Shown: piece after piece, positions 1 to 64,000 of the stretch
How the letters are laid out: each line of letters opens with the position of its first letter
Numbering within the stretch: position 1 is the stretch's first letter
From: Acidobacteriota bacterium
GTDB lineage: Bacteria > Acidobacteriota > Aminicenantia > Aminicenantales > Saccharicenantaceae
DNA length: 64,000 nt
Direction of reading: 5' to 3'
NCBI GenBank assembly: GCA_028749205.1
Contig: JAQULR010000001.1
Span: 62,840-126,839, forward strand
Notes under the pieces: model-generated
What the model was told of the DNA's origin: nothing
The model's database searches: none
The model's input: the letters and a program-made list of their open reading frames with translations, nothing else
Program-made: the position numbers and the translations under genes

Positions 1-421
1 TTATTATGGTTTGGATGATGAAAAAGGGCGAAACTCTTTCCGGCCCTTTTTCCATCAAGACTCTATGAGTCTCTTCAATCGACCCGATGCCGCCAATACC
101 CGAACCAACATAGACCCCTGTCCGTTCCCCCTGCAAAAGGTCAGCAGCTATCCCAGCGTCATCCACCGCCAGCTGGGCAGCGGCTATAGCATATTGGACA
201 AAAAGGTCCATCTTGCGAGCTTCTTTTCTGTCAATAAACTGCTGAGGATCAAAATTCTTTATTTCGCCGGCAATCCTGGTTGTAAAGCGAGAGGTGTCAA
301 ATCGGCTAATTTTGCTTATCCCAGACCTGCCTTCTATCAGAGCCTGCCAGTTCACTTCTTTCCCCAGTCCCAGGGGAGTAACCAGGCCAATCCCTGTGAC
401 TACCACTCTCCTTTTTTGCAT
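1..421 (-). CDS. fabF: 3-oxoacyl-ACP synthase II (FabF), N-terminal ~140 aa; the gene runs off the window start
   Basis: Reverse-strand translation from the ATG at 421..419 reads MQKRRVVVTGIGLVTPLGLGKEVNWQALIEGRSGISKISRFD..., a typical KAS II N-terminus. It lies downstream of plsX-fabG-acpP. It is missing from the ORF track because it has no stop codon in the window. The + strand ORF 11..427 is its antisense shadow. Confidence 0.9.
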   Translation of the reverse strand, partial: MQKRRVVVTGIGLVTPLGLGKEVNWQALIEGRSGISKISRFDTSRFTTRIAGEIKNFDPQQFIDRKEARKMDLFVQYAIAAAQLAVDDAGIAADLLQGERTGVYVGSGIGGIGSIEETHRVLMEKGPERVSPFFIIQTII

Positions 422-479
422 AAATGAAACACCCATGGAAATGGCTTATAAAATAAATGGGCTAAAGCCTTAAAGATAT

Positions 480-728
480 TTATTGTTCCTTGTGATGTTC
501 CAGAATATAATCTAAGGCTTTGCCGACTGTGGTTAATTTCTCAGCTTCATCATCAGGTATATTGAGATTAAATTCATCTTCCAGGGCCATTACCAGTTCC
601 ACCGTGTCCAGAGAATCAGCGCCAAGATCCTGAGAAAAAGAAGCATTTTCGGTTACCTGATCTTCGCTGATGTTCAGTTTGTCAGCAACAATGGCTCTGA
701 CTTTCTTAAAGAGTTCTTCTCTCTGCAT
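480..728 (-). CDS. acpP: Acyl carrier protein
   Basis: 82 aa with the [19 protein letters not shown] phosphopantetheine-serine motif, in a fab cluster. Confidence 0.97.
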
Positions 729-754
729 AATAACCTCCTATTAATTTTTTCCTC

Positions 755-1495
755 TTACATATACATTCCACCATTAACGTTAATCACCTGACCAGTGATG
801 TAAGCCGCATCCTCGGAACAGAGGAATTTAACAACTCGGGCTACCTCCACCGGCAAGCCAAAACGCCTCATCGGGATAATTTCTAGGAAAGCCTTTTGGA
901 CGTCCTGTGAGAGTTTTTCAGTCATAGAGGTGCCAATATAACCTGGCGCCACACAATTAACTGTGATCCCCCGGGTAGCTACTTCCCTGGCGACAGACTT
1001 AGAGAAGCCTATTAAGCCCGCTTTAGAAGCAGCGTAATTGCTCTGCCCGAAGTTGCCCATCAGCCCAACCACAGAAGAGATATTTACTATTCGGCCATAA
1101 CGAGCCGAAAACATATGCTTTAGCACTGCCCGAGTAAAATTAAAACTACCTTTAAGATTAACCCCAACTACCGAGTCCCAGTCTTCTTCCTTCATTCTGA
1201 GAAGCAGGGAATCCCGGGTAATACCGGCATTATTAATCAGATGATCTATCCGGCCTTGAGATTTTATAGCTTCTTCCGTCACTTCTGTTACCTGGCTGGA
1301 CTTAGTGACATCCGCCTCATAAGCAATAGCTCTAATCCCCATTCCAGCCAACCTGGAGGCTACTTGGTCTAATTTTCCCTTCTGGATATCAACCAAAACA
1401 ACAGTAGCTCCTGCCCGGCCGAACTCTTCGGCAATAGCCTCACCAATTCCCTGAGAGGCCCCGGTAATTAGGGTAACTTTCTCTTTGAAAATCAT
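755..1495 (-). CDS. fabG: 3-oxoacyl-ACP reductase (SDR family)
   Basis: TGASQGIG cofactor motif, NNAG, and a YAASKAG catalytic Tyr-x3-Lys. Sits between plsX and acpP. Confidence 0.93.
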   Translation of the reverse strand: MIFKEKVTLITGASQGIGEAIAEEFGRAGATVVLVDIQKGKLDQVASRLAGMGIRAIAYEADVTKSSQVTEVTEEAIKSQGRIDHLINNAGITRDSLLLRMKEEDWDSVVGVNLKGSFNFTRAVLKHMFSARYGRIVNISSVVGLMGNFGQSNYAASKAGLIGFSKSVAREVATRGITVNCVAPGYIGTSMTEKLSQDVQKAFLEIIPMRRFGLPVEVARVVKFLCSEDAAYITGQVINVNGGMYM

Positions 1496-2505
1496 GCTAA
1501 TGCTTCCTGGTAGGCCTGCGAAAATTCGAGTATCTCTTCCTGGATTCTTGTCAATAGTTGTCTACTCGCTACTTCCTTTCCGATCCTGATGGCGTTCTTA
1601 ACGGCCTTCTGATTAGATCGACCATGCCCAATAATACATATTCCGTTAATCCCGAGCAAGTGGGCACCACCATACTCGGAATAGTCTATCCGTTTGTAGA
1701 TTTTTTTCAAATGGTGTCTTAAGAACAAGAAGCCAAACTTCGCCAGAAGATTACTGGATATTTCGCGCCTGGCCATGGCCAGCATGGTTTCTACCACCCC
1801 TTCTGACACCTTAAGGGCCACATTTCCAGTAAAACCATCGCTGACTATTACATCAGCCTTGCCTCTATATATATCCTTTCCTTCAACATTGCCGATAAAA
1901 TTTAACGGCAGCTTTTGTAACCGCTCGTAGGTTTCGCGAGTCAAAGTATTGCCCTTGGTTCTTTCTTCACCAATGCTCATAAGACCGATGGTCGGGTTAT
2001 CCCGGTTCATGGCCGTTTCCATAAAAATCTTACCCATAATGGCAAACTGAACCAGATGTTTAGGTTGACAATTAGCGCTGGCCCCGACATCAATCAGCAG
2101 AGAAAGACCCTTGAGAGTCGGAAAGAAAAGGGCCAGCCCGGGCTTTTCGATCCCCTTCAGCCCACCAAGAACTTTTCGGGAAATATAGGTAACAGCCGCA
2201 GTATTACCCATGGAAATAAAAGCCTCAGCTTCTCTTTTTTTTACCAGCTCTGCTCCGACGAAAACAGAAGACTTATCCTTGCGACGCATGGTCAGCAGGC
2301 CTTCCCCTGACCCAATAGACTCCGGGGCATCAATTAGAGTAATTCTAGCCCCATGGCAATGGAGACGTTCAATTTCCTGTTTGATCTGGTTTTCGGCCCC
2401 CACCAGCAGAATATTTACATCTAATTCGGCGGCGGCAGCGATGGCCCCTTCGACCACTGTTTTAGGGGCAAAATCCCCGCCCATCGCATCTACGGCGATT
2501 TTCAT
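1492..2505 (-). CDS. plsX: Phosphate acyltransferase PlsX
   Basis: MKIAVDAMGGDFAP N-terminus, typical length, and the rpmF-plsX-fab synteny. Confidence 0.93.
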   Translation of the reverse strand: MKIAVDAMGGDFAPKTVVEGAIAAAAELDVNILLVGAENQIKQEIERLHCHGARITLIDAPESIGSGEGLLTMRRKDKSSVFVGAELVKKREAEAFISMGNTAAVTYISRKVLGGLKGIEKPGLALFFPTLKGLSLLIDVGASANCQPKHLVQFAIMGKIFMETAMNRDNPTIGLMSIGEERTKGNTLTRETYERLQKLPLNFIGNVEGKDIYRGKADVIVSDGFTGNVALKVSEGVVETMLAMARREISSNLLAKFGFLFLRHHLKKIYKRIDYSEYGGAHLLGINGICIIGHGRSNQKAVKNAIRIGKEVASRQLLTRIQEEILEFSQAYQEALA

Positions 2506-2518
2506 GACCAGCTCTCTT

Positions 2519-2701
2519 TTATTGCTCAGAACCTTCTATTACCTGACGGCCTTTGTAATATCCGCATTCCGGACAAGCCCGATGGGGAAGTTTGGGGCTG
2601 CCACAGTTCGGACAAAGCGAAAATGACGGCAGTGTCAAGTGGTCGTGAGACCTTCTTTTGCCTTTTCTGGAAGGTGAATGTCGGCGTTTTGGGTTTGGCA
2701 T
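2519..2701 (-). CDS. rpmF: 50S ribosomal protein L32
   Basis: 60 aa. The N-terminus ([17 protein letters not shown]) and the CPNCG...CPECG zinc ribbon match L32. Confidence 0.9.
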
Positions 2702-3220
2702 TTATCTCTTATCTCTCAAAAATAATTTTAGTTTTTCCAGCCTGGAATCCGGTTCTTTAACCTGACAGGAACAATGGCCCTGATGGACGAGCTCCCCGCA
2801 GACTGGACAGATACCCTCACAATCTTCAGAACACAGGGGCCGAAAGGGAAAACTCAAATTAAGCTGTTCCAGAACTATTTCCCTCAAATCCAGCTCCTGA
2901 TGATAGTAATAGAATTTATCCAGGTCTTCTTCTGCCAGCTCTTCCTTAATCCCATCCAGCTCTTCCGGAAAATAGACCAGATCAAAGGCTGAATTTACAT
3001 AATATTCAAATGCTCTCAAACAACGGCTGCAGATAAAACTTAGACAGGCAGTAATTTTACCTTTTATCAACACTTCGCTTCCGGCCTTTTTTATTTCAAT
3101 GACGGCATGAGTTGGCCCCAGGCAGACCGCATCCTCTTCTATGAGTTCCAGACTGGTAAATTGGAAGTCCCGGTCAAGGCATAACCCCTCTCTGGGAATC
3201 TTGTTGACATCAATAACCAT
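2702..3220 (-). CDS. yceD: YceD/DUF177 family protein (large-subunit rRNA accumulation protein)
   Basis: 172 aa with a C-terminal CSEDCEGICPVCG motif. Lies immediately upstream of rpmF, as in many bacteria. Confidence 0.8.
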   Translation of the reverse strand: MVIDVNKIPREGLCLDRDFQFTSLELIEEDAVCLGPTHAVIEIKKAGSEVLIKGKITACLSFICSRCLRAFEYYVNSAFDLVYFPEELDGIKEELAEEDLDKFYYYHQELDLREIVLEQLNLSFPFRPLCSEDCEGICPVCGELVHQGHCSCQVKEPDSRLEKLKLFLRDKR

Positions 3221-3361
3221 TAGGATTTCCTCTTTTAACCGAGTTATTATACCAACTTGGCCCTGGTTGTCAACCTGGGGTTTCGCACTGCTGAAGGCTG
3301 GAGTTTTCTTCTTGCAGGGAGGCCAGATTTAAGTATAATCAACCGTGAAGGACTTGTGGCC

Positions 3362-3619
3362 ATGGATGGTTATAGTACTGCCATTGAATACAAAGGAACC
3401 ACTTTAATTGTACAAACTCAGGATAAAGGACCCGCCTTTAACTATGTTGAATCATTAATTTATTTAGCTGGCCGGTTGATAAACTCTAAAAAGGCTTACT
3501 ATACCAGTCATCTAAGCCAGAAAAATCTGCCAGAAATAATCCAGCAACTGGTGGAAGATCTTCATACTGAGGTGCTGGATGAAATCGTGGAAGGGAAATA
3601 CGATAAATTTATTGAATGA
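3362..3619 (+). CDS. Hypothetical small protein (~85 aa) translationally coupled to polA
   Basis: ATG at 3362 preceded by a GAAGGA Shine-Dalgarno-like sequence. Its TGA stop (3617-3619) overlaps the polA ATG (3616) as ATGA. I recognise no family. The track ORF starts earlier, at 3257. Confidence 0.45.
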   Translation: MDGYSTAIEYKGTTLIVQTQDKGPAFNYVESLIYLAGRLINSKKAYYTSHLSQKNLPEIIQQLVEDLHTEVLDEIVEGKYDKFIE

Positions 3620-6357
3620 CAAGGCCAAGGCTTTTTCTAATAGACGGCAATTCACTTCTCTACCGTTCTTATTATGCCATAAAAAGCCTGGCTACTTCTT
3701 CCGGCTTTCCCACCAATGCTATCTATGGTTTTTTAAATACACTTAATAAAATTGTGGAAGAAGAAAAGCCCGAATTCCTGGGTATAGTTTTTGACACCGG
3801 GTTGCCCACGGTCAGACATCAGGCTTACAAAGAATACAAAGCTCAACGCCGTCCAATACCCAGGGAGCTCGAAGTTCAAATACCGGTATTAAAAAACATA
3901 ATTAAGGCTAAGAATATTCCGTTCTTAGAATATCCCGACTATGAAGCCGATGATGTTCTGGCTACTCTGGCCCGATTAGCCTCTGAACAGAACATCTCAA
4001 CGATTATTGTAACGACAGATAAAGACCTTTTGCAGGTCGTGGGACCACTAATATCCATTTACAACCCAGCCAAGGATATGTTCATTATTGACGATGGCTT
4101 AAGACCTGAAACTATCACCTGGCTAAAAAATAAAAAGGTCAATAAAGTTAAAGACTTTTTCGGGGTTGGAGCCAACCAGATAGCGGATGTCTTAGCTCTC
4201 TGGGGCGATGCCTCTGATAACATCCCTGGAGTGCCAGGGGTTGGCGAAAAAACCGCCAAAGGCCTCATCCTGGAATTCGGGACTATCAAAAACCTGAAAA
4301 ATAATCTCGACTGTATTAAAAATCCTCGAATCAGGGACAGCTTGAAGAATAACCTTGATAAATTAGAACTGAGTGAGAAGCTGGTAAAGGTAGAAGATCA
4401 CTTGAACCTGAAGCTGACCCTGGATAACTTCAAGCTTTCAGAGCCGGATAACGAAGCTCTGGTTAAACTGTACCATGAATTGGGGTTTACCAGTCTAATC
4501 CCGAAACATTTAAATAAAAATAAAAAGGAAAGGGAAGCCAAGGATTTTACTGCTGTTTTAGACTGGGAGCTATTTCAGAAGTGGTTGTCAGTATTGAAAA
4601 AAGCCAGCTGGCTGGCTCTTGATACTGAAGCTAATAATATTTATCCAACCAAAGCCAGATTAGTTGGAATGTCTTTCAGCCCTAAACCTAACCAGGCTTT
4701 CTATATTCCGCTCAGGCACCGTTATCCTCAGGCTCCGGAACAACTGGCGGCTGATGCAGTCCTGTCAGAGCTAAAATCCATTTTGGAAAACCCAGAGATT
4801 AAAAAAATCGGACATAATATCAAATATGATTACATCGTCTTGAGAAGAGAGGGGATTAAACTTCAGGGTTTACACCTCGACACTATGGTTCTGTCTTACC
4901 TGCTGGAGCCAAACTGGGGAAAGCATGATCTGGAGCGACTGGCCGCCTTCTATTTGCAGGAAGCTAAAATACCTTTCAACTCCCTGGCTGGCAAAGGGAA
5001 GCAACAACTGACCATAGACTTGGTCCCAGTGGAGAAAACGACCGAATATGCTTGTCAGGACTCCCACCTGGCTATTAGTTTGAGTCAGGTGCTCTGGCCA
5101 AAAATAGAGTCTCAGAAATTGGATAGACTCTATCTGGAGATAGAGCTTCCCCTGATAGAAGTCCTGGCCGAGATGGAAATCGCCGGGGTTAAGCTGGACC
5201 TTAACTTGTTGAATAATTTAGCCTCAGAGCTTGGAGCCCAGTTGAGTCTATTAGAAAAGAAAATTTATGAGCAGGCCGGACTTGAGTTTAACCTAAACTC
5301 TCCTCAACAGCTCAGCCAGGTGCTATTCCATAAGCTTAACCTGCCAGCTTCTAAAAAAACCAGAGCTTCTGGAGTCTGGTCAACAGCCACAGAAATCCTG
5401 GAAGAGCTAGCTCCCCTGCATCCGTTAGTTCAGGCAGTCCTGGAATACCGGCAATTAGCCAAAATAAAATCTACCTATACTGATTCTCTGGCAGGACTGG
5501 TCAATCCGGAAACGGGCCGTGTCCATACTTCTTACAATCAGACAGTTACCGCCACCGGACGGCTGTCATCCTCAGAGCCCAACCTACAAAATATACCTGC
5601 CCGTGGAGAGATAGGAAAGCGAATCCGCCAAGCCTTTATCCCTGAAAAGGGATGCCTGCTGTTGTCGGCAGATTACTCCCAAATTGAATTAAGGTTGCTG
5701 GCTCATCTTTCCGGGGATCCCCTTTTGATAGAGACTTTCCTCAGCGACCGGGATATTCACACTGAAACGGCCCACAGGGTTTTTGGTCCCGCGGCAGAGC
5801 TTTTCCCCGAAGAAATGCGGAGAAAGGCTAAGATTATAAACTTCAGTATAATCTATGGAACTTCGGCCTTCTCTCTATCTAAGGAACTGGGAACATCTGC
5901 TTCTGAAGCTCAGAAATTTATAGACAGATATTTTATCGAGCACAAGAAAGTCAAAGAATATCTGGACGGGACCATAGAGGCAGCCAAGGCTAAAGGATAC
6001 GCTGAGACTATCTTCGGTCGTCAGCGACAGATCCCTGAGCTTAAAAGCACCGAAAATAATACTCTTCAGGCTGGAAGACGGATAGCTTTAAACACACCAA
6101 TTCAGGGTTCCGCTGCGGATATCATCAAGCTGGCTATGGTCAAGATTTACCAGGAAATTAAAGTCCAGGGCTTGAAATCTAAAATGATTCTTCAGGTCCA
6201 CGATGAACTGGTGTTTGAAGTCCCTTGGGAAGAAAAAGACGTGCTGGAAGGCTTGGTCAAAGATCGCATGGAGAATATTTATCCTCTTAAGGTTCCATTA
6301 AAAGTGCATTTAGGATGGGGCCAGAATTGGGCTGAGGTGAAGTACAAAGAGGTCTGA
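3616..6357 (+). CDS. polA: DNA polymerase I with 5'-nuclease, 3'-5' exonuclease and polymerase domains
   Basis: 913 aa. Exo motifs LALDTEA, NIKYDYIVL and YACQDSHLA. Pol motifs DYSQIELR, RRKAKIINFSIIYG and QVHDELVFE. Confidence 0.97.
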   Translation: MTRPRLFLIDGNSLLYRSYYAIKSLATSSGFPTNAIYGFLNTLNKIVEEEKPEFLGIVFDTGLPTVRHQAYKEYKAQRRPIPRELEVQIPVLKNIIKAKNIPFLEYPDYEADDVLATLARLASEQNISTIIVTTDKDLLQVVGPLISIYNPAKDMFIIDDGLRPETITWLKNKKVNKVKDFFGVGANQIADVLALWGDASDNIPGVPGVGEKTAKGLILEFGTIKNLKNNLDCIKNPRIRDSLKNNLDKLELSEKLVKVEDHLNLKLTLDNFKLSEPDNEALVKLYHELGFTSLIPKHLNKNKKEREAKDFTAVLDWELFQKWLSVLKKASWLALDTEANNIYPTKARLVGMSFSPKPNQAFYIPLRHRYPQAPEQLAADAVLSELKSILENPEIKKIGHNIKYDYIVLRREGIKLQGLHLDTMVLSYLLEPNWGKHDLERLAAFYLQEAKIPFNSLAGKGKQQLTIDLVPVEKTTEYACQDSHLAISLSQVLWPKIESQKLDRLYLEIELPLIEVLAEMEIAGVKLDLNLLNNLASELGAQLSLLEKKIYEQAGLEFNLNSPQQLSQVLFHKLNLPASKKTRASGVWSTATEILEELAPLHPLVQAVLEYRQLAKIKSTYTDSLAGLVNPETGRVHTSYNQTVTATGRLSSSEPNLQNIPARGEIGKRIRQAFIPEKGCLLLSADYSQIELRLLAHLSGDPLLIETFLSDRDIHTETAHRVFGPAAELFPEEMRRKAKIINFSIIYGTSAFSLSKELGTSASEAQKFIDRYFIEHKKVKEYLDGTIEAAKAKGYAETIFGRQRQIPELKSTENNTLQAGRRIALNTPIQGSAADIIKLAMVKIYQEIKVQGLKSKMILQVHDELVFEVPWEEKDVLEGLVKDRMENIYPLKVPLKVHLGWGQNWAEVKYKEV

Positions 6358-6360
6358 ATT

Positions 6361-7488
6361 TCAGATTAAAGATTTCTGGTAAACCCGATATATTTTGTAA
6401 ACCTGCCCTCCCAATCTTTCCATCTCACTTCTGACCTTTACATTAGATTCCATCTCATGGTGGGTATCAATAATCTCAAAACCGGCCGCCCGGGCAGAAG
6501 ACAGCATGCTCATAGCCATAAGGGCATCCAGGCCCATGCCTCGATATTCTTTCTTGATAGCGCCAAGCAACAAATCCAGCTGCTTGGTCTTCTTCCTGGC
6601 CCTTAAAACATGAATGAAACCCAAAGGGAAAAGCCGCCCTCTCGCCTTCTGTAAACCCTCAGTCATATCAGGGATACCAATAACAAACGCCACCGGTTGC
6701 CCTTCTTTCAGGACAACCTTGATAAACTTGGGATCCAACACTGGCAAATATTTTTTGGCCAGGCCATCCATTTCTTTTTCATCAAGCGGAGCATAACCGT
6801 AGATATTACTTTCTAAATAGGTTTCGTTCATCAGAGAAAGTATCGGCCTGACCCAAGGCTTAAGTTCTTTTCTCTTCTTAAACTCAACTAACTGAAATTT
6901 TCCTTTGCCAAGGATTCTCTTAGCCACCCGGGAATACACCTCCGGGATCTTTTTGGGAACGTTAATCTTATAGACAAAATAATCTATGTCTTTGCTATAA
7001 CCTTTTCTCTCCACCATCTCAGGCAGCCAATCGAAATTGTAATAAGTGGTAATAGTGGCCCGGTTTTCAAAACCCTTAATAAGGAAACCTTCTGGATCCT
7101 GATCAGAAAAACCATAGGGGCCTATGATCCTGATCATCCCTTTCTCTTTGGCCCATTGCTCTATTCTATCCAGCAGGGCAGAGACTACCTCGAAATCCTG
7201 GATGCTTTCCAGATAGCCAAAACGAGCTGCCTTTTCCTTCCTAGCCTGGTTGTATCTATGGTTTATAATGCCCATAATGCGACCAACTACCTGGTCATCC
7301 ATTTCTGCCAGAAACATAACTGTATCTGAATAAGTTAAGGCTTTGTTCTTTTTGGGATTAAAATAAGCCCACTCGTCCTGGTAGATCGGAGGAACCCAGT
7401 TCTTATGACCCTTATGAAGTTTCTCTGGTAAATAAATAAAAGTCTTGAGCTGTTTTTTGGTCTCGACTTCTTTTAGCTTTAGCTGCAC
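6361..7488 (-). CDS. GNAT-like N-acetyltransferase family protein (two-lobed, 375 aa)
   Basis: The C-terminal lobe has an acetyl-CoA-type motif (YRGMGLDALM). The overall pattern resembles the ~380-aa GNAT family proteins. Substrate unknown. Confidence 0.55.
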   Translation of the reverse strand: MQLKLKEVETKKQLKTFIYLPEKLHKGHKNWVPPIYQDEWAYFNPKKNKALTYSDTVMFLAEMDDQVVGRIMGIINHRYNQARKEKAARFGYLESIQDFEVVSALLDRIEQWAKEKGMIRIIGPYGFSDQDPEGFLIKGFENRATITTYYNFDWLPEMVERKGYSKDIDYFVYKINVPKKIPEVYSRVAKRILGKGKFQLVEFKKRKELKPWVRPILSLMNETYLESNIYGYAPLDEKEMDGLAKKYLPVLDPKFIKVVLKEGQPVAFVIGIPDMTEGLQKARGRLFPLGFIHVLRARKKTKQLDLLLGAIKKEYRGMGLDALMAMSMLSSARAAGFEIIDTHHEMESNVKVRSEMERLGGQVYKIYRVYQKSLI

Positions 7489-7802
7489 TGCTATCCTCAG
7501 TTCTGATGAATTTTATCAGATTTCTTTTAAAAAACAAAAAGTATTAAAACTTAGGTTATTTAACAGCTGAAAGATAATCAGGACAAGAGGTGATTTTCCC
7601 GGGCACTCAAAAAGCCTGGGGTTTCAATGAGAGTTTCGCCTGTTCAAAAAACGGTTAGAGGCTTTAGCCCGAAGGGACTTCATTTAATTAATCGGTTCTT
7701 TTCCCGAGGTCCTTATCTTAGTTGGTTCCTGGTCTGTGGAAATTCAGGGTTATTTCTGTTGAAATATAGTAGAATTTTCTGTGAATTATTTGTGGCAAAT
7801 TC

Positions 7803-7832
7803 TTGACAATTCATTTTCTAATTTAATATACT
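7803..7832 (+). promoter_or_regulatory. Putative sigma70-type promoter of the hydrogenase operon (TTGACA ... TATACT/TAATAT)
   Basis: TTGACA at 7803-7808. -10 candidates are TAATAT at 7824-7829 and TATACT at 7827-7832. The ATG at 7842 lies only ~10 nt downstream and has no Shine-Dalgarno sequence. Confidence 0.35.
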
Positions 7833-7841
7833 CACTTACTC

Positions 7842-9272
7842 ATGAAACCAGAAACCATAACGCTTCTTGTCATTTTCATACCGCTTTTGGGTGCCTTGCT
7901 GGTACCTCTTGCTGGAGCTATCTCTTTTAAGCTGCGGTCTGGCTGGTCTGTATTGGTTGGCGGACTAACAACCTGCTTATCCCTCACGCTGATTCCTCAG
8001 GCCATGAAAGGCGGAGAGATAATCTGGAGCAAGGGGCTGGCGCTGGGTTTGGACTTGGTATTAGTCATCGATCCCCTGTCTATTTTCATGTCGATTATCT
8101 CCTCCTTTATTGGCTTTCTGATCATCGTCTACTCTCTGGGCTACATGCACCACGAAGACCATCAGAATGAATACTATCTGATGGTGACTGTGTTCATCGG
8201 CTCTATGATGGGACTGGTTTTTTCCGGCAACTTAGTTTTCATGTACCTGTTCTGGGAGATGATTGCTATTGCCTGCTGGCGGTTAATAGGTTTTTACCGA
8301 CAAAAAGACTATGTCATTAAAGCCGATAAGGCCTTCCTGGTAACCTTCGGTGGTGCAGTCGTTATGCTTCTGGGCTTCATTCTCATCTATGGGCAAACTG
8401 GAACTTTTAACCTGGTGGATATGAGAGGTGTAGCCATTTCAGGAACGGCTGTTCTCTTGATCTTATTCGGCATGTTCTCCAAATCAGCCACTGTTCCTCT
8501 CCACACCTGGCTACCGGACGCCGGTGTCGCCCCGACAACAGTTACTGCCCTGTTACATGCGGCAGTTCTGGTTAAAATTGGTGTTTATGCCTACGCCCGA
8601 CTTTTTCTTTATACATTCAACATTCCAGCCGATTGGCAACAGGGTATTATTATTCTGGCTGTCCTGTCCAGCTTGATTGCAGCTGGAGCGGCCACGGTGG
8701 AAAACGACTTCAAAAGAATTCTGGCTTACTCTACAGTAAGCCAGATTGGCTACATATTTCTCGGGTTGAGTGTGGCCACCCCTACTGCTATCTCCGGTGC
8801 TTTGCTTTACATTTTGATGCATGGACTGGCCAAGGCTGGTCTGTTTCTTTGTGCCGGGATAGTGATTCATGCTACACACAAAAGAGATATAAGAGAGATG
8901 GGAGGCTTAATAAAGACCATGCCGATTACGGCCATCTCCTTTCTACTGTGCGCCTTTTCAGTCATCGGACTCCCTCCTCTGGGCGGGTTTTTCTCAAAGC
9001 TGTTGGTGATTCTCGGAACGTTACAAGCTGACCAGATCTGGGTAGCGGCTCTGGCTTTGTTCACTGCAGTCTTGACTATGTTTTATTTGCTTCGGGTTTT
9101 CGCCATGGTGTTCCTTGGTGAGCTAAAAACAGCAGCCCCGGAGAAAACACCTTCTATGGTGGGGGTAGTGGCCTCTCTGGCTGTGCTGTCAGTTCTGGCT
9201 GGATTATTAGTCTCGTATCCAATGAAGCTTGTTCAGATGGCCACAACTCATATTAGCTGGTGGTTAAGATGA
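7842..9272 (+). CDS. Antiporter-like subunit (MrpD/NuoN-M family) of the membrane-bound hydrogenase
   Basis: 476 aa and polytopic. Motifs PLHTWLPDAGVAPTTVTALLHAAVLVKIGVY and ILAYSTVSQIGY are typical of NuoL/M/N-MrpA/D proteins. Confidence 0.85.
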   Translation: MKPETITLLVIFIPLLGALLVPLAGAISFKLRSGWSVLVGGLTTCLSLTLIPQAMKGGEIIWSKGLALGLDLVLVIDPLSIFMSIISSFIGFLIIVYSLGYMHHEDHQNEYYLMVTVFIGSMMGLVFSGNLVFMYLFWEMIAIACWRLIGFYRQKDYVIKADKAFLVTFGGAVVMLLGFILIYGQTGTFNLVDMRGVAISGTAVLLILFGMFSKSATVPLHTWLPDAGVAPTTVTALLHAAVLVKIGVYAYARLFLYTFNIPADWQQGIIILAVLSSLIAAGAATVENDFKRILAYSTVSQIGYIFLGLSVATPTAISGALLYILMHGLAKAGLFLCAGIVIHATHKRDIREMGGLIKTMPITAISFLLCAFSVIGLPPLGGFFSKLLVILGTLQADQIWVAALALFTAVLTMFYLLRVFAMVFLGELKTAAPEKTPSMVGVVASLAVLSVLAGLLVSYPMKLVQMATTHISWWLR

Positions 9273-11137
9273 GCTCAACAATTTTGCTATGGACCATTCT
9301 TTTCCCGGCGGTGGTGGCAATTATTCTATTCCTCATTCCTGGCAGAATTAAATTTCTGCGGGAAATCATAGCAGTTTTGGCTTCTGGGGCTCTTTTCTAT
9401 CTGGGTTTTCTACTTTTTTCTCAGAAAAACCTGTCTCTGGTTTCTGACTGGTTAGGAATGGGGATTAATTTTGACCTTCGGCTTTACCATTTTTCAGCCT
9501 TTATCCTGCTGGCCTTAGCTGGTTTTTTATTCCTGATCTGTCTGTATTCTGCAGTTAAAATGCAAAACCATCCTCGAATCCGCGAGTATTATGGGTACCT
9601 CTTCCTCGCAGCCTCGTTCTCCTTCGGAGCAGTGCTGGCCAATAATTTTATTCTGCTGATTTTTTTCTGGGAAGCTCTGCTGATAACCACTTACGCCTTG
9701 ATTACCCTGGGACTGAAGGCCACCTCTCACCGAACTGCTGTTAAGTCGCTGATTATTGGAGGTTTTTGCGATTTTTCCATGATTATGGGCATCGGTCTTC
9801 TCTGGGCTTCTACTGGTACCTTGGCTATGGACAAAATTCAGGTAGAGCCTCATGGCTTAGCCGCGGCAGCTTTTATCCTGATGATGATTGGAGCTATAGG
9901 CAAAGCCGGAGCTATGCCTTTTCATACCTGGATTCCTGATGCCGCCCTTGATGCGCCAGTCAGTTTTATGGCTTTCATGCCAGCTTCATTTGAAAAGCTC
10001 TTAGGAATTTATCTTTTGGCCAGAATTACCCTGGATTTCTTTACCCTAAGAGCAGGCAGCACCCTGGCTATCATCCTAATGATAATTGGGGCCGCCACGA
10101 TTGTCCTGGCTGTTTTCATGGCTCTTATCCAGAAGGATTTTAAGAAGCTGCTGTCTTTCCATGCTGTCAGCCAGGTAGGTTACATGGTACTTGGGATCGG
10201 CACAGCCATCCCCATCGGTATTGCTGGTGGCATCTTCCATATGATTAACCATGCTATGTATAAATGCGGGCTGTTTCTGAGTTCAGGTTCGGTGGAACAC
10301 CGGACTGGAACTACCGAGCTTAAAAAACTCGGCGGTCTGGCCCGGGAAATGCCCTGGACCGCTCTCGGGTTTTCCGTTTGTGCCCTGGCCATTTCTGGTG
10401 TTTGGCCGCTCAACGGTTTTGTTTCTAAAGAAATGGTTTTCCACGGGGCTCTGGAAACTGGCTATCCTATCTTTGCTATAGCTGCCTGGGTGGGGGCTAT
10501 TTTTACCTTTGCTTCTTTTCTCAAAGCTGGTCATTCGGTATTTTTCGGACCTCGTTCTACCGAAATCCCAAAGACTAAAGAGAGTGAAGCTCCTATTGTT
10601 TTACCCATTCTGATTTTAGCAGTCCTGTGTATCACCTTTGGCGTCTATAATAAATTGCCTCTACAAACATTCATCCAGCCTATTTTAGAAGGTAAAGTTG
10701 AGGCTGGAGTGCCTCTGGATTTTACCTCACATGCTTTAGACCTATTCAATCCTGTGGCCGGAGTTTCCATCCTCTGTTTGATTATTGCCCTGGGTCTCCA
10801 CTTTTATGGCTGGAATCGTGGTGGAAGAAAAGCTTATTTAGCTTCAGAACCGATTCATAACCTGCCAGTACTCAGACAACTCTATGATTTATCAGAGGCT
10901 CGCTTTTTTGACCTTTATGAACAGGGCGTGAAATTCTTGCAGTGGCTATCTAAGGTCCTTTTCAGATTCATAGATCGCCCGATTGATTATATTTATGAAA
11001 AAGTCGTGGTATCAATTGGCCGCACCTTCACCGGCCTGCTGCAGAAAGCCCACAACGGCCAGTATGCCAATTATCTGGCCTGGACTATCGGCGGCCTGGT
11101 GGCTGTGGTCTGGATAATACTTGAGTTATTAAAATAG
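9269..11137 (+). CDS. NuoL/MrpA-type antiporter-like subunit with a C-terminal amphipathic extension
   Basis: ~622 aa. Motifs HTWIPDA and LLSFHAVSQVGYM. The long C-terminal helix plus a last TM (..FFDLYEQGVKFLQWLSKVLFRFID..AWTIGGLVAVVWIILELL) resembles a NuoL/MbhH lateral helix. The ATG at 9269 overlaps the upstream stop as ATGA. The track start at 9260 is a GTG. Confidence 0.85.
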   Translation: MSSTILLWTILFPAVVAIILFLIPGRIKFLREIIAVLASGALFYLGFLLFSQKNLSLVSDWLGMGINFDLRLYHFSAFILLALAGFLFLICLYSAVKMQNHPRIREYYGYLFLAASFSFGAVLANNFILLIFFWEALLITTYALITLGLKATSHRTAVKSLIIGGFCDFSMIMGIGLLWASTGTLAMDKIQVEPHGLAAAAFILMMIGAIGKAGAMPFHTWIPDAALDAPVSFMAFMPASFEKLLGIYLLARITLDFFTLRAGSTLAIILMIIGAATIVLAVFMALIQKDFKKLLSFHAVSQVGYMVLGIGTAIPIGIAGGIFHMINHAMYKCGLFLSSGSVEHRTGTTELKKLGGLAREMPWTALGFSVCALAISGVWPLNGFVSKEMVFHGALETGYPIFAIAAWVGAIFTFASFLKAGHSVFFGPRSTEIPKTKESEAPIVLPILILAVLCITFGVYNKLPLQTFIQPILEGKVEAGVPLDFTSHALDLFNPVAGVSILCLIIALGLHFYGWNRGGRKAYLASEPIHNLPVLRQLYDLSEARFFDLYEQGVKFLQWLSKVLFRFIDRPIDYIYEKVVVSIGRTFTGLLQKAHNGQYANYLAWTIGGLVAVVWIILELLK

Positions 11138-11147
11138 AGGAGGAGCG

Positions 11148-12626
11148 GTGGTTTTTTCATTTATTGTTATCCCTTTATTAGTAGCTGCCTTTCTGCCTCT
11201 TATAGGGAAAATCTCCAAAAAATTGCTTCCAGATGTCTTGACCAACGCCGCTCTGGCTTTCCTGTTGTTCAACTCCATCTTGCTGGTCAAGCCAATTTTT
11301 ACTAATGGCTTCATCATTCAGAACCTGAGCTGGTTAGGAGAAAAAGTCAACCTGCAAATAGCTCTTGATGGCTTCAGTTTGTTCATGCTTTTCACTATCT
11401 CACTTGTCAGTCTGTGCGTTAGTTTGTTTTCTATTGATTACTTAGAGCATTATGGGCACAAAGCTAACTTTTACGCCCTATTCCTGGTTATGATCGCCGC
11501 CATGAACGGCTTGGTCCTGGTGCCAGATTTGTTTTCTGTGTATCTGTTTATGGAGGTGGCCGCGGTTGCTTCCTATGCCCTGGTAGCTTTTGGCCTTGGC
11601 TCTGATGAGTTAGAGGCATCTTATAAATATTTAATGCTTTCCGTAGTAGCTTCAGCCTTTGTTCTGCTAAGTATTACTGTCATTTTTGGCCTGACGGGAA
11701 ATCTGAGCTTTCAGGCAGTAGCCCAGGGCCTGCAGGACTTGAATGCTCGGATAGTATTAGGGGTCTGTGTGGCTTTTTTCATCATGGGTTTTGGGCTGAA
11801 GGCTGCTTTAATCCCCTTCCACGCCTGGTTGCCGGATGCTCATCCTTCCGCCCCAGCTCCTATCTCAGCCATGCTGTCAGGTTTACTGATTAAGGTTTCG
11901 GGTATCTATGCTCTGTTCAGAATCCTTTACAGTGTCATCGGTCTGTCGCCAGCTTTATCTCGCCTGTTAATGGCTTTAGGCATAATTTCAGTATTGGTGG
12001 CAGCTCTCCTGGCGCTTGGCCAGAAAGACATAAAACGTATGCTGGCTTATTCTTCCATCAGTCAGGTGGGCTATATTGTTCTCGGGCTGGCTCTGGGCAC
12101 TCCTCTGGGCATTGCTGGAGGCCTATTTCATCTTTTCAATCATGCCACCGCCAAGGGGCTGCTGTTCTTGAACTCCGGTTCTATTCAGCATATCACCGGC
12201 ACCAGGAATTTAGACGAGCTGGGCGGTTTGGGTAAAAAAGTCCCAATCACAAGCGGCACCAATCTGGTCGGGGCTTTATCTATCGCCGGGGTGCCTCCGC
12301 TGGCCGGCTTTTGGAGCAAACTGATTATCATTATTGCCCTTGTCCAGGCTAAGGCATTTGGCTATGCTCTCGTGGCGATTTTAGCTAGCATCTTGACCCT
12401 CTGGTACTATCTGCTGATCCAGAGAAAGGCTTTCTTTGGCCAGGTCAGAGAAAAATGGCAACAGGTCAGAGAAGCACCGTTCTGGATGTCTGCGGCCAAT
12501 ATCATCCTGGCTCTGATCTGTCTTCTGGTGGGCATTTTCTTTACTCCTGTCTACAAGACCTGGATTTCGCCAGCAGCCGAGGCTTTGGCCAGGGGAATTC
12601 ATCAGGTGCTAATGTGGGGGCTATAA
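11148..12626 (+). CDS. Antiporter-like subunit (MrpD/NuoM family)
   Basis: 492 aa. Motifs PFHAWLPDAHPSAPAPISAMLSGLLIKVSGIY and MLAYSSISQVGY. GTG start preceded by AGAGGAGGAG. Confidence 0.85.
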   Translation: MVFSFIVIPLLVAAFLPLIGKISKKLLPDVLTNAALAFLLFNSILLVKPIFTNGFIIQNLSWLGEKVNLQIALDGFSLFMLFTISLVSLCVSLFSIDYLEHYGHKANFYALFLVMIAAMNGLVLVPDLFSVYLFMEVAAVASYALVAFGLGSDELEASYKYLMLSVVASAFVLLSITVIFGLTGNLSFQAVAQGLQDLNARIVLGVCVAFFIMGFGLKAALIPFHAWLPDAHPSAPAPISAMLSGLLIKVSGIYALFRILYSVIGLSPALSRLLMALGIISVLVAALLALGQKDIKRMLAYSSISQVGYIVLGLALGTPLGIAGGLFHLFNHATAKGLLFLNSGSIQHITGTRNLDELGGLGKKVPITSGTNLVGALSIAGVPPLAGFWSKLIIIIALVQAKAFGYALVAILASILTLWYYLLIQRKAFFGQVREKWQQVREAPFWMSAANIILALICLLVGIFFTPVYKTWISPAAEALARGIHQVLMWGL

Positions 12627-12627
12627 A

Positions 12628-13116
12628 ATGGCAATTCAAATAATTTTGCTCTGTGGTTTGATAATCTTTTCCGTTCTGGCCATCTTGCTAAAGGACCTGA
12701 TCAAAGCAGCTCTGTCTTTAGCTGTAGCCAGTTTGTTCCTGGGAATCATTTTCTTTCTATTAGCCGCCCCCTATGCCGGAGTATTTGAAATCTCGGTAGT
12801 AGCCGGGCTCATCACAGTTTTATTCGTCTTGACTATTGCCTTGACCAAAAAAGACGGAGAGGTAAAAGAATCCAGGATAGTGCATCTGGCCTTCCCAATT
12901 TTCTTCATTCTGTTTATCGTTATAGACGGGCTGGTAATGAAATCGCTGCTACAGAAGATTCCAGTTTTACCCATCGGGCCTGAAGCTGGAACCTTTGGAG
13001 AAGTTCTCTGGAAACAGAGAACCTTCGACTTAGTGGCCCAGATTGGGATCATCTTGGCCGGCGTCCTGGCCGTCCTGGCTTTATTCAGGAAAAAGGAAGA
13101 AGATAAAGATGAGTAA
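12628..13116 (+). CDS. Small membrane subunit, MbhD/MbhE (MrpB-like, NuoJ-related) fusion
   Basis: 162 aa with ~4 TM segments. The N-terminal half (..LLAAPYAGVFEISVVAGLITVLFVL) resembles the DUF4040/MbhD-NuoJ core. The assignment rests on pattern and operon position only. Confidence 0.6.
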   Translation: MAIQIILLCGLIIFSVLAILLKDLIKAALSLAVASLFLGIIFFLLAAPYAGVFEISVVAGLITVLFVLTIALTKKDGEVKESRIVHLAFPIFFILFIVIDGLVMKSLLQKIPVLPIGPEAGTFGEVLWKQRTFDLVAQIGIILAGVLAVLALFRKKEEDKDE

Positions 13117-13417
13117 CCTGTGGTTTTTATATTTATTCTTTTCGGCTCTGCTGATTTTTATAGGCATTTACTGCCTTTTGACCATGCGCAACTTGATTAA
13201 ACTGTTCATCGCCATTGAAATCATCAGCAAGGGAGTCAGCCTGGCGATTGTAGCTACAGGCGCGGTGAACAACAATGTCCTGCTAGCCCAGAGCTTAGCT
13301 ATAACCTATATAGTTATAGAGGTCTGCCTGGTGGCCACCGCCCTGGCCTTGATTATAAATATTTATAAAAAGAACAAAAGCCTGGACGTCCGTTTACTTT
13401 CAAAACTGAAGGGATAA
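13109..13417 (+). CDS. MrpC/MnhC (NuoK-like) small membrane subunit
   Basis: ~102 aa with 3 TM segments, starting MSNLWFLYLFFSALLIFIGIYCLLTMRNLIKLFIAIEIISKGV (NuoK/MnhC pattern). ATG at 13109 follows AAGGAAGAAG. The track ORF starts upstream, at 13043. Confidence 0.75.
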   Translation: MSNLWFLYLFFSALLIFIGIYCLLTMRNLIKLFIAIEIISKGVSLAIVATGAVNNNVLLAQSLAITYIVIEVCLVATALALIINIYKKNKSLDVRLLSKLKG

Positions 13418-13420
13418 GCC

Positions 13421-13765
13421 ATGAAAGGATTGGAAATTTTACTATCTCCTCCGGTAGCTTTTATTTTCTTGCTGGTGATTGCCTTTCTGCTCTACCCAAT
13501 CGGGCGGGCTATGGCTCCTAAGCTCAAGAAAACTCCTGGCAAGCTCTCCACTTATGCCTGCGGCGAAGATATTCCCGGAGAGAAGGTTCAGTTTGGCTTT
13601 CGCCTCTTCTACACTTTTGCCTTATTCTTTACGATCATGCATGTAGCAGCCCTGGTAATCGCTACCATTCCCGTTGGGAAAATAGCCTATTTGGGCATTA
13701 TTTATTTGATAATGATATTTCTGGCCATTGCGGCTCTGATAATGAGGAGCGGAAATGCTGACTAA
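13421..13765 (+). CDS. NuoA/MbhI-like small membrane subunit
   Basis: 114 aa. YACGEDIPGEKV followed by FYTFALFFTIMHV resembles the NuoA YECG...F-x-ifd motif. Sits directly upstream of the NuoB-like gene. Confidence 0.6.
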   Translation: MKGLEILLSPPVAFIFLLVIAFLLYPIGRAMAPKLKKTPGKLSTYACGEDIPGEKVQFGFRLFYTFALFFTIMHVAALVIATIPVGKIAYLGIIYLIMIFLAIAALIMRSGNAD

Positions 13766-14186
13766 ACTCACTCACTGGTCGAGGTTGAAATCGCCCTGGA
13801 TCTTACACTTAAACACTGGGGCTTGCAATGCCTGTGACATTGAAGTAGTAGCCGCCCTGACACCCCGTTTTGACGTCGAGCGGTTTGGCATCTTGCTTAA
13901 AGCCACCCCCAGGCATGCTGACGTTATCGTCTGTACTGGCCCGGCTACCCGGCAGATGAAAGACCGGCTGCTCAGGATTTATGAACAGACTCCTGAGCCG
14001 AAGTTTGTCATGGCTGTCGGGGCCTGTGCTATGTCAGGATGTGTTTACCGTGGGGCTTACAATGTTATAGGAGGTATCGACCAGCTCATCCCGGTAGATG
14101 TATATGTCCCAGGTTGTCCAGTCCGCCCTGACGCTGTTATTGACGGGGTGGTCAAACTCCTGAATAAATTGAAGGGAATCGAATAA
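13755..14186 (+). CDS. [NiFe]-hydrogenase small subunit, NuoB-like (proximal 4Fe-4S)
   Basis: 143 aa. Cys ligands GACNACDIE, GACAMSG and VPGCPVRP, as in MbhJ/EchC/NuoB. Confidence 0.9.
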   Translation: MLTKLTHWSRLKSPWILHLNTGACNACDIEVVAALTPRFDVERFGILLKATPRHADVIVCTGPATRQMKDRLLRIYEQTPEPKFVMAVGACAMSGCVYRGAYNVIGGIDQLIPVDVYVPGCPVRPDAVIDGVVKLLNKLKGIE

Positions 14187-14187
14187 A

Positions 14188-14661
14188 ATGAATGATCAGT
14201 TTTTGATTGATAAAGCCCGAGAAAACCTTAAAGAGAAAATAGTAGAAATAACCAATCCGGCCCGGCGGCGGATTTTTCTTGAAGTAGGAATAGACGATCT
14301 CCTGGCCTCAGTTAGCTGGCTTAAAAATGACCTGGGCTTTACTCATCTTTCAACCATAAGTGGAGTAGATTTGGGAGAGACCTTTGAGGTTATCTATCAT
14401 TTTGCGAATAACTATTGCTGTTTAAATATCAGGGTAAAAATTCCCCGAGATAATCCTCTGCTGCCCAGCATCTGTGAATTAATCCCGGGTGCCATTCTCT
14501 ACGAACGTGAGATAAAAGAGATGTTTGGCTTGACTGTTCAGAACATACCGGACGGGAGACCACTCCTCCTGCCCGATGACTGGCCGGCTGGCAATTATCC
14601 TTTGCGCAAAGACTGGAAGTATGAAAGGCCGCCTGAAGTCATCCCCGGAGGTGAAAAATGA
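14188..14661 (+). CDS. NuoC-like hydrogenase subunit (MbhK/EchD-type)
   Basis: 157 aa. The motif YEREIKEMFGL..PDGRPLLLPDDWP is typical of the NuoC/30-kDa family. Confidence 0.85.
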   Translation: MNDQFLIDKARENLKEKIVEITNPARRRIFLEVGIDDLLASVSWLKNDLGFTHLSTISGVDLGETFEVIYHFANNYCCLNIRVKIPRDNPLLPSICELIPGAILYEREIKEMFGLTVQNIPDGRPLLLPDDWPAGNYPLRKDWKYERPPEVIPGGEK

Positions 14662-15860
14662 ATTTTCAGATTCCCATCGGTCCGCAACACCCAGCCTTAA
14701 AAGAACCTATCGGTCTTCGGATAACTGTTGAGGGCGAAATTATTCGAGACGCTGATATTCGCCTTGGTTACAACCACCGGGGAATTGAAAAACTGGCCGA
14801 GCAAAAGACCTGGATTCAGAACGTCTATCTAACCGAGCGTATCTGCGGGATTTGCTCTCATTCTCACACCACCTGCTATGTTCAGGGTGTAGAAAAGTTA
14901 ATGGAGCTGGAAACACCTAAGCGCGGCCTTTATATCAGGATGCTGATCTCTGAGCTGGAGAGAATCCACAGCCATCTTCTGTGGCTGGGTGTGGCCGGAC
15001 ACGAAGCCGGTTTTGATAGTTTCTTCATGTATGTCTGGCGGGACCGGGAGATTGTTATGGATATCCTGGAGACTATTTCCGGCAATCGCGTCCACTATGC
15101 TATCAATACGATTGGGGGCGTTCGGCGCGACTTGGACGAGTTGCAGGTGAAACGGATTCTGGATTCCCTGGAGGTATTAAGAAGGCGTAGCCAATATTAT
15201 CTGAATCTTGGCACTACTGAACCCAGCTTTGTAGCCAGGCTGGCGAGAGTTGGCTACCTCTCCAGGGAAGATGCTCTGTCCCTTTGTGCCGTTGGTCCGA
15301 CATTAAGGGCTTCTGGCGTTCCCATGGATGTCCGCAAAGACGACCCTTATGCTGCCTATGATGAAGTGCCTTTTGAAGTTTGCACCGCTGGCACCTGCGA
15401 TGTCCTGGGCCGGACTGTAGTTCGAATCAAAGAATTATTTCAGAGCTATAACATTATAGAATATTTAATGAAAAATCTCCCGACTGGGCCGATTGCTGTC
15501 CGAGCTCCCAGGAGAGCCAAGCCCAATGAAGTAGTCAGCCGTTACGAAGCTCCCCGAGGCGAGAACCTTCACTACATCAAAAGCAATGGCTCTGACAAAC
15601 CCGAAAGGCTAAAAGTCCGGGCCCCAACTCTAGGCAATTATGCAGCTACTATCAAGATGCTTAAGAATGGCTTTATAGCCGATGTCCCTCTGATTTTTGC
15701 TGCTATTGACCCCTGTATCTGCTGCGCTGAACGGGCCGTGGCCTTAATTGATGCTCGGACAGGTCAGGAAAAAATAATGTCTTTAAAGAGCTTGAAAGAA
15801 CTGAGTCTAAAAGTCTCACCTACCACTACCAGAAAGAGGGAAATAGAATGGCCACTGTAA
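14658..15860 (+). CDS. Group 4 [NiFe]-hydrogenase large (catalytic) subunit, NuoD-like
   Basis: 400 aa. The N-terminal L1 motif RICGICSHSH (aa 61-70) and C-terminal L2 motif DPCICCAER (aa 351-359) are both intact, followed by a 41-aa tail. Confidence 0.9.
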   Translation: MNFQIPIGPQHPALKEPIGLRITVEGEIIRDADIRLGYNHRGIEKLAEQKTWIQNVYLTERICGICSHSHTTCYVQGVEKLMELETPKRGLYIRMLISELERIHSHLLWLGVAGHEAGFDSFFMYVWRDREIVMDILETISGNRVHYAINTIGGVRRDLDELQVKRILDSLEVLRRRSQYYLNLGTTEPSFVARLARVGYLSREDALSLCAVGPTLRASGVPMDVRKDDPYAAYDEVPFEVCTAGTCDVLGRTVVRIKELFQSYNIIEYLMKNLPTGPIAVRAPRRAKPNEVVSRYEAPRGENLHYIKSNGSDKPERLKVRAPTLGNYAATIKMLKNGFIADVPLIFAAIDPCICCAERAVALIDARTGQEKIMSLKSLKELSLKVSPTTTRKREIEWPL

Positions 15861-16819
15861 ACACTCTGATTTATCTAATTATCTATCCTGGTCTTCTGTT
15901 CATCTTTCTTTACTCAACTTTTGTTGAATGGTATGATAGGAAGCTCTATGCTCGCCTTCAAAACCGAATGGGGCCAACGCACACTGGTCCGTCAGGGTTG
16001 TTGCAACCTATAGCTGATTTCTTTAAGTTAATGGCTAAAGAAGACATCACCCCAGAGCGGGCTGATAAAACCATGTTTGCGGCTTTACCTCCTTTCGGTT
16101 TGGCCATTGTCTCAACCGCCATGCTGCTCCTCCCTGTCTGGAACTACAGCCTTGAACAATCTTCTCTGACCTCTTTTAATGGGGATATTATTGTCCTGCT
16201 ATATCTGCTTAGCTTACCGACTTTTATTTTCTTCCTGGCCGGTTGGTCATCCACTAACCTGTTCTCTACCATCGGAGGAGCCAGGGTGTTGACCATGTTG
16301 TTTGGTTATGAAGTGCCGCTCTTTCTGGCTGTTCTGAGCCCGGCAGTTCTGGCAGATTCCTGGCGCCTGGCTGAAATCGCTGCCTTTTACCGACAGCAGC
16401 CGGCCTTAGCTCTGGTAAATCTTTTAGGATTTATTATTGCCCTGATTTGTGTGCAGGCTAAACTGGAGAGGACTCCTTTTGACATTCCCCATGCCGAAAC
16501 TGAAATAGTCGGCGGAACTTTTACTGAATATTCCGGCAAGAAATTGGCAGTGTTCCGTCTAATGCTGGATGTGGAGATGGTGGTAGCCGCCGGTCTTATT
16601 GCCACTGTTTTCTTAGGCGGTTTCCCCGGAGGACCGATCCTCGGTTTGATTAATTTTATTATTAAAACCCTGTTAGTGGTTTTCTTCCTGTCATTAATTC
16701 GGGCAACAACTTCCAGGATCAGGGTAGATCAAGTAGTCAGCTTTGCCTGGAAATATTTAGCTCCGCTGGCGGTCCTCCAGCTTCTAATCGTAATTATTGT
16801 TAAGGGGTTGATCTCATGA
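15848..16819 (+). CDS. NuoH/HycD/MbhM-like integral membrane subunit
   Basis: 323 aa. The N-terminus ...EWYDRKLYARLQNRMGPTHTGPSGLLQPIADFFKL is the NuoH-family signature. Confidence 0.9.
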   Translation: MATVNTLIYLIIYPGLLFIFLYSTFVEWYDRKLYARLQNRMGPTHTGPSGLLQPIADFFKLMAKEDITPERADKTMFAALPPFGLAIVSTAMLLLPVWNYSLEQSSLTSFNGDIIVLLYLLSLPTFIFFLAGWSSTNLFSTIGGARVLTMLFGYEVPLFLAVLSPAVLADSWRLAEIAAFYRQQPALALVNLLGFIIALICVQAKLERTPFDIPHAETEIVGGTFTEYSGKKLAVFRLMLDVEMVVAAGLIATVFLGGFPGGPILGLINFIIKTLLVVFFLSLIRATTSRIRVDQVVSFAWKYLAPLAVLQLLIVIIVKGLIS

Positions 16820-17211
16820 AGATAGGGGTTTTTATCCCAGAACTTATCAGACATCTTTTTAGGACACCTGCAACTGTAGACTATCCCTTTAAGAAGCTAG
16901 AAGTTCCGAAGAGTTTCCGGGGCTCCCCCTATCTACAACCTGAACTATGCATCGTTTGCCGGGCCTGTGAGCGCGACTGCCCGGCTGAAGCCATAGAAAT
17001 CAACACAGTTAAAGAGGAAGAAAAAATTTTTAGCTTGGTTATCTATAATGACCGGTGTATTCATTGTGCCCAGTGTGTGGATTCCTGTCCCACTAAAGCA
17101 ATGCAGATGGATGAGAAATTTGAAATTTCCAACTTCAACCGTCATAACCTTAAAATGGATTGGGAATTTGTCCGGGCAGCGGTCAAACCCAAAGCTGAAA
17201 ATAAAAGCTGA
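16816..17211 (+). CDS. NuoI/MbhN-like 2x[4Fe-4S] ferredoxin subunit
   Basis: 131 aa with two CxxCxxCxxxCP motifs (CIVCRACERDCP, CIHCAQCVDSCP). Confidence 0.9.
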   Translation: MKIGVFIPELIRHLFRTPATVDYPFKKLEVPKSFRGSPYLQPELCIVCRACERDCPAEAIEINTVKEEEKIFSLVIYNDRCIHCAQCVDSCPTKAMQMDEKFEISNFNRHNLKMDWEFVRAAVKPKAENKS

Positions 17212-17256
17212 TACTTAGCACCAATTAAAACGCATCAGCACTGTCGCTAATGGGGG

Positions 17257-17276
17257 CTATTAATAAATAATCCAGG
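17257..17276. repeat. Member D of the dispersed intergenic motif family (CTATTAATAAATAATCCAGG)
   Basis: Contains the 11-mer AATAATCCAGG, identical to 24307-24317. 17 of 20 positions match site A. Lies between the convergent hydrogenase-operon and dnaN 3' ends. Confidence 0.4.
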
Positions 17277-17305
17277 TCAAGTTATTGAACGCCTCAGATG
17301 ATTTC

Positions 17306-18412
17306 TCAAATTTTCATAGGCATCAGGACATATAGATAGACCCCTTGAGGTGCTTCCTCTGGTTTTATTAAAACAGCACTATTTTCGTCTTTAATTTCCA
17401 AGACGACTCTCTCGGAACTGACAGTTCCTAAAAAGTCTAAAAGATATTGAGAGTTGAAGCCAATTTCCAGATCTTGACCCTGATAGTCCACGATAACTTT
17501 ATCCCTGGCCTCACCAAACTCAGGGTTATATGAAAACAGTCTCAGTTCTCCTGCTTTGAGATCAAATTTCACTCCCTTTGACTTTTCAGAGGATAGAATA
17601 GATACTCTCTTTATAGCCGCTGTTAACTCCTCTTTATTGATTGATAAAACATTAGGATTATCCTTCGGAATAACAGCTTGATAATTGGGAAACTTGCTCT
17701 CTATCACCCGAGAAATTAGGACTCTATTTTTGACTCTAAAAAAAAGACTGTTATCATCAAAATCAAAGTCAAGATTGCCATCATCATATTTCTTCAGCTC
17801 ATTAAGTGTCTTTTTAGAGATAATTTGATTGATTTCATTTTCTATTCTTAGCCCGTCTATTTCCCTCTTAGTATAAGAAAGTCTGTGACCATCGGTACTG
17901 ACTAATTCTATCTGGTTATCCTTCAATGATAATAAGGCTCCATTCAGATAATAACGCTGTTCCTGGGTAATAGCATAGATAACGCAGTCTATCATCTCCT
18001 GAAAGACAGACACCGTCCAAGAAATATTTCTATCAAACCCCGCATCCTGAATGGCCGGAAAATCTTCTTCAGGAGCAGCCAGAATTTTAATCTCACTATC
18101 ACCAGACCTGACAATTAGATGTTCTTCTTTTTTAATGAAATCTATGGCCTGTTCTTCTGATAGTAGTTTTACAAAGTCAAATAATTTCTTCCCATTAACT
18201 GCAGCCTGACCATTTTCTTTAACTTCTGCTTCAAAGAAGGTTTTTAATCCAACTTCTAAGTCAGTTCCCATCACCTCAACTCTGCCCTTCGAGGCTTTAA
18301 TCAGGACATTAGATAAGATGGGCATGGTAGTCCTTTTTTCCACAATTCCTTGAAGTAGGCCCAATTCGTTAATAATCTTACTTTTAGTAGCCGAAAATCT
18401 CATTTTTTCCAC
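17306..18412 (-). CDS. dnaN: DNA polymerase III beta sliding clamp
   Basis: 368 aa, directly downstream of dnaA. The C-terminus LMPMKI is typical of DnaN. Confidence 0.95.
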   Translation of the reverse strand: MEKMRFSATKSKIINELGLLQGIVEKRTTMPILSNVLIKASKGRVEVMGTDLEVGLKTFFEAEVKENGQAAVNGKKLFDFVKLLSEEQAIDFIKKEEHLIVRSGDSEIKILAAPEEDFPAIQDAGFDRNISWTVSVFQEMIDCVIYAITQEQRYYLNGALLSLKDNQIELVSTDGHRLSYTKREIDGLRIENEINQIISKKTLNELKKYDDGNLDFDFDDNSLFFRVKNRVLISRVIESKFPNYQAVIPKDNPNVLSINKEELTAAIKRVSILSSEKSKGVKFDLKAGELRLFSYNPEFGEARDKVIVDYQGQDLEIGFNSQYLLDFLGTVSSERVVLEIKDENSAVLIKPEEAPQGVYLYVLMPMKI

Positions 18413-18521
18413 CTTTCTTTAAGGACATTTAATATAATTATAAATCATAAATTAGTAATAAAAACAATATAAGAATGTCGATTGAATATGTGTATCCTAT
18501 TAGCTATCTTTTTATTTCTAA

Positions 18522-19853
18522 TCATTTTAAGAGATCAGTCAAGTTGTTAATATCTTTGTTAAAATCAGGGTTAGAAGCTCTTAATTTTTCAATTTTTCTA
18601 ATACTATGTAAAACAGTCGTGTGGTGCTTTCCGCCAAATTTTTTACCAATTTCAGGGAGAGAACTATTGGTTAGTTCCTTAGCAAGGTACATAGCGACTT
18701 GCCTGGGGAAGGAAAATTTTGGCGAATTATTTCTAGATTTTAGTTCTGATGGTTTGATTTTATAATAGTTGCAGACTACTTTTTGTATTTTTTCTACAGT
18801 TATAACATTGGCTGAAGCATCAAGGAGGCCTTTCAGGGCTTCTATGGCCAGGTCGAGGTCAATTTTTGTGCCCTTAAGTGAAGCGAAGGCTATCACCCTT
18901 CTTAGATAGCCTTCGAGCTCACGAATGTTGGAATGAACTTTATCAGCGATATATAAAGCTACTGGTTCGGGCAAAACAATATCTTCCATCTCAGCTTTTT
19001 TCTTTAGGATGGCAATTCTAGTCTCAATATCTGGTGGCCTCAAGTCAGCGATTAATCCCCACTCAAACCGGGAGCGAAAGCGATCTTCTAAATGAGGTAT
19101 ATCCCTCGGAGGACAATCACTGGAAATGACGATCTGCTTCTGGCTATCATATAGGTGGTTGAAAGTGTGGAAAAACTCTTCTTTGGTCCTTTCGCGACCT
19201 GAAAGATAATGGATGTCGTCCATCAATAAGACATCTATAGCTCGGTATTTTTGCCGGAATTCTAAAACCTTTCCATACTGTAGGTGATTAATCAACTCGT
19301 TCATAAAGCGTTCCGTGGTTACATATAACACTTTTGAATGGGTGTTATTATGCATTATTTGGTGTCCGATGGCATTCATCAAATGGGTTTTGCCAAGCCC
19401 GGCACCACCATAGATATAAAGAGGGTTGTAAGACTTGGCTGGATTCTTGGCTACAGCCAGAGCCGCGGCGTGGGCAAATTGATTGCATAATCCTACTACG
19501 AAGTTTTCAAAAGTATAGTTAGGATTAAGACTGGCGGTTTGCAGAACCCTTTGGTGGAGTTTTCTCTCCTCAGGAGAGTTACGTAAAAAAGGAGTTGGGG
19601 ATTCATCATATATGAATTTTATATCGAAGATTCTATTGAATATTTCCTGACTACACTCGTTGATTATGTTGGAATAATGAAAGGTCAGCCAATCCTTAAA
19701 ATAAGAATTAGGCACTTTAATATATAGAGTTTCTCCTTCTTCCCCAATATAAGAGGTAGGTTCAAACCAGGTGTCAAAGGCTTGTTCCTCAACGCGGTTT
19801 TTGATTCCAGTCAGGATCTTATTCCAAGGATTAGATTTATCAGCTATTTTCAT
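18522..19853 (-). CDS. dnaA: Chromosomal replication initiator DnaA
   Basis: Walker A GGAGLGKTHL, a box VII/sensor region, and a C-terminal DNA-binding domain (..GGKHHTTVLHSIRKIE). I prefer the ATG at 19853 (MKIADKSNPWNKIL...) because the track's GTG at 19886 lies inside the DnaA-box cluster. Confidence 0.95.
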   Translation of the reverse strand: MKIADKSNPWNKILTGIKNRVEEQAFDTWFEPTSYIGEEGETLYIKVPNSYFKDWLTFHYSNIINECSQEIFNRIFDIKFIYDESPTPFLRNSPEERKLHQRVLQTASLNPNYTFENFVVGLCNQFAHAAALAVAKNPAKSYNPLYIYGGAGLGKTHLMNAIGHQIMHNNTHSKVLYVTTERFMNELINHLQYGKVLEFRQKYRAIDVLLMDDIHYLSGRERTKEEFFHTFNHLYDSQKQIVISSDCPPRDIPHLEDRFRSRFEWGLIADLRPPDIETRIAILKKKAEMEDIVLPEPVALYIADKVHSNIRELEGYLRRVIAFASLKGTKIDLDLAIEALKGLLDASANVITVEKIQKVVCNYYKIKPSELKSRNNSPKFSFPRQVAMYLAKELTNSSLPEIGKKFGGKHHTTVLHSIRKIEKLRASNPDFNKDINNLTDLLK

Positions 19854-19866
19854 ATTGCCCCAAAAG

Positions 19867-19898
19867 ATATCCACAGAAATATCCACAACTGTGGAAAA
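19867..19898. promoter_or_regulatory. Cluster of three DnaA-box-like 9-mers
   Basis: ATATCCACA at 19867-19875, ATATCCACA at 19879-19887, and TGTGGAAAA (reverse complement TTTTCCACA) at 19890-19898. Each matches the TTATCCACA consensus at 8 of 9 or 7 of 9 positions. Boxes 2 and 3 form an inverted pair. Confidence 0.6.
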
Positions 19899-20171
19899 CT
19901 CCCCCTTAATAACTTTTTCCGGGGGAGACAGAAAAATATTATCACCTTAAAATATAAAATTCAAGATTATTTTAATAAAAAAACAAGCTAACTTTGCCTT
20001 ATCAGTATTAATGGCAAGATTCCAGATCTATTAGACTTATTTACTCGGGGCAACAAGCTGATTGTAATATAAATAAATTAGAGCAACGGGTTGCCTTTAG
20101 AAGTCCTTTATGCTATATAATATAAATTAGTTAACGTACTGTAAGCGCTAACAGAGAAAGAGAGAAAGACA

Positions 20172-20363
20172 ATGGCCAAAGAGTGTCAGATATGTCATAA
20201 AGGTCCTATATTTGGTAATAGTATTAGTCATTCTCATAAGGCCTCTCGGAGAAAATGGAACGCCAACGTCCAAAGGGTGAAGGCCCGGACAGAACAGGGC
20301 GTAAAGAGAATCTGGGTTTGTAGCCGTTGCCTGCGTTCAGGCCGCGTGCAGAAGGCGGTCTGA
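20172..20363 (+). CDS. rpmB: 50S ribosomal protein L28
   Basis: 63 aa. MAKECQICHKGPIFGNSISHSHKASRRKWNANVQ matches the L28 pattern. Confidence 0.9.
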   Translation: MAKECQICHKGPIFGNSISHSHKASRRKWNANVQRVKARTEQGVKRIWVCSRCLRSGRVQKAV

Positions 20364-20365
20364 TT

Positions 20366-22522
20366 TTAATATCTGACTACTGAGTTCACCTCAGGAAGCC
20401 TGGAAATCCGCTCGATGATTTTCTTTAGATGATCAAGGTCTCCAATGCTTATTTCAAGGGAAATGTTGGCTTTTTGATCGCTGCTGGTAGAAACTTCAGC
20501 TCTGGAGATATTACCGTTTAGTTCAGCCACTGCAGTGGCCACGCTCGCCAGAACTCCTGGGGAATCTTTTGAATAAATGACCAGTTTCGCCTTGAAGGTC
20601 TCTTTCAAAGCTGGGTCCCAGGAAACTTCTACCAGGCGCTGGGTGTCCAGAATCTCTTTCTGAACCAGATAGCATCGTTGGGCATGGATAGTCAGTCCTT
20701 TACCTGAAGTTAGGTAGCCGACAACCGGTTCGCCTTTGATTGGTGAGCAACAACCGGCTAAGGTAATCATCCGTTCTTCCAGGTTGGTTATGACTATCCC
20801 TTGGCTTAAGGGCTGACCCGACAACCGATCGACCATTTTTTTAAGAAGACCGCGGTGGGGTTTAGTTTCTGATAGCTCTCCCGCCAGCCTTTCCAGAAAT
20901 CTTCTATTGACCACTACCTTACCCAAGCCAGCTAACAGATAAAGGTCCTCAAGGTTATGCAGATGCAGCTTAAATTCTTTATTGATATTACCTATTAAGA
21001 CCGATTCTGGGCGCAACTCTGAGGGCAACCGGAACTTTCGGGTTTCTTTTTCCCAGAGCCTTTGGCCGAGCTCAATAGCCTTTTTTCTGGTTTTCAGATT
21101 TAAGTATTTTTTGATATTCTGTCTAGCCGAAGCAGTGGCCACCCAGTGTAACCAGCTGCGGTTTGGACTTCTATCTGGGGAGGTAAGGATGTTGACGATA
21201 TCGCCTGTTTTGAGAGGAGTCTTGAGCGGCATCAACTCACCGTTTATTCTAGCTTCCTTGGCGTGCAGCCCAATTTCGGTATGAATTTTGAAAGCAAAAT
21301 CCAGGGCGGTTGCCCCTGGCGGTAAGCCAATAACCTTACCTTTAGGAGTAAAAGCATAGATTTCTTCAGGAATCAGGTTTATTTTCAGGTTTTTAAGGAA
21401 TTCTTTCGGATTTTTCTGCTCGCTGAACAAAGCAGCTATTTCTCTTAACCATTGAAGTCGCTGGTCGGCGCTGGTCAAGCCGGTGGGGGCGCCTTCTTTA
21501 TATTTCCAGTGGGCAGCGATCCCATTTTCAGCCAGTTCATGCATCTCATGCGTCCGGATCTGGATTTCAAAGGTCTGCTTGTTTTCTGTAATGATTGTGG
21601 TGTGCAGTGATTGATAAAGAGTAGGTTTGGGCATGGCAATAAAATCACGGAACCTCTGTGGTAAATGAGGCCAGCGCTGATGAATGATACCCAAAATGGC
21701 ATAACAATTCTTTATCGAATCTGTAATGATTCTTAAAGCTAAAAAATCATAGACCTGGTCGAAATCCACCCCTTTTTTCTGCATCTTAGAATAGATGCTA
21801 TAAAGCCTCTTAATCCTGAACTGGATTTCAGCCTGAAGGCCGTTTTCTTTCAACAACTGTTCCATGATTTTTTTCAATTTTTTTAGCTCTTTTTCTCCCT
21901 TTTTTAGCTCTGGTTCCACTAGGGCTACCATTCTGAAGTATTCATCAGGATCCACATAGCGAAAGGATAGATCTTCGAGCTCAGCCCGAATTCGACCCAT
22001 GCCTAACCGGTTAGCGATCGGGGCATATATTTCCAGCGTTTCTCGGGCGATTCTGGTCTGCTTGTCTTCGCTAAGATAATGGAGGGTCTTTAGATTATGC
22101 CAGCGGTCGGCTAATTTAATAAAGATAACCCGCAAATCATCAGTCATAGCCAAAATGATTTTTCTTATAGTCTCAGCCCTGGTCTGGTCAGCCGGCGAAT
22201 CCTCAAGGCGAGTGATTTTGGTTACACCTTCGACCAGACTTGCTACTTCCTTGCCAAAATTTTCTTTGATTTCGGCGGCCGTAACTTCAGTATCTTCCAA
22301 AACATCATGTAACAACCCGGCGATCAGAGTGGTTAAGTCCAGATTCATCTCAGCGAGAATATTAGTTACTTCCAGGGGATGGCTTAAATAGGGCTCCCCA
22401 GAACGCCGTATCTGACCCCTATGAGCCCTGGCGGCAAAGATGTAGGCTTTCTGCAAAAGACGGATATCTTTTTCTGAGTATCTGCCCTGTATTTTTTCGG
22501 CTATATCATTAAAACGAATCAT
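20366..22522 (-). CDS. rel: Bifunctional (p)ppGpp synthetase/hydrolase (RelA/SpoT homolog)
   Basis: 718 aa. HD hydrolase domain (HRGQIRRSGEPYLSHPLEV..HDVLEDT), synthetase domain, TGS domain and a C-terminal ACT domain. Confidence 0.95.
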   Translation of the reverse strand: MIRFNDIAEKIQGRYSEKDIRLLQKAYIFAARAHRGQIRRSGEPYLSHPLEVTNILAEMNLDLTTLIAGLLHDVLEDTEVTAAEIKENFGKEVASLVEGVTKITRLEDSPADQTRAETIRKIILAMTDDLRVIFIKLADRWHNLKTLHYLSEDKQTRIARETLEIYAPIANRLGMGRIRAELEDLSFRYVDPDEYFRMVALVEPELKKGEKELKKLKKIMEQLLKENGLQAEIQFRIKRLYSIYSKMQKKGVDFDQVYDFLALRIITDSIKNCYAILGIIHQRWPHLPQRFRDFIAMPKPTLYQSLHTTIITENKQTFEIQIRTHEMHELAENGIAAHWKYKEGAPTGLTSADQRLQWLREIAALFSEQKNPKEFLKNLKINLIPEEIYAFTPKGKVIGLPPGATALDFAFKIHTEIGLHAKEARINGELMPLKTPLKTGDIVNILTSPDRSPNRSWLHWVATASARQNIKKYLNLKTRKKAIELGQRLWEKETRKFRLPSELRPESVLIGNINKEFKLHLHNLEDLYLLAGLGKVVVNRRFLERLAGELSETKPHRGLLKKMVDRLSGQPLSQGIVITNLEERMITLAGCCSPIKGEPVVGYLTSGKGLTIHAQRCYLVQKEILDTQRLVEVSWDPALKETFKAKLVIYSKDSPGVLASVATAVAELNGNISRAEVSTSSDQKANISLEISIGDLDHLKKIIERISRLPEVNSVVRY

Positions 22523-22553
22523 TGGCCTAACAGCTGGAAAGGCTCATAATTTC

Positions 22554-23558
22554 TTAAGGTGTCATAAAAGAAGAAATAAACTCCATGACCTCATTGATAG
22601 AAATGTTTTCAAGACAGCGGTGATCATAAGGACAGCTCCGGTAACTGCAGGGAGAACAGGGAACAGATTTTTTTAAAGCTGCCGCCGGAGCTTGAACTGG
22701 CCCACAAAGGTGGGGGTCAGTTGGCCCATAGAGACTCACCACAGGCACTCCAAGAAAATTAGCCACATGGGTCAATCCGGAGTCATTTCCAAGGTAAACT
22801 CTTGCCATAGCCAGAATACCGGCAGTCTCTTCTAGGGTAAGCTGCCCCGTTAAATCGGCTGCCCGGCCGTCTATCTGAGGCATTATCTGGCGGCTGATCT
22901 CCTGACTGGCCTGAGAACCAACCAGGACTACCCGATATGACCTACTGATAAGCTTCTTGATCAACCCTACCTGATGGTTAAGTGGCCAGACCCTGGCTGG
23001 CCCGAAACTCGAGCCGGGCTTGATGACCACCGTAGGATCCTCGGGCCGGAGGCCGGCCTGACGGAGCCGGGTTTCTGCGGCCGTCAGCAAATTGCTGGGC
23101 AGGGTCAGATGATAGGGACGATCCTCAACTTTGAGACCCAGATGCTCCAGAATATTCAAATAGTGGTATTTCAAATGCAGCTGGGGGTCAACTGCTTTTA
23201 GACTGAGTCTCTTGGTTAGCATAAAACCACGGCCTTCGCGGTCATAACCCCAGCGCTGTGGGATTCTGGCTAAATAGAAAAGAAGAGCAGAAGCGAAGGT
23301 TTCATCCAGTAGAAGGCCAACTTCAAAAAGCATTTTTTTTAGCCGGGACGAGGCCCGCTGCAGTCCAGCAATCTCCTTAACTTCTGGCAAAGCAACTTGA
23401 GAATATTCCGGGGTGACTGAAAGAAAAAATTGGGCGAATTTCTCAGGGGGAAGAATAGATATGCTGGCCGTCGGAAAGTTTTCCTTAAGGCTTCGAAGAC
23501 AAGGCAAAGCCTGGAGACTTGCCCCTAAAGAACGGGGGAGATAAACGAGAATCTTCAT
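22554..23558 (-). CDS. Glycosyltransferase family 9 (ADP-heptose:LPS heptosyltransferase-like)
   Basis: 334 aa. The GNDSGLTHVANFLGVPVVSLYGPTDP motif is typical of RfaF/RfaC-type GT9 enzymes. Confidence 0.8.
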   Translation of the reverse strand: MKILVYLPRSLGASLQALPCLRSLKENFPTASISILPPEKFAQFFLSVTPEYSQVALPEVKEIAGLQRASSRLKKMLFEVGLLLDETFASALLFYLARIPQRWGYDREGRGFMLTKRLSLKAVDPQLHLKYHYLNILEHLGLKVEDRPYHLTLPSNLLTAAETRLRQAGLRPEDPTVVIKPGSSFGPARVWPLNHQVGLIKKLISRSYRVVLVGSQASQEISRQIMPQIDGRAADLTGQLTLEETAGILAMARVYLGNDSGLTHVANFLGVPVVSLYGPTDPHLCGPVQAPAAALKKSVPCSPCSYRSCPYDHRCLENISINEVMEFISSFMTP

Positions 23559-23597
23559 CAGATTAATTATATGCTGGCCCTATATGGGGATTACCAA

Positions 23598-23876
23598 TCA
23601 TTTCTTCTCGCTAGGGGTCTCGTTGCTAGCAGTTGATTTCTCGGATTTTTTATCTTCCTCGTGAAGGTGCTGTCCATGGCCGCCGGTTGGTGAATTTCTA
23701 TGGGCATAATCAGTGATATACCAACCAGAACCTCGGAACTGGATGGCCGGTGACGAAACCAGTCTGACCAGGCAACCTCCGCATTCTGGGCAGAGATCCA
23801 TGGGTTGATCATTTATTTTTTGTAATATTTCAAAGTGACGATGACAATGCTGACAGCGATATTCATATATGGGCAT
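23598..23876 (-). CDS. FmdB-family zinc-ribbon protein
   Basis: Starts MPIYEYRCQHCHRHFEILQKI...CPECGG, the CxxC_CxxC_SSSS signature. Confidence 0.8.
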   Translation of the reverse strand: MPIYEYRCQHCHRHFEILQKINDQPMDLCPECGGCLVRLVSSPAIQFRGSGWYITDYAHRNSPTGGHGQHLHEEDKKSEKSTASNETPSEKK

Positions 23877-24037
23877 CTCGGCCTCCTCATCTCAGACTCT
23901 ATCTAATTACTGTCTTTTATTATAGCAGAAGAGAAACCCCTTGGTAACTAACCATAATGATTATGTAAACACCACCGCCCTCGTGGTTATGAACTTCCAC
24001 TCTCCGGCCCCCCTTAACTTATAATCTAACTCCGTCC

Positions 24038-24172
24038 CTAAAAGCCTCGGTCTGAATCTTCCTGAAATTTAGGGATACGAGCTTTTTCTTTTTCTTTGCC
24101 CAGATGGAAGCCAATTAGGAAAGTGGAAAAAACAGTCAGCATGGCGACGAGGAATCTTAAAAATTTGCTCAT
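24038..24172 (-). CDS. Candidate 44-aa single-TM mini-protein (hypothetical)
   Basis: My reverse-strand translation reads MSKFLRFLVAMLTVFSTFLIGFHLGKEKEKARIPKFQEDSDRGF*. AGGAAAA lies 7 nt upstream of the ATG. The ORF is below the track's length cutoff. Confidence 0.3.
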   Translation of the reverse strand: MSKFLRFLVAMLTVFSTFLIGFHLGKEKEKARIPKFQEDSDRGF

Positions 24173-24291
24173 TTTCGTTTTCCTAATAAATTCTTTACTA
24201 AATCTCAGAAATTGTCAACCATCTCAGATATTTTTTTTTATATTTTTCTAACCTTGATTCAACCTATAAGGGCCGGAGTAAAGCAGGGTAC

Positions 24292-24317
24292 CCTAGATTA
24301 TTTATCAATAATCCAGG
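24292..24317. repeat. Member A of the dispersed palindromic motif (CCTAGATTATT-TATC-AATAATCCAGG)
   Basis: 11-bp inverted arms with one mismatch and a 4-bp spacer. Lies ~190 bp upstream of the Memo-AMMECR1 gene. Confidence 0.5.
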
Positions 24318-24504
24318 CAGGGCAACGATCTTCACCTTAAAACCAGGCAAATGATGATCATGTCACCCTCGAAGATGACGAAACTAAAATAGAATAACTT
24401 CTGCTATAGCCAGCTTTAATTACCCGGATCAAAAGTAAAAGGGAATTATTACGCATTTGCCGAATCGCCTATAAAGACTTAAGATATAGACAAGAGAGGA
24501 CAAG

Positions 24505-25956
24505 ATGTGTAAAAAAGCCTGGCCAAACCTGATTATTTTTATTCTGTTTATCGTTTTGATGTTTACTGCCTCCTGGGCCCAGGGCCTGAGAAAGGCCGCC
24601 TGGGCTGGTCAGTTTTATGAAGCCGATGCGGCCCGTTTGGCCCGGGTTCTTGAGGTTTACTTAGAATCTGCTGCGGTTCAACCGCTGGCCGGAGAGGTGA
24701 TCGGCCTGATTTCTCCCCATGCGGGTTATGTTTATTCAGGTAGAGTAGCGGCTGCTGGTTATCGACTTATACAGGATCAGCATCAGCCAGTGGAATCTGT
24801 GGTCATTATAGGGCCGTCGCATCAATATGGATTTAAGGGCTGTTCTATTTACCTTAAAGGTGGCTTTGAAACTCCTCTGGGTGTAGTTGAGGTAGACGAG
24901 AAATTGGCTAAAGCCCTGGCCCGGTATTCCGGGTTTAGTTATATCCCCGAAGCCCATGCCAAAGAGCATTCAATAGAAGTCCAGATCCCCTTTATTCAGA
25001 AGGTCTGCCCAGGAGCCAGAATTGTCCCGGTGGTTATGGGTTTTCAAACTGAAGAGACTATCAGGACCTTAGCCTCGGCTCTGGGCAAGATTCTGCCAGG
25101 GACAAAATCTCTGGTAGTTGCTTCTACGGACATGTCCCATTTTCTTACCCGGGCAAAGGCCAATGAGCTGGATCGAAAGACAATGGAGTTAATTAAGACA
25201 GTTGAAACTAGCACCTTGATGCGTCAGATAGTAAGGGGCGAGAATATTATGTGTGGCGGCGGTCCGGTCCTGGCTTTGCTTCTTTATGCCCAGCAATTGG
25301 GTCAGGTTAAGGTTGAGATCTTGAGTTATTCGGATTCCGCTGCCGCTGGTGGACCGGAAGACCAGGTAGTCGGTTACCTATCAGCGGCTGTTTATCTCGA
25401 AAAACAGGCTGGAGTTATAGAGCTGGCCCCGGAAGAACGAAAAGAACTGTTAAACCTGGCCAGGCAAGCCATTTCAGTTTACCTGGAATCAGGTCAGTTC
25501 CTGGATTATCAGCCCGAAAATCCCAAGTACCGACAGCCGGCCGGGGCTTTTGTCACTCTGAAGAAAGACAACCTTCTGAGAGGCTGCATTGGTTTTGCTG
25601 AACCCGTTTATCCATTGTGGCAGGCAGTAGCCCAATCTGCCGTCTTAGCGGCTACCGAAGATTCAAGGTTTCCTCCACTCAAAATGACAGAGCTTCCCCA
25701 ACTGAAGATTGAAATTTCTGTCCTCGGGCCTCTGCAGCCAGTTAGGAAATTGTCGGAGATAAAAATTGGCCGCCACGGTTTGGTAATCAAGCAAGGCCAG
25801 CGCAGCGGTCTTCTGCTGCCTCAGGTAGCCACAGAGTATGGCTGGGACCGCCAGACATTCCTTCGGGAACTTTGCCGGAAAGCTGGCCTGCCACAAAATG
25901 CCTATAGGGATTTGAGGTCTGTTTATAAATTTGAAGCTATCGTCTTCGAGGAATAA
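24505..25956 (+). CDS. Fusion of Memo-like (AmmeMemoRadiSam system protein B) and AMMECR1 (protein A) domains with an N-terminal signal/anchor sequence
   Basis: Memo motifs ISPHAGYVYSG, EHSIEVQIPF, STDMSH and MCGGGP in aa ~30-300. AMMECR1 motifs GAFVTLKK..LRGCIGF and ATEDSRFPPL in aa ~300-483. The N-terminus NLIIFILFIVLMFTASWAQG is hydrophobic with an AxA-like site. Confidence 0.85.
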   Translation: MCKKAWPNLIIFILFIVLMFTASWAQGLRKAAWAGQFYEADAARLARVLEVYLESAAVQPLAGEVIGLISPHAGYVYSGRVAAAGYRLIQDQHQPVESVVIIGPSHQYGFKGCSIYLKGGFETPLGVVEVDEKLAKALARYSGFSYIPEAHAKEHSIEVQIPFIQKVCPGARIVPVVMGFQTEETIRTLASALGKILPGTKSLVVASTDMSHFLTRAKANELDRKTMELIKTVETSTLMRQIVRGENIMCGGGPVLALLLYAQQLGQVKVEILSYSDSAAAGGPEDQVVGYLSAAVYLEKQAGVIELAPEERKELLNLARQAISVYLESGQFLDYQPENPKYRQPAGAFVTLKKDNLLRGCIGFAEPVYPLWQAVAQSAVLAATEDSRFPPLKMTELPQLKIEISVLGPLQPVRKLSEIKIGRHGLVIKQGQRSGLLLPQVATEYGWDRQTFLRELCRKAGLPQNAYRDLRSVYKFEAIVFEE

Positions 25957-26027
25957 CCATGTCCGCCAGGCGGCTTGATAAATCACTTATAAGAATTTAT
26001 AATAATTTTAGATAGTGGTTGGAAGAA

Positions 26028-26288
26028 ATGAGCTGGACAATTTATGCTATTTTAATTCTTTTCGGATTGTTTATCATTTTGATGATTGTCAATCCTAACC
26101 TTTCCTGCTTTGGCAGAAGAATTCGCTCTCCCTTTTATCCAGTAACTCGTAAAAAGAAAAAAATTCGGTCGGTATCCAAAGAGTATAAATTTGATCTTGG
26201 AGGGCCAGGCCAGAAGCCGGGGCCCATTTCTGAATCTAACAAGGCTAAGAAGAAGAAGGCTGAGGATTACGGATTCAAACTGAGCTGA
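26028..26288 (+). CDS. Hypothetical small membrane protein with a Lys-rich tail
   Basis: One TM segment (WTIYAILILFGLFIILMIV) followed by basic stretches (KKKKIR, KAKKKKAE). I recognise no family. ATG at 26028; the track begins at a TTG at 26019. Confidence 0.35.
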   Translation: MSWTIYAILILFGLFIILMIVNPNLSCFGRRIRSPFYPVTRKKKKIRSVSKEYKFDLGGPGQKPGPISESNKAKKKKAEDYGFKLS

Positions 26289-26315
26289 CCGGTAAGCTGA
26301 TCAAGAGGAGCTAAG

Positions 26316-27023
26316 GTGGGTCAGGGAAGTGAGCTGGCGAATGATGATAAACAGAGAAGCCGACCATTCCTGGTTTTATTGGTGCTCGTAGTCCTGTGGG
26401 CCTTCGGCGGGCAAGGTTGTGCCAGGGGGCCAATCAACTTTGTTTCTCCAGACGAAATTCAAAATTTAGCTGGCCAGGCCTCATGTTATGCAAGGGGTCC
26501 GGGAAAAGAGGGTCGGTTTCGTCTTGGCTTTTATGGCAATGTTCCCGATCAGGTGAAACTGGAGCTGTTCAATCCCTTAGGTGGCGTAGAATCCATTCTC
26601 TGGTTAAATGGCCCAGAAGCTATTCTGTATTTACCGGGAGAGAAAGTGTTTTGGCAGGGCCACGGCCAGTTGATTACCTCAGATTTTTTTGGGACTGAAC
26701 TTGAAACCAGGGAGCTAATTCAGATGCTGGCGGCTCGCTGGGCGGAGCTTGAAAAGCAAGGCGGCTGGAAGTTGCTATTAGATGAAGAGGAATCAGTCAT
26801 AGCGGGGGAAAAAGGTAATCTGCGGTTTGAGATCAAAGAAAGATTTTCCCCAGGCCAGATCCCCAGGACAATTTATTTTGAGGCCCAGGGCTATATGGTA
26901 AGAATGCGGATTCTAAAGATTAAATTTAACCACTTGGAAGCTAAGTCAGTTTTTCGTCCGACTCTTCCACCTGCGGTCCGAGAGCTTCCATGGGAAGAGA
27001 TTTCTGCGAGATGGAACAGATAA
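26316..27023 (+). CDS. Putative lipoprotein, possibly LolB-like
   Basis: Signal sequence ending in the lipobox-like LWAFGGQGC. Located immediately upstream of ispE-prs, the position lolB occupies in proteobacteria. The function is inferred from synteny only. Confidence 0.5.
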   Translation: MGQGSELANDDKQRSRPFLVLLVLVVLWAFGGQGCARGPINFVSPDEIQNLAGQASCYARGPGKEGRFRLGFYGNVPDQVKLELFNPLGGVESILWLNGPEAILYLPGEKVFWQGHGQLITSDFFGTELETRELIQMLAARWAELEKQGGWKLLLDEEESVIAGEKGNLRFEIKERFSPGQIPRTIYFEAQGYMVRMRILKIKFNHLEAKSVFRPTLPPAVRELPWEEISARWNR

Positions 27024-27904
27024 TCTGCCAGGCCCTGGCCAAGGTCAACCTGGGCTTAGAAGTTGGTAGTCAAAGAGCAGATGGCTATCATGAAATCATA
27101 ACCCTGTTTCAGACGATTGATCTAAAAGACCAACTGATGTTCAAAAGTCGCGCTGATGGCCAGATTATCCTTTCAGGAAACCGACAAGACATCCTCTGGG
27201 ATAAAAATAACCTAATTTACCGGGCGGCCTTATTATTGCGGCAAGAAACTGGATCCACCAGAGGAGCAGAAATAATAGTTGGGAAAAGCATTCCTCCTGG
27301 TCGAGGCCTGGCCGGCGGCAGCAGTAACGCGGCTATCACCCTAATGGCTTTAAACCGCCTTTGGGGCTTGAACCTGACTCTGGAGAGATTGTTGACCATA
27401 GCAACTGAACTGGGAGCCGATGCCCCCTTTTTTTTCTTTGGCGGGCTTTGCTTGGGCCAAGGAAAGGGAGAGCAACTCCAGCCTCTGGCTGATTTGCCAA
27501 CAGGCTGGCTACTGGTGGTTATCCCGGATTTTCCCGTCTCCACAGCTATGGCTTACCAGGAGTATAAAAGGCAAGCTGGCTGCTTGACTTCGCAGAATAA
27601 AGAAAGTAAAATTTATCAGTTTTTAGAAACTAAGAATATTAAATTATTTCAACAATTAACGAACGATTTAGAGCTCATAGTATTTAAAATACATCCTCAG
27701 TTAGCTGAGATTAAAAAGGCCTTGATTTCGGCGGGAGCTGAATTGTCTCTGATGAGTGGCTCAGGATCAGCCGTTTTTGGGTGGTTTCGCACTTTGACCT
27801 TGGCTAAGAAAGCAGCCGAAAGTCTTAAGACTGGTCATCGGGCTTTATGTCTAAAGACTGTTGGGCGGGAAAGTTATTGGCACAAAATCAGCACTGGGGC
27901 GTAG
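27011..27904 (+). CDS. ispE: 4-diphosphocytidyl-2-C-methyl-D-erythritol kinase
   Basis: GHMP kinase motif PPGRGLAGGSSNAA and N-terminal AKVNLGLEV. The start could be 27011 or the track's 26990. Confidence 0.9.
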   Translation: MEQIICQALAKVNLGLEVGSQRADGYHEIITLFQTIDLKDQLMFKSRADGQIILSGNRQDILWDKNNLIYRAALLLRQETGSTRGAEIIVGKSIPPGRGLAGGSSNAAITLMALNRLWGLNLTLERLLTIATELGADAPFFFFGGLCLGQGKGEQLQPLADLPTGWLLVVIPDFPVSTAMAYQEYKRQAGCLTSQNKESKIYQFLETKNIKLFQQLTNDLELIVFKIHPQLAEIKKALISAGAELSLMSGSGSAVFGWFRTLTLAKKAAESLKTGHRALCLKTVGRESYWHKISTGA

Positions 27905-27967
27905 CCAAACTGGTAAGGCAACGGACTTTGGATCCGTCACTTGGAGGTTCGAGCCCTCCCGCCCCAG
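27895..27967 (+). tRNA. tRNA-Gln (anticodon UUG)
   Basis: Hand-folded cloverleaf. Acceptor stem TGGGGCG/CGCCCCA, anticodon stem ACGGA/TCCGT with loop CTTTGGA, T arm GGAGG-TTCGAGC-CCTCC. 73 nt with no encoded CCA. Confidence 0.9.
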
Positions 27968-27999
27968 CTCTGGTAAAGGCTTGAGAAAGGTAAGGTAAG

Positions 28000-28929
28000 A
28001 TGAAAGTATTTTCAGGTTCATCCAACCCGGAGCTGGCCAGAAAGATTGCCAGCTATCTAAATATTGAATTGGGTAGATGCGTCCTGGACAGGTTTTCAGA
28101 TGGTGAAATTCATTTCTATATTGATGAGAATGTCAGGGGAGAAGATGTTTTTGTAATTCAAACGGGCTCCACCGAGACTAACTTTCATTTGATGGAGTTA
28201 TTTATAATGCTGGATGCCTTTAAGCGGGCTTCAGCTGGCCGGATCACCGCAGTCATTCCCTATTATGCTTATGCCCGTCAGGATTGGAAAGATCGACCCA
28301 GGGTGCCGATTTCTGCCAGGCTGATGGCTGACTTGCTGGAAATTGCTGGGGCCAACAGAGTCTTGACTATGGATTTGCATTCCCCACAGATTCAGGGATT
28401 CTTTTCAATTCCGGTAGATAATCTGATGGCCGCACCGGTGATAGCGAATCATTTGATGACTTTGAATCTAGCTAACCTGACCATAGTATCTCCTGATGCG
28501 GGAGGTGTGGGTCGGGCCAGGGTTTTTGCCAAAAGGATGGATGCCCGCTTGGCTATCATAGATAAGAGACGCCCGGCTCCCAACGTGGCTGAGGTGCTCC
28601 ATGTTATTGGTGAGGTCAAAGGCCAGGATGTAGTTGTTTTTGATGACATGGTCGATACGGCCGGGACACTGACACTTGGAGCAGAGGCTTTAAAGAGAGA
28701 AGGGGCTAAACGTATCTTTGCCGCCTGTACCCATCCGATTTTATCAGGGGCAGCGGTAGAGAGGATTGAAAAGTCCAGGCTGGAAAAAGTCTTTGTGACT
28801 GATACTATTCCCTTGCAAGATAAAGCCCGCCAATGCACCAGGTTGCAAGTGCTATCAGTGGCTGAGCTTTTTGGCGAGGCTATAAGAAGAATAAATGAAA
28901 GTAGTTCAGTTAGCTCTTTGTTTACTTAA
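28000..28929 (+). CDS. prs: Ribose-phosphate pyrophosphokinase
   Basis: 309 aa. The DLHSPQIQGFF and VVFDDMVDTAGT PRPP-binding motifs are present. Confidence 0.96.
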   Translation: MKVFSGSSNPELARKIASYLNIELGRCVLDRFSDGEIHFYIDENVRGEDVFVIQTGSTETNFHLMELFIMLDAFKRASAGRITAVIPYYAYARQDWKDRPRVPISARLMADLLEIAGANRVLTMDLHSPQIQGFFSIPVDNLMAAPVIANHLMTLNLANLTIVSPDAGGVGRARVFAKRMDARLAIIDKRRPAPNVAEVLHVIGEVKGQDVVVFDDMVDTAGTLTLGAEALKREGAKRIFAACTHPILSGAAVERIEKSRLEKVFVTDTIPLQDKARQCTRLQVLSVAELFGEAIRRINESSSVSSLFT

Positions 28930-28940
28930 GGAGGAAAGAT

Positions 28941-29609
28941 ATGACTTTGGTGATTAAGGCTGACAAAAGAACAGAATTTGGCAAGAATGCCGCAGGACGA
29001 CTCAGGCGTCAGGGATTAGTCCCAGCTATTCTATATGGCGAGGCGGCGGATAATGTTCCGTTGAGCTTGCAGAAGAAGGATGTTATTGAAATTCTAAAAT
29101 CAGAGACTGGAGAAAATACTATTTTTCAGGTTGCCTTTGATACTGAGACCAGAGACGTGATGCTTAAGGAGGTCCAGATTAATTCTGTAACGGATGAACT
29201 GACTCATGTCGATCTCATTCAAATTTCAATGGACAAACCGGTTAGAGTCTCGGTGCCTGTGGAGCTGGTTGGCGAACCCGTCGGGGTAAAGGTTGAGGGA
29301 GGCCTGGCAGACTTTCTGCTTAGAGAACTTGAAATTGAGTGCTTGCCAAGAGAAATTCCTGAATCTATTAAAATAGACATCGGCCCTCTTCACCTTCATC
29401 AGTCTTTTAAGATACAGGATCTGGAGCTTCCGGCTAGTCTCAAGGTACTACATGATGCCCAGACAGCTATAGTGGTTATTAGCAGTGTGGCTGAAGAGGT
29501 AGCTCCGGGTACGGCTGAGGAAATTGTAGAAGAAGAGCCTGAAGCTACAGAACCTGAGCTTATCAAGAAAGAACGGAAGAGAGAAGAAGAGGAAGAAGAT
29601 AAGGGGTAA
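28941..29609 (+). CDS. rplY: 50S ribosomal protein L25/general stress protein Ctc
   Basis: N-terminus ..RTEFGKNAAGRLRRQGLVPAILYG plus an acidic C-terminal tail. Fits the prs-ctc-pth synteny. Confidence 0.9.
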   Translation: MTLVIKADKRTEFGKNAAGRLRRQGLVPAILYGEAADNVPLSLQKKDVIEILKSETGENTIFQVAFDTETRDVMLKEVQINSVTDELTHVDLIQISMDKPVRVSVPVELVGEPVGVKVEGGLADFLLRELEIECLPREIPESIKIDIGPLHLHQSFKIQDLELPASLKVLHDAQTAIVVISSVAEEVAPGTAEEIVEEEPEATEPELIKKERKREEEEEDKG

Positions 29610-29612
29610 TAC

Positions 29613-30203
29613 GTGTGGCTGGTGGTCGGTCTGGGAAATCCGGGTTCCAGATACCATTACACCAGACATAACGCTGGCTTCCTGGCGGTACAGTCTATAG
29701 CCAAGGCTTGGCATTTGCAGTCCTGGACTAGATCATCAAACTCGAAAATCATCAAGACGAAGAAAGGCTCTAAAGGGGTGATTCTGGCCCAGCCTCTGAC
29801 CTTTATGAACTTAAGCGGCTTGGCTGTCAGGGACTTAATGAGTCACTACAAAATCAAACCTGATAACCTGATAGTCATCTATGATGACCTGGACCTGGAT
29901 CTTGGTGAGATCCGGGTCAGGGCCCAGGGTAGTCCAGGGACTCATAAAGGTATGCAGTCTATAATTCAGGCCATAGGTACTCAGTCCTTCCCGCGAGTGC
30001 GGATAGGCATTGGTCCAAAACCAGATCAGCAGGATGCCAGCCAATATGTTTTGTCAGAGTTTTGTGAGGAAGAAAAGGAAAAGCTTGGCCGGGTCTTAGA
30101 AAAGACTCAACGGGCTGTAGAAATGACTATAGCCGGAAGACTGCCTGCCGCCATGAATGTTTTTAACAGTAGAAGAAAGGCCCCGCTTAGCGAAGAGGGT
30201 TGA
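29613..30203 (+). CDS. pth: Peptidyl-tRNA hydrolase
   Basis: Motifs VGLGNPGSRYHYTRHNAGF and GSPGTHKGMQSI. GTG start. Confidence 0.92.
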   Translation: MWLVVGLGNPGSRYHYTRHNAGFLAVQSIAKAWHLQSWTRSSNSKIIKTKKGSKGVILAQPLTFMNLSGLAVRDLMSHYKIKPDNLIVIYDDLDLDLGEIRVRAQGSPGTHKGMQSIIQAIGTQSFPRVRIGIGPKPDQQDASQYVLSEFCEEEKEKLGRVLEKTQRAVEMTIAGRLPAAMNVFNSRRKAPLSEEG

Positions 30204-30290
30204 TTTTTCAGGAGATTATTGTAAAATGAGGGTTAATCTCCTTGTTCCTTAGCTGAAACTGAGGAGCTGTAAATCCATAAGGAGGAAACG

Positions 30291-30686
30291 ATGAACCATT
30301 ACGAAACAGCTTTTATTATCGCTCCCAACCTGCCTGAAGAAGAAACTTCGGCCTTGATCAATCAATTAGCTGAAGTGATTGTGAGTAAGAATGGCCAGAT
30401 GATTAAACAAGACCTATGGGGCAAGAGAAGGCTGGCCTATCCCATTAAGAAATTTAATGAAGGATTTTATGTTTTTTTTACCTATCAAGGAGCGCCAGCG
30501 GTGTCAGCTGAGCTGGAAAGACGGTTCAAACAAACAGATGCTGTCCTGCGCTTCATGACTATCAGAAAGGATTCTCACGATTCAGTTGCGGGGCAGAAAA
30601 GAGCCAAGCCTAAGGCTGCAGAAGCAGCCAGAAAGAACGAAGGTGAGAACCAGGCTCAAAGTTCGTCCAGTGAGGAGGTAAAGTAA
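30291..30686 (+). CDS. rpsF: 30S ribosomal protein S6
   Basis: [26 protein letters not shown] pattern with an extended C-terminal tail. Confidence 0.93.
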
Positions 30687-30687
30687 C

Positions 30688-30954
30688 ATGGCTAATAGAG
30701 AAGAAAGAGATAAAGTTGATAGAACTCCATCAAAAAGATTCTTTACCCCTCGGAAAAAGGTCTGCCGGTTCTGTGAGAGAAATATCCGGGACATTGATTA
30801 CAAGGCGGTTGACATCCTCCGTAAATACATTCCCGACCGCGGCAAGATTGCCCCACGCCGGGTAACGGGTACTTGTGCCTATCACCAGAGAAAACTAGCC
30901 AGGGCTATCAAAAGGGCCCGGATCATGGCCTTGCTCCCGTTTGTTGAAGACTGA
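30688..30954 (+). CDS. rpsR: 30S ribosomal protein S18
   Basis: CRFC..IDYK..LRKYI..GKI.PRR.TG.C..HQRKLA.AIKRAR pattern. Confidence 0.93.
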
Positions 30955-30971
30955 GGTTGAGGAGGGAGCTG

Positions 30972-31454
30972 ATGAAAATTATTCTTTTAGAAAATGTAGA
31001 AAATGTTGGAAGGCAGGGAGATGTTCTGGAAGTAGCCCCTGGCTTTGCCAGAAACTATCTGATTCCCAGAAAAATGGCCATAGAAGTTACTCCAGCCAAC
31101 TTGAAGTCAGTCGAGATGCGGCAGAAGGCCCTGAAGAAAAAACTGGAAAAAGAAAGACTGACTTATCAAGAACTGATAAAGCAATTAAACGAGATTACCT
31201 TAACCTTTGTCCGTAAATCCAGCGACAAAGATATCATTTTCGGTTCAGTCTCAGCTGCTGATATTCAAGAAGAGCTGGCCCGTCGTGGCTTTGACCTGGA
31301 TAAGAAGAAGATAGTTTTAGAAGAACCAATTAAAAGGCTGGGGTCTTTCACTATCCCGGTCAAGGTTTACCATGAAGATAGAGCGGAAATAAGAGTAGAA
31401 GTAATCAAAGAAGAACCTCTGCCCTCAGAAAATCAGACCGAGCCCAGATCTTGA
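30972..31454 (+). CDS. rplI: 50S ribosomal protein L9
   Basis: MKIILLENVENVGRQGDVLEVAPGFARNYLIP. ATG at 30972 follows GGAGGGAG. The track start at 30957 adds 5 aa. Confidence 0.93.
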   Translation: MKIILLENVENVGRQGDVLEVAPGFARNYLIPRKMAIEVTPANLKSVEMRQKALKKKLEKERLTYQELIKQLNEITLTFVRKSSDKDIIFGSVSAADIQEELARRGFDLDKKKIVLEEPIKRLGSFTIPVKVYHEDRAEIRVEVIKEEPLPSENQTEPRS

Positions 31455-31528
31455 GGACGGTAGAGTCTTAAATAGTGTCTATTAAGATAAACAATCTGGT
31501 GGCAGTTCCGCCAGAGAAGTGAGAAATT

Positions 31529-32887
31529 ATGGAAGTGGATTTGACCGTTCTCAAGAAAACCCCACCTCATAGCCTGGAGGCCGAAAGGACAGTTCTGGGG
31601 GGTATTCTGGTCAATAATGGCTACTTAAACGCAGTCATGTCGTTGCTGACGCCTGAAGATTTTTATCGTGATGCCCACCGAGAAATTCTGGAGAGGATGA
31701 TTGCTTTGATGGACCGGGGTCAGCCTATAGATTTATTGACCCTGAGCGAAGAACTGCAGAAAGCTGGAGCTCTGGAAGAAATCGGGGGGTCGGCTTATCT
31801 GGCTTCCCTGATGGATGGAGTACCGAGAACCCTAAACATTGAATATTATGTTCAAATTATAAAAGAAAAATCTCTGTTGAGACGGCTAATTCTATCATCG
31901 GCAAAAATTATCAATAGCTCCTATGAACAGCAGTCAGATGCTGATACTTTGCTGAGCGAAGCCCAACAGGCTATCATTGAGATTTCTGAAGAAAAGATAA
32001 AAGCTGGTTTTGTGCCTCTTAGCCTCCTGGCAGGCGATGAACTGGAAGCAATAGCCAGAAAAGCGGAACGCCGAGAAGCGGTTACTGGAGTGCCTACCGG
32101 CTTTATAGATCTGGACAACATGACATCTGGCTTTCACCCTTCAGAATTCATAGTCATTGCCGGAAGGCCTTCAATGGGGAAAACTGCCTTAGCTCTGAAT
32201 ATTGCCCAGCATGTGGGGCTGAAAACTGATTACTATGCCGGGATCTTCTCTATAGAAATGGCCAAGGAGCAGGTAGCCCTGAGATTCCTTTGCTCAGAAG
32301 CCCAAGTCGACCTCCAGAAAGCCAGGTCAGGGTTTGTGGGTGAGAGAGAATTTGAAAAGCTGCAATTAGCTGCCGAAACCTTAGCCCAGGCGAAAATCTA
32401 TGTCGATGAATCGCCGGCTCTTACTGTTATGGAAATGAAAGCTAAATGCCGGAGATTGAGGTTAGAAGGTCACCTAGATATAGTATTTGTGGATTACATT
32501 CAACTGATGAGAACCGGTGGCCGCTTTGAAAATCGTAATCAGGAAATGTCTTTTATTGCCAGAACTCTTAAAGAGCTAGCCCGGGAACTGAAGATACCGG
32601 TAGTGGGAGTGTCTCAGCTAAGCCGGGCTCCGGAAAAAATGCGCCGCGAACCCAGGCCGATGCTGTCAGACCTTAGGGAATCAGGGGCCATCGAACAGGA
32701 TGCTGATGTGGTTTTATTAATATATCGCCCTGACTACTACAGCTCCGATGATCCAGAGAAAAAAGGTTTAGCTGAAGTAAATGTTGCCAAGCAACGGAAT
32801 GGACCAGTAGGACCGGTAACCCTGGTCTTCCTTAAGGAATACGCCAAGTTCTGTAATTTGGACTATAGTTTCCGGCCTGAAGTCTAA
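31529..32887 (+). CDS. dnaB: Replicative DNA helicase DnaB
   Basis: 452 aa. PPHSLEAERTVLGGIL N-terminus, Walker A GRPSMGKTALAL, and RESGAIEQDADVV. Confidence 0.95.
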   Translation: MEVDLTVLKKTPPHSLEAERTVLGGILVNNGYLNAVMSLLTPEDFYRDAHREILERMIALMDRGQPIDLLTLSEELQKAGALEEIGGSAYLASLMDGVPRTLNIEYYVQIIKEKSLLRRLILSSAKIINSSYEQQSDADTLLSEAQQAIIEISEEKIKAGFVPLSLLAGDELEAIARKAERREAVTGVPTGFIDLDNMTSGFHPSEFIVIAGRPSMGKTALALNIAQHVGLKTDYYAGIFSIEMAKEQVALRFLCSEAQVDLQKARSGFVGEREFEKLQLAAETLAQAKIYVDESPALTVMEMKAKCRRLRLEGHLDIVFVDYIQLMRTGGRFENRNQEMSFIARTLKELARELKIPVVGVSQLSRAPEKMRREPRPMLSDLRESGAIEQDADVVLLIYRPDYYSSDDPEKKGLAEVNVAKQRNGPVGPVTLVFLKEYAKFCNLDYSFRPEV

Positions 32888-32902
32888 ACCCGGACAACCA
32901 TA

Positions 32903-33691
32903 ATGGAACGAAAAGCCAAGATACCATTCGGTAATTTTTTTGAACAGCTGGGGCAGGTTTATGACCTGGCTATAAAGGGATTTAAGGCTCTTTTCAAGAG
33001 GCCTTTTGAAAAAAGAAATTTTATCCAGCAACTGGAAGAGATTGGGGTCAATTCTCTTCCAGTCGTATCACTGACCGCGGCCTTTGGAGGCCTGGTTTTC
33101 GGGCTGCAGACCTATATCGCTCTTCATCGTTACGTTGGTCCTGGGTCAGAAGCTCAGGGCGGATCGATTATTGCTGTTGGGCTATGCCGGGAGCTGATTC
33201 CCATTCTGGTTGGTTTAATGGTTGCTGGCCGGGTTGGATCATCGATGACGGCCGAAATCGGCACTATGAAAATAACCGAGCAGATCGATGCTCTGATGAG
33301 CTTGGGGGCTAGCCCGGTTGGCTTTTTGGTAGCCCCGAGAATTATAGCCAGCCTGATAATGGTACCCTGCCTTACTCTTTATGGTGACGTCATCTCGATT
33401 TTTGGGGGCTATGCCTATAACGTTATTTTTATGAATGTAAATCATAGACTCTATATACAGAACACCCTGAAATATTTTGAAATGGGGGATGTTTCCGCCG
33501 GTTTGATCAAGGCCTTGGTTTTCGGTCTGGTAATCTCCTTAGTAGGATGCTGGCAGGGCCTGGGGGCTGAAGGTGGAGCTGAGGGAGTTGGACGGGCCAC
33601 CACCAAATCGGTGGTGGTAGCCAGCATTACTATTCTTATCCTGAATTATTTTTTAAGTCAAATGTTCGAACTTTTGCAGGTCGGGGTTTGA
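32903..33691 (+). CDS. mlaE: MlaE-family ABC permease (phospholipid transport)
   Basis: 262 aa. The motif TAEIGTMKITEQIDAL is the MlaE/YrbE signature. Confidence 0.88.
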   Translation: MERKAKIPFGNFFEQLGQVYDLAIKGFKALFKRPFEKRNFIQQLEEIGVNSLPVVSLTAAFGGLVFGLQTYIALHRYVGPGSEAQGGSIIAVGLCRELIPILVGLMVAGRVGSSMTAEIGTMKITEQIDALMSLGASPVGFLVAPRIIASLIMVPCLTLYGDVISIFGGYAYNVIFMNVNHRLYIQNTLKYFEMGDVSAGLIKALVFGLVISLVGCWQGLGAEGGAEGVGRATTKSVVVASITILILNYFLSQMFELLQVGV

Positions 33692-33697
33692 TAGCAA

Positions 33698-34450
33698 ATG
33701 AGCAAGATTAAGATAATTGATGTTCATAAAAACTTTGATCAGAAAAAAGTCCTCCAGGGAGTTAATTTGGAGATTGAGCGCGGAGAAATTATGGTTGTCA
33801 TCGGTCAGAGTGGCTCTGGCAAGAGCGTTCTACTGAAACATATCATAGGAATAATGCAACCGTCTCGAGGGGAGATTTTTATTGATGGCCAGGAGGTTAC
33901 CTCTCTCAGAGATGAAGACCGGCTAAAGCTCAGCCGGAAATTCGGGATGCTGTTTCAGGGGGCAGCTTTGTTTGATTCCATGACCGTTGCTGAGAATGTG
34001 GCCTTTGGCCTCAGAAGACATACTGAGCTTTCAGAAAAAGAAATTGAGCGAGTTGTTCAAGATAGTTTGGAGAGAGTCGGGCTCAGAAATGTTGAGCAGC
34101 TGCTTCCTTATGAACTCTCAGGCGGAATGAAAAAGAGAGTGGGGTTGGCGAGGGCGATTGCCTATAGTCCTGAGATTATACTGTATGATGAACCAACGAC
34201 TGGACTAGACCCGATCAGAGCAGATGCCATTGATAATCTGATCCTGCAATTGAAGGATCAATTAAAGGTTACCTCGGTGGTTATCACCCATGATATGAGT
34301 ATGACCTATAAGGTGGCTGATAGGATTGCCATGCTTTATAATGGCCGGATTATAGAAACCGGCACCCCAGAAGAGATAAAAAATTCAGCTAATCCGGTGG
34401 TTCAGCAATTTATCCACGGCCGGGCTACTGGTCCAATAGCTGAATGGTGA
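33698..34450 (+). CDS. mlaF: MlaF-type ABC ATPase
   Basis: Walker A GQSGSGKS, signature LSGGMKKRVGLARA, Walker B ILYDEPTTGLD. Confidence 0.88.
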   Translation: MSKIKIIDVHKNFDQKKVLQGVNLEIERGEIMVVIGQSGSGKSVLLKHIIGIMQPSRGEIFIDGQEVTSLRDEDRLKLSRKFGMLFQGAALFDSMTVAENVAFGLRRHTELSEKEIERVVQDSLERVGLRNVEQLLPYELSGGMKKRVGLARAIAYSPEIILYDEPTTGLDPIRADAIDNLILQLKDQLKVTSVVITHDMSMTYKVADRIAMLYNGRIIETGTPEEIKNSANPVVQQFIHGRATGPIAEW

Positions 34451-34460
34451 GGAGAAAACT

Positions 34461-35774
34461 ATGGCCATGAAAAGAGAAGTTAAGGTAGGCATTTTCATAA
34501 CAGTTTTTTTTATTTTGCTGATTGTTTTTATGATTTTTGTTGGGGATATGCTGGCGATATTCAAATCTCCTGGCTACCGGATCTATGCGGTTTTTGATTC
34601 TGCCTTAGGCCTGGAAAAAAGTGCTTCGGTTAAGATGGCTGGAATCAAAATTGGTATGGTGGAGGACATTGCCCTTGACGGACGCCAGGCTAGAGTTACT
34701 ATGAGTATCTTACCTGAATACCAGATTCCCTCTGGTTCTAAAGCCACCCTGGCTTCTCTGGGAGTCCTGGGCGAAAAATATGTAGAAATAGTCCCAAGCC
34801 AGGAAAACACTTTTTATCCGCCAGAAGCTGTCATGGATTCCCTGCCTTCAGTTAGTTTTGATCAGCTGGGTAGTTTAATAATGTCGATGGGAGAGGAAAT
34901 CAAAAAGGCAGTTAACTCGGTCAACCATGCCCTGGAAAAAGACCTGGGGCCGAACCTGAATCGAGCTCTGGTCAACCTGGAATCTTTGACCGATGAGCTT
35001 GATGGTCTGGTGAAAGAAAATAGAGCCGCGGTGCATCAAACAGTAGTTACGACTAATGAAACGATTTCCAATATCAACCAGCAGGTGGGAAAAGTTGCCG
35101 CTAGCCTTCAGGAAACTGTCTCGGAGATTAACAGCCTGGTTAAGGAAAACAGGGCAGGAGTTCAAAATAATCTTCAAAAGCTGGAAGAAGCTTTGGGAAA
35201 TCTGGAGGAAACCTTAACTAGTCTGAAGCAAATTTTAGAAAAAGTTGATCAAGGACAGGGGACTGTAGGTAAACTAATTAATGAACCGGAGCTGTATGAC
35301 CAGGCAAGAGCCACAGTCGAGGAAGTTAACAAAATTACCTCGTCTGTAAAAGCTATGGAATTATTCGGTGGAGTTCAAGGGACTTACTATGGCCAAAGTG
35401 AGCTTTTCAGGGGCCAGATCTCAGGCGGTTTTTTATGGCGTGGCCAAGGTTTATTAGAAGCCGGATTAATCCACAATCCCTGGGAAGATAAATTCGTCTA
35501 TTCCTTACAGGCCGGTTGGAGGTGGCGCAGTCTGGTTTTCCGGGGAGGGGTGATAGAGTCGAGTTTTGGGGCTGGCCTCGACTGGTATTTGTTGAATAGG
35601 CGGCTGGCCATCAGTGCAGAAGGATTTGATTTTAACCGCGATCCTAGGCCCCAGTTCAGGCTTTATGGAAGGATCTATCCTGTTCAGAATGTTTATCTGA
35701 TTGTGGGGTTAGATGATTTTTCCCTGGCTTCTCGCCGGGAATTTTTTTTCGGCCTGGGACTAGAGCTGAGATGA
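34461..35774 (+). CDS. mlaD: MCE/MlaD-family protein with a long helical region and a beta-rich C-terminal domain
   Basis: N-terminal TM segment, then an MCE domain (..GLEKSASVKMAGIKIGMVEDIAL). A helical region carries the internal repeat LVKENRAAV / LVKENRAGV. The last ~140 aa have alternating aromatic/Gly beta-like sequence ending FFFGLGLELR. Confidence 0.75.
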   Translation: MAMKREVKVGIFITVFFILLIVFMIFVGDMLAIFKSPGYRIYAVFDSALGLEKSASVKMAGIKIGMVEDIALDGRQARVTMSILPEYQIPSGSKATLASLGVLGEKYVEIVPSQENTFYPPEAVMDSLPSVSFDQLGSLIMSMGEEIKKAVNSVNHALEKDLGPNLNRALVNLESLTDELDGLVKENRAAVHQTVVTTNETISNINQQVGKVAASLQETVSEINSLVKENRAGVQNNLQKLEEALGNLEETLTSLKQILEKVDQGQGTVGKLINEPELYDQARATVEEVNKITSSVKAMELFGGVQGTYYGQSELFRGQISGGFLWRGQGLLEAGLIHNPWEDKFVYSLQAGWRWRSLVFRGGVIESSFGAGLDWYLLNRRLAISAEGFDFNRDPRPQFRLYGRIYPVQNVYLIVGLDDFSLASRREFFFGLGLELR

Positions 35775-37126
35775 AAAAAAGAACAGTATTTGTCTGCCAG
35801 AATTGTGGGTTTCAGTCGCCAAAATGGCTCGGACGCTGCAGCCAGTGTGGGGACTGGAATACCATGGTGGAAGAACTAGAAGAGGAATCAGAGCTAACCC
35901 TGCCCGAAGGTGGAGGAGAACCTGTTCTCTATCATGAAATAAAGGAAGCACCCGGGCAGAGAATGCCGGTCGGAATTGAACAGTTTAACAATGTCCTCGG
36001 GGGAGGCCTAGTTCTGGGTTCGGTGGTGCTGATAGGTGGAGAACCAGGTATCGGGAAATCAACCTTATTACTTCAAGTTTCCAGGGATTTAGCCAGCCAG
36101 GGAGGCCCGGTCCTGTATGTTTCAGGAGAAGAATCGCTGGAGCAGATCAAGCTTCGAGGTGATCGGCTTGGCCTAAAAGATGAAACTGTCTATCTGCTGG
36201 CTGAAGTCAGCCTGGAAAGAATCATCAGGGCTGCTGACCAGATGAAACCAAAAGCCCTGGTCATAGATTCTGTCCAGACTATTTTTTCTTCGCAGTTAAC
36301 CTCCAGCCCTGGTACAATCAGCCAGGTAAGGGAAGTGGCCAATCAGGTTTTCAGGCTGGCTAAAAGAAATCAAATTCCTGTTTTTCTTATCGGCCATATC
36401 ACCAAGGAAGGTAGCTTAGCCGGGCCGAAATCGTTGGAACATATGGTTGATGTGGTCCTGTTGTTTGAGGGAGAAAGAGACCATCATCACCGGGTCCTGC
36501 GGGTTTTGAAAAATCGCTTCGGGCCAGTCTCGGAGCTGGCTATTTTTGAAATGAGTCAATCAGGTCTCCGAGCCATAGAGAATCCCTCAGCCTTTTTCCT
36601 TAGAGAAAGGCCTCGGAATGAGCCGGGTAGTGTGGTTGTCTCGACCATTAAAGGTTCCAGACCGCTTCTGGTAGAAATCCAGGCTCTGGTGTCTTCTACC
36701 CTGTTTTCAGGGAATCCCAGGAGGATGTCCATCGGTCTTGATCATTACCGGGTTTCCATGCTGCTGGCTCTGGTGGAAAAGAAAATAGGTTATAGTTTTG
36801 CCGGAGAAGACATTTACTTAAATGTAGCTGGAGGGCTGGCGGTTGGCGAGCCAGCGGCTGATCTGGGTGTGGTCCTGGCCGTAATTTCCTCTATCAAAAA
36901 CCTACCATTGCCAAGAGAAATAGCCGTTTTTGGCGAGGTCGGGCTTAGCGGTGAGGTCAGGTCAGTCGGTCAGCCGGTAGCCAGAATAAAAGAGGCTAGA
37001 TCTCTTGGTTTTGAAGCCGTTCTGTTACCTGAGGGCAATCTGCAGCAGCTTCCAGGTGAGGAACTCAAAGGAATAAAGTGTTTAGGAGTGGATTCGATCC
37101 GAAAAACTCTATCTTTAATATTTTAA
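35771..37126 (+). CDS. radA: DNA repair protein RadA/Sms
   Basis: N-terminal zinc ribbon CQNCGF..CSQCGDWN, Walker A GEPGIGKST, KNRFG motif, and a Lon-like C-terminal domain. Confidence 0.95.
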   Translation: MKKRTVFVCQNCGFQSPKWLGRCSQCGDWNTMVEELEEESELTLPEGGGEPVLYHEIKEAPGQRMPVGIEQFNNVLGGGLVLGSVVLIGGEPGIGKSTLLLQVSRDLASQGGPVLYVSGEESLEQIKLRGDRLGLKDETVYLLAEVSLERIIRAADQMKPKALVIDSVQTIFSSQLTSSPGTISQVREVANQVFRLAKRNQIPVFLIGHITKEGSLAGPKSLEHMVDVVLLFEGERDHHHRVLRVLKNRFGPVSELAIFEMSQSGLRAIENPSAFFLRERPRNEPGSVVVSTIKGSRPLLVEIQALVSSTLFSGNPRRMSIGLDHYRVSMLLALVEKKIGYSFAGEDIYLNVAGGLAVGEPAADLGVVLAVISSIKNLPLPREIAVFGEVGLSGEVRSVGQPVARIKEARSLGFEAVLLPEGNLQQLPGEELKGIKCLGVDSIRKTLSLIF

Positions 37127-37176
37127 TTTTTTTTTGGATTATGTAAAATACAAACTGATCTGAAATCAGGAATAAG

Positions 37177-38166
37177 ATGGGACTGATATTTTTAAGATCG
37201 ATAGTTTTGGTTCTGCTGGCCATAGCGGGGTATTTTTATCCCCCTTTTGGCTTGGGCCCTTTGCCAGGTGCTCTGGCTGGTTTGGCCCTGGGTATTCTGA
37301 TTATTCTTATAGAATCTAGAATTAGAAGGGCTCCCTTTAGAATCATCTGGACAGCCTCAGCTGGGATCCTGTTGGGTGTACTGGTTGGCTGGCTGCTTGG
37401 TACCGTTTTTCAGACAATACTCCGGTCTCCGGAGATGTCTACCTTTATTCGAATCTTTTTCTTAATTGCTTGTCCATACATGGGTTTTCTGGTTGGAATA
37501 AAAAAGCCGGAATGGCTGGAACCTGGTTTTTTAAACCGTTTCTTCCGTAGCCAGAGTGGGGATCGCAGCTGCAAGCTGCTCGACACCTCTGTTATAATAG
37601 ATGGCCGGATTTATAAAGTCTGTGATACTGGATTTGTAGATGGTTCGGTGGTTGTACCCCAGTTTGTTCTAAGGGAGTTGCAACTGGTGGCTGATTCACC
37701 TGATCCTCTAAAGCGGCAGAGGGGTCGCCGTGGTCTGGAAGTTCTGGATCGATTGAAGAAAATCTCAAAAGTTAAGGTGGTAATTTCAGAGCTGGATTTT
37801 CCCGACATCAAGGATGTTGATTCCAAGTTAATAGAGTGCGCTAAGGCTCTTAAGGCTAAAATCATCACCAACGATTTTAACCTAAATAAGATTGCCAAAC
37901 TCCAGGGCTTAGAAGTTTTAAATATAAATGAGCTGGCCAACGCTCTCAAACCTGTAGTTCTCCCAGGTGAGATCATGAGAGTCTTTATCTTAAAGGAGGG
38001 GAAGGAAAAAGACCAGGGAGTTGCTTATCTGGATGACGGGACTATGGTGGTAGTGGATAATGCTCGCCGGATGATAGGCCAGACTGTGGATATTACAGTT
38101 ACTTCTGTCCTGCAAACTACTGTGGGTAAAATGATTTTTGGCCGATATAACAGCGATATGCCTTGA
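37177..38166 (+). CDS. Membrane-anchored PIN + TRAM domain protein (YacL-like)
   Basis: 4 N-terminal TM segments, a PIN domain (KLLDTSVIIDGRI...ITNDFNLNK), and a C-terminal TRAM domain (GQTVDITVTSVLQTTVGKMIFGRY). Position between radA and ispF matches Bacillus yacL. Confidence 0.8.
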   Translation: MGLIFLRSIVLVLLAIAGYFYPPFGLGPLPGALAGLALGILIILIESRIRRAPFRIIWTASAGILLGVLVGWLLGTVFQTILRSPEMSTFIRIFFLIACPYMGFLVGIKKPEWLEPGFLNRFFRSQSGDRSCKLLDTSVIIDGRIYKVCDTGFVDGSVVVPQFVLRELQLVADSPDPLKRQRGRRGLEVLDRLKKISKVKVVISELDFPDIKDVDSKLIECAKALKAKIITNDFNLNKIAKLQGLEVLNINELANALKPVVLPGEIMRVFILKEGKEKDQGVAYLDDGTMVVVDNARRMIGQTVDITVTSVLQTTVGKMIFGRYNSDMP

Positions 38167-38178
38167 TTTAGATATAAT

Positions 38179-38661
38179 ATGAAGTTCAAAATTGGCCTCG
38201 GCTATGACCTGCATCGGTTGGTCCCGGGCCGACCCCTGGTAGTCGGGGGGGTGAACTTGCCTTCAGAGGTTGGTTGTCTGGCTCATTCTGATGGCGATGT
38301 TCTTATCCATGCCATAATTGATGCCTTGTTGGGAGCTAAAGGCGAAGGAGATATCGGCCAGAGATTTCCTGATAGCGACCCGGCTTATGCGGGTCGGGCT
38401 AGCCTGGAGTTCCTGGCCAGCATTATGGAGGAAATAAAAGGAGCCGGGTTTACCGTGGTCAATATTGATAGCCTAGTACTTTTGGAAAAACCCCGGCTGC
38501 TCCCTTATATAGATAGTATGAAAACCAATCTTTATCCCCTGTTAGGGATTTCTCCTCAGAACATCGGGATTAAGGCAAAAACCGGCGAAGGATTGGGTGA
38601 AATTGGCGCCGGGAGAGCTATTGCCTCCTGGGTGGTAGCCCTGCTCAATTCTTCTGGTTGA
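38179..38661 (+). CDS. ispF: 2-C-methyl-D-erythritol 2,4-cyclodiphosphate synthase
   Basis: Motifs IGLGYDLHRL, HSDGDVLIHAIIDALLGA and GDIGQRFPD. Confidence 0.93.
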   Translation: MKFKIGLGYDLHRLVPGRPLVVGGVNLPSEVGCLAHSDGDVLIHAIIDALLGAKGEGDIGQRFPDSDPAYAGRASLEFLASIMEEIKGAGFTVVNIDSLVLLEKPRLLPYIDSMKTNLYPLLGISPQNIGIKAKTGEGLGEIGAGRAIASWVVALLNSSG

Positions 38662-38693
38662 CGGTATTATTATGTGTCTTAATCCAGGTTAAC
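38657..38693. repeat. Member C of the dispersed motif; an imperfect hairpin that fills the gap between the ispF and pstB stop codons
   Basis: Sequence GTTGACGGTATTATTATGTGTCTTAATCCAGGTTAAC. It shares ATTATT..TGTG..AATCCAGrTTAAC with site B (63326-63361). The outer arms GTTGAC/GTTAAC can pair. Confidence 0.45.
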
Positions 38694-39453
38694 TGATTTC
38701 TCCCGTAATGTAAGCCCGGGTCCTGGGGTCTTTGGGAGATACCAGGACTTCAGAAGCCGGCCCGAATTCTATTACCTCACCAAGATATAGGAAAGCTACA
38801 TAATCGGCCAGCCGCCTGGCCTGGCGCAGAATATGGGTTACCAGAATGATTGTATAATTCTGCTTTAAGCTTAGAAGCTGTGTTTCCACGTTGCGGCTGG
38901 ATTGAGGGTCAAGAGCAGAGGTTGGTTCATCGCCCAGGATGACTTCTGGTTCAATGGCCAGTCCTCGAGCCAGGCATAATCGTTGTTGTTGGCCAATAGA
39001 CAGGCTCCCGGCCGGGTCCGAGAGCCGGTTTTTTACTTCCTCCCATAGACCGGCCAGCTGTAAGTATTTTTCTACTAGCTTATCCAAAGCAGCGCGAGAT
39101 CTTAAACCGAGCAACCTGGGTCCAAAGGCCACGTTATCATAAATAGACATGGGTAAAACCTGAGGTTTCTGGGAGAGCAGGCCCATCTTCTTTCTGACCT
39201 GAGTTACATCTATTCCGAATTGATAGATATCCTGGCCGTCAACCAGAACCTGGCCTTCAACCCGGGCTTCATCCTGCTCGTCCAAAAGCCGGTTCAGACT
39301 TTTGAGCAAGGTGGTTTTCCCGCAACCAGACGGTCCGATAATAACCGTTATTCTTTTTTCTGGGATTTGTAAATTGATGTCTTTCAGGACATGATTTTTC
39401 CCGAAGTAAACATTAAGATTTTTAATCTGTAAACTGCTCGGCCTGTCCATCAC
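38689..39453 (-). CDS. pstB: Phosphate ABC transporter ATPase PstB (operon 1)
   Basis: Walker A GPSGCGKTT, LSIGQQQRLCLARG, ILGDEPTSALD, and a PstB-like DNVAFGPRL motif. Confidence 0.9.
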   Translation of the reverse strand: MMDRPSSLQIKNLNVYFGKNHVLKDINLQIPEKRITVIIGPSGCGKTTLLKSLNRLLDEQDEARVEGQVLVDGQDIYQFGIDVTQVRKKMGLLSQKPQVLPMSIYDNVAFGPRLLGLRSRAALDKLVEKYLQLAGLWEEVKNRLSDPAGSLSIGQQQRLCLARGLAIEPEVILGDEPTSALDPQSSRNVETQLLSLKQNYTIILVTHILRQARRLADYVAFLYLGEVIEFGPASEVLVSPKDPRTRAYITGEIS

Positions 39454-39463
39454 TTAGCTCCAG

Positions 39464-40351
39464 TTAAAGGATTTTATGGCGGCTCAGCCTCCGGCTAAGA
39501 CTGCGAGAAATGAGGCTTATTAACAAAATAAGCAAGGTTAGAATAGCCGCGGAAGCATAGGCCCGTTGCTGAACTTCAGGAAAAGGCGAATTCAGCTGAA
39601 AAAATATAGCTAGGGGCAAGGTGGCCACTGGTTGCAGAAAAGAAGTGGTAATTCTATCAGTATAGCCAGCCGTAAAAAGAACGGAGGCCGCATCTCCTAA
39701 ACCCCGACCCATGGCCATCAAAACTCCGGTAACCAGTCCAGGGATAGCCTGTCTCAGCATCACCTTAGTAGTCGTTTGCCAGCGGTTAGCTCCCAGGGAA
39801 AGGGTGGTTTCTTTGAGTTCTACCGGAACCAGCCTTAAGGTCTCATCCAGGGATCGACTCAGGATAGGTAGTTCTACCATAGCGACGGTAATTATCCCAG
39901 CCAGCAGAGAGGCCCGTAATTGTAGGGCTATCATGATCAGAAAACCGAAAGCTCCGTAGACGATGGATGGGATTCCCCACAGGACATCAAGAGAAAACCT
40001 GATGATTTCAGCGGTGGTCGATTTTTTTTTCAAATAGCTTTGCAAGAAAATGACTGCCGGGAGAGCAATCGTTAGGGCCAGAAGAGTGGCTCCCAATATA
40101 AGTTGTAAAGAACCCAGAATGGCATTCAAAATCCCCCCTTCCTCTCCCAGATAATAGCCACTGCTGGGGGTTTTAATAATCATAGAAATTTGGAGAGCCG
40201 GCAAACTTTTCCAGAGTATGGTTATCAGAATCAAAACCAGACTTAACAATACCAGAGCAGCCGAAGCTACCATTAATATTTTAAAAAATGATTCTTTTCT
40301 CTTCCTTCTTTTTAGGTTCGGGCTAAGCTTATTGTAACTCTGACCTTTCAT
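39464..40351 (-). CDS. pstA: Phosphate ABC transporter permease PstA (operon 1)
   Basis: 295 aa, 6 TM segments, EAA-type loop (ETTLSLGANRWQTTTKVMLRQAIPG). Assignment also uses gene order. Confidence 0.85.
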   Translation of the reverse strand: MKGQSYNKLSPNLKRRKRKESFFKILMVASAALVLLSLVLILITILWKSLPALQISMIIKTPSSGYYLGEEGGILNAILGSLQLILGATLLALTIALPAVIFLQSYLKKKSTTAEIIRFSLDVLWGIPSIVYGAFGFLIMIALQLRASLLAGIITVAMVELPILSRSLDETLRLVPVELKETTLSLGANRWQTTTKVMLRQAIPGLVTGVLMAMGRGLGDAASVLFTAGYTDRITTSFLQPVATLPLAIFFQLNSPFPEVQQRAYASAAILTLLILLISLISRSLSRRLSRHKIL

Positions 40352-41244
40352 CCTAACCTCCGGCTGATACGGGCCAGATACCAGCGAGCCAGGATACTGA
40401 AGCTTACCACAATTATCAGTAACAGCAGGGCGGCTAGATTTAGAGCAGATTCGTATCCGGGAATAGACATCATTTCGCCATAGTTATTCGCCAGGAGAGC
40501 TGGCAGAGGATAAGCTGGCGAAAAGATAGAGCGCGGAATAATGGGTACATTTCCTACCACCATGAGCACCGCGATTGTTTCACCGAAAGCCCTCGATAGC
40601 CCCAGAACACAAGCAGCAATTATACCCGGGAAAGCTCTTCTCATGGTTACCTGCTGGATGACCTCAAAATGGGTGGCCCCCAGAGACAGGGCGGCCTCTT
40701 TAAGGGACAAAGGGACAGAGTTTAAGACTTCTGTTGAGACGCTGATAATAGTAGGTAGAATCATTACAGCCAGAACAATCCCCCCTGATAGCACGCTGTA
40801 GCCCGAGGTCTGTTTACCGAAAAGAGGGCCAAGATAATTGCTTACAGCCGGCACGATGAACAGGATTCCCCACATCCCGTAAATGACAGAGGGCAAGCCA
40901 GCCAGGAGGTCCACAACAGGCTGAAAAAGTCGTTTTAACCTGGCCGGAGCATATTCGGCCAGATAAATGGAAGTCAGAACAGAAACCGGCACAGCTAAGA
41001 TAAAGGCTGTCACCGTTACCCATAATGTTCCCATTATAAATGGCCAGAGACCGAAATGACCTCGACTCGGCTGCCAGGCTGAGGAAAAAATCAAGGTAGG
41101 TAATGATTTAATAGACAATAAGGGATAGGCTTTAATCAAGAGGGCCAGAAATATAGCTCCGGCCAGACCCAAGGGGAAAAAGCCGAAAAAAGCAGTGATA
41201 ATTTTCGGAACTTTTTCTCTTTTGCCGGGCTGGCCATTGCTCAT
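40348..41244 (-). CDS. pstC: Phosphate ABC transporter permease PstC (operon 1)
   Basis: 298 aa with the motif LKEAALSLGATHFEVIQQVTMRRAFPG. Assignment also uses gene order. Confidence 0.85.
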   Translation of the reverse strand: MSNGQPGKREKVPKIITAFFGFFPLGLAGAIFLALLIKAYPLLSIKSLPTLIFSSAWQPSRGHFGLWPFIMGTLWVTVTAFILAVPVSVLTSIYLAEYAPARLKRLFQPVVDLLAGLPSVIYGMWGILFIVPAVSNYLGPLFGKQTSGYSVLSGGIVLAVMILPTIISVSTEVLNSVPLSLKEAALSLGATHFEVIQQVTMRRAFPGIIAACVLGLSRAFGETIAVLMVVGNVPIIPRSIFSPAYPLPALLANNYGEMMSIPGYESALNLAALLLLIIVVSFSILARWYLARISRRLG

Positions 41245-42329
41245 GGAGCCTTACCCCCTTGAGGTTGTTTAAGGTCTTGTAACTTTTGCTTTTCTCTCTC
41301 AAGGGTCTGGCTACTAACTCGTAAATATCCGGTTGCTTCTACCAGATCTTGACCTTTTCTCAAAACCCAGTCCAGAAAGGTTAGAACCAGATTGTTATAA
41401 GTATTTTTTTTGATAACCAGGTAGAGATCTCGAGCTGGTGGTGAAGGATATCGGCCCTGGTCAATAGCCTTGACCAGTTGATTGCGGTCATCATAAAATT
41501 TTTCTTCCGGTTCCAGCTGCCCGTTTTGGTTGAGGTCAAGCAAGCCTACTACTAAACCTTCATGCGGCCTCAAAGTTTCAGGATTATAAGCGAAATTCAG
41601 GTTGTTGAAACCCAGGCCAAATGGGTCCCGACGGACTGCCTGAGCCAGGCCTGGATCACCGTAGATCGCAATGCCTTTGAGGTCTTCCTGATGAGCTCCT
41701 AAAAAGGCTGCCCAGGTTTCTGCGGCCCCGCAAGCATCTGATCGGGTATAAACATTGATGGGGGTTTTCCCGGGCAGGCCGAAAATTTCTTCCCAGCTTC
41801 TGATTGTTCCGTCTACGAAAATAGCCTGTAAAGTTTTTTGAGTCAGACCTTTTTCCAGCAGAATATTTAGAAAGGGATTCTTGTTATTAAGCGTCACTAC
41901 TACCGCGTCTCTGGCCACCGCAATGGGCCAGGCCCCACGCGATAATTCTGCAGAATAAATCTCTCTGGAGACCATGCCGATGTCCACCAATCCACTCAGC
42001 ATATCAGCCATGCCCTTGCCAGCCCCACCGGCTTGTAAATCGATCTTTACCCCGGGATTTTCTTTTTGGAATTCTTCGGCCCAGCGCACCACTAAAGGAT
42101 AAAGGGCCCAGGCTCCGGAAATACTGATTTTCCCCTCAATACTCTGTGGGTGTTCAGAAAACACTAAGGGAAAGGGATGTGAAACAGACACCGAAATTAG
42201 CAGCAAAAGCATTATAGGCAGAGTTGTCCTTATTCTCCAGAAACAGCCAACCGATCCTCTTGGAATATTTCTTTTAGTTGATAAGATCCTATTTTTGTTC
42301 TTGCTGGTTTTTTGTTCAGTAATCATCAT
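41241..42329 (-). CDS. pstS: PstS-family periplasmic phosphate-binding protein (operon 1)
   Basis: ISISGAWALYPLVVRWAEEFQKENPGVKIDLQAGGAGKG is a PBP-like-2 pattern. I prefer the ATG at 42329 (MMITEQ..), preceded by AAGGAAGG. The track ORF starts at a TTG at 42368. Confidence 0.8.
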   Translation of the reverse strand: MMITEQKTSKNKNRILSTKRNIPRGSVGCFWRIRTTLPIMLLLLISVSVSHPFPLVFSEHPQSIEGKISISGAWALYPLVVRWAEEFQKENPGVKIDLQAGGAGKGMADMLSGLVDIGMVSREIYSAELSRGAWPIAVARDAVVVTLNNKNPFLNILLEKGLTQKTLQAIFVDGTIRSWEEIFGLPGKTPINVYTRSDACGAAETWAAFLGAHQEDLKGIAIYGDPGLAQAVRRDPFGLGFNNLNFAYNPETLRPHEGLVVGLLDLNQNGQLEPEEKFYDDRNQLVKAIDQGRYPSPPARDLYLVIKKNTYNNLVLTFLDWVLRKGQDLVEATGYLRVSSQTLEREKQKLQDLKQPQGGKAP

Positions 42330-42364
42330 GTTTTCTGCCTTCCTTAAAGAGATGAATTCTATTT

Positions 42365-43375
42365 TCAAAAACCCACCTGGAGTTGGAGCAATAATACCTG
42401 GCTATCAGGCCCAGCTGCTGGGTGGTGATATTCAAAATTGGCCTGGAATTTAGACCGGTCGTTCCATGACCAATTTATCCCTGCCAGGTAAACTGTTGTG
42501 CTTTCCCCTGGCAGGCTGCGGTCAAGGTCGAGCCAATCCAGCCGGAATACCAGTTGGTATTTTTCTGGTTTTAGGTTGAAAGCCGCCAGAAGATACCAAC
42601 CATGTCTTTCGACCTGACCATCCTTAGCCCAGATAAATTCAGTGCTCAGGTGGGCCCAGCGATATTCCCAGGTAGCTTCGAGTCCATACTTATTTCTAGC
42701 CAAATTGCTCGGCACTCCGACTATTGTTTGCCGGCCGTTATAAACGGAGAAACCGGCGGCAAAATTATCAGCCAGATGAGCCACAAACCGGCCGCTGAAG
42801 TCTTTACAGTCATTGTTGTCTTTTTTGTTTATCCCGGAGCCATTAACCAAGCCCAAGCTGTAGTCAAAGACTGACAGGCGACCAAAAAGCAAAGCCCCCA
42901 CATCTCTTCCGGCGGCCTTATTATCACGGCCAGGAGCCAGGTATTCAACAACTTGTGATCGGTTGATGGTCCGGAGGTTGGCGGCGGAAGTAGTATTCTC
43001 CAGGCTGAAAGGAACCAGAAATTGCCCGACCCTCAGGCTAAGATTCTCAATCAGAGTGATTTCAGCCAGGGCATCGAGCAGGATGGGAGATCTGGTCAAA
43101 TCAGCCTGTATTTTGAACCGCAATTTCTTCATAGGCTCACCGCTCAGGCTAAGCCTGGCTCTCCTGACGGAAAAGGTATCTTCGGTATCAGGTTGACCGG
43201 TAAAACTAAACTGAGCGAAACCCGAAAATTTAAGATTTAAAGAACTCTGAACCGGTGAGACTTCAGGTGGTTTTTCATCGGAGGAGACTTCACACCCCGG
43301 GGTTCTGAAGGCTATGGCCGGCTGCAGCAGGCTAAACATCATCAACAGAACTCCAGCAATTTTAAACCTGATCAT
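42365..43375 (-). CDS. Outer-membrane porin, phosphate-selective porin O/P-like
   Basis: Signal peptide, then FSVRRARLSLSGEPMKKLRFKIQADL (OprO/P-family pattern), alternating beta sequence and a C-terminal ...LQLQVGF. Confidence 0.7.
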   Translation of the reverse strand: MIRFKIAGVLLMMFSLLQPAIAFRTPGCEVSSDEKPPEVSPVQSSLNLKFSGFAQFSFTGQPDTEDTFSVRRARLSLSGEPMKKLRFKIQADLTRSPILLDALAEITLIENLSLRVGQFLVPFSLENTTSAANLRTINRSQVVEYLAPGRDNKAAGRDVGALLFGRLSVFDYSLGLVNGSGINKKDNNDCKDFSGRFVAHLADNFAAGFSVYNGRQTIVGVPSNLARNKYGLEATWEYRWAHLSTEFIWAKDGQVERHGWYLLAAFNLKPEKYQLVFRLDWLDLDRSLPGESTTVYLAGINWSWNDRSKFQANFEYHHPAAGPDSQVLLLQLQVGF

Positions 43376-43821
43376 TTTTTTCTTTCCCGGGGAGCGGCTT
43401 GGGCTATTTTAATCTGTTTTGTCAGAATATCTTGAAAGCTAGTTTTTTCAAGATGACTGGCCACCATATCTCTGATTTCTTTCCAGAGAAATCTCAGGCC
43501 GCACCTGTCTTCCAGGGGGCAGGGTTCATGTTCTATAACGCTGACACAGTTGATCGGAGCCAGAGGCCCATCCATTACTCTGATGACTTCGGCTACGCTG
43601 ATTAGCTCTGGCGGCTTGGAGAGATAATACCCGCCATTAGGCCCCTTTTTACTTTTGAGATAACCAGCTCGTTTAAGAAGCAGGAGTATTTGGGCCAGAA
43701 ATTGTTCTGGAATGGCTTGAGATAGAGAAATGATTTTGATAGGCACAGGGCCCTGGCCATACCGGGCTGATAGTTCCAGCATGGCCCGGCTGGCATATTC
43801 ACCTTTGGTGGACAGCTTCAT
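43372..43821 (-). CDS. Rrf2-family transcriptional regulator with a putative cluster-binding Cys triad
   Basis: Starts MKLSTKGEYASRAMLELS with a winged helix-turn-helix. Three Cys residues lie in INCVSVIEHEPCPLEDRCGL (C-x8-C-x5-C). Its stop overlaps the porin start by 4 nt. Confidence 0.85.
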   Translation of the reverse strand: MKLSTKGEYASRAMLELSARYGQGPVPIKIISLSQAIPEQFLAQILLLLKRAGYLKSKKGPNGGYYLSKPPELISVAEVIRVMDGPLAPINCVSVIEHEPCPLEDRCGLRFLWKEIRDMVASHLEKTSFQDILTKQIKIAQAAPRERKK

Positions 43822-43834
43822 TAGTAAATCCGAA

Positions 43835-43852
43835 ATAGATGATTAAATCTAT
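43835..43852. promoter_or_regulatory. Short inverted repeat ATAGAT-N6-ATCTAT just upstream of the Rrf2 gene
   Basis: 6-bp perfect arms, 14 nt upstream of the Rrf2 start codon. The repeat is short, so a chance occurrence is possible. Confidence 0.25.
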
Positions 43853-44478
43853 CAACTATATCATATATTAAAGGAAGCCGAATTTGTCAAGCTTTTTTTA
43901 GCCTCAAGAAGGAATTGCCAGCCAGGGAAATCCAGAATTACTGGTAGGTTCTGCGGTCAATGGAATTTATTGCCTAAGACCTTAGGACCTGGGCAATCAG
44001 GGGTCTGGACGAATTAGAGTGGCGACTTCTCAGGTGAAGATTCATCGGCTCCTATTATTTTAAGAAGAGAACTCCCTGACTCAAAGCTTATAAGTATTAA
44101 CCATTCAGGCCCGGGTGAAAGGCCAAGCTGTTCTGGGGACCAGGAAAATCATCTCAGTTCTCCGATAGCCCCTGAGGACCCAATTGATTTTGCTTGCTGT
44201 TAAGAATCATCGTTGTTGAGACTTATTCTTTCATCAATAGGAGCTTCGGGGAAACCAGAAAATCGTCTATCCTGTTGATAGAATTGCCTTTTTGGTTTTT
44301 CTGTGGCATTATTTTAAAGAAATTATTTATCTAGCTAGTATAAATTGATTTGCTTGTTTGCTGAGGTTACAGATTACTTTCTCCGGTTTAGCTTTTCTTA
44401 TTAGTAGTCATGAAAATCTCAAGGCAAGTTCAGTTTTAAGAATAGCCCAGCTTAATAAGCTACCTCAGGGAGGCGACA

Positions 44479-45258
44479 ATGAGATTATTAAGGCATTTTA
44501 CCCTCGGATTCCTGATATTGATAAGTTTGATGTCCATCTGTTCTTCCGGTCAGGCCAAAGGTCCACAGGTAGAGTTTATGGAAACAGAGTGGGATTTTGG
44601 TCGGATCAAACAGGGAGAGGTGGTCAGGCATGAGTTTGTTTTCAGGAATATTGGGACTGCCCCTCTGGAAATCCGCCGGGTAACAACTTCCTGCGGTTGT
44701 GCTGCGGCTTTGGTCTCCGAGAAAAAAATAGCTCCGGGTCAGCAGGGAGCCCTTAAGGTTAGTTTTGATTCTAGGGGCTACTCGGGAAAAGTAATCAAAT
44801 ACATTTATTTTGAAAGCAATGATCAGAAAAATCCCCAGATTGGACTGGCCATCAAGGCTGAGGTTGAGGTTGGCCCGGGACCCAAAATTGAAATTGATCC
44901 TTTGAACCTCGACCTGGGAATTGCTCTTGAAGGAGAGGCGGCGGAGGCTAAGATAAAAATAAAAAACAGGGGAGAGCTGGAGCTGACTTTTGACATAGAT
45001 AATCCGGCCTTTGATTTTTTTGTCCAACAGAAAAAGATATCTCTTCCCTATAAAATTCCTGCGGGAAGAGAAATAGAGTTGACTGTAAAAATCCCAGCCA
45101 GGAAAGGACTGCCAGGCCTGCAAAGAGAATACCTGCTGGTTAAGAGCAATGACCCAAGCCGGCCTACCTTATCGGTTTTCATAAGCCGCTATATCGTTAC
45201 CCAAAAGGAACTTCGACAGCTATTTCAAAAATACAGATCAGTCCTGGAAATTAAGTGA
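44479..45258 (+). CDS. Secreted DUF1573-domain protein (two Ig-like repeats)
   Basis: Signal peptide, then WDFGRIKQGEVVRHEFVFRNIGTAPLEIRRVTTSCGC, the DUF1573 signature. A second related domain follows. Confidence 0.75.
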   Translation: MRLLRHFTLGFLILISLMSICSSGQAKGPQVEFMETEWDFGRIKQGEVVRHEFVFRNIGTAPLEIRRVTTSCGCAAALVSEKKIAPGQQGALKVSFDSRGYSGKVIKYIYFESNDQKNPQIGLAIKAEVEVGPGPKIEIDPLNLDLGIALEGEAAEAKIKIKNRGELELTFDIDNPAFDFFVQQKKISLPYKIPAGREIELTVKIPARKGLPGLQREYLLVKSNDPSRPTLSVFISRYIVTQKELRQLFQKYRSVLEIK

Positions 45259-45316
45259 CCGTTGGCTGGCCAGGAAAAAGGTAACTAAAAAATAGCCCGA
45301 GGGTGGCAGGATACCA

Positions 45317-45556
45317 GTGCCCAAAAAGATTCTGGTGGTAAGGGTTCAGCCGAAATCATCAAGGCAGGAACTAATTCCGATTTCCGAGACTGAATTTAAA
45401 GCCAGGTTAACCTCAGCCCCTGAAAAAGGCCAGGCCAATAAGGAATTGCTGGAGCTTATGGCGGACTATCTTAATCTTAAACCCTCCCGGTTGAAAATCA
45501 TCCGAGGGGGAACCTCCCGGGTTAAAATGATTGAGATTATTGAGATTGACAGATAA
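45317..45556 (+). CDS. DUF167/YggU-family protein
   Basis: 79 aa with the pattern ..V.PKSSR..I......F.ARLTSAPEKGQANKELLELMADYL...PSRLKIIRGGTSR.K. Confidence 0.75.
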   Translation: MPKKILVVRVQPKSSRQELIPISETEFKARLTSAPEKGQANKELLELMADYLNLKPSRLKIIRGGTSRVKMIEIIEIDR

Positions 45557-45740
45557 AAATTTCAGCCTCTGAATAGCTGGCTGGTCTTTCCTCTCAAACT
45601 ACTTGTTTTCTTTGTCAGCTAAAGGAACCGTGGCTCGAATGAGAAGAAATCTGTTGACAGGCGTCTCTTCAATTAAGAAATGATTGTAAGAATTAAGGTA
45701 GGATGTGGTAAAATTAAAAAAAACAGCAAGGAAAGGAGTC

Positions 45741-46616
45741 ATGACTTATCAAATCAAAAACATCCTATGGGCGACTGATTTTTCTTATGAATCAACTACT
45801 GCTCTGGCTTATGCCAGCTATCTGTCCAATCATTATAAGGCTAAAATAACTGCTTTGCACGTGGTGCCCGATTTTGCCCCGGCCCTTTACGAAACCCGGG
45901 GGGTGGTGGTAGCAGAACTGATTGCCAAGCAGGAAAAAAGCCGGGAGAAAGCTTTTAAAAAGCTTCAGAAGCTGTCGGAGCAAAAAGGGATTAAGTTCGC
46001 TAAGATAATCGTTGAGACAGGTAGTGCCGGTGCCAAAATCCCTGAAGTGGCGGAAAAAGAAAAATGCCAGCTAATTGCCATCGGCCGGAAGGGCATGTCA
46101 GCCCTGGAAAAGATTTTTATTGGAAGTGTAGCTAACCAGGTATTGAGGCGATCCAAGGTACCAGTCTTGGTTAGTCCTAGAAGACGGGGTACTCCGAAAG
46201 TTGAAAATATTCTAGTGCCGACCGATTTTTCTGAAGCTGAAGAGAGGGAAAGGAATTATGCCTGGATGCTGGCCTCTACTCTAAAAGCCAATCTGACCAT
46301 GCTATATATTCTGGAACTCTATGATTTCAAATTTTCACCGGCTGAGGTAAAGAAAATGATGGATGAGGCCTTAAAAAAGTTGAAGAGCAGCAAGAAGAAA
46401 AAGGGAAATTTTGAAATCAATGAAGCAGTGGTTCGTGATCTTAATGCTCCAGCTGGTATTGTTACCTATGCGGCTAAACATCAATTTGACCTGATCGTCA
46501 TGTCCACCTGTGTCTCACCTTTAGAAAGGTTCTTTTTAGGCAGCACTACGGAAAAGGTAATAGCCTATTCGACTGTACCTGTTCTGGCGCTTCCTGCCGC
46601 CTACTGTAAACGGTGA
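45741..46616 (+). CDS. Tandem universal stress protein (UspA family)
   Basis: Two Usp domains (ILWATDFS...GRKG.SALEKIFIGSVANQVLRRSKVPVLV and ILVPTDFS...LGSTTEKVIAYSTVPVLALP). ATG at 45741 follows AAGGAAAGGAG. Confidence 0.8.
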   Translation: MTYQIKNILWATDFSYESTTALAYASYLSNHYKAKITALHVVPDFAPALYETRGVVVAELIAKQEKSREKAFKKLQKLSEQKGIKFAKIIVETGSAGAKIPEVAEKEKCQLIAIGRKGMSALEKIFIGSVANQVLRRSKVPVLVSPRRRGTPKVENILVPTDFSEAEERERNYAWMLASTLKANLTMLYILELYDFKFSPAEVKKMMDEALKKLKSSKKKKGNFEINEAVVRDLNAPAGIVTYAAKHQFDLIVMSTCVSPLERFFLGSTTEKVIAYSTVPVLALPAAYCKR

Positions 46617-47719
46617 AGGCTCGAAGACGACAGCTTTTCTGGTTGGCGCTTAATAATTTAGTTAGCGCCGGGCTACTATCGGCCAAAAGGGCTCTAAGCC
46701 TGTTTGATTCTGAAGATAGATTGTTTTCTCCGGAAGACGATTGGCTGAATTTTTATAAGATTGGTTCAGCGGCTAAAGAGAAACTGATCTCAGGAGAACT
46801 GCTGGACTTTGCCAGGGGGGAACTTGAGAAGCTAGCGGAAAAAGAGTATACTCTCATAACCTTTGAGGAAGCCAGGTATCCCCAGCTTCTACGAGAAATC
46901 GTTGAACCCCCGCTGGTGCTTTATTGTTATGGCCAGCCTGAAGTCCTTAGCTGGGCCTCAGTGGCGGTCGTTGGCTCAAGAAGGCCAACTCCCTACGGCC
47001 GGGTCCTGGCGGGAAAATTCTCTGAGGAGCTGGCAGCCGCCGGCTTAGTAGTAATAAGTGGTTTAGCCCGAGGGGTGGATACCCTGGCTCACCGAGGAGC
47101 TTTACGTAGTGGCCGGACAGTAGCTGTTCTGGGCTCGGGCCTGGAGCAAATTTATCCTAAGGAAAATAGAATGCTGGTAGAAAGAATAGCTGAGAAAGGA
47201 GCAGTTATCAGCGAATTTCCCCTGAGCTCTGAGCCATTGGCCTTTCATTTTCCTTTACGAAACCGGGTCATTAGTGGACTGTCCTTAGCCTGTTTGGTAG
47301 TTGAAGGCAGCCTTAGGTCTGGAGCTTTAATCACTGCCAGGTTAGCCAATGACCAAGGCCGAGAGGTCCTGGCGGTTCCCGGGCCAGTTGATTCTGAACT
47401 CAGCCGAGGCCCTAATTATTTGATTAAACAGGGAGCTAAACTGGCAGAATCGGTTGAGGATGTCTTACTGGAGTTGCCTGAACCCTGGAAAGAAGCAGCT
47501 CTATGTCGGCTGGCCAATAAGAAAAATATCAGTCCGGAACTCCAAGGCCGTGAAAAGCAAGTTTATGAAGCCCTACCAGAAAACTCTGTTATTCACATAG
47601 ATGATTTATCTGATAAAATTCAAATAGCAGTAGCCGAGCTCTTGACGATTCTTCTTAGTTTGGAAATGAAAGAATTGGTCGTTCAAGAAGCCGGGAAATT
47701 TTTCCGCAGGAGAACTTGA
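46613..47719 (+). CDS. dprA: DNA-processing protein DprA (Smf)
   Basis: Motifs VAVVGSRRPTPYG, ISGLARGVDTLAHRGAL and AVLGSGLEQIYPKEN. The GTG start overlaps the usp stop. Confidence 0.88.
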   Translation: MKARRRQLFWLALNNLVSAGLLSAKRALSLFDSEDRLFSPEDDWLNFYKIGSAAKEKLISGELLDFARGELEKLAEKEYTLITFEEARYPQLLREIVEPPLVLYCYGQPEVLSWASVAVVGSRRPTPYGRVLAGKFSEELAAAGLVVISGLARGVDTLAHRGALRSGRTVAVLGSGLEQIYPKENRMLVERIAEKGAVISEFPLSSEPLAFHFPLRNRVISGLSLACLVVEGSLRSGALITARLANDQGREVLAVPGPVDSELSRGPNYLIKQGAKLAESVEDVLLELPEPWKEAALCRLANKKNISPELQGREKQVYEALPENSVIHIDDLSDKIQIAVAELLTILLSLEMKELVVQEAGKFFRRRT

Positions 47720-50095
47720 GTGGGGAAAGCCCTGGTCATTGTGGAATCGCCAGCCAAAGCTAAAACCGTCAACCGCTATCTCGGCGAGGATTATCTGGTT
47801 AAAGCCTCGATGGGCCATGTTCGTGATCTGCCCAAGAACAAGCTGGGGGTAGATATAAAGAATAATTTTCAGACTACCTATCAGGTGATTCCGGAGCGAA
47901 AACCCATAGTGGCTGAAATCAGAAAACTGGCCAAAAAAGCTGAGAAGGTAATACTGGCGGCCGACCCTGATCGAGAGGGAGAAGCTATTTCCTGGCACCT
48001 CAGTCAGCTGGTGGCACAGGAGAACCCCAACATTTACCGAGCGGTCTTTCATGAAATTACCAACGAGGCCATTCAAGAAGCCTTTACCAAGCTCGGGCCT
48101 CTGGACCAGAACAAAATCAATGCTCAGCAGACCAGGAGGATACTCGATAGATTAGTTGGTTATCTTATAAGTCCGTTGCTCTGGAAAAAAGTTGGCCGAG
48201 GGCTGAGCGCTGGCCGAGTACAATCGGTGGCCTTGAGATTAATATGTGACCGGGAAAAGGAAATCAAGAATTTCAAACCGGAAGAATTCTGGACGATTAG
48301 CGCGGTTCTCAAGGCAGAAAATCCGCCAGAGTTCCGGGCAGTTTTGGCTAAGATCGATGGTAAAAAAGCCAGAGTAGAGAATGACAAGACGGCTTTAGGC
48401 ATTCTGGAGGATTGCCAGCGAGAGCGCTTTGTTCTGGATAAAATCCAGGTTAAAGCCAGGAAGAAAAATCCCCCGGCCCCCTATATCACCTCGACCTTGC
48501 AACAGGATGCTTACCGGTTGCTGCATTTCTCCGTAAAAAAATGTATGTCAGTAGCCCAAAGACTTTATGAAGGGCTGGAGCTTGGAGAGATAGGACCGGT
48601 TGGTTTGATAACTTATATGAGAACCGACTCGGTCAGGATTTCTGAGGAAGCCAGAGAGGCGGCCAGAGAATACTTGGCTAAGCACTTTGGACCCGAGTAT
48701 GTTCCAGCTAAACCTGTTCATCATAAATCCAGGAAAACAGCTCAAGAGGCTCACGAAGCAATTAGGCCAACACATTTAGACCTGCCCCCAGAAAAAGTAA
48801 AACCTTATCTTAAAAAAGACGAGTACGAACTTTACCGGATAATCTGGAACAGATTTCTGGCTTCCCAGATGAGCCCGGCTGAACTGGAAGAAACCCGGTT
48901 TGACATAAGAGTTGGCAGGTACGGTTTTGTGGCTAAGGGCGAAGTAATCAAATTCCCGGGATTTCTGGCTCTATATGAAAGGCAGAAGCTTAAACTTGAT
49001 AGCGCTTACAATAATGAAGATAAAGCCCAGAATGAAGAGCCAGTAGAGAGCGATGACAATCAGCTTCCTAAAGCCAGGGAAGGAGAAGAGCTAAAGGTTC
49101 TTGACCTTCAGCGGAAGCAGAATTTTACCCAGCCTCCGCCTCGCTATACAGAGGCCACCTTGGTCAAAGAATTAGAGGCCAGGGGTATCGGCCGCCCCAG
49201 CACTTATGCTCCCATCATTTCTACTCTGCAGGACCGTACTTATGTGACCAGGGAAGAAGGCCGGTTTAAACCTACCGAATTAGGAATGTTTGTTACCGAT
49301 TTTCTGGTGAAGAATTTTTCAGATCTTTTTGATTATCAATTTACAGCTAAGATGGAAGAGAAACTGGACCGCATCAGTGAAGGTGAAGCAGACTGGCTGG
49401 GGAGCCTGCGTCAATATTATGAGCTCCTGCAGCAATACTTAGAAAAGGGGCATGAGACTGAATCCATCAAGAAGAATGGGATTCCGCTTGAAGATAAATG
49501 TCCTCGCTGCCAGCGCCATTTAGTAATAAAAGATGGCCGCTATGGCCGGTTCAAAGCCTGTTCCGGTTATCCGGAATGCGATTACAGTGAACCACTGGTC
49601 AAAAAAGAAATCAAAACTCATCCGGGCCAATGTCCTCGGTGTGGTTCATTTCTGGTTTATCGGCGCGGAAAATACGGCACTTTTATCGCCTGCTCCAAGT
49701 ACCCTGACTGTAATTATATCCATAAGGAAACTGCTGATACTGGTGTAAGTTGCCCTTTAGGCTGCGGAGGAACCATTATCAAGAGAAAAACAAAAAAGGG
49801 AAAATATTTTTATGGCTGTAGCCATTACCCAAAGTGCCAATTTGCCAGCTGGGATGAGGTAGTTAGCCAGAACTGTCCCCAGTGTGGAGCGACTTTTCTG
49901 TTGAAAAAAGCTCCAGCCAGAGGCCGGGCCTACCTTTACTGCCGTAATTGTGACTATGTGAATTACCTGAGTGAAGAAAAAGCTGCCAGCCCTGAGCCAA
50001 CCAGAATTCCCGACCCAGAACAGGGTTCAGCTGGGAAGACCCTTGATGATCAGGTTCTGGATGAAAACAGCAGTAAAGATGAAAAAAGAGATTGA
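47720..50095 (+). CDS. topA: DNA topoisomerase I with four C-terminal zinc ribbons
   Basis: TOPRIM N-terminus (LVIVESPAKAKTV..GHVRDLP, DPDREGEAISWH), an active-site region (GLITYMRTDS), and four CxxC...C..C fingers. Confidence 0.96.
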   Translation: MGKALVIVESPAKAKTVNRYLGEDYLVKASMGHVRDLPKNKLGVDIKNNFQTTYQVIPERKPIVAEIRKLAKKAEKVILAADPDREGEAISWHLSQLVAQENPNIYRAVFHEITNEAIQEAFTKLGPLDQNKINAQQTRRILDRLVGYLISPLLWKKVGRGLSAGRVQSVALRLICDREKEIKNFKPEEFWTISAVLKAENPPEFRAVLAKIDGKKARVENDKTALGILEDCQRERFVLDKIQVKARKKNPPAPYITSTLQQDAYRLLHFSVKKCMSVAQRLYEGLELGEIGPVGLITYMRTDSVRISEEAREAAREYLAKHFGPEYVPAKPVHHKSRKTAQEAHEAIRPTHLDLPPEKVKPYLKKDEYELYRIIWNRFLASQMSPAELEETRFDIRVGRYGFVAKGEVIKFPGFLALYERQKLKLDSAYNNEDKAQNEEPVESDDNQLPKAREGEELKVLDLQRKQNFTQPPPRYTEATLVKELEARGIGRPSTYAPIISTLQDRTYVTREEGRFKPTELGMFVTDFLVKNFSDLFDYQFTAKMEEKLDRISEGEADWLGSLRQYYELLQQYLEKGHETESIKKNGIPLEDKCPRCQRHLVIKDGRYGRFKACSGYPECDYSEPLVKKEIKTHPGQCPRCGSFLVYRRGKYGTFIACSKYPDCNYIHKETADTGVSCPLGCGGTIIKRKTKKGKYFYGCSHYPKCQFASWDEVVSQNCPQCGATFLLKKAPARGRAYLYCRNCDYVNYLSEEKAASPEPTRIPDPEQGSAGKTLDDQVLDENSSKDEKRD

Positions 50096-50966
50096 AGAAT
50101 TCCTAAACTTTCTCCGCTATGAAAAAAATGCTTCAGAGCATACTATCTCCAGTTATCGTCGAGACTTGAATCAATTAGCAGACTATTTGAAGGAAAATAG
50201 ATTTAACTGGAGAACAGTTGATACCTTAGCCTTGCGAGGTTTTCTGGCTGAACTTCACGAACGTAATCTTAAAAAAAGCAGTGTTGTCCGGAAGTTGGCA
50301 GCTATCCGCTCCTTTTTTGAATTTGGGCTGAGGAAAAAATGGCGTCAGGATAATCCGGCCAGTGCCCTATCCACTCCACGGTTAGAACAGCCAATTCCTG
50401 GCTTTTTGACTGAGGAAGAAACGACTGAGTTCTTAGAGTGGTCAGTTAATCATAACAACCCTCTGGAAGTCAGAGACAGAGCCATTCTGGAGCTGTTATA
50501 TGCATCTGGTCTGAGGGTGTCTGAACTGACCTCTTTGGACCTCGAGGATTTGAGCCTTAAGGAAAGGCTGATCAGAGTCAAAGGTAAGGGCAAAAAAGAA
50601 AGGATCGTGCCGTTTGGCCGTCAGGCTGAAAAATGGCTCAAAGATTATTTGAGTATGAGAACCCGGATCAAGACCAATCAAATTTCTGGCCCAGCACTTT
50701 TTGTAAATTGCCGTGGGGGGAGATTAACTGCCCGTTCTGTTCAGCGTCTGGTTCAGAGCCGCTTGAAGCAGATCGCGGTTTTAAGAAAAATCAGCCCACA
50801 TTCTCTCCGGCACTCTTTCGCCTCTCACCTTCTAAGCCGGGGAGCGGACCTCCGGGTTATTCAGGAACTGCTGGGACATAAGAGTCTGGCCACTACCCAG
50901 AAGTATACTCATCTGGACCTCAACCGATTAATCGAAGTATATCGGAAATCTCATCCGCGATCCTGA
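50079..50966 (+). CDS. xerC: Tyrosine recombinase XerC/XerD
   Basis: N-terminus FLNFLRYEKNASEHTISSYRRDL and the catalytic region ..SPHSLRHSFASHLL..GADLRVIQELLGHKSLATTQKYTH. I trimmed the start from the track's 49971, which overlaps topA by 125 nt. Confidence 0.88.
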   Translation: MKKEIEEFLNFLRYEKNASEHTISSYRRDLNQLADYLKENRFNWRTVDTLALRGFLAELHERNLKKSSVVRKLAAIRSFFEFGLRKKWRQDNPASALSTPRLEQPIPGFLTEEETTEFLEWSVNHNNPLEVRDRAILELLYASGLRVSELTSLDLEDLSLKERLIRVKGKGKKERIVPFGRQAEKWLKDYLSMRTRIKTNQISGPALFVNCRGGRLTARSVQRLVQSRLKQIAVLRKISPHSLRHSFASHLLSRGADLRVIQELLGHKSLATTQKYTHLDLNRLIEVYRKSHPRS

Positions 50967-51014
50967 AGCCCGCCGGCTAATCCCAGAGATTATGCCAGGC
51001 TTTAGGAGAAAGAA

Positions 51015-51045
51015 GCGAGAGTGAACCTGGTTTATTCACTCCCGC
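51015..51045. terminator. Hairpin between the convergent xerC and comEA genes (GCG-A-GAGTGAA ... TTCACTC-C-CGC)
   Basis: A 7-bp core stem extendable by 3 bp, with a 9-nt loop. There is no clear U-tract, so terminator function is tentative. Confidence 0.35.
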
Positions 51046-51056
51046 CCTTTCCGCGC

Positions 51057-51365
51057 TTACTTTGTTTCTCCGACAGTGATTAAATCTTTAATCTGGTCAA
51101 AGACTTTTTCACCGATGCCCCTAACTTTCATGATATCTTCCACCTTCTTAAATGGTCCGTTCTGGGTTCGGTAATCAACAATTCTCTCGGCTACTTTGGG
51201 TCCTATTCGTGGCAGATTCTGCAACTCGGTCACTGAGGCCGTGTTGATGTTGATTTTACCGGAAGTGGCCTTAGATTGGTTCTGGGCATAGATTGGGCTG
51301 ACGGCAGCCAAACAAATCAGGGCCGTCAGAGTCAAAGCCAGAAATTTTTGAAAATAACTGTTCAT
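51057..51365 (-). CDS. comEA: ComEA-like helix-hairpin-helix DNA-binding protein
   Basis: Signal peptide, then ININTASVTELQNLPRIGPKVAERIVDYRTQNGPFKKVEDIMKVRGIGEKVFDQIK. Confidence 0.8.
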   Translation of the reverse strand: MNSYFQKFLALTLTALICLAAVSPIYAQNQSKATSGKININTASVTELQNLPRIGPKVAERIVDYRTQNGPFKKVEDIMKVRGIGEKVFDQIKDLITVGETK

Positions 51366-51563
51366 TTGAAAACCTCCTTTCAGCTTCTATAAGAGCCAGG
51401 ATTATGCCAGAACCATTGTCCAGGACTAAGTTATTGATAACCAAATAATAAAAGATTCCGACGAGCCAGAAAGATGTCAAGGCTGCTTGACAATTGACTG
51501 ATTTAGTAAAGGAAACTTTACCTGTGTAATTCCAAACAGTCGGGGTGATTTGGGGACAAAGTA

Positions 51564-52175
51564 TTATTGATTCTTTTTGTAATTAGAGAATAAAAACTTT
51601 TTAAGTTTTCTCAAGGCTCTGGCCCGGTGGCTAACTTTATTTTTCTCAGAAGTTTTGAGCTGGGCAAAAGTTTTCATGGCCGGTGGGTAATAAAAAACCG
51701 GGTCATAGCCAAAGCCATTTTCTCCTCTTGGTTCCTCAAGAATTATTCCCCTCACCCGGCCTCTAAAAGTTTTGAGGATTTTTCCCTTACTAGCCAGGCT
51801 AACCACACAGACAAACTGGGCCTTTCTTTTTTCTAAGGGGACTCCTTTAAGACACCGAAGTAGTTTTTTTATATTTTCTTCATCAGTAGCTCCGGGGCCA
51901 GCAAAGCGAGCCGAGTAGATACCTGGTTGGCCGCCAAGACAATCAACTTCCAACCCGGAATCTTCAGCCAGAACCAGTCCAGAATAGTTTTGACCATAGA
52001 ACCAGCTCTTGGCCCGGCTGTTTTCTTCAAAACTCTGACCAGTTTCTGGACAGGTTCCCAGTTCAGGATAATCAGCCAGGCTCTCAATTTTCAGATTCAG
52101 TCCCTCCAAAAGCCGTTTTATTTCTCTTATCTTACCTTGGTTGGTTGTGGCTAAAAGAAGCTTGCTCTCAGTCAA
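51564..52175 (-). CDS. rdgB: dITP/XTP pyrophosphatase (RdgB/HAM1 family)
   Basis: Motifs LATTNQGKIREI, EDSGLEVDCLGGQPGIYSAR, GFGYDPVF and SHRARAL. Confidence 0.9.
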   Translation of the reverse strand: MTESKLLLATTNQGKIREIKRLLEGLNLKIESLADYPELGTCPETGQSFEENSRAKSWFYGQNYSGLVLAEDSGLEVDCLGGQPGIYSARFAGPGATDEENIKKLLRCLKGVPLEKRKAQFVCVVSLASKGKILKTFRGRVRGIILEEPRGENGFGYDPVFYYPPAMKTFAQLKTSEKNKVSHRARALRKLKKFLFSNYKKNQ

Positions 52176-52815
52176 CCCGGAATTCCTCCAATTGGCCGAG
52201 ATTCATTAAACTATCAGTGAAGTCCTCCTCTTTTTGTTCTTCTCCCGTGGCTGAAAAATTGATGAGCAGACACTCGCCTTCCCTTTTTACACTCAACCGT
52301 TCCAGCTTAACTCCATGATGGAAACTGAGTTTACGCAGCTTTGACAGCACCTCCTGAGAATCTTTCAATTTCAGATGATAATGGAAAATATTTTTTTTAA
52401 GATAAAGGTCTTCGATTCTTCGGAAAATCACTAAGGTGGCTATTATCAGAGCGGCTAAAATCAAGGCTGGGGCATAAAAGCCTGCTCCGATGACTAAGCC
52501 CAGGCCGGCTACCAACCAGATCGTGGTGGCCGTAGTCAAACCGATAACTATTCCCCTGGCATGGATGATAGTTCCGGCGCCGAGAAAACCGATCCCGGTA
52601 ACCACCCCGGCCGCCATTCTTACCATGGTTTCTGAAGAGTTGGCCGAGCCCTGACTCAAGCCAACGGCCAGGCTCATCATCATAGCCGAGCCAACACAAA
52701 CCAGGATGTTAGTCCGAAAACCGGCTGGCTTCTGACTGGATTCTCTTTCTATTCCGATAAGTCCACCCAAAGCCACAGCCAGGACCAATTGCAATATTAA
52801 TTCCAATATGCCCAT
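52168..52815 (-). CDS. mgtC: MgtC/SapB family membrane protein
   Basis: Motifs GGLIGIERE...AGFRTNILVCVGSA and GIGFLGAGTI. Confidence 0.85.
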   Translation of the reverse strand: MGILELILQLVLAVALGGLIGIERESSQKPAGFRTNILVCVGSAMMMSLAVGLSQGSANSSETMVRMAAGVVTGIGFLGAGTIIHARGIVIGLTTATTIWLVAGLGLVIGAGFYAPALILAALIIATLVIFRRIEDLYLKKNIFHYHLKLKDSQEVLSKLRKLSFHHGVKLERLSVKREGECLLINFSATGEEQKEEDFTDSLMNLGQLEEFRVD

Positions 52816-52928
52816 TCCAGTATACCTTTTGTCTTAAATTTAGAGGTGGCTTCAATTGTAATAAAATTTTGTCTGAAATAGAAGAGCAATCTTGGCCTGG
52901 TTTAGATTTGCTTAGGATACTGTGATAA

Positions 52929-54248
<1,320 letters not shown>

Positions 54249-54498
54249 ATGCTTCTTGCCGTTAGGTAACTACCTGGTTTTAGAACCTTTTTGGTAGCAA
54301 GTTTTACTCCAATATTTGCTGAATCTGATGGCCGGCAGTTCAGTCAGACAAGAGTATGTATACATATAAGATTCTCAACCAAAACAAAGGAACAAAATTT
54401 CTGATGACTATTCTGATTTTCTCTGTTGCCTACCTGAATTTCTTTGTATAATCTACTTTCAGGATGGTAATCCGAGTTTATTATAAAGAGAAGAAAAA

Positions 54499-55683
54499 AT
54501 GAAAAATGTTTCTATCATTCTACTCATCGCCATCTTGGCTCTTAGCTGGCTGGCTTTAGACCTCGAAGCTCAAGAGCCAAGATTCCGGATCAGAGTAGTT
54601 ACTGAGCAAGCCAACATTCGGGTAAAGCCGGATATTGGTAGTGAAATGATTTTTCAGGTTCCTCAAGGGACTGAGCTGGAAGCAGAAAAGAAAGAAGGTG
54701 AATGGTATCTGGTAAACTTTGATAAACCAGATGGATCAAAGGGCCGCGGCTATGTTCATGAGAGCTTGGTGGAGGTGCTGTCGATTGTGGAGACCAGAAC
54801 CAAAAGACAGGCTGCCGCTGAACAAGCCAAACCGATTACTAAGGAAACTGAAACTGAAAAAAAGACCAGGGCAGAGACTCAGATTGTCCGCCCAGAAATA
54901 ATAAAATCCAAGCCCGGGCCCAATTTCATGGTGACTGTTTCTGCAGGGGGGATTTATCTCACACCGGCTGATTTGAATCAATCAGCCAAAGGAGTGGCCA
55001 ACTACTTTCTCTATTCTCTGCATTCTAATGAGGATTTTACCGGCAAGTCGCTCCATTTGGCCTGGGGTTACAGTCTGGACTTTTTTTATCCCTTAAGCCG
55101 GAATTTTTTTATTGGCCTGGGCTTTGATTACTGGAAAGGATCAAAAGAAACTCTGACGAGAACAGGATCCACTGAGGCAGCCTATAGCATTATTACTAGG
55201 CCTGAAGTGAAGGATCTGCCCCTTAGGATTTCTTTGCTCTTCCATCCCATAGATTTCTTATATATCAGAGCCGGCTTAGAAGTTCACCTGGCCAAAGCTA
55301 ACTACTTTTACCGCGTGGAGGAAGATGCCAGCTGGATGGAATGGAAGGGGCGAACCGACGGTCTGAGTTTAGGGTGGGTAGAAGCGGTCGGTCTTAAATG
55401 GTCGGTCTTCTCTTGGTGTCAGGTCTTTTTGGAGGGATCATATCGTTATGCCAGAGTTAAAAATTTTGACGGAAAAAACATCTATCGTGATTCAACTGGC
55501 CTGGAACAGATCGAGGAGGGTAAATTATATTACTGGGAAGTTGAGACCCCAATGGGCAATTCCTTTCCAGCTCTTTTCGTTAGAGATAGAAAGCCAACTG
55601 AACCCGGAGTCATAGATCCAAGACAAGCTGATATTAATTATTCAGGCTTCAGTCTACGAGCTGGCCTGCGTTTTGTTTTTTAG
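54499..55683 (+). CDS. Putative outer-membrane beta-barrel protein with an N-terminal SH3b domain
   Basis: Signal peptide, then an SH3b-like segment (ANIRVKPDIGSEMIFQVPQGTELEAEKKEGEWYLVNF) and a Lys/Glu/Thr-rich linker. About 250 aa of alternating beta pattern follow, ending SLRAGLRFVF. Confidence 0.6.
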   Translation: MKNVSIILLIAILALSWLALDLEAQEPRFRIRVVTEQANIRVKPDIGSEMIFQVPQGTELEAEKKEGEWYLVNFDKPDGSKGRGYVHESLVEVLSIVETRTKRQAAAEQAKPITKETETEKKTRAETQIVRPEIIKSKPGPNFMVTVSAGGIYLTPADLNQSAKGVANYFLYSLHSNEDFTGKSLHLAWGYSLDFFYPLSRNFFIGLGFDYWKGSKETLTRTGSTEAAYSIITRPEVKDLPLRISLLFHPIDFLYIRAGLEVHLAKANYFYRVEEDASWMEWKGRTDGLSLGWVEAVGLKWSVFSWCQVFLEGSYRYARVKNFDGKNIYRDSTGLEQIEEGKLYYWEVETPMGNSFPALFVRDRKPTEPGVIDPRQADINYSGFSLRAGLRFVF

Positions 55684-55897
55684 TATTTTCTCTCGTTCAT
55701 CTCTGGAGAAGAGCCAAATTATAAAAAAGCCACAAAGATCAATAACCGCACCTTAAATGAGGTTATTCATGGGAAATTTCTATATATCAAAAAGCCTTCT
55801 TCCATTAAATGGTTGTTTGTGACCAGCATTTTTTCTTATAATTCTTTTTTTAGACCAAGGAAATTGTTGGCCAAAATTTTGACAATCGGAGGTCGGC

Positions 55898-57358
55898 TTG
55901 AGCCAAAAAGAGCAGTTCGTGTCCAAGTTGGGTTTTGTGGCTGCGGCTATTGGCATGGCTGTAGGTACGGGCAACATCTGGCGATTTCCCAGAATGGCCG
56001 CCCAGTATGGGGGAGGGGTATTTGTTCTGGTTTATATCCTGGCACTTTTTCTGTGGTCAGCTCCCCTGCTAATGGTGGAGATGGCTATTGGCCGCAAGAC
56101 CAGGATGGGACCGATTGGCGGCTTTAGAGATTTTATCGGCCAAAAATATACCTGGATGGGCGGCTGGATGGTAGCGGTCTGTTTACTTATTGCTTTTTAT
56201 TATGCGGTCATTGCTGGATGGTGTGCCAAGTATTTGGTTCTATCATTTCAGGGAGCCTTTCGGGAAGGGGCAGATACCGCTTCTCTTTGGAATAGCTTCC
56301 TTCACAATCCCTGGCAGAATATTTTCTACCAGGCCCTGGCCATTGGGCTTTGTGGGCTGATCATATATAGAGGTATCCAGAAGGGTGTGGAGAGAATAAA
56401 CAAAATTTTGGTTCCCTGTCTGTTTTTATTTTTGATTGTGGCGGCTATCCGAGCGGTTACCCTCCCGGGAGCCAGTTTGGGTTTGAGCTATCTATTTGTC
56501 CCAAATTGGTCTAAGCTGGCTGACCCGGCCACCTGGCTTCAGGCTTTCACCCAATCAGCCTGGTCGACCGGAGCTGGTTGGGGCCTGATGCTTACTTATG
56601 CGGTCTATACCAGCAAGAAGGATGATATCCCCCAAAATTGCTTTACAGTCGGCTTTGGTGATAATTCCTCAGCTTTACTGGCCGGAATGGCAGTTATTCC
56701 TACTATATTTGCCCTTTCGCCTAATCTCGACGTGGCAGCAGCTTCACTTTCTGACAACATGGGATTGACCTTCATTTCGCTGGCCGGGTTGTTTCCGAAA
56801 ATGGCTGGAGGAATGTTTATTGCTCCGGTATTTTTTTTGGCGATGTTGTTTGCCGCTATGAGCTCTCTTATTGCTATGGTAGAGCTCGGAGCTAAAGCCT
56901 TAATGGATTTTGGCTGGAGCCGAAAGAAAAGCACCCTGGTAGTGATTTCAGTTTGTCTTGTCCTGGGGTTGCCTTCAGCAGCTTTCCCTTCCTTTCTTCT
57001 TAACCAGGATTGGGTCTGGGGTATGGCTCTATTGGTCAGCGGTTTTTGGGTAATTTTAGCCGCCAGAAAATATGGAGTTGACAAGCTCAGGCAGGAAATA
57101 AATTCAGGATCTGAGCTCAAAATGGGGCGCTGGTGGTCCCTGGTTCTCAAATACATTTCTCCTCTAATTTTTCTGGTGGTTACCTGCTGGTGGTTCCTTC
57201 AAGCTATTAGCTGGGATAAGAAAAACTGGTGGAATCCGTTTAAGGCTAATTCAGCAGGAACGATTCTTTTCCAATGGCTGCTGCTGCTGTTGCTGGTGCT
57301 GGCGCTTAACAAGTACCTGGCTCGTCGGACAAAGAAACCCATAGAGACGGAGGACTAA
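55898..57358 (+). CDS. Sodium-dependent transporter, NSS/SNF family
   Basis: AAIGMAVGTGNIWRFP signature and ~11-12 TM segments. TTG start 5 nt after GGAGG (55888-55892). Confidence 0.9.
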   Translation: MSQKEQFVSKLGFVAAAIGMAVGTGNIWRFPRMAAQYGGGVFVLVYILALFLWSAPLLMVEMAIGRKTRMGPIGGFRDFIGQKYTWMGGWMVAVCLLIAFYYAVIAGWCAKYLVLSFQGAFREGADTASLWNSFLHNPWQNIFYQALAIGLCGLIIYRGIQKGVERINKILVPCLFLFLIVAAIRAVTLPGASLGLSYLFVPNWSKLADPATWLQAFTQSAWSTGAGWGLMLTYAVYTSKKDDIPQNCFTVGFGDNSSALLAGMAVIPTIFALSPNLDVAAASLSDNMGLTFISLAGLFPKMAGGMFIAPVFFLAMLFAAMSSLIAMVELGAKALMDFGWSRKKSTLVVISVCLVLGLPSAAFPSFLLNQDWVWGMALLVSGFWVILAARKYGVDKLRQEINSGSELKMGRWWSLVLKYISPLIFLVVTCWWFLQAISWDKKNWWNPFKANSAGTILFQWLLLLLLVLALNKYLARRTKKPIETED

Positions 57359-57359
57359 G

Positions 57360-57464
57360 ATGGAAGTGATAATCTGGATGGTGATAATTCTGGGATTGAA
57401 CTTTGGAGCCTTAGGCTATTTTCTCTGGCGATTGTTGAGGAAAGATCGCTCACCGGATAATTGA
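57360..57464 (+). CDS. MetS-like NSS transporter small subunit (34 aa, single TM)
   Basis: My translation reads MEVIIWMVIILGLNFGALGYFLWRLLRKDRSPDN*. It starts 1 nt after the NSS stop codon. Its size, hydrophobic helix and basic tail match the small subunits found after bacterial NSS genes. It is below the ORF-track cutoff. Confidence 0.55.
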   Translation: MEVIIWMVIILGLNFGALGYFLWRLLRKDRSPDN

Positions 57465-57535
57465 AAAGAACAAGGTACAACCGAAGGTGATATCAGTTCT
57501 AAAAAATACCAAAAGCACCAGAGGTTAGAGCCGGA

Positions 57536-58234
57536 TTATTTATCGCTTTCTTGGTATCTATAACCTACGGCTCTGACACTCTGAATGAGATTGGCCAGTT
57601 CCCCCATTTTTTCTCGAAGATGGTGGATGTGGACATCCACTGTTCTGGTAACAACTACTTTTTCCCCACCCCAGAGATAATCAAGTATCTGATCTCTGGT
57701 AAAAACCCGCCCTGGTCTGGAGCTCAGCAGCTCTAATATCCTGAATTCGCTCAGAGACAGTTCCAGCGGCTGACCTTTTATCCGGACTTCATGTTTTTCT
57801 GGATTGATGATGAGCTTTCCGCCAGCCAGCTTCTTTTCTTTGTTTTCGGCACCGGGCAACCTATCCTCTCGCCTGAGAACTGCTTTTATTCTGGCCTCCA
57901 GTTCCCTCAGAGAAAAGGGCTTGGTGACATAATCATCAGCCCCCAGCTCCAGCCCGGTTACCCGATCAGCCTCTTGAGATCTGGCTGTTAGCATAATAAC
58001 TGGGATAATGGACTTTTCTGGTTTCCCCTTTAAATAGCGACAGATCTCCAGGCCATCGGCGCCAGGCAGCATCAGATCCAGAAGGATAAGATCAGGTTGA
58101 TGGAGGTCAATGTACTTTAGAAAAGCTTCAGGCCTGACAAATGTTTCTACTTTGAAACCAGCTCGGGTCAGGTAAGTCCGCAGCAGCTCCAAAATATCTT
58201 CTTCATCATCCAGAACAGCAATGATTTTGGCCAT
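57536..58234 (-). CDS. phoB: OmpR/PhoB-family response regulator
   Basis: Receiver domain (DDEEDILELL...DLILLDLMLPG, phospho-acceptor Asp) plus a winged-helix output domain (LSLSEFRILELL...VDVHIHHLREK). Lies downstream of pstB2. The phoB assignment is by context. Confidence 0.85.
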   Translation of the reverse strand: MAKIIAVLDDEEDILELLRTYLTRAGFKVETFVRPEAFLKYIDLHQPDLILLDLMLPGADGLEICRYLKGKPEKSIIPVIMLTARSQEADRVTGLELGADDYVTKPFSLRELEARIKAVLRREDRLPGAENKEKKLAGGKLIINPEKHEVRIKGQPLELSLSEFRILELLSSRPGRVFTRDQILDYLWGGEKVVVTRTVDVHIHHLREKMGELANLIQSVRAVGYRYQESDK

Positions 58235-58394
58235 AGAAACTAGTCCTTTTATTTATTTATACGATTTTAGTCAGCAATTGTCCATCTCAAGTCTCAGGGC
58301 GAGCCGACTTTATGCACAAACAGTCTCTAAGCCAGACAGCTGCCTTATTCATAAAACTGGGATTCTCCCGAAATTTTCAGCCATTTTTCCCGGA

Positions 58395-59192
58395 TTAGCC
58401 AAATCTTCCTGTTACGTAGTCTTCAGTCAATTTATTAGCAGGGTTAGTAAATATTTTTTCGGTCCGATCATACTCAATAAGTTCACCTAGCCAGAGGAAA
58501 GCAGTGAAATCAGAAATTCTAGCCGCCTGCTGCATATTATGGGTTACTATGACTACTGTAAACTCTGTTTTAAGTTGATGAATTAGCTCCTCCACCCGGG
58601 CAGTAGCGATAGGGTCAATAGCCGAGCAAGGTTCATCGAACAGGATAATCTCTGGCTCGACGGCCAGGGCTCGAGCAATGCACAGACGCTGTTGTTGACC
58701 ACCTGAAAGCTTGAGGGCATTTTGGTTCAGACGATCCTTAACTTCCTCCCAGATAGCCGCCTGCCGCAAGCTTTTTTCCACTATTTTTTCCAGATCGGCT
58801 CGGTTATGATTGCTACCGATTTTCAAGCCATAGGCCACATTGTCAAAGATTGATTTGGGGAAAGGATTTGGTTTCTGAAAAACCATACCCACCTTTTTGC
58901 GGAGAGCTACCAGATCGATATCCCGGTCATAGATGTTTTCTTCATCTATCAAGATTTTGCCTTCTATCCGGGCTTCCGGGATCAGATCATTCATCCGGTT
59001 TAGGGCCCGGATAAAACTGGATTTGCCGCAGCCAGAAGGGCCGATGATAGCTGTAACCTGATTTTCAGGTATGGACAGATTGATATTTTCCAGGACCTGT
59101 TTCTGACCATAAAAAAGATTAAGATTTTCAACCAGAATCTTGGTCTGGCCAACTGTCTTAAGATTAGTATTTACCACGTTCAATTTTTCCAC
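58395..59192 (-). CDS. pstB: Phosphate ABC transporter ATPase PstB (operon 2)
   Basis: Motifs [45 protein letters not shown] and a C-terminal YVTGRFG. This is a canonical PstB. Confidence 0.92.
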
Positions 59193-60064
59193 TTTCCTCT
59201 AAGTCTGGACCGGAGAATAACTGCCGTCAGATTGAATAGAATGACAAAGACTACCAGAACCAAAGCAGTGCCATAGGCTAAAGGCCTAGCTTTATCTATG
59301 GCATGGTGCTGGGTAGCCATAATGTAAAGATGATAGGGCAGGGCCATGAACTGATCTCTCAAGGAAGCCGGTAGAAACGGCAAGTAGAAGGCCGCTCCAG
59401 TAAACATGATCGGGGCAGTTTCTCCTGCTGCCCTGGCCAGGCCGAGAATCGCACCTGTGAGCATACCTGGAAGGGAGTAAGGTAAAACGTTGGTGCGGAT
59501 CATCTGCCATTTAGTTGCGCCCAGGGCCAGGGCGCCCTCGCGGTATGAGTCGGGGACAGTTTTAAGAGCCTCTTCGCTGGCGGTAATTGTCCAGGGTAAG
59601 GTCAGCAAGGCCAAGGTCAAACCGGCGGAAAGAACCGAGGTGCCCAGCTTTAATAGGTTGACGAACAGGATGACTCCAAATAGACCATAAACTACGGATG
59701 GGACTCCAGCTAGGTTCCTGATAGAAAGTCTTATCAACCTGGTAAGCCGGTCAGTTCTGGCATACTCGTTAAGATAGATAGCGGCCGCCATGCCCAAGGG
59801 GACAGCAATGGCGGTGGTAATTAGAGTAACTAAAAAAGTGCCGAAGATAGCCGGGAAAATACCGCCTTCTGTCATGCCCTTCCTGGGAGGCTGACTTAAA
59901 AATTCCCAGGAAATAGTCTGATGCCCATTGATAAAAATATCGTAAAAGAAATAGAGGAGGATAAATAAAATAAAACAGACAGATAGCCGAAGAACCAAAA
60001 AACCCAGAAACTGGGTCAGCTGGCCGCGGAGGTTTTTGCTGCTTTTTCTGACGGAATTTTTCAC
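59180..60064 (-). CDS. pstA: Phosphate ABC transporter permease PstA (operon 2)
   Basis: 294 aa with the motif [26 protein letters not shown]. Assignment also uses gene order. Confidence 0.88.
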
Positions 60065-60966
60065 TGCAATTTCCTCTTCTGCTTTTCTAAAATGACGTCA
60101 GCTGAAAGGTTGATGAAGAAAGTTATCAAAAAAAGAACCAGTCCAAGAGCAAATAGAGCATAATAATGGGTTGAGTAATACGGAACCTCTCCCAGCTCGA
60201 TAGCAATGTTGGCGGTCAGGGTTCTTACAGATTGCAGAAAACCGCTGGGGAAAGCCCGGGCGTTGCCAGTGGCCATTAGGACAGTCATGGTCTCGCCTAT
60301 CGCCCGGCCCATGCCCAGCATTAAAGAGGCTATAATCCCGGAGGCGGCGGCCGGGATCTTTACTTTTATTAGGGTTTCCCAGGGGTTGGCCCCCAAGGCG
60401 AGAGAAGCTTCGACGTAGGAAACAGGCACAGCATTAAGGGAATCCTCCGAGATGCTGATAATGGTTGGTAGGGCCATTATAGCCAGCAGGAGGCTGCCGT
60501 TCAGGGCGTTCAAGCCGTGACTCAGGTTGAATACTCTGGCAATTAGCGGCCCGACTAGAGTTATTCCAATAAAACCAACTACGACTGAAGGTATAGCTGC
60601 CAGCAATTCCACTATTGGCTTGACAATCTCTCTTACCTTCGGAGCGGCCACATCAGAAAGATAAGAAGCTACTGCTACACCTAATGGAAATGATATGACC
60701 ATGGCTCCTATAGTAACCATAATCGTACTGGCCAGCATAGAAAGAAAGCCATATTCAGGCTTTTCGGGCGAGGTGGGGTCCCAGCGAGTGGAAGTCAGAA
60801 ATTCCCGAAGACCAATCTCTCTGAAAGCCGGCACAGAGGTGTATAGAAGAAGGGCTATGATACCGAGCAGGATGGCGATTACCATCAATCCGCTGGTCTG
60901 AAAAAGACGGTGGATAAGGCCTTCTCGTAAATCGGCGAGGATGCCCTTCTTCTTTACAGAGCGCAT
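60061..60966 (-). CDS. pstC: Phosphate ABC transporter permease PstC (operon 2)
   Basis: 301 aa with the motif VEASLALGANPWETLIKVKIPAAASG. Assignment also uses gene order. Confidence 0.88.
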   Translation of the reverse strand: MRSVKKKGILADLREGLIHRLFQTSGLMVIAILLGIIALLLYTSVPAFREIGLREFLTSTRWDPTSPEKPEYGFLSMLASTIMVTIGAMVISFPLGVAVASYLSDVAAPKVREIVKPIVELLAAIPSVVVGFIGITLVGPLIARVFNLSHGLNALNGSLLLAIMALPTIISISEDSLNAVPVSYVEASLALGANPWETLIKVKIPAAASGIIASLMLGMGRAIGETMTVLMATGNARAFPSGFLQSVRTLTANIAIELGEVPYYSTHYYALFALGLVLFLITFFINLSADVILEKQKRKLQ

Positions 60967-60990
60967 TTTCTGGCTACTTTCACTCAGAAA

Positions 60991-61926
60991 TTATCTTAAG
61001 TTCTTCTCGTTCTGTGCCATTAAGTCTTTTCCGATTCTGAAGAATCCTTCTCTTTCGACGATAGCCTGGCCCTCGGGGCTGAGTTCAAAGCGGAGGAACT
61101 GAGCCACCGCGGCTGAAGGCTTTCCGTTAGTCGATTGATAAAGAGGCCGAGAAATAGGGTATTTAGCTGAATAGACAGCTTCTTTATCCAGAGGAGAATA
61201 GGCAGGAGAATTGTCATCTTGCCTGATTTTCAAAACTTTTATCCCTTTTCTTGGCTGGCCCTTCTCATCATAAACGTAGCCCACTCCAACATACCCGATT
61301 CCTGCCTCATCGCGAGTTAAAGCTTCTATGATCTGGGCGTTGCCGTTCATTTCTTTTACCTCTGGAGAATAGTCCTTGTTATTCAAGACATGTTCCTGTA
61401 AGAAAGCATAAGTCCCGGAATTAGACTGCCGGCCGTAGAGAGAAATTTTCTGGTCTGGGCCACCCAGGACTTTCCAATTTTGAATTTCGCCCCTGAAAAT
61501 AGAACCAACCTGAGTTATGGTTAAAGTGTCTATGGGGTTTTTCTCATTGATCACGATACTCAAAGCATCAATTGCTATAGCAAATATTCTGGGCTTAAGG
61601 CCTTTTTCAGCAGCCAATTGTAGTTCTTTATCCTTCCATTCGCGGGAATGATTGGCTAGATCACAGGTGCCGTTAATGATGGCCGTGATACCGGTTCCAG
61701 AGCCACCCCCAAGAACTGCCAAAGCTGCCCCCGGGTTTTTGGCCATGTATTCTTCTGCCATAATTTGAACTAAATTGACCATGGTGTCTGAACCTTTAAT
61801 CTGAATCATTTTTTTCTGGGCAATTCCTGGCCTGACCAGAAAGAGACCGGAAAGAAGCAGGGCAAGACCGATTCTTCCGGCCCACCCAGCCAGCTTTTTC
61901 GGACTTTGGCTTGTTTTGTTTTTCAT
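60991..61926 (-). CDS. pstS: PstS-family phosphate-binding protein (operon 2)
   Basis: IKGSDTMVNLVQIMAEEYMAKNPGAALAVLGGGSGTGI pattern. Signal peptide present. Confidence 0.88.
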   Translation of the reverse strand: MKNKTSQSPKKLAGWAGRIGLALLLSGLFLVRPGIAQKKMIQIKGSDTMVNLVQIMAEEYMAKNPGAALAVLGGGSGTGITAIINGTCDLANHSREWKDKELQLAAEKGLKPRIFAIAIDALSIVINEKNPIDTLTITQVGSIFRGEIQNWKVLGGPDQKISLYGRQSNSGTYAFLQEHVLNNKDYSPEVKEMNGNAQIIEALTRDEAGIGYVGVGYVYDEKGQPRKGIKVLKIRQDDNSPAYSPLDKEAVYSAKYPISRPLYQSTNGKPSAAVAQFLRFELSPEGQAIVEREGFFRIGKDLMAQNEKNLR

Positions 61927-61948
61927 TTTTACCTCCTAAATATTTTTA

Positions 61949-63037
61949 TTAAAAGCTCATTAAAAAAGTCAGGTTGAAAATTAGGTCATTTTTCTTAAGA
62001 GGGTCTTTATAGTTATAGACCCAGATATTGGGCTGAAGCTTGAAGCTCTTGTCGAGCGGAGCCCAGTCCAGGCCGGCAATGACCAGCGAAATTTCATCCT
62101 CATCAATCAGGTTGTCTGGCTCATAGCGGTCAAAGCGGGCAAACAGGTTAAGCTTATTAGGAATCAAACTATAGCGTCCAAATATGGAAAATCCTGAACG
62201 GTCAGAACGCTCGTCTTCGACCAGATTCTTATCGTTCTGATAAACAAAGTATTCGGCTCCAAGCGTCAGATTGGGGATAACTTCAATGAACAGGTCCCCT
62301 TTGTAGGTAACAGCATCAGCTCCCTCATCCTGCTTTTCATAATCAGCATAACCGACCAAAGACAGACCCTTTAAGGGGATTAATTGCAGCTGGCCGCTTA
62401 CCTTTTTATACTTATCTTTTTCCGGCTTAGAGTAGCCCTCTCCGCTCGAAAGCATGACTCCATATTGAACCTGGGGAATAATTTCCCCTGTCAGGCTAAT
62501 TCCGAGGTCAGAACTGGTAGCGTCAATGTCTTGGCCGGTAATATCCTTATAGCCGTCCAGAAGGGTTTTAGCCACGCTGCGGTAACCCCAGCGGTCTTCA
62601 GCCTGCTTGAAGGTAATGGTATCGGCCATACCGACCTTAATGGCGGCGTTGGGGATGAGGTTACTGACCTGAAGGTACATATGTTTGAGGAAGGGGCGGA
62701 ACTTATTGTCGGCTTTCCCGCCGGCATCAGTCGCTTTAACTGTATCGCCGTCGAGCGTCAAACGAAAACTGACCAGGTCGCTGACCTTGTTGTCATAACG
62801 AAAATAAACCCGCCGGAATTGCATGAAGTTGTTCTTGAAAGTAGGATCATCCGGGGGCGGGGTGGTAATGGGACCGTTATCTGAGAGATAAAAAGTGTAG
62901 TCAAAATAGACAGTGCCTGAAAATTTTTGCTGAGCCCTAGCTGGAGTCATTAAAAAACCAAGGCTTATCAGACCACCCAAAAACCAGATTGCAAAACGCT
63001 TGCTCAGTCTCAATGATTTTTTTAATTTGAGACCCAT
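61949..63037 (-). CDS. Putative outer-membrane porin, first gene of pst operon 2
   Basis: Signal peptide (..LMTPARAQQ), alternating beta pattern, FRRVYFRYDNKVSDLVSFRLTLD, and a C-terminal NLTFLMSF. Separated from pstS2 by 22 nt. Confidence 0.6.
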   Translation of the reverse strand: MGLKLKKSLRLSKRFAIWFLGGLISLGFLMTPARAQQKFSGTVYFDYTFYLSDNGPITTPPPDDPTFKNNFMQFRRVYFRYDNKVSDLVSFRLTLDGDTVKATDAGGKADNKFRPFLKHMYLQVSNLIPNAAIKVGMADTITFKQAEDRWGYRSVAKTLLDGYKDITGQDIDATSSDLGISLTGEIIPQVQYGVMLSSGEGYSKPEKDKYKKVSGQLQLIPLKGLSLVGYADYEKQDEGADAVTYKGDLFIEVIPNLTLGAEYFVYQNDKNLVEDERSDRSGFSIFGRYSLIPNKLNLFARFDRYEPDNLIDEDEISLVIAGLDWAPLDKSFKLQPNIWVYNYKDPLKKNDLIFNLTFLMSF

Positions 63038-63139
63038 TTTCTTTTCTCCTTTTTTGGTTTTTTCTGGAATCTATCTGGCGCCAGCCTGAATCCAGAGAAC
63101 TAAGGCTACAATTCCTGTGTGAAGATCGAGCAAAGAAAC

Positions 63140-63172
63140 GGTTAATTTTCGGTTAAGATTCGAGCGGGTTAA
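63140..63172. promoter_or_regulatory. Three direct GGTTAA repeats upstream of pst operon 2 (candidate response-regulator boxes)
   Basis: GGTTAA at 63140, 63151 and 63167. The first two are exactly 11 bp apart. Read on the operon strand the repeat is TTAACC. Confidence 0.3.
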
Positions 63173-63325
63173 CAGGTCTAGATTATTCACCAAGCCTCCA
63201 GCTCCCTCTGCTTGATTCCTGAGCCGATAAATTGTTCTCGGGGAAAATCGGGAGACGAGATAAAAATTGACAATTAATAAATATTTTATCTCCAGCCTGT
63301 GCCTAAGCTGAAAAATATGTGGCAG

Positions 63326-63361
63326 GTTAATCTGAATTATTTGTGAATAATCCAGATTAAC
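63326..63361. repeat. Member B of the dispersed motif: near-perfect 16-bp inverted repeat GTTAATCTGAATTATT-TGTG-AATAATCCAGATTAAC
   Basis: 15 of 16 arm positions are complementary, with a 4-bp spacer. Lies 54 nt upstream of the purF ATG, in the divergent pst2/purF intergenic region. Confidence 0.55.
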
Positions 63362-63414
63362 ACCTTCAGGGCTATTTGCTATAATTAGATTCTATAGCAG
63401 AGGAAAAACATTTA

Positions 63415-64000
63415 ATGTGCGGTGTTATTGGTATTTGGGCTAACCGGGAAATATTTCATGATCTTTATCAAGGTTTGCTTTCCATCCAGCACCGGGGGCA
63501 GGATGCTGCCGGAATCATCACCTATGATGGTAGATTCCATGAGAAAAAGGGGAGCGGGCTGGTGCTGGACATCTTCGGACCTGAAGAAGCCTCCCAGCTT
63601 AAAGGAAATATCGGCCTTGGCCATACCCGCTATCCGACTATCGGTGGGGGAAGCTACGAAGATGCCCAGCCTTTTATGGTCAACACGCCCTTCGGAATTA
63701 TTCTGGCTCATAACGGTAATGTAATTAACTATCATCAGCTAAAAAAGGAGCTGTTTGAAAAAGATCAAAGGCTGCTGAATTCTGATTGTGATGCCGAGGT
63801 CATCCTCAATGTTTTTGCCGAGGAGCTGGAAGAACAGAGGGCTAAAAACCTAACCCCAGAGAACATTTTCAGAGCAGTAGCTGGGGTCTATCGACGGGTT
63901 AAGGGCAGTTATTCAGTTGTGGCTTACATTGCTGAGCAAGGGATGGTAGCTTTCCGGGACCCTCATGGTATTAAACCACTTAGTTTTGGCCGCCGGAAGG
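63415..64000 (+). CDS. purF: Amidophosphoribosyltransferase (PurF), N-terminal 195 aa; the gene runs off the window end
   Basis: My translation from the ATG at 63415 reads MCGVIGIWANREIFHDLYQGLLSIQHRGQDAAGIITYDG...GHTRYPTIGG...ILAHNGNVINY, a class II glutamine amidotransferase with Cys2. It is absent from the track because it has no stop codon. The track ORFs 63412..63735(-) and 63422..63724(+) are shadows. Confidence 0.93.
   Translation, partial: MCGVIGIWANREIFHDLYQGLLSIQHRGQDAAGIITYDGRFHEKKGSGLVLDIFGPEEASQLKGNIGLGHTRYPTIGGGSYEDAQPFMVNTPFGIILAHNGNVINYHQLKKELFEKDQRLLNSDCDAEVILNVFAEELEEQRAKNLTPENIFRAVAGVYRRVKGSYSVVAYIAEQGMVAFRDPHGIKPLSFGRRK

Follow-up and report, generated by a model that had tools for sequence, protein, structure and literature searches.

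An eleven-gene bacterial operon that probably encodes an energy-converting [NiFe] hydrogenase of the 4g kind

The eleven genes at positions 7842-17211 of the plus strand probably encode the eleven subunits of an energy-converting [NiFe] hydrogenase bound to the membrane. The enzyme would belong to the HydDB 4g kind, which is loosely defined, as a bacterial counterpart of the archaeal enzyme Hfo. Its function is most likely ferredoxin-dependent H2 evolution, or the reverse reaction, coupled to H+/Na+ translocation. That the operon encodes a group-4-type membrane [NiFe] hydrogenase, as originally predicted, is supported by its gene set, metal-ligand motifs and relatives. The novelty implied for the 11-subunit architecture does not hold: Hfo, of group 4g, has substantially the same one (PMC7886697). 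Archaea were thus already known from a 2021 paper to have this design, and uncultured anaerobic bacteria commonly carry the operon.

The ORF listing, with translations, comprises eleven tightly packed ORFs of 476, 625, 492, 162, 124, 114, 143, 157, 400, 323 and 131 aa, in that order; neighbours either overlap by 4-13 nt or lie 1-10 nt apart. The gene order is N-L-M-J-K-A-B-C-D-H-I, three antiporter-like subunits being followed by NuoJ-, K-, A-, B-, C-, D-, H- and I-like subunits. The second ORF probably starts at the ATG at 9269 (622 aa, matching public annotations), not at the GTG at 9260 (625 aa); the fifth measures 124 aa, or 103 aa if counted from the ATG at 13106. All eleven products score above the gathering cut-off of their Pfam family. 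The ORF listing and Pfam thus bear out the predicted head-to-tail arrangement with small overlaps or gaps and show that every core subunit of complex I, 11 in all, has a counterpart here at family level. A promoter-like site ends 9 nt ahead of the ORF1 ATG; since no Shine-Dalgarno sequence lies between the two, the operon transcript may be leaderless.

Table 1. Features of the operon and its borders.
Feature	Position	Strand	Evidence or remark
Promoter-like site	7803..7832	+	TTGACA-18 nt-TATACT, 11/12 consensus matches; shuffled sequence gives ~1.2 such sites per region
ORF1, 476 aa, antiporter-like, NuoL/HyfD-type core, no C-terminal tail	7842..9272	+	Pfam Proton_antipo_N and Proton_antipo_M
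ORF2, 622 aa, antiporter-like, with NuoL/MrpA/MbsH'-like C-terminal lateral helix and final TM helix	9269..11137	+	Pfam, alignment, AlphaFold, Foldseek
ORF3, 492 aa, antiporter-like, MrpD/NuoN/HyfB-F type	11148..12626	+	Pfam, NCBIfam, blastp, NJ tree
J, 162 aa, NuoJ-like, fused MbhD + MbhE equivalent	12628..13116	+	Pfam Oxidored_q3 and MbhD, PDB sequence matches, profile search
K, 103 aa, NuoK/MrpC/MbhG type	13106..13417	+	Pfam Oxidored_q2, 70.8 bits
A, 114 aa, NuoA/ND3 type, conserved YACGED loop motif	13421..13765	+	Pfam Oxidored_q4, 26.1 bits (cut-off 23.3)
Small subunit, NuoB-like, 143 aa	13755..14186	+	Pfam Oxidored_q6; alignment with NuoB, HycG, HyfI
NuoC-like subunit, 157 aa, gene separate from large subunit	14188..14661	+	Pfam Complex1_30kDa
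[NiFe] large subunit, NuoD-like, 400 aa	14658..15860	+	Pfam Complex1_49kDa and NiFeSe_Hases
NuoH-like membrane subunit, 323 aa, complex-I-type loop/motif features	15848..16819	+	Pfam NADHdh, 291 bits; alignment
NuoI-like ferredoxin-type subunit, 131 aa, two CxxCxxCxxxCP motifs	16816..17211	+	two 4Fe-4S motifs (Pfam)
Spacer, 94 nt, ahead of dnaN (minus strand)	17212..17305		HycI-like gene sits here in close relatives

The large subunit carries the L1 motif RICGICSHSH (residues 61-70), the L2 motif DPCICCAER (residues 351-359), a conserved Glu16 and a C-terminal extension beyond L2. C63, C66, C353, C356 and R359 are unchanged in 18 diverse homologues and in every related-locus large subunit examined. 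Residue reading and homologue alignment thus confirm that neither Ni-Fe CxxC motif has been lost from the NuoD homologue. Among solved structures, the large subunit is nearest to MbhL (284 bits) and HycE (282 bits) and more distant from Nqo4 (206 bits). The ligands of the small subunit are of the hydrogenase type, a CxxC (CNAC) followed by GACAMSG and PGCP, and the tandem CC of NuoB is absent. The NuoI-like subunit is the presumed electron entry point.

Pfam Proton_antipo_M scores for ORF1, ORF2 and ORF3 are 248, 183 and 229 bits, and all three subunits retain the TM5 Glu, TM7 Lys, TM8 Lys and TM12 Lys (Glu139, Lys214, Lys245 and Lys386 in ORF1; Glu138, Lys215, Lys246 and Lys390 in ORF2, 625-aa numbering; Glu136, Lys218, Lys249 and Lys391 in ORF3). 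Their one-to-one assignment to NuoN, NuoL and NuoM was not borne out by a blastp comparison and an NJ tree. ORF1 joins an ND5 N-terminal domain to its NuoL/HyfD-type core; its best NCBIfam matches are NuoL (329 bits) and HyfD (309 bits), and blastp gives 213 bits with HyfD and 201 bits with NuoL. Both blastp and the NJ tree place ORF3 nearest NuoN/HyfF. Judged by sequence, the N, L and M labels of ORF1-3 are nominal. The NuoL-like lateral-helix tail predicted for ORF2 is borne out by several lines of evidence. Alignments of ORF2 with NuoL models and with M. smegmatis NuoL (residues 13-618) extend over its full length, and its hydropathy profile ends in a TM segment, an amphipathic stretch at ~530-595 and a final TM segment. 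AlphaFold predicts a long helix at 549-592 and, after it, a terminal helix at 599-621 (model pLDDT 72.8, with lower values in the tail), and the best full-length fold matches found with Foldseek are NuoL/ND5/NdhF and MrpA, with TM-scores of 0.66-0.73.

The identification of the small membrane subunits as NuoA/J/K counterparts was upheld by Pfam, PDB matches and profile searches. The J subunit (ORF4) scores 41.1 bits with Oxidored_q3/NuoJ (cut-off 33.2) and 30.8 bits with MbhD (cut-off 27.2); its N-terminal half resembles MbhD/MbsD and the whole protein NuoJ. A profile of 28 J subunits recovers MbsD (E 2.5e-13), MbhD (2.4e-12) and, over 111 residues, E. coli NuoJ (E 6.7e-7). In the PDB, K matches MbhG with 52.5 bits and Nqo11 with 38 bits. 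Searched as a profile, 34 A subunits match ~25 NuoA/ND3/NdhC chains (best E 5.7e-7) and MbhI at just E 0.42. The H subunit matches Nqo8 with 170 bits, against 93 for MbhM and 69 for HycD. By these sequence scores, H and A lie nearer to complex I than to Mbh or FHL.

Of the 80 related loci retrieved, 44 share the operon's gene order, with representatives in Aminicenantes, Omnitrophota, Elusimicrobiota, Planctomycetota, Bacillota, Spirochaetota and other phyla. In an NJ tree of large subunits, which omits references for groups 4b, 4c, 4e, 4f, 4h and 4i, the bacterial clade adjoins the Bathyarchaeia clade and is not nested in it. Public annotations of orthologs read 'Group 4 [NiFe] hydrogenase large subunit'; the ortholog in Ca. 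S. subterraneus already bears a group 4 [NiFe] hydrogenase name, and the window itself derives from an Acidobacteriota MAG resembling Candidatus Saccharicenans. In metagenome papers, such enzymes usually go under "group 4g" or "Mbh-Mrp type". HydDB 4g enzymes are without biochemical characterisation in the literature (PMC7886697, PMC5037454).

From the gene set, families, motifs, transport residues and conserved operon, we infer the electron donor, direction, ion and stoichiometry as follows. Reduced ferredoxin, for example from the pyruvate:ferredoxin oxidoreductase of a fermenter, would dock on the NuoI-like subunit. From there, electrons would travel via the two [4Fe-4S] clusters of this subunit and the one cluster of the NuoB-like small subunit to the [NiFe] site in the NuoD-like large subunit, which would reduce protons to H2. 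The redox reaction would be relayed at the NuoH-like interface via A/J/K, as in Mbh and complex I, to the three antiporter-like subunits with their Glu/Lys transport residues, while the lateral helix on one of them would clamp the membrane arm. The outcome would be export of H+ and/or Na+. The free energy from ferredoxin to H2 is small, judging from standard redox potentials, so four ions per H2, in the style of complex I, would be impossible for this enzyme. So small an energy yield is also difficult to square with three seemingly competent antiporter modules. Given this low driving force, some modules may swap Na+ for H+; alternatively, few ions may be moved per H2.

Ferredoxin coupling had been proposed as the simplest reading, and it is supported because no dedicated input module is encoded nearby. 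As predicted, formate dehydrogenase, CODH and NuoEFG genes are absent, as are hyp genes, among the ORFs of at least 120 aa in the window, the whole 64 kb stretch of DNA analysed. Nor was a conserved FDH or CODH gene found beside the operon among the related loci. The enzyme should be reversible, as energy-converting hydrogenases are, and the same complex could run the other way, taking up H2 and using the membrane potential to drive ferredoxin reduction. The Hfo authors prefer this direction for Bathy-6, acetogenic Bathyarchaeia (PMC7886697), and pmf-driven reverse electron flow would meet a lower potential barrier with three ion modules. We consider it unlikely here, although direction cannot be read from sequence: Aminicenantes are described as fermentative H2 producers (PMC10766756), and the window shows no sign of a ferredoxin-consuming autotrophic pathway.

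A HycI-like protease gene follows the operon in 20 of the 44 same-order loci, and in some Bacillota loci the operon is flanked by putative hypE/hypF-like ORFs (judged by eye). In relatives L001-L003, ~500 nt holding the HycI-like gene lie between the I gene and dnaN; this segment is missing here, and no copy of the gene occurs 3' of the operon or elsewhere in the window. With neither hyp genes nor this protease in the window, maturation must rely on genes elsewhere in the genome. The loss could also mean that the operon is decaying in the present genome, which we regard as quite improbable: every one of the eleven ORFs is intact and shares 74-89% identity with its orthologs, an identical large-subunit sequence is present on 11 contigs, an adjacent protease gene is likewise missing from 24 of the 44 canonical loci, and the gene may sit elsewhere in the genome.

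Still less probable is an 11-subunit complex I/Fpo-like ferredoxin:quinone oxidoreductase with vestigial hydrogenase motifs. Its subunit types would be identical, the affinities of H and A would fit, and the NCBI and JGI pipelines often name such subunits NuoD or NuoL. However, the four Ni-Fe cysteines, R359 and Glu16 are invariant in a family whose large subunits are only ~50% identical, and the positions of the Nqo4 quinone ligands Tyr87 and His38 are Gly and Lys in the alignment. The CxxC of the small subunit, together with the HycI-like protease gene and the putative hypE/hypF-like ORFs beside relatives' operons, also argues against it. MBS and Mbx are not known to keep Ni-coordinating residues. 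An MBS-like sulfur/polysulfide reductase, or an Ehr-type complex with an unknown substrate, is scarcely credible, since despite the resemblance of ORF2 and ORF3 to the MbsH'/MbsH pair and of J to MbsD, the operon keeps the Ni ligands that Ehr has lost (PMC6349859) and its large subunit scores only 175 bits with MbsL, against 284 with MbhL.

The 4g-type hydrogenase that we favor is reminiscent of several known systems, and its predicted distinctness from Pyrococcus Mbh, Ech, Hyc/Hyf and Ehr is supported. With Mbh of Pyrococcus furiosus (HydDB 4d; PDB 6CFW) it would share ferredoxin-dependent H2 evolution and an ion-translocating membrane arm, and its block J-like, K-like, ..., A-like, B, C, D, H, I is comparable to mbhD/E, G, ..., I, J-N. 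The N-terminus of J resembles MbhD, K resembles MbhG, and MbhL is among the nearest solved large subunits (41% identity). Mbh, however, has one antiporter-like subunit plus MbhA-C/F (MrpEFG-like), whereas the operon lacks MrpEFG/MbhF genes; MbhD and MbhE, separate in Mbh, are fused in the operon, its H subunit is far nearer Nqo8 than MbhM, and its A subunit matches NuoA/ND3, not MbhI. E. coli hydrogenase 4 (Hyf, formate hydrogenlyase-2, HydDB 4a) has three antiporter-like subunits in the same pattern, a NuoL-core type of ~480 aa (HyfD, the match of ORF1), the long HyfB (672 aa) and one more. For the B, C, D and I subunits, scores against Hyc/Hyf are about as high as against anything else. In Hyc (FHL-1; PDB 7Z0S) and Hyf, NuoC and NuoD are fused, HycB/HyfA is present as an additional ferredoxin and formate dehydrogenase is the partner, whereas C and D are separate here and HycB/HyfA is absent. 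A, J and K are separate NuoA/J/K-like proteins, unlike in Hyc/Hyf; no NuoA counterpart was found among the Hyf proteins compared, and HyfE matches K weakly and not J. H scores 144 bits with NuoH, against 86 with HycD and 74 with HyfC.

The 11-subunit complex I/Fpo-like enzymes (Moparthi and Hagerhall 2011, PMC3144371; photosynthetic NDH-1) have the same eleven families, no NADH module and a likely ferredoxin donor, and the operon's H, A and lateral helix are complex-I-like. Their substrate is quinone or methanophenazine, their NiFe cysteines have been lost and their NuoB is of the tandem-Cys type, whereas the operon keeps the active-site and small-subunit signatures of hydrogenases. The Asgard archaeal group 4j-4q [NiFe] hydrogenases 'architecturally resembling Complex I' (Appler et al. 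2024 preprint, 10.1101/2024.07.04.601786), compared by description only, share a retained NiFe site, a NuoBCDI peripheral arm, a proposed ferredoxin donor and a complex-I-like membrane arm. Hfo was described by Loh, Herve and Brune (2021) as an 11-subunit Fpo/Nuo-like [NiFe] hydrogenase of HydDB 4g, 'subgroup 4g-6', in Bathyarchaeia, and is known from genomes alone (PMC7886697). Its host is archaeal and its gene order is that of nuo/fpo (A-B-C-D-H-I-J-K-L-M-N). J is a single protein in the operon, but the archaeal loci encode it in pieces of ~71-87 aa. Where archaeal A subunits and NuoA have 'DV' in TM2, the A subunit of the operon has 'HV'. The lateral-helix tail is probably on a different paralogue, the NuoL-type core (ORF1) being tailless whereas the archaeal NuoL-type subunit, the long one at 684-687 aa, is presumably tailed. 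Both enzymes nevertheless have the same eleven subunit types, keep the L1/L2 NiFe motifs and lack an MrpEFG-type Na+ module and a NuoEFG/FpoF input module. In a Bathyarchaeia locus with Hfo architecture and gene order (L050), the large subunit is ~56% identical and all 11 subunits match those of the operon.

The operon comprises eleven plus-strand ORFs of 476, 625, 492, 162, 124, 114, 143, 157, 400, 323 and 131 residues, joined at every junction by overlaps of 4-13 nt or gaps of 1-10 nt. All eleven products pass the Pfam gathering score of their family: the first three match Proton_antipo_M, the fourth is NuoJ/MbhD-like, the fifth to tenth are NuoK-, NuoA-, NuoB-, NuoC-, NuoD- (NiFeSe_Hases at the N-terminus) and NuoH-like, respectively, and the last is a 2x[4Fe-4S] protein. 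The most likely ATG start codons of ORF2, the second antiporter-like subunit, and of the NuoK-like K gene give products of 622 and 103 residues, the former in agreement with all public annotations of ORF2 orthologs. The operon is flanked by unrelated genes, namely polA and a GNAT gene upstream and dnaN, dnaA and relA/spoT downstream, and no hyp, formate dehydrogenase, CODH or NuoEFG genes were found in the remainder of the 64 kb window. The ORF list, Pfam matches, motifs and window content show that the eleven-gene hydrogenase operon was accurately described in the original prediction, and the observation is now firmer than the sequence alone could make it.

ORF1 is preceded by a near-consensus sigma-70 promoter (TTGACA-18 nt-TATACT) whose end lies 9 nt from the start codon. 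The intervening stretch contains no Shine-Dalgarno sequence; the transcript may lack a leader, or chance may account for the promoter match. The dnaN and dnaA genes lie directly 3' of the operon in the window and likewise in five related loci (L001, L002, L003, L006 and L011), so that the hydrogenase operon stands beside dnaA-dnaN in this lineage. These two genes are frequent markers of the replication origin; the cumulative GC skew is flat near the operon and rises only from ~26 kb. The window also holds, at two sites, a phosphate-type ABC transporter cluster with PBP_like_2, two permeases and an ATPase; one of the two also contains a phosphate-selective porin and an Rrf2 regulator, and neither has any relation to the hydrogenase operon.

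Coordinates of the features discussed, in the window and in related loci from other genomes.
Feature	Sequence	Strand	Position	Remark
Sigma-70 promoter-like site	window		7803-7841	5' of ORF1
Hydrogenase operon	window	+	7842-17211	eleven ORFs
ORF2 start codon	window	+	9269	most likely start
K gene start codon	window	+	13106	most likely start
A subunit gene	window	+	13421-13765	NuoA-like
Site of the HycI-like gene in relatives	window		17212-17305	~500 nt missing
dnaN and dnaA	window	-	17306-19886	
Phosphate-type ABC transporter cluster	window	-	38689-43821	with porin and Rrf2 regulator
Phosphate-type ABC transporter cluster	window	-	58395-61926	
HycI-like gene region	L001		12537-13147	
HycI-like gene region	L003		9562-10065	
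Eleven-gene cluster	L050		5015-14740	Bathyarchaeia, nuo/fpo order
B-C-D-I genes only	L027		9048-11541	approximate
B-C-D-I genes only	L042		9074-11499	approximate
B-C-D-I genes only	L074		9084-11530	approximate

The NuoD-like large subunit carries the motifs RICGICSHSH (L1) and DPCICCAER (L2). Group 4 hydrogenases are defined by C[GS][ILV]C[AGNS]xxH for L1 and [DE][PL]Cx[AGST]Cx[DE][RL] for L2 (PMC7886697). L1 fits this definition with CGICSHSH, as do the cysteines, the D-P and the E-R of L2, where the position before the second cysteine is itself a cysteine, not A, G, S or T; it is S, A or G in relatives. The four Ni-Fe cysteines and the arginine are invariant in the homologue alignment and in every large subunit of the related loci. 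A short NuoB-like small subunit with one [4Fe-4S] cluster, the NuoI-like 2x[4Fe-4S] protein, a NuoC-like subunit and a NuoH-like membrane subunit are encoded together with it, as in the group 4 set. The large subunit scores 284 bits against MbhL, 282 against HycE, 206 against Nqo4 and 175 against MbsL, and the small subunit presents its ligands as CxxC (CNAC), as in HycG and HyfI, where NuoB has a tandem CC. Compared with E. coli proteins and solved structures, the peripheral subunits thus look like those of hydrogenases, and motifs and subunit set together point to a group 4 (energy-converting, membrane-bound) [NiFe] hydrogenase. Of the NCBIfam equivalogs, none reached threshold for the antiporter-like subunits or for A, C, D, H and J. 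The only models passed are two generic ones for the NuoB family (NF005012, TIGR01957) and a single NuoK equivalog, at 59 bits against a cut-off of 57. Pipeline names such as NuoD or NuoL are therefore family-level labels.

Sequence searches confirm that the small membrane subunits, the least firm part of the original description, are counterparts of NuoA, NuoJ and NuoK. Across 34 aligned A subunits of related loci, a Y-x-x-G is invariant inside a YACGE(D/E) loop motif, and the corresponding profile matched ~25 NuoA/ND3/NdhC chains (best E 5.7e-7) and, marginally, MbhI (E 0.42). In a profile of 28 J subunits, the first 80 residues match MbsD and MbhD, 111 residues match E. coli NuoJ, and the C-terminus faintly matches MbsE/MbhE; J thus corresponds to a fusion of MbhD and MbhE and is equivalent to NuoJ. 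The K subunit matches both MbhG and NuoK. For the H subunit, the scores are 170 bits with Nqo8, 145 with NdhA and 138 with NuoH, versus 93 with MbhM, 69 with HycD and 66 with MbsM; for comparison, E. coli NuoH scores 64 bits against HycD and 54 against HyfC. As in NuoH, the TM1-2 loop of the H subunit is of the longer form, and the motifs WSSxN and R..R.DQV.SF.WK are shared as well. The H subunit therefore looks like that of complex I, and its combination with hydrogenase-like peripheral subunits suggests a mixed affinity. The second transmembrane segment of the A subunit harbors a conserved 'HV' in the bacterial clade, 'DV' in archaeal relatives and 'DVE' in NuoA/ND3, where this motif is functionally important.

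All three antiporter-like subunits keep the TM5 glutamate and the TM7, TM8 and TM12 lysines. Alignments of ORF2 with NuoL models and M. smegmatis NuoL span the whole protein, and the ORF2 tail comprises a transmembrane segment, an amphipathic stretch and a final transmembrane segment. An AlphaFold model (mean pLDDT 72.8, tail only ~50-68) predicts a helix at residues 549-592 followed by a terminal helix, which is supportive rather than conclusive, and over its full length the fold is matched best by NuoL/ND5/NdhF and MrpA. By alignment, transmembrane pattern, predicted model and fold matches, the tail of ORF2 is NuoL-like. An ND5 N-terminal domain is present in ORF1, whose best scores are those against NuoL and HyfD. 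In a neighbor-joining tree without support values, the tail-less ORF1 clusters with NuoL, HyfD and the 684-aa subunit of an archaeal relative, and the tail-bearing ORF2 forms a separate group. ORF3 lies in the same tree near NuoN/HyfF, with the first antiporter of the archaeal cluster (the first M of J-K-M-N-M) and with the antiporter found just 5' of the A gene in Caldisericota and Longilinea variants. By scores and tree, the NuoN, NuoL and NuoM labels first given to ORF1, ORF2 and ORF3 are not statements of orthology. A similar pattern is seen in E. coli Hyf, in which HyfD is of the NuoL-core type (~480 aa) and HyfB is the long subunit (672 aa).

Sequences identical to the large subunit and DnaA of the window are found in an Acidobacteriota MAG (MDD8030439.1, MDD8030443.1), in a 90% cluster composed mostly of Candidatus Saccharicenans; the Ca. 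S. subterraneus ortholog is publicly named 'Group 4 [NiFe] hydrogenase large subunit'. The best 120 homologues are 74-89% identical and belong to Aminicenantes where named, and among clusters at 50% identity the nearest outside representatives are only ~53% identical. We scanned one genome per species, which yielded at least 600 related loci, and mapped the eleven window proteins onto 80 that were fetched. The order N-L-M-J-K-A-B-C-D-H-I is identical in 44 of them, in Aminicenantes and, at 51-60% large-subunit identity, in Omnitrophota (55-59%), Elusimicrobiota, Planctomycetota, many Bacillota, Spirochaetota, Myxococcota, other Acidobacteriota and Coriobacteriia, as well as in a few MAGs with unreliable-looking taxon labels. 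Variants read J-K-N-M-A-B-C-D-H-I in Chloroflexota and Methanoregula and J-K-N-M-M-A-B-C-D-H-I in Caldisericota. The only isolate in the genome scan, Longilinea arvoryzae KOME-1 (Chloroflexota), has the ten-gene variant; no cultivated or characterised carrier of the canonical order was found, the best 120 profile matches all being MAG or metagenome proteins. A profile built from 22 non-Aminicenantes large subunits retrieved at least 7,996 further clusters at 90% identity (E <= 1e-50). In the neighbor-joining tree, without bootstrap, the canonical-order bacterial large subunits form one clade adjoining a Bathyarchaeia clade, and MbhL and HycE/HyfG lie elsewhere. Three Dehalococcoidales and Bathyarchaeia loci (L027, L042 and L074) encode B, C, D and I only, with large subunits at most 59% identical, the NiFe cysteines kept, and no membrane-subunit genes within 10 kb; here the module may exist in soluble form or with a separate anchor.

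Recurrent neighbors of the 44 canonical loci are limited to a HycI-like protease, a putative membrane pyrophosphatase and putative hypE/hypF-like ORFs. In 20 loci the I gene is followed directly by the gene for the HycI-like endopeptidase (E 4e-15 with E. coli HycI), and the hypE- and hypF-like ORFs, assigned by eye without a family search, flank the operon in four loci each. The putative pyrophosphatase gene (~780 aa, also assigned by eye, without an HMM) is a direct neighbor in seven loci, among them loci of Planctomycetota, Omnitrophota and Spirochaetota (L016, L021, L022, L026, L030, L035 and L037), and a functional link between the two ion pumps is possible. No conserved input module was found beside the operon across the 44 loci, which points to a soluble electron donor such as ferredoxin. 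The ferredoxin-coupled, ion-translocating hydrogenase originally proposed is a reasonable reading.

The best-supported reading of the sequence data is that of a reversible ferredoxin:H+ oxidoreductase. Electrons would pass from the NuoI-like 2x[4Fe-4S] subunit through the small-subunit cluster to the [NiFe] site, and the redox reaction would be coupled via H and A/J/K to the three antiporter-like modules. Hydrogen formation from reduced ferredoxin yields ~0-20 kJ per H2 at standard conditions; at a low partial pressure of H2 the yield may reach 20-40 kJ. As inferred from standard potentials, this would pay for one or two ions, versus four in complex I. Three intact modules on so small a yield would imply that the ion stoichiometry is low or varies, that the membrane arm exchanges Na+ for H+, as has been proposed for Mbh, or that the enzyme runs in reverse. 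In this last and less likely case the same enzyme would work in H2 uptake, where more ions per H2 would help drive ferredoxin reduction. A further, improbable explanation is that the operon is decaying in the window genome. In relatives with 86-88% large-subunit identity, a gene for a 167-aa HycI-like maturation endopeptidase separates the I gene from dnaN. The window lacks ~500 nt here and contains no other copy in its 64 kb, and the large subunit still has its C-terminal extension despite the missing adjacent gene. Evidence for a working hydrogenase comes from active-site residues that are invariant in a family whose large subunits are only ~50% identical, and from the neighboring HycI-like and putative hyp-like genes. 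A quinone-reducing enzyme akin to complex I or to the 11-subunit/Fpo-like type would share the subunit composition; we rejected it on the retained NiFe cysteines, the CNAC rather than tandem-cysteine small subunit, and Gly64 and Lys15 at the positions of Nqo4 Tyr87 and His38. An MBS- or Ehr-like enzyme was dismissed on the large-subunit scores, lower against MbsL than against MbhL, and on the Ni-Fe coordinating residues, by whose loss Ehr is defined (PMC6349859).

 Complex I is thought to derive from a membrane-bound [NiFe] hydrogenase, and enzymes that make or use H2 with the full eleven-subunit core are natural test cases for the origin of quinone reduction and four-proton pumping. This enzyme type is not limited to a few archaea but is standard in many uncultured anaerobic bacteria, and thus probably has a role in H2 flux in sediments, aquifers and digesters. 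The bacterial canonical-order clade, whose large subunits fall into more than 7,900 clusters (90% identity) from well over ten phyla, might even be a distinct, widespread lineage unrecognised as complex-I-like, perhaps standing nearest to complex I among bacterial hydrogenases, and unusually coupled, although we regard this combination as rather improbable. The kinship could follow from the NuoH- and NuoA-like subunits, which resemble complex I more closely than do their counterparts in any hydrogenase of solved structure. The unusual coupling, for example built-in Na+/H+ exchange or variable stoichiometry, would be implied by three ion modules, all apparently competent, on a reaction whose yield covers only one or two ions.

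Among known systems, the Mbh/Mrp-linked type (4d) does not accommodate the enzyme: no MbhA-C/F (MrpEFG) ORFs lie in or beside the operon, three antiporter-like subunits replace the single MrpD-like one, and the large subunit falls outside the MbhL clade in the neighbor-joining tree. Neither do the Hyc/Hyf formate hydrogenlyases (4a), as the C (157 aa) and D (400 aa) subunits are unfused, the window has no HycB-like or FdhF-like gene, and the large subunit falls outside the HycE/HyfG clade in the same tree. In the papers searched, Aminicenantes hydrogenases are mentioned only generically, as 'group 4'. Omnitrophota and Cloacimonadota relatives have been labelled 'group 4g Mbh linked to Mrp' (PMC8542988), and those of Elusimicrobia and Saganbacteria 'Mbh-Mrp type' (PMC6349859, bioRxiv 765248); HydDB 4g is a loosely clustered, uncharacterised and putatively ferredoxin-coupled class (PMC5037454). 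Two indirect lines hint at 4g for the window enzyme as well: Omnitrophota 'Mbh' enzymes are classed as 4g, and Omnitrophota loci have the window's gene order at 55-59% large-subunit identity; the same class is given to Hfo of Bathyarchaeia, and a locus of that architecture has a ~56% identical large subunit. Complex-I-like [NiFe] hydrogenases of Asgard archaea (groups 4j-4q) have been described by Appler et al. (10.1101/2024.07.04.601786). Our literature search found no biochemistry for any 4g enzyme, no paper noting the full eleven-subunit complex I core in the bacterial enzymes, and the phrase 'Fpo-like hydrogenase' only in Loh et al.

That publication describes Hfo, the 11-subunit hydrogenase of Bathyarchaeia, whose D subunit is of class 4g with L1 and L2 motifs kept; its authors noted similar clusters in Ca. 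Methanomethylicus and Pyrodictium, placed the Hfo large subunits in a 4g-6 clade (Bathy-6 / Methanomethylicus / Pyrodictium) and argued that Hfo closes the gap between hydrogenases and complex I (PMC7886697). The window operon shares with Hfo the same eleven Fpo/Nuo subunit types and the retained NiFe motifs. The original view of this composition as one without a known relative was thus mistaken. Hfo genes follow the fpo/nuo order A-B-C-D-H-I-J-K-L-M-N, whereas the window and the 44 bacterial loci read N-L-M-J-K-A-B-C-D-H-I. Among our loci, that of a Bathyarchaeia genome (L050) reads A-B-C-D-H-I-J-K-M-N-M, and L050, L059, L064 and L068, from Bathyarchaeia and other archaea, show nuo/fpo order or split arrangements in agreement with the published Hfo architecture, with J as short ORFs of ~71-87 aa (two adjacent in L059). 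The large subunit of an Hfo-architecture locus is ~56% identical to that of the window, whose clade lies adjacent to, and outside, the Bathyarchaeia large subunits in the neighbor-joining tree, built without bootstrap and without the published 4g-6 reference sequences. What the locus contributes on the evolutionary side is breadth and detail, not a new concept. The window operon is a bacterial counterpart of the already published Hfo. It adds a version that is apparently very widespread in bacteria, in which the gene order is permuted, J is a single fused protein, the lateral helix is carried by another paralogue, and the H and A subunits are notably complex-I-like.
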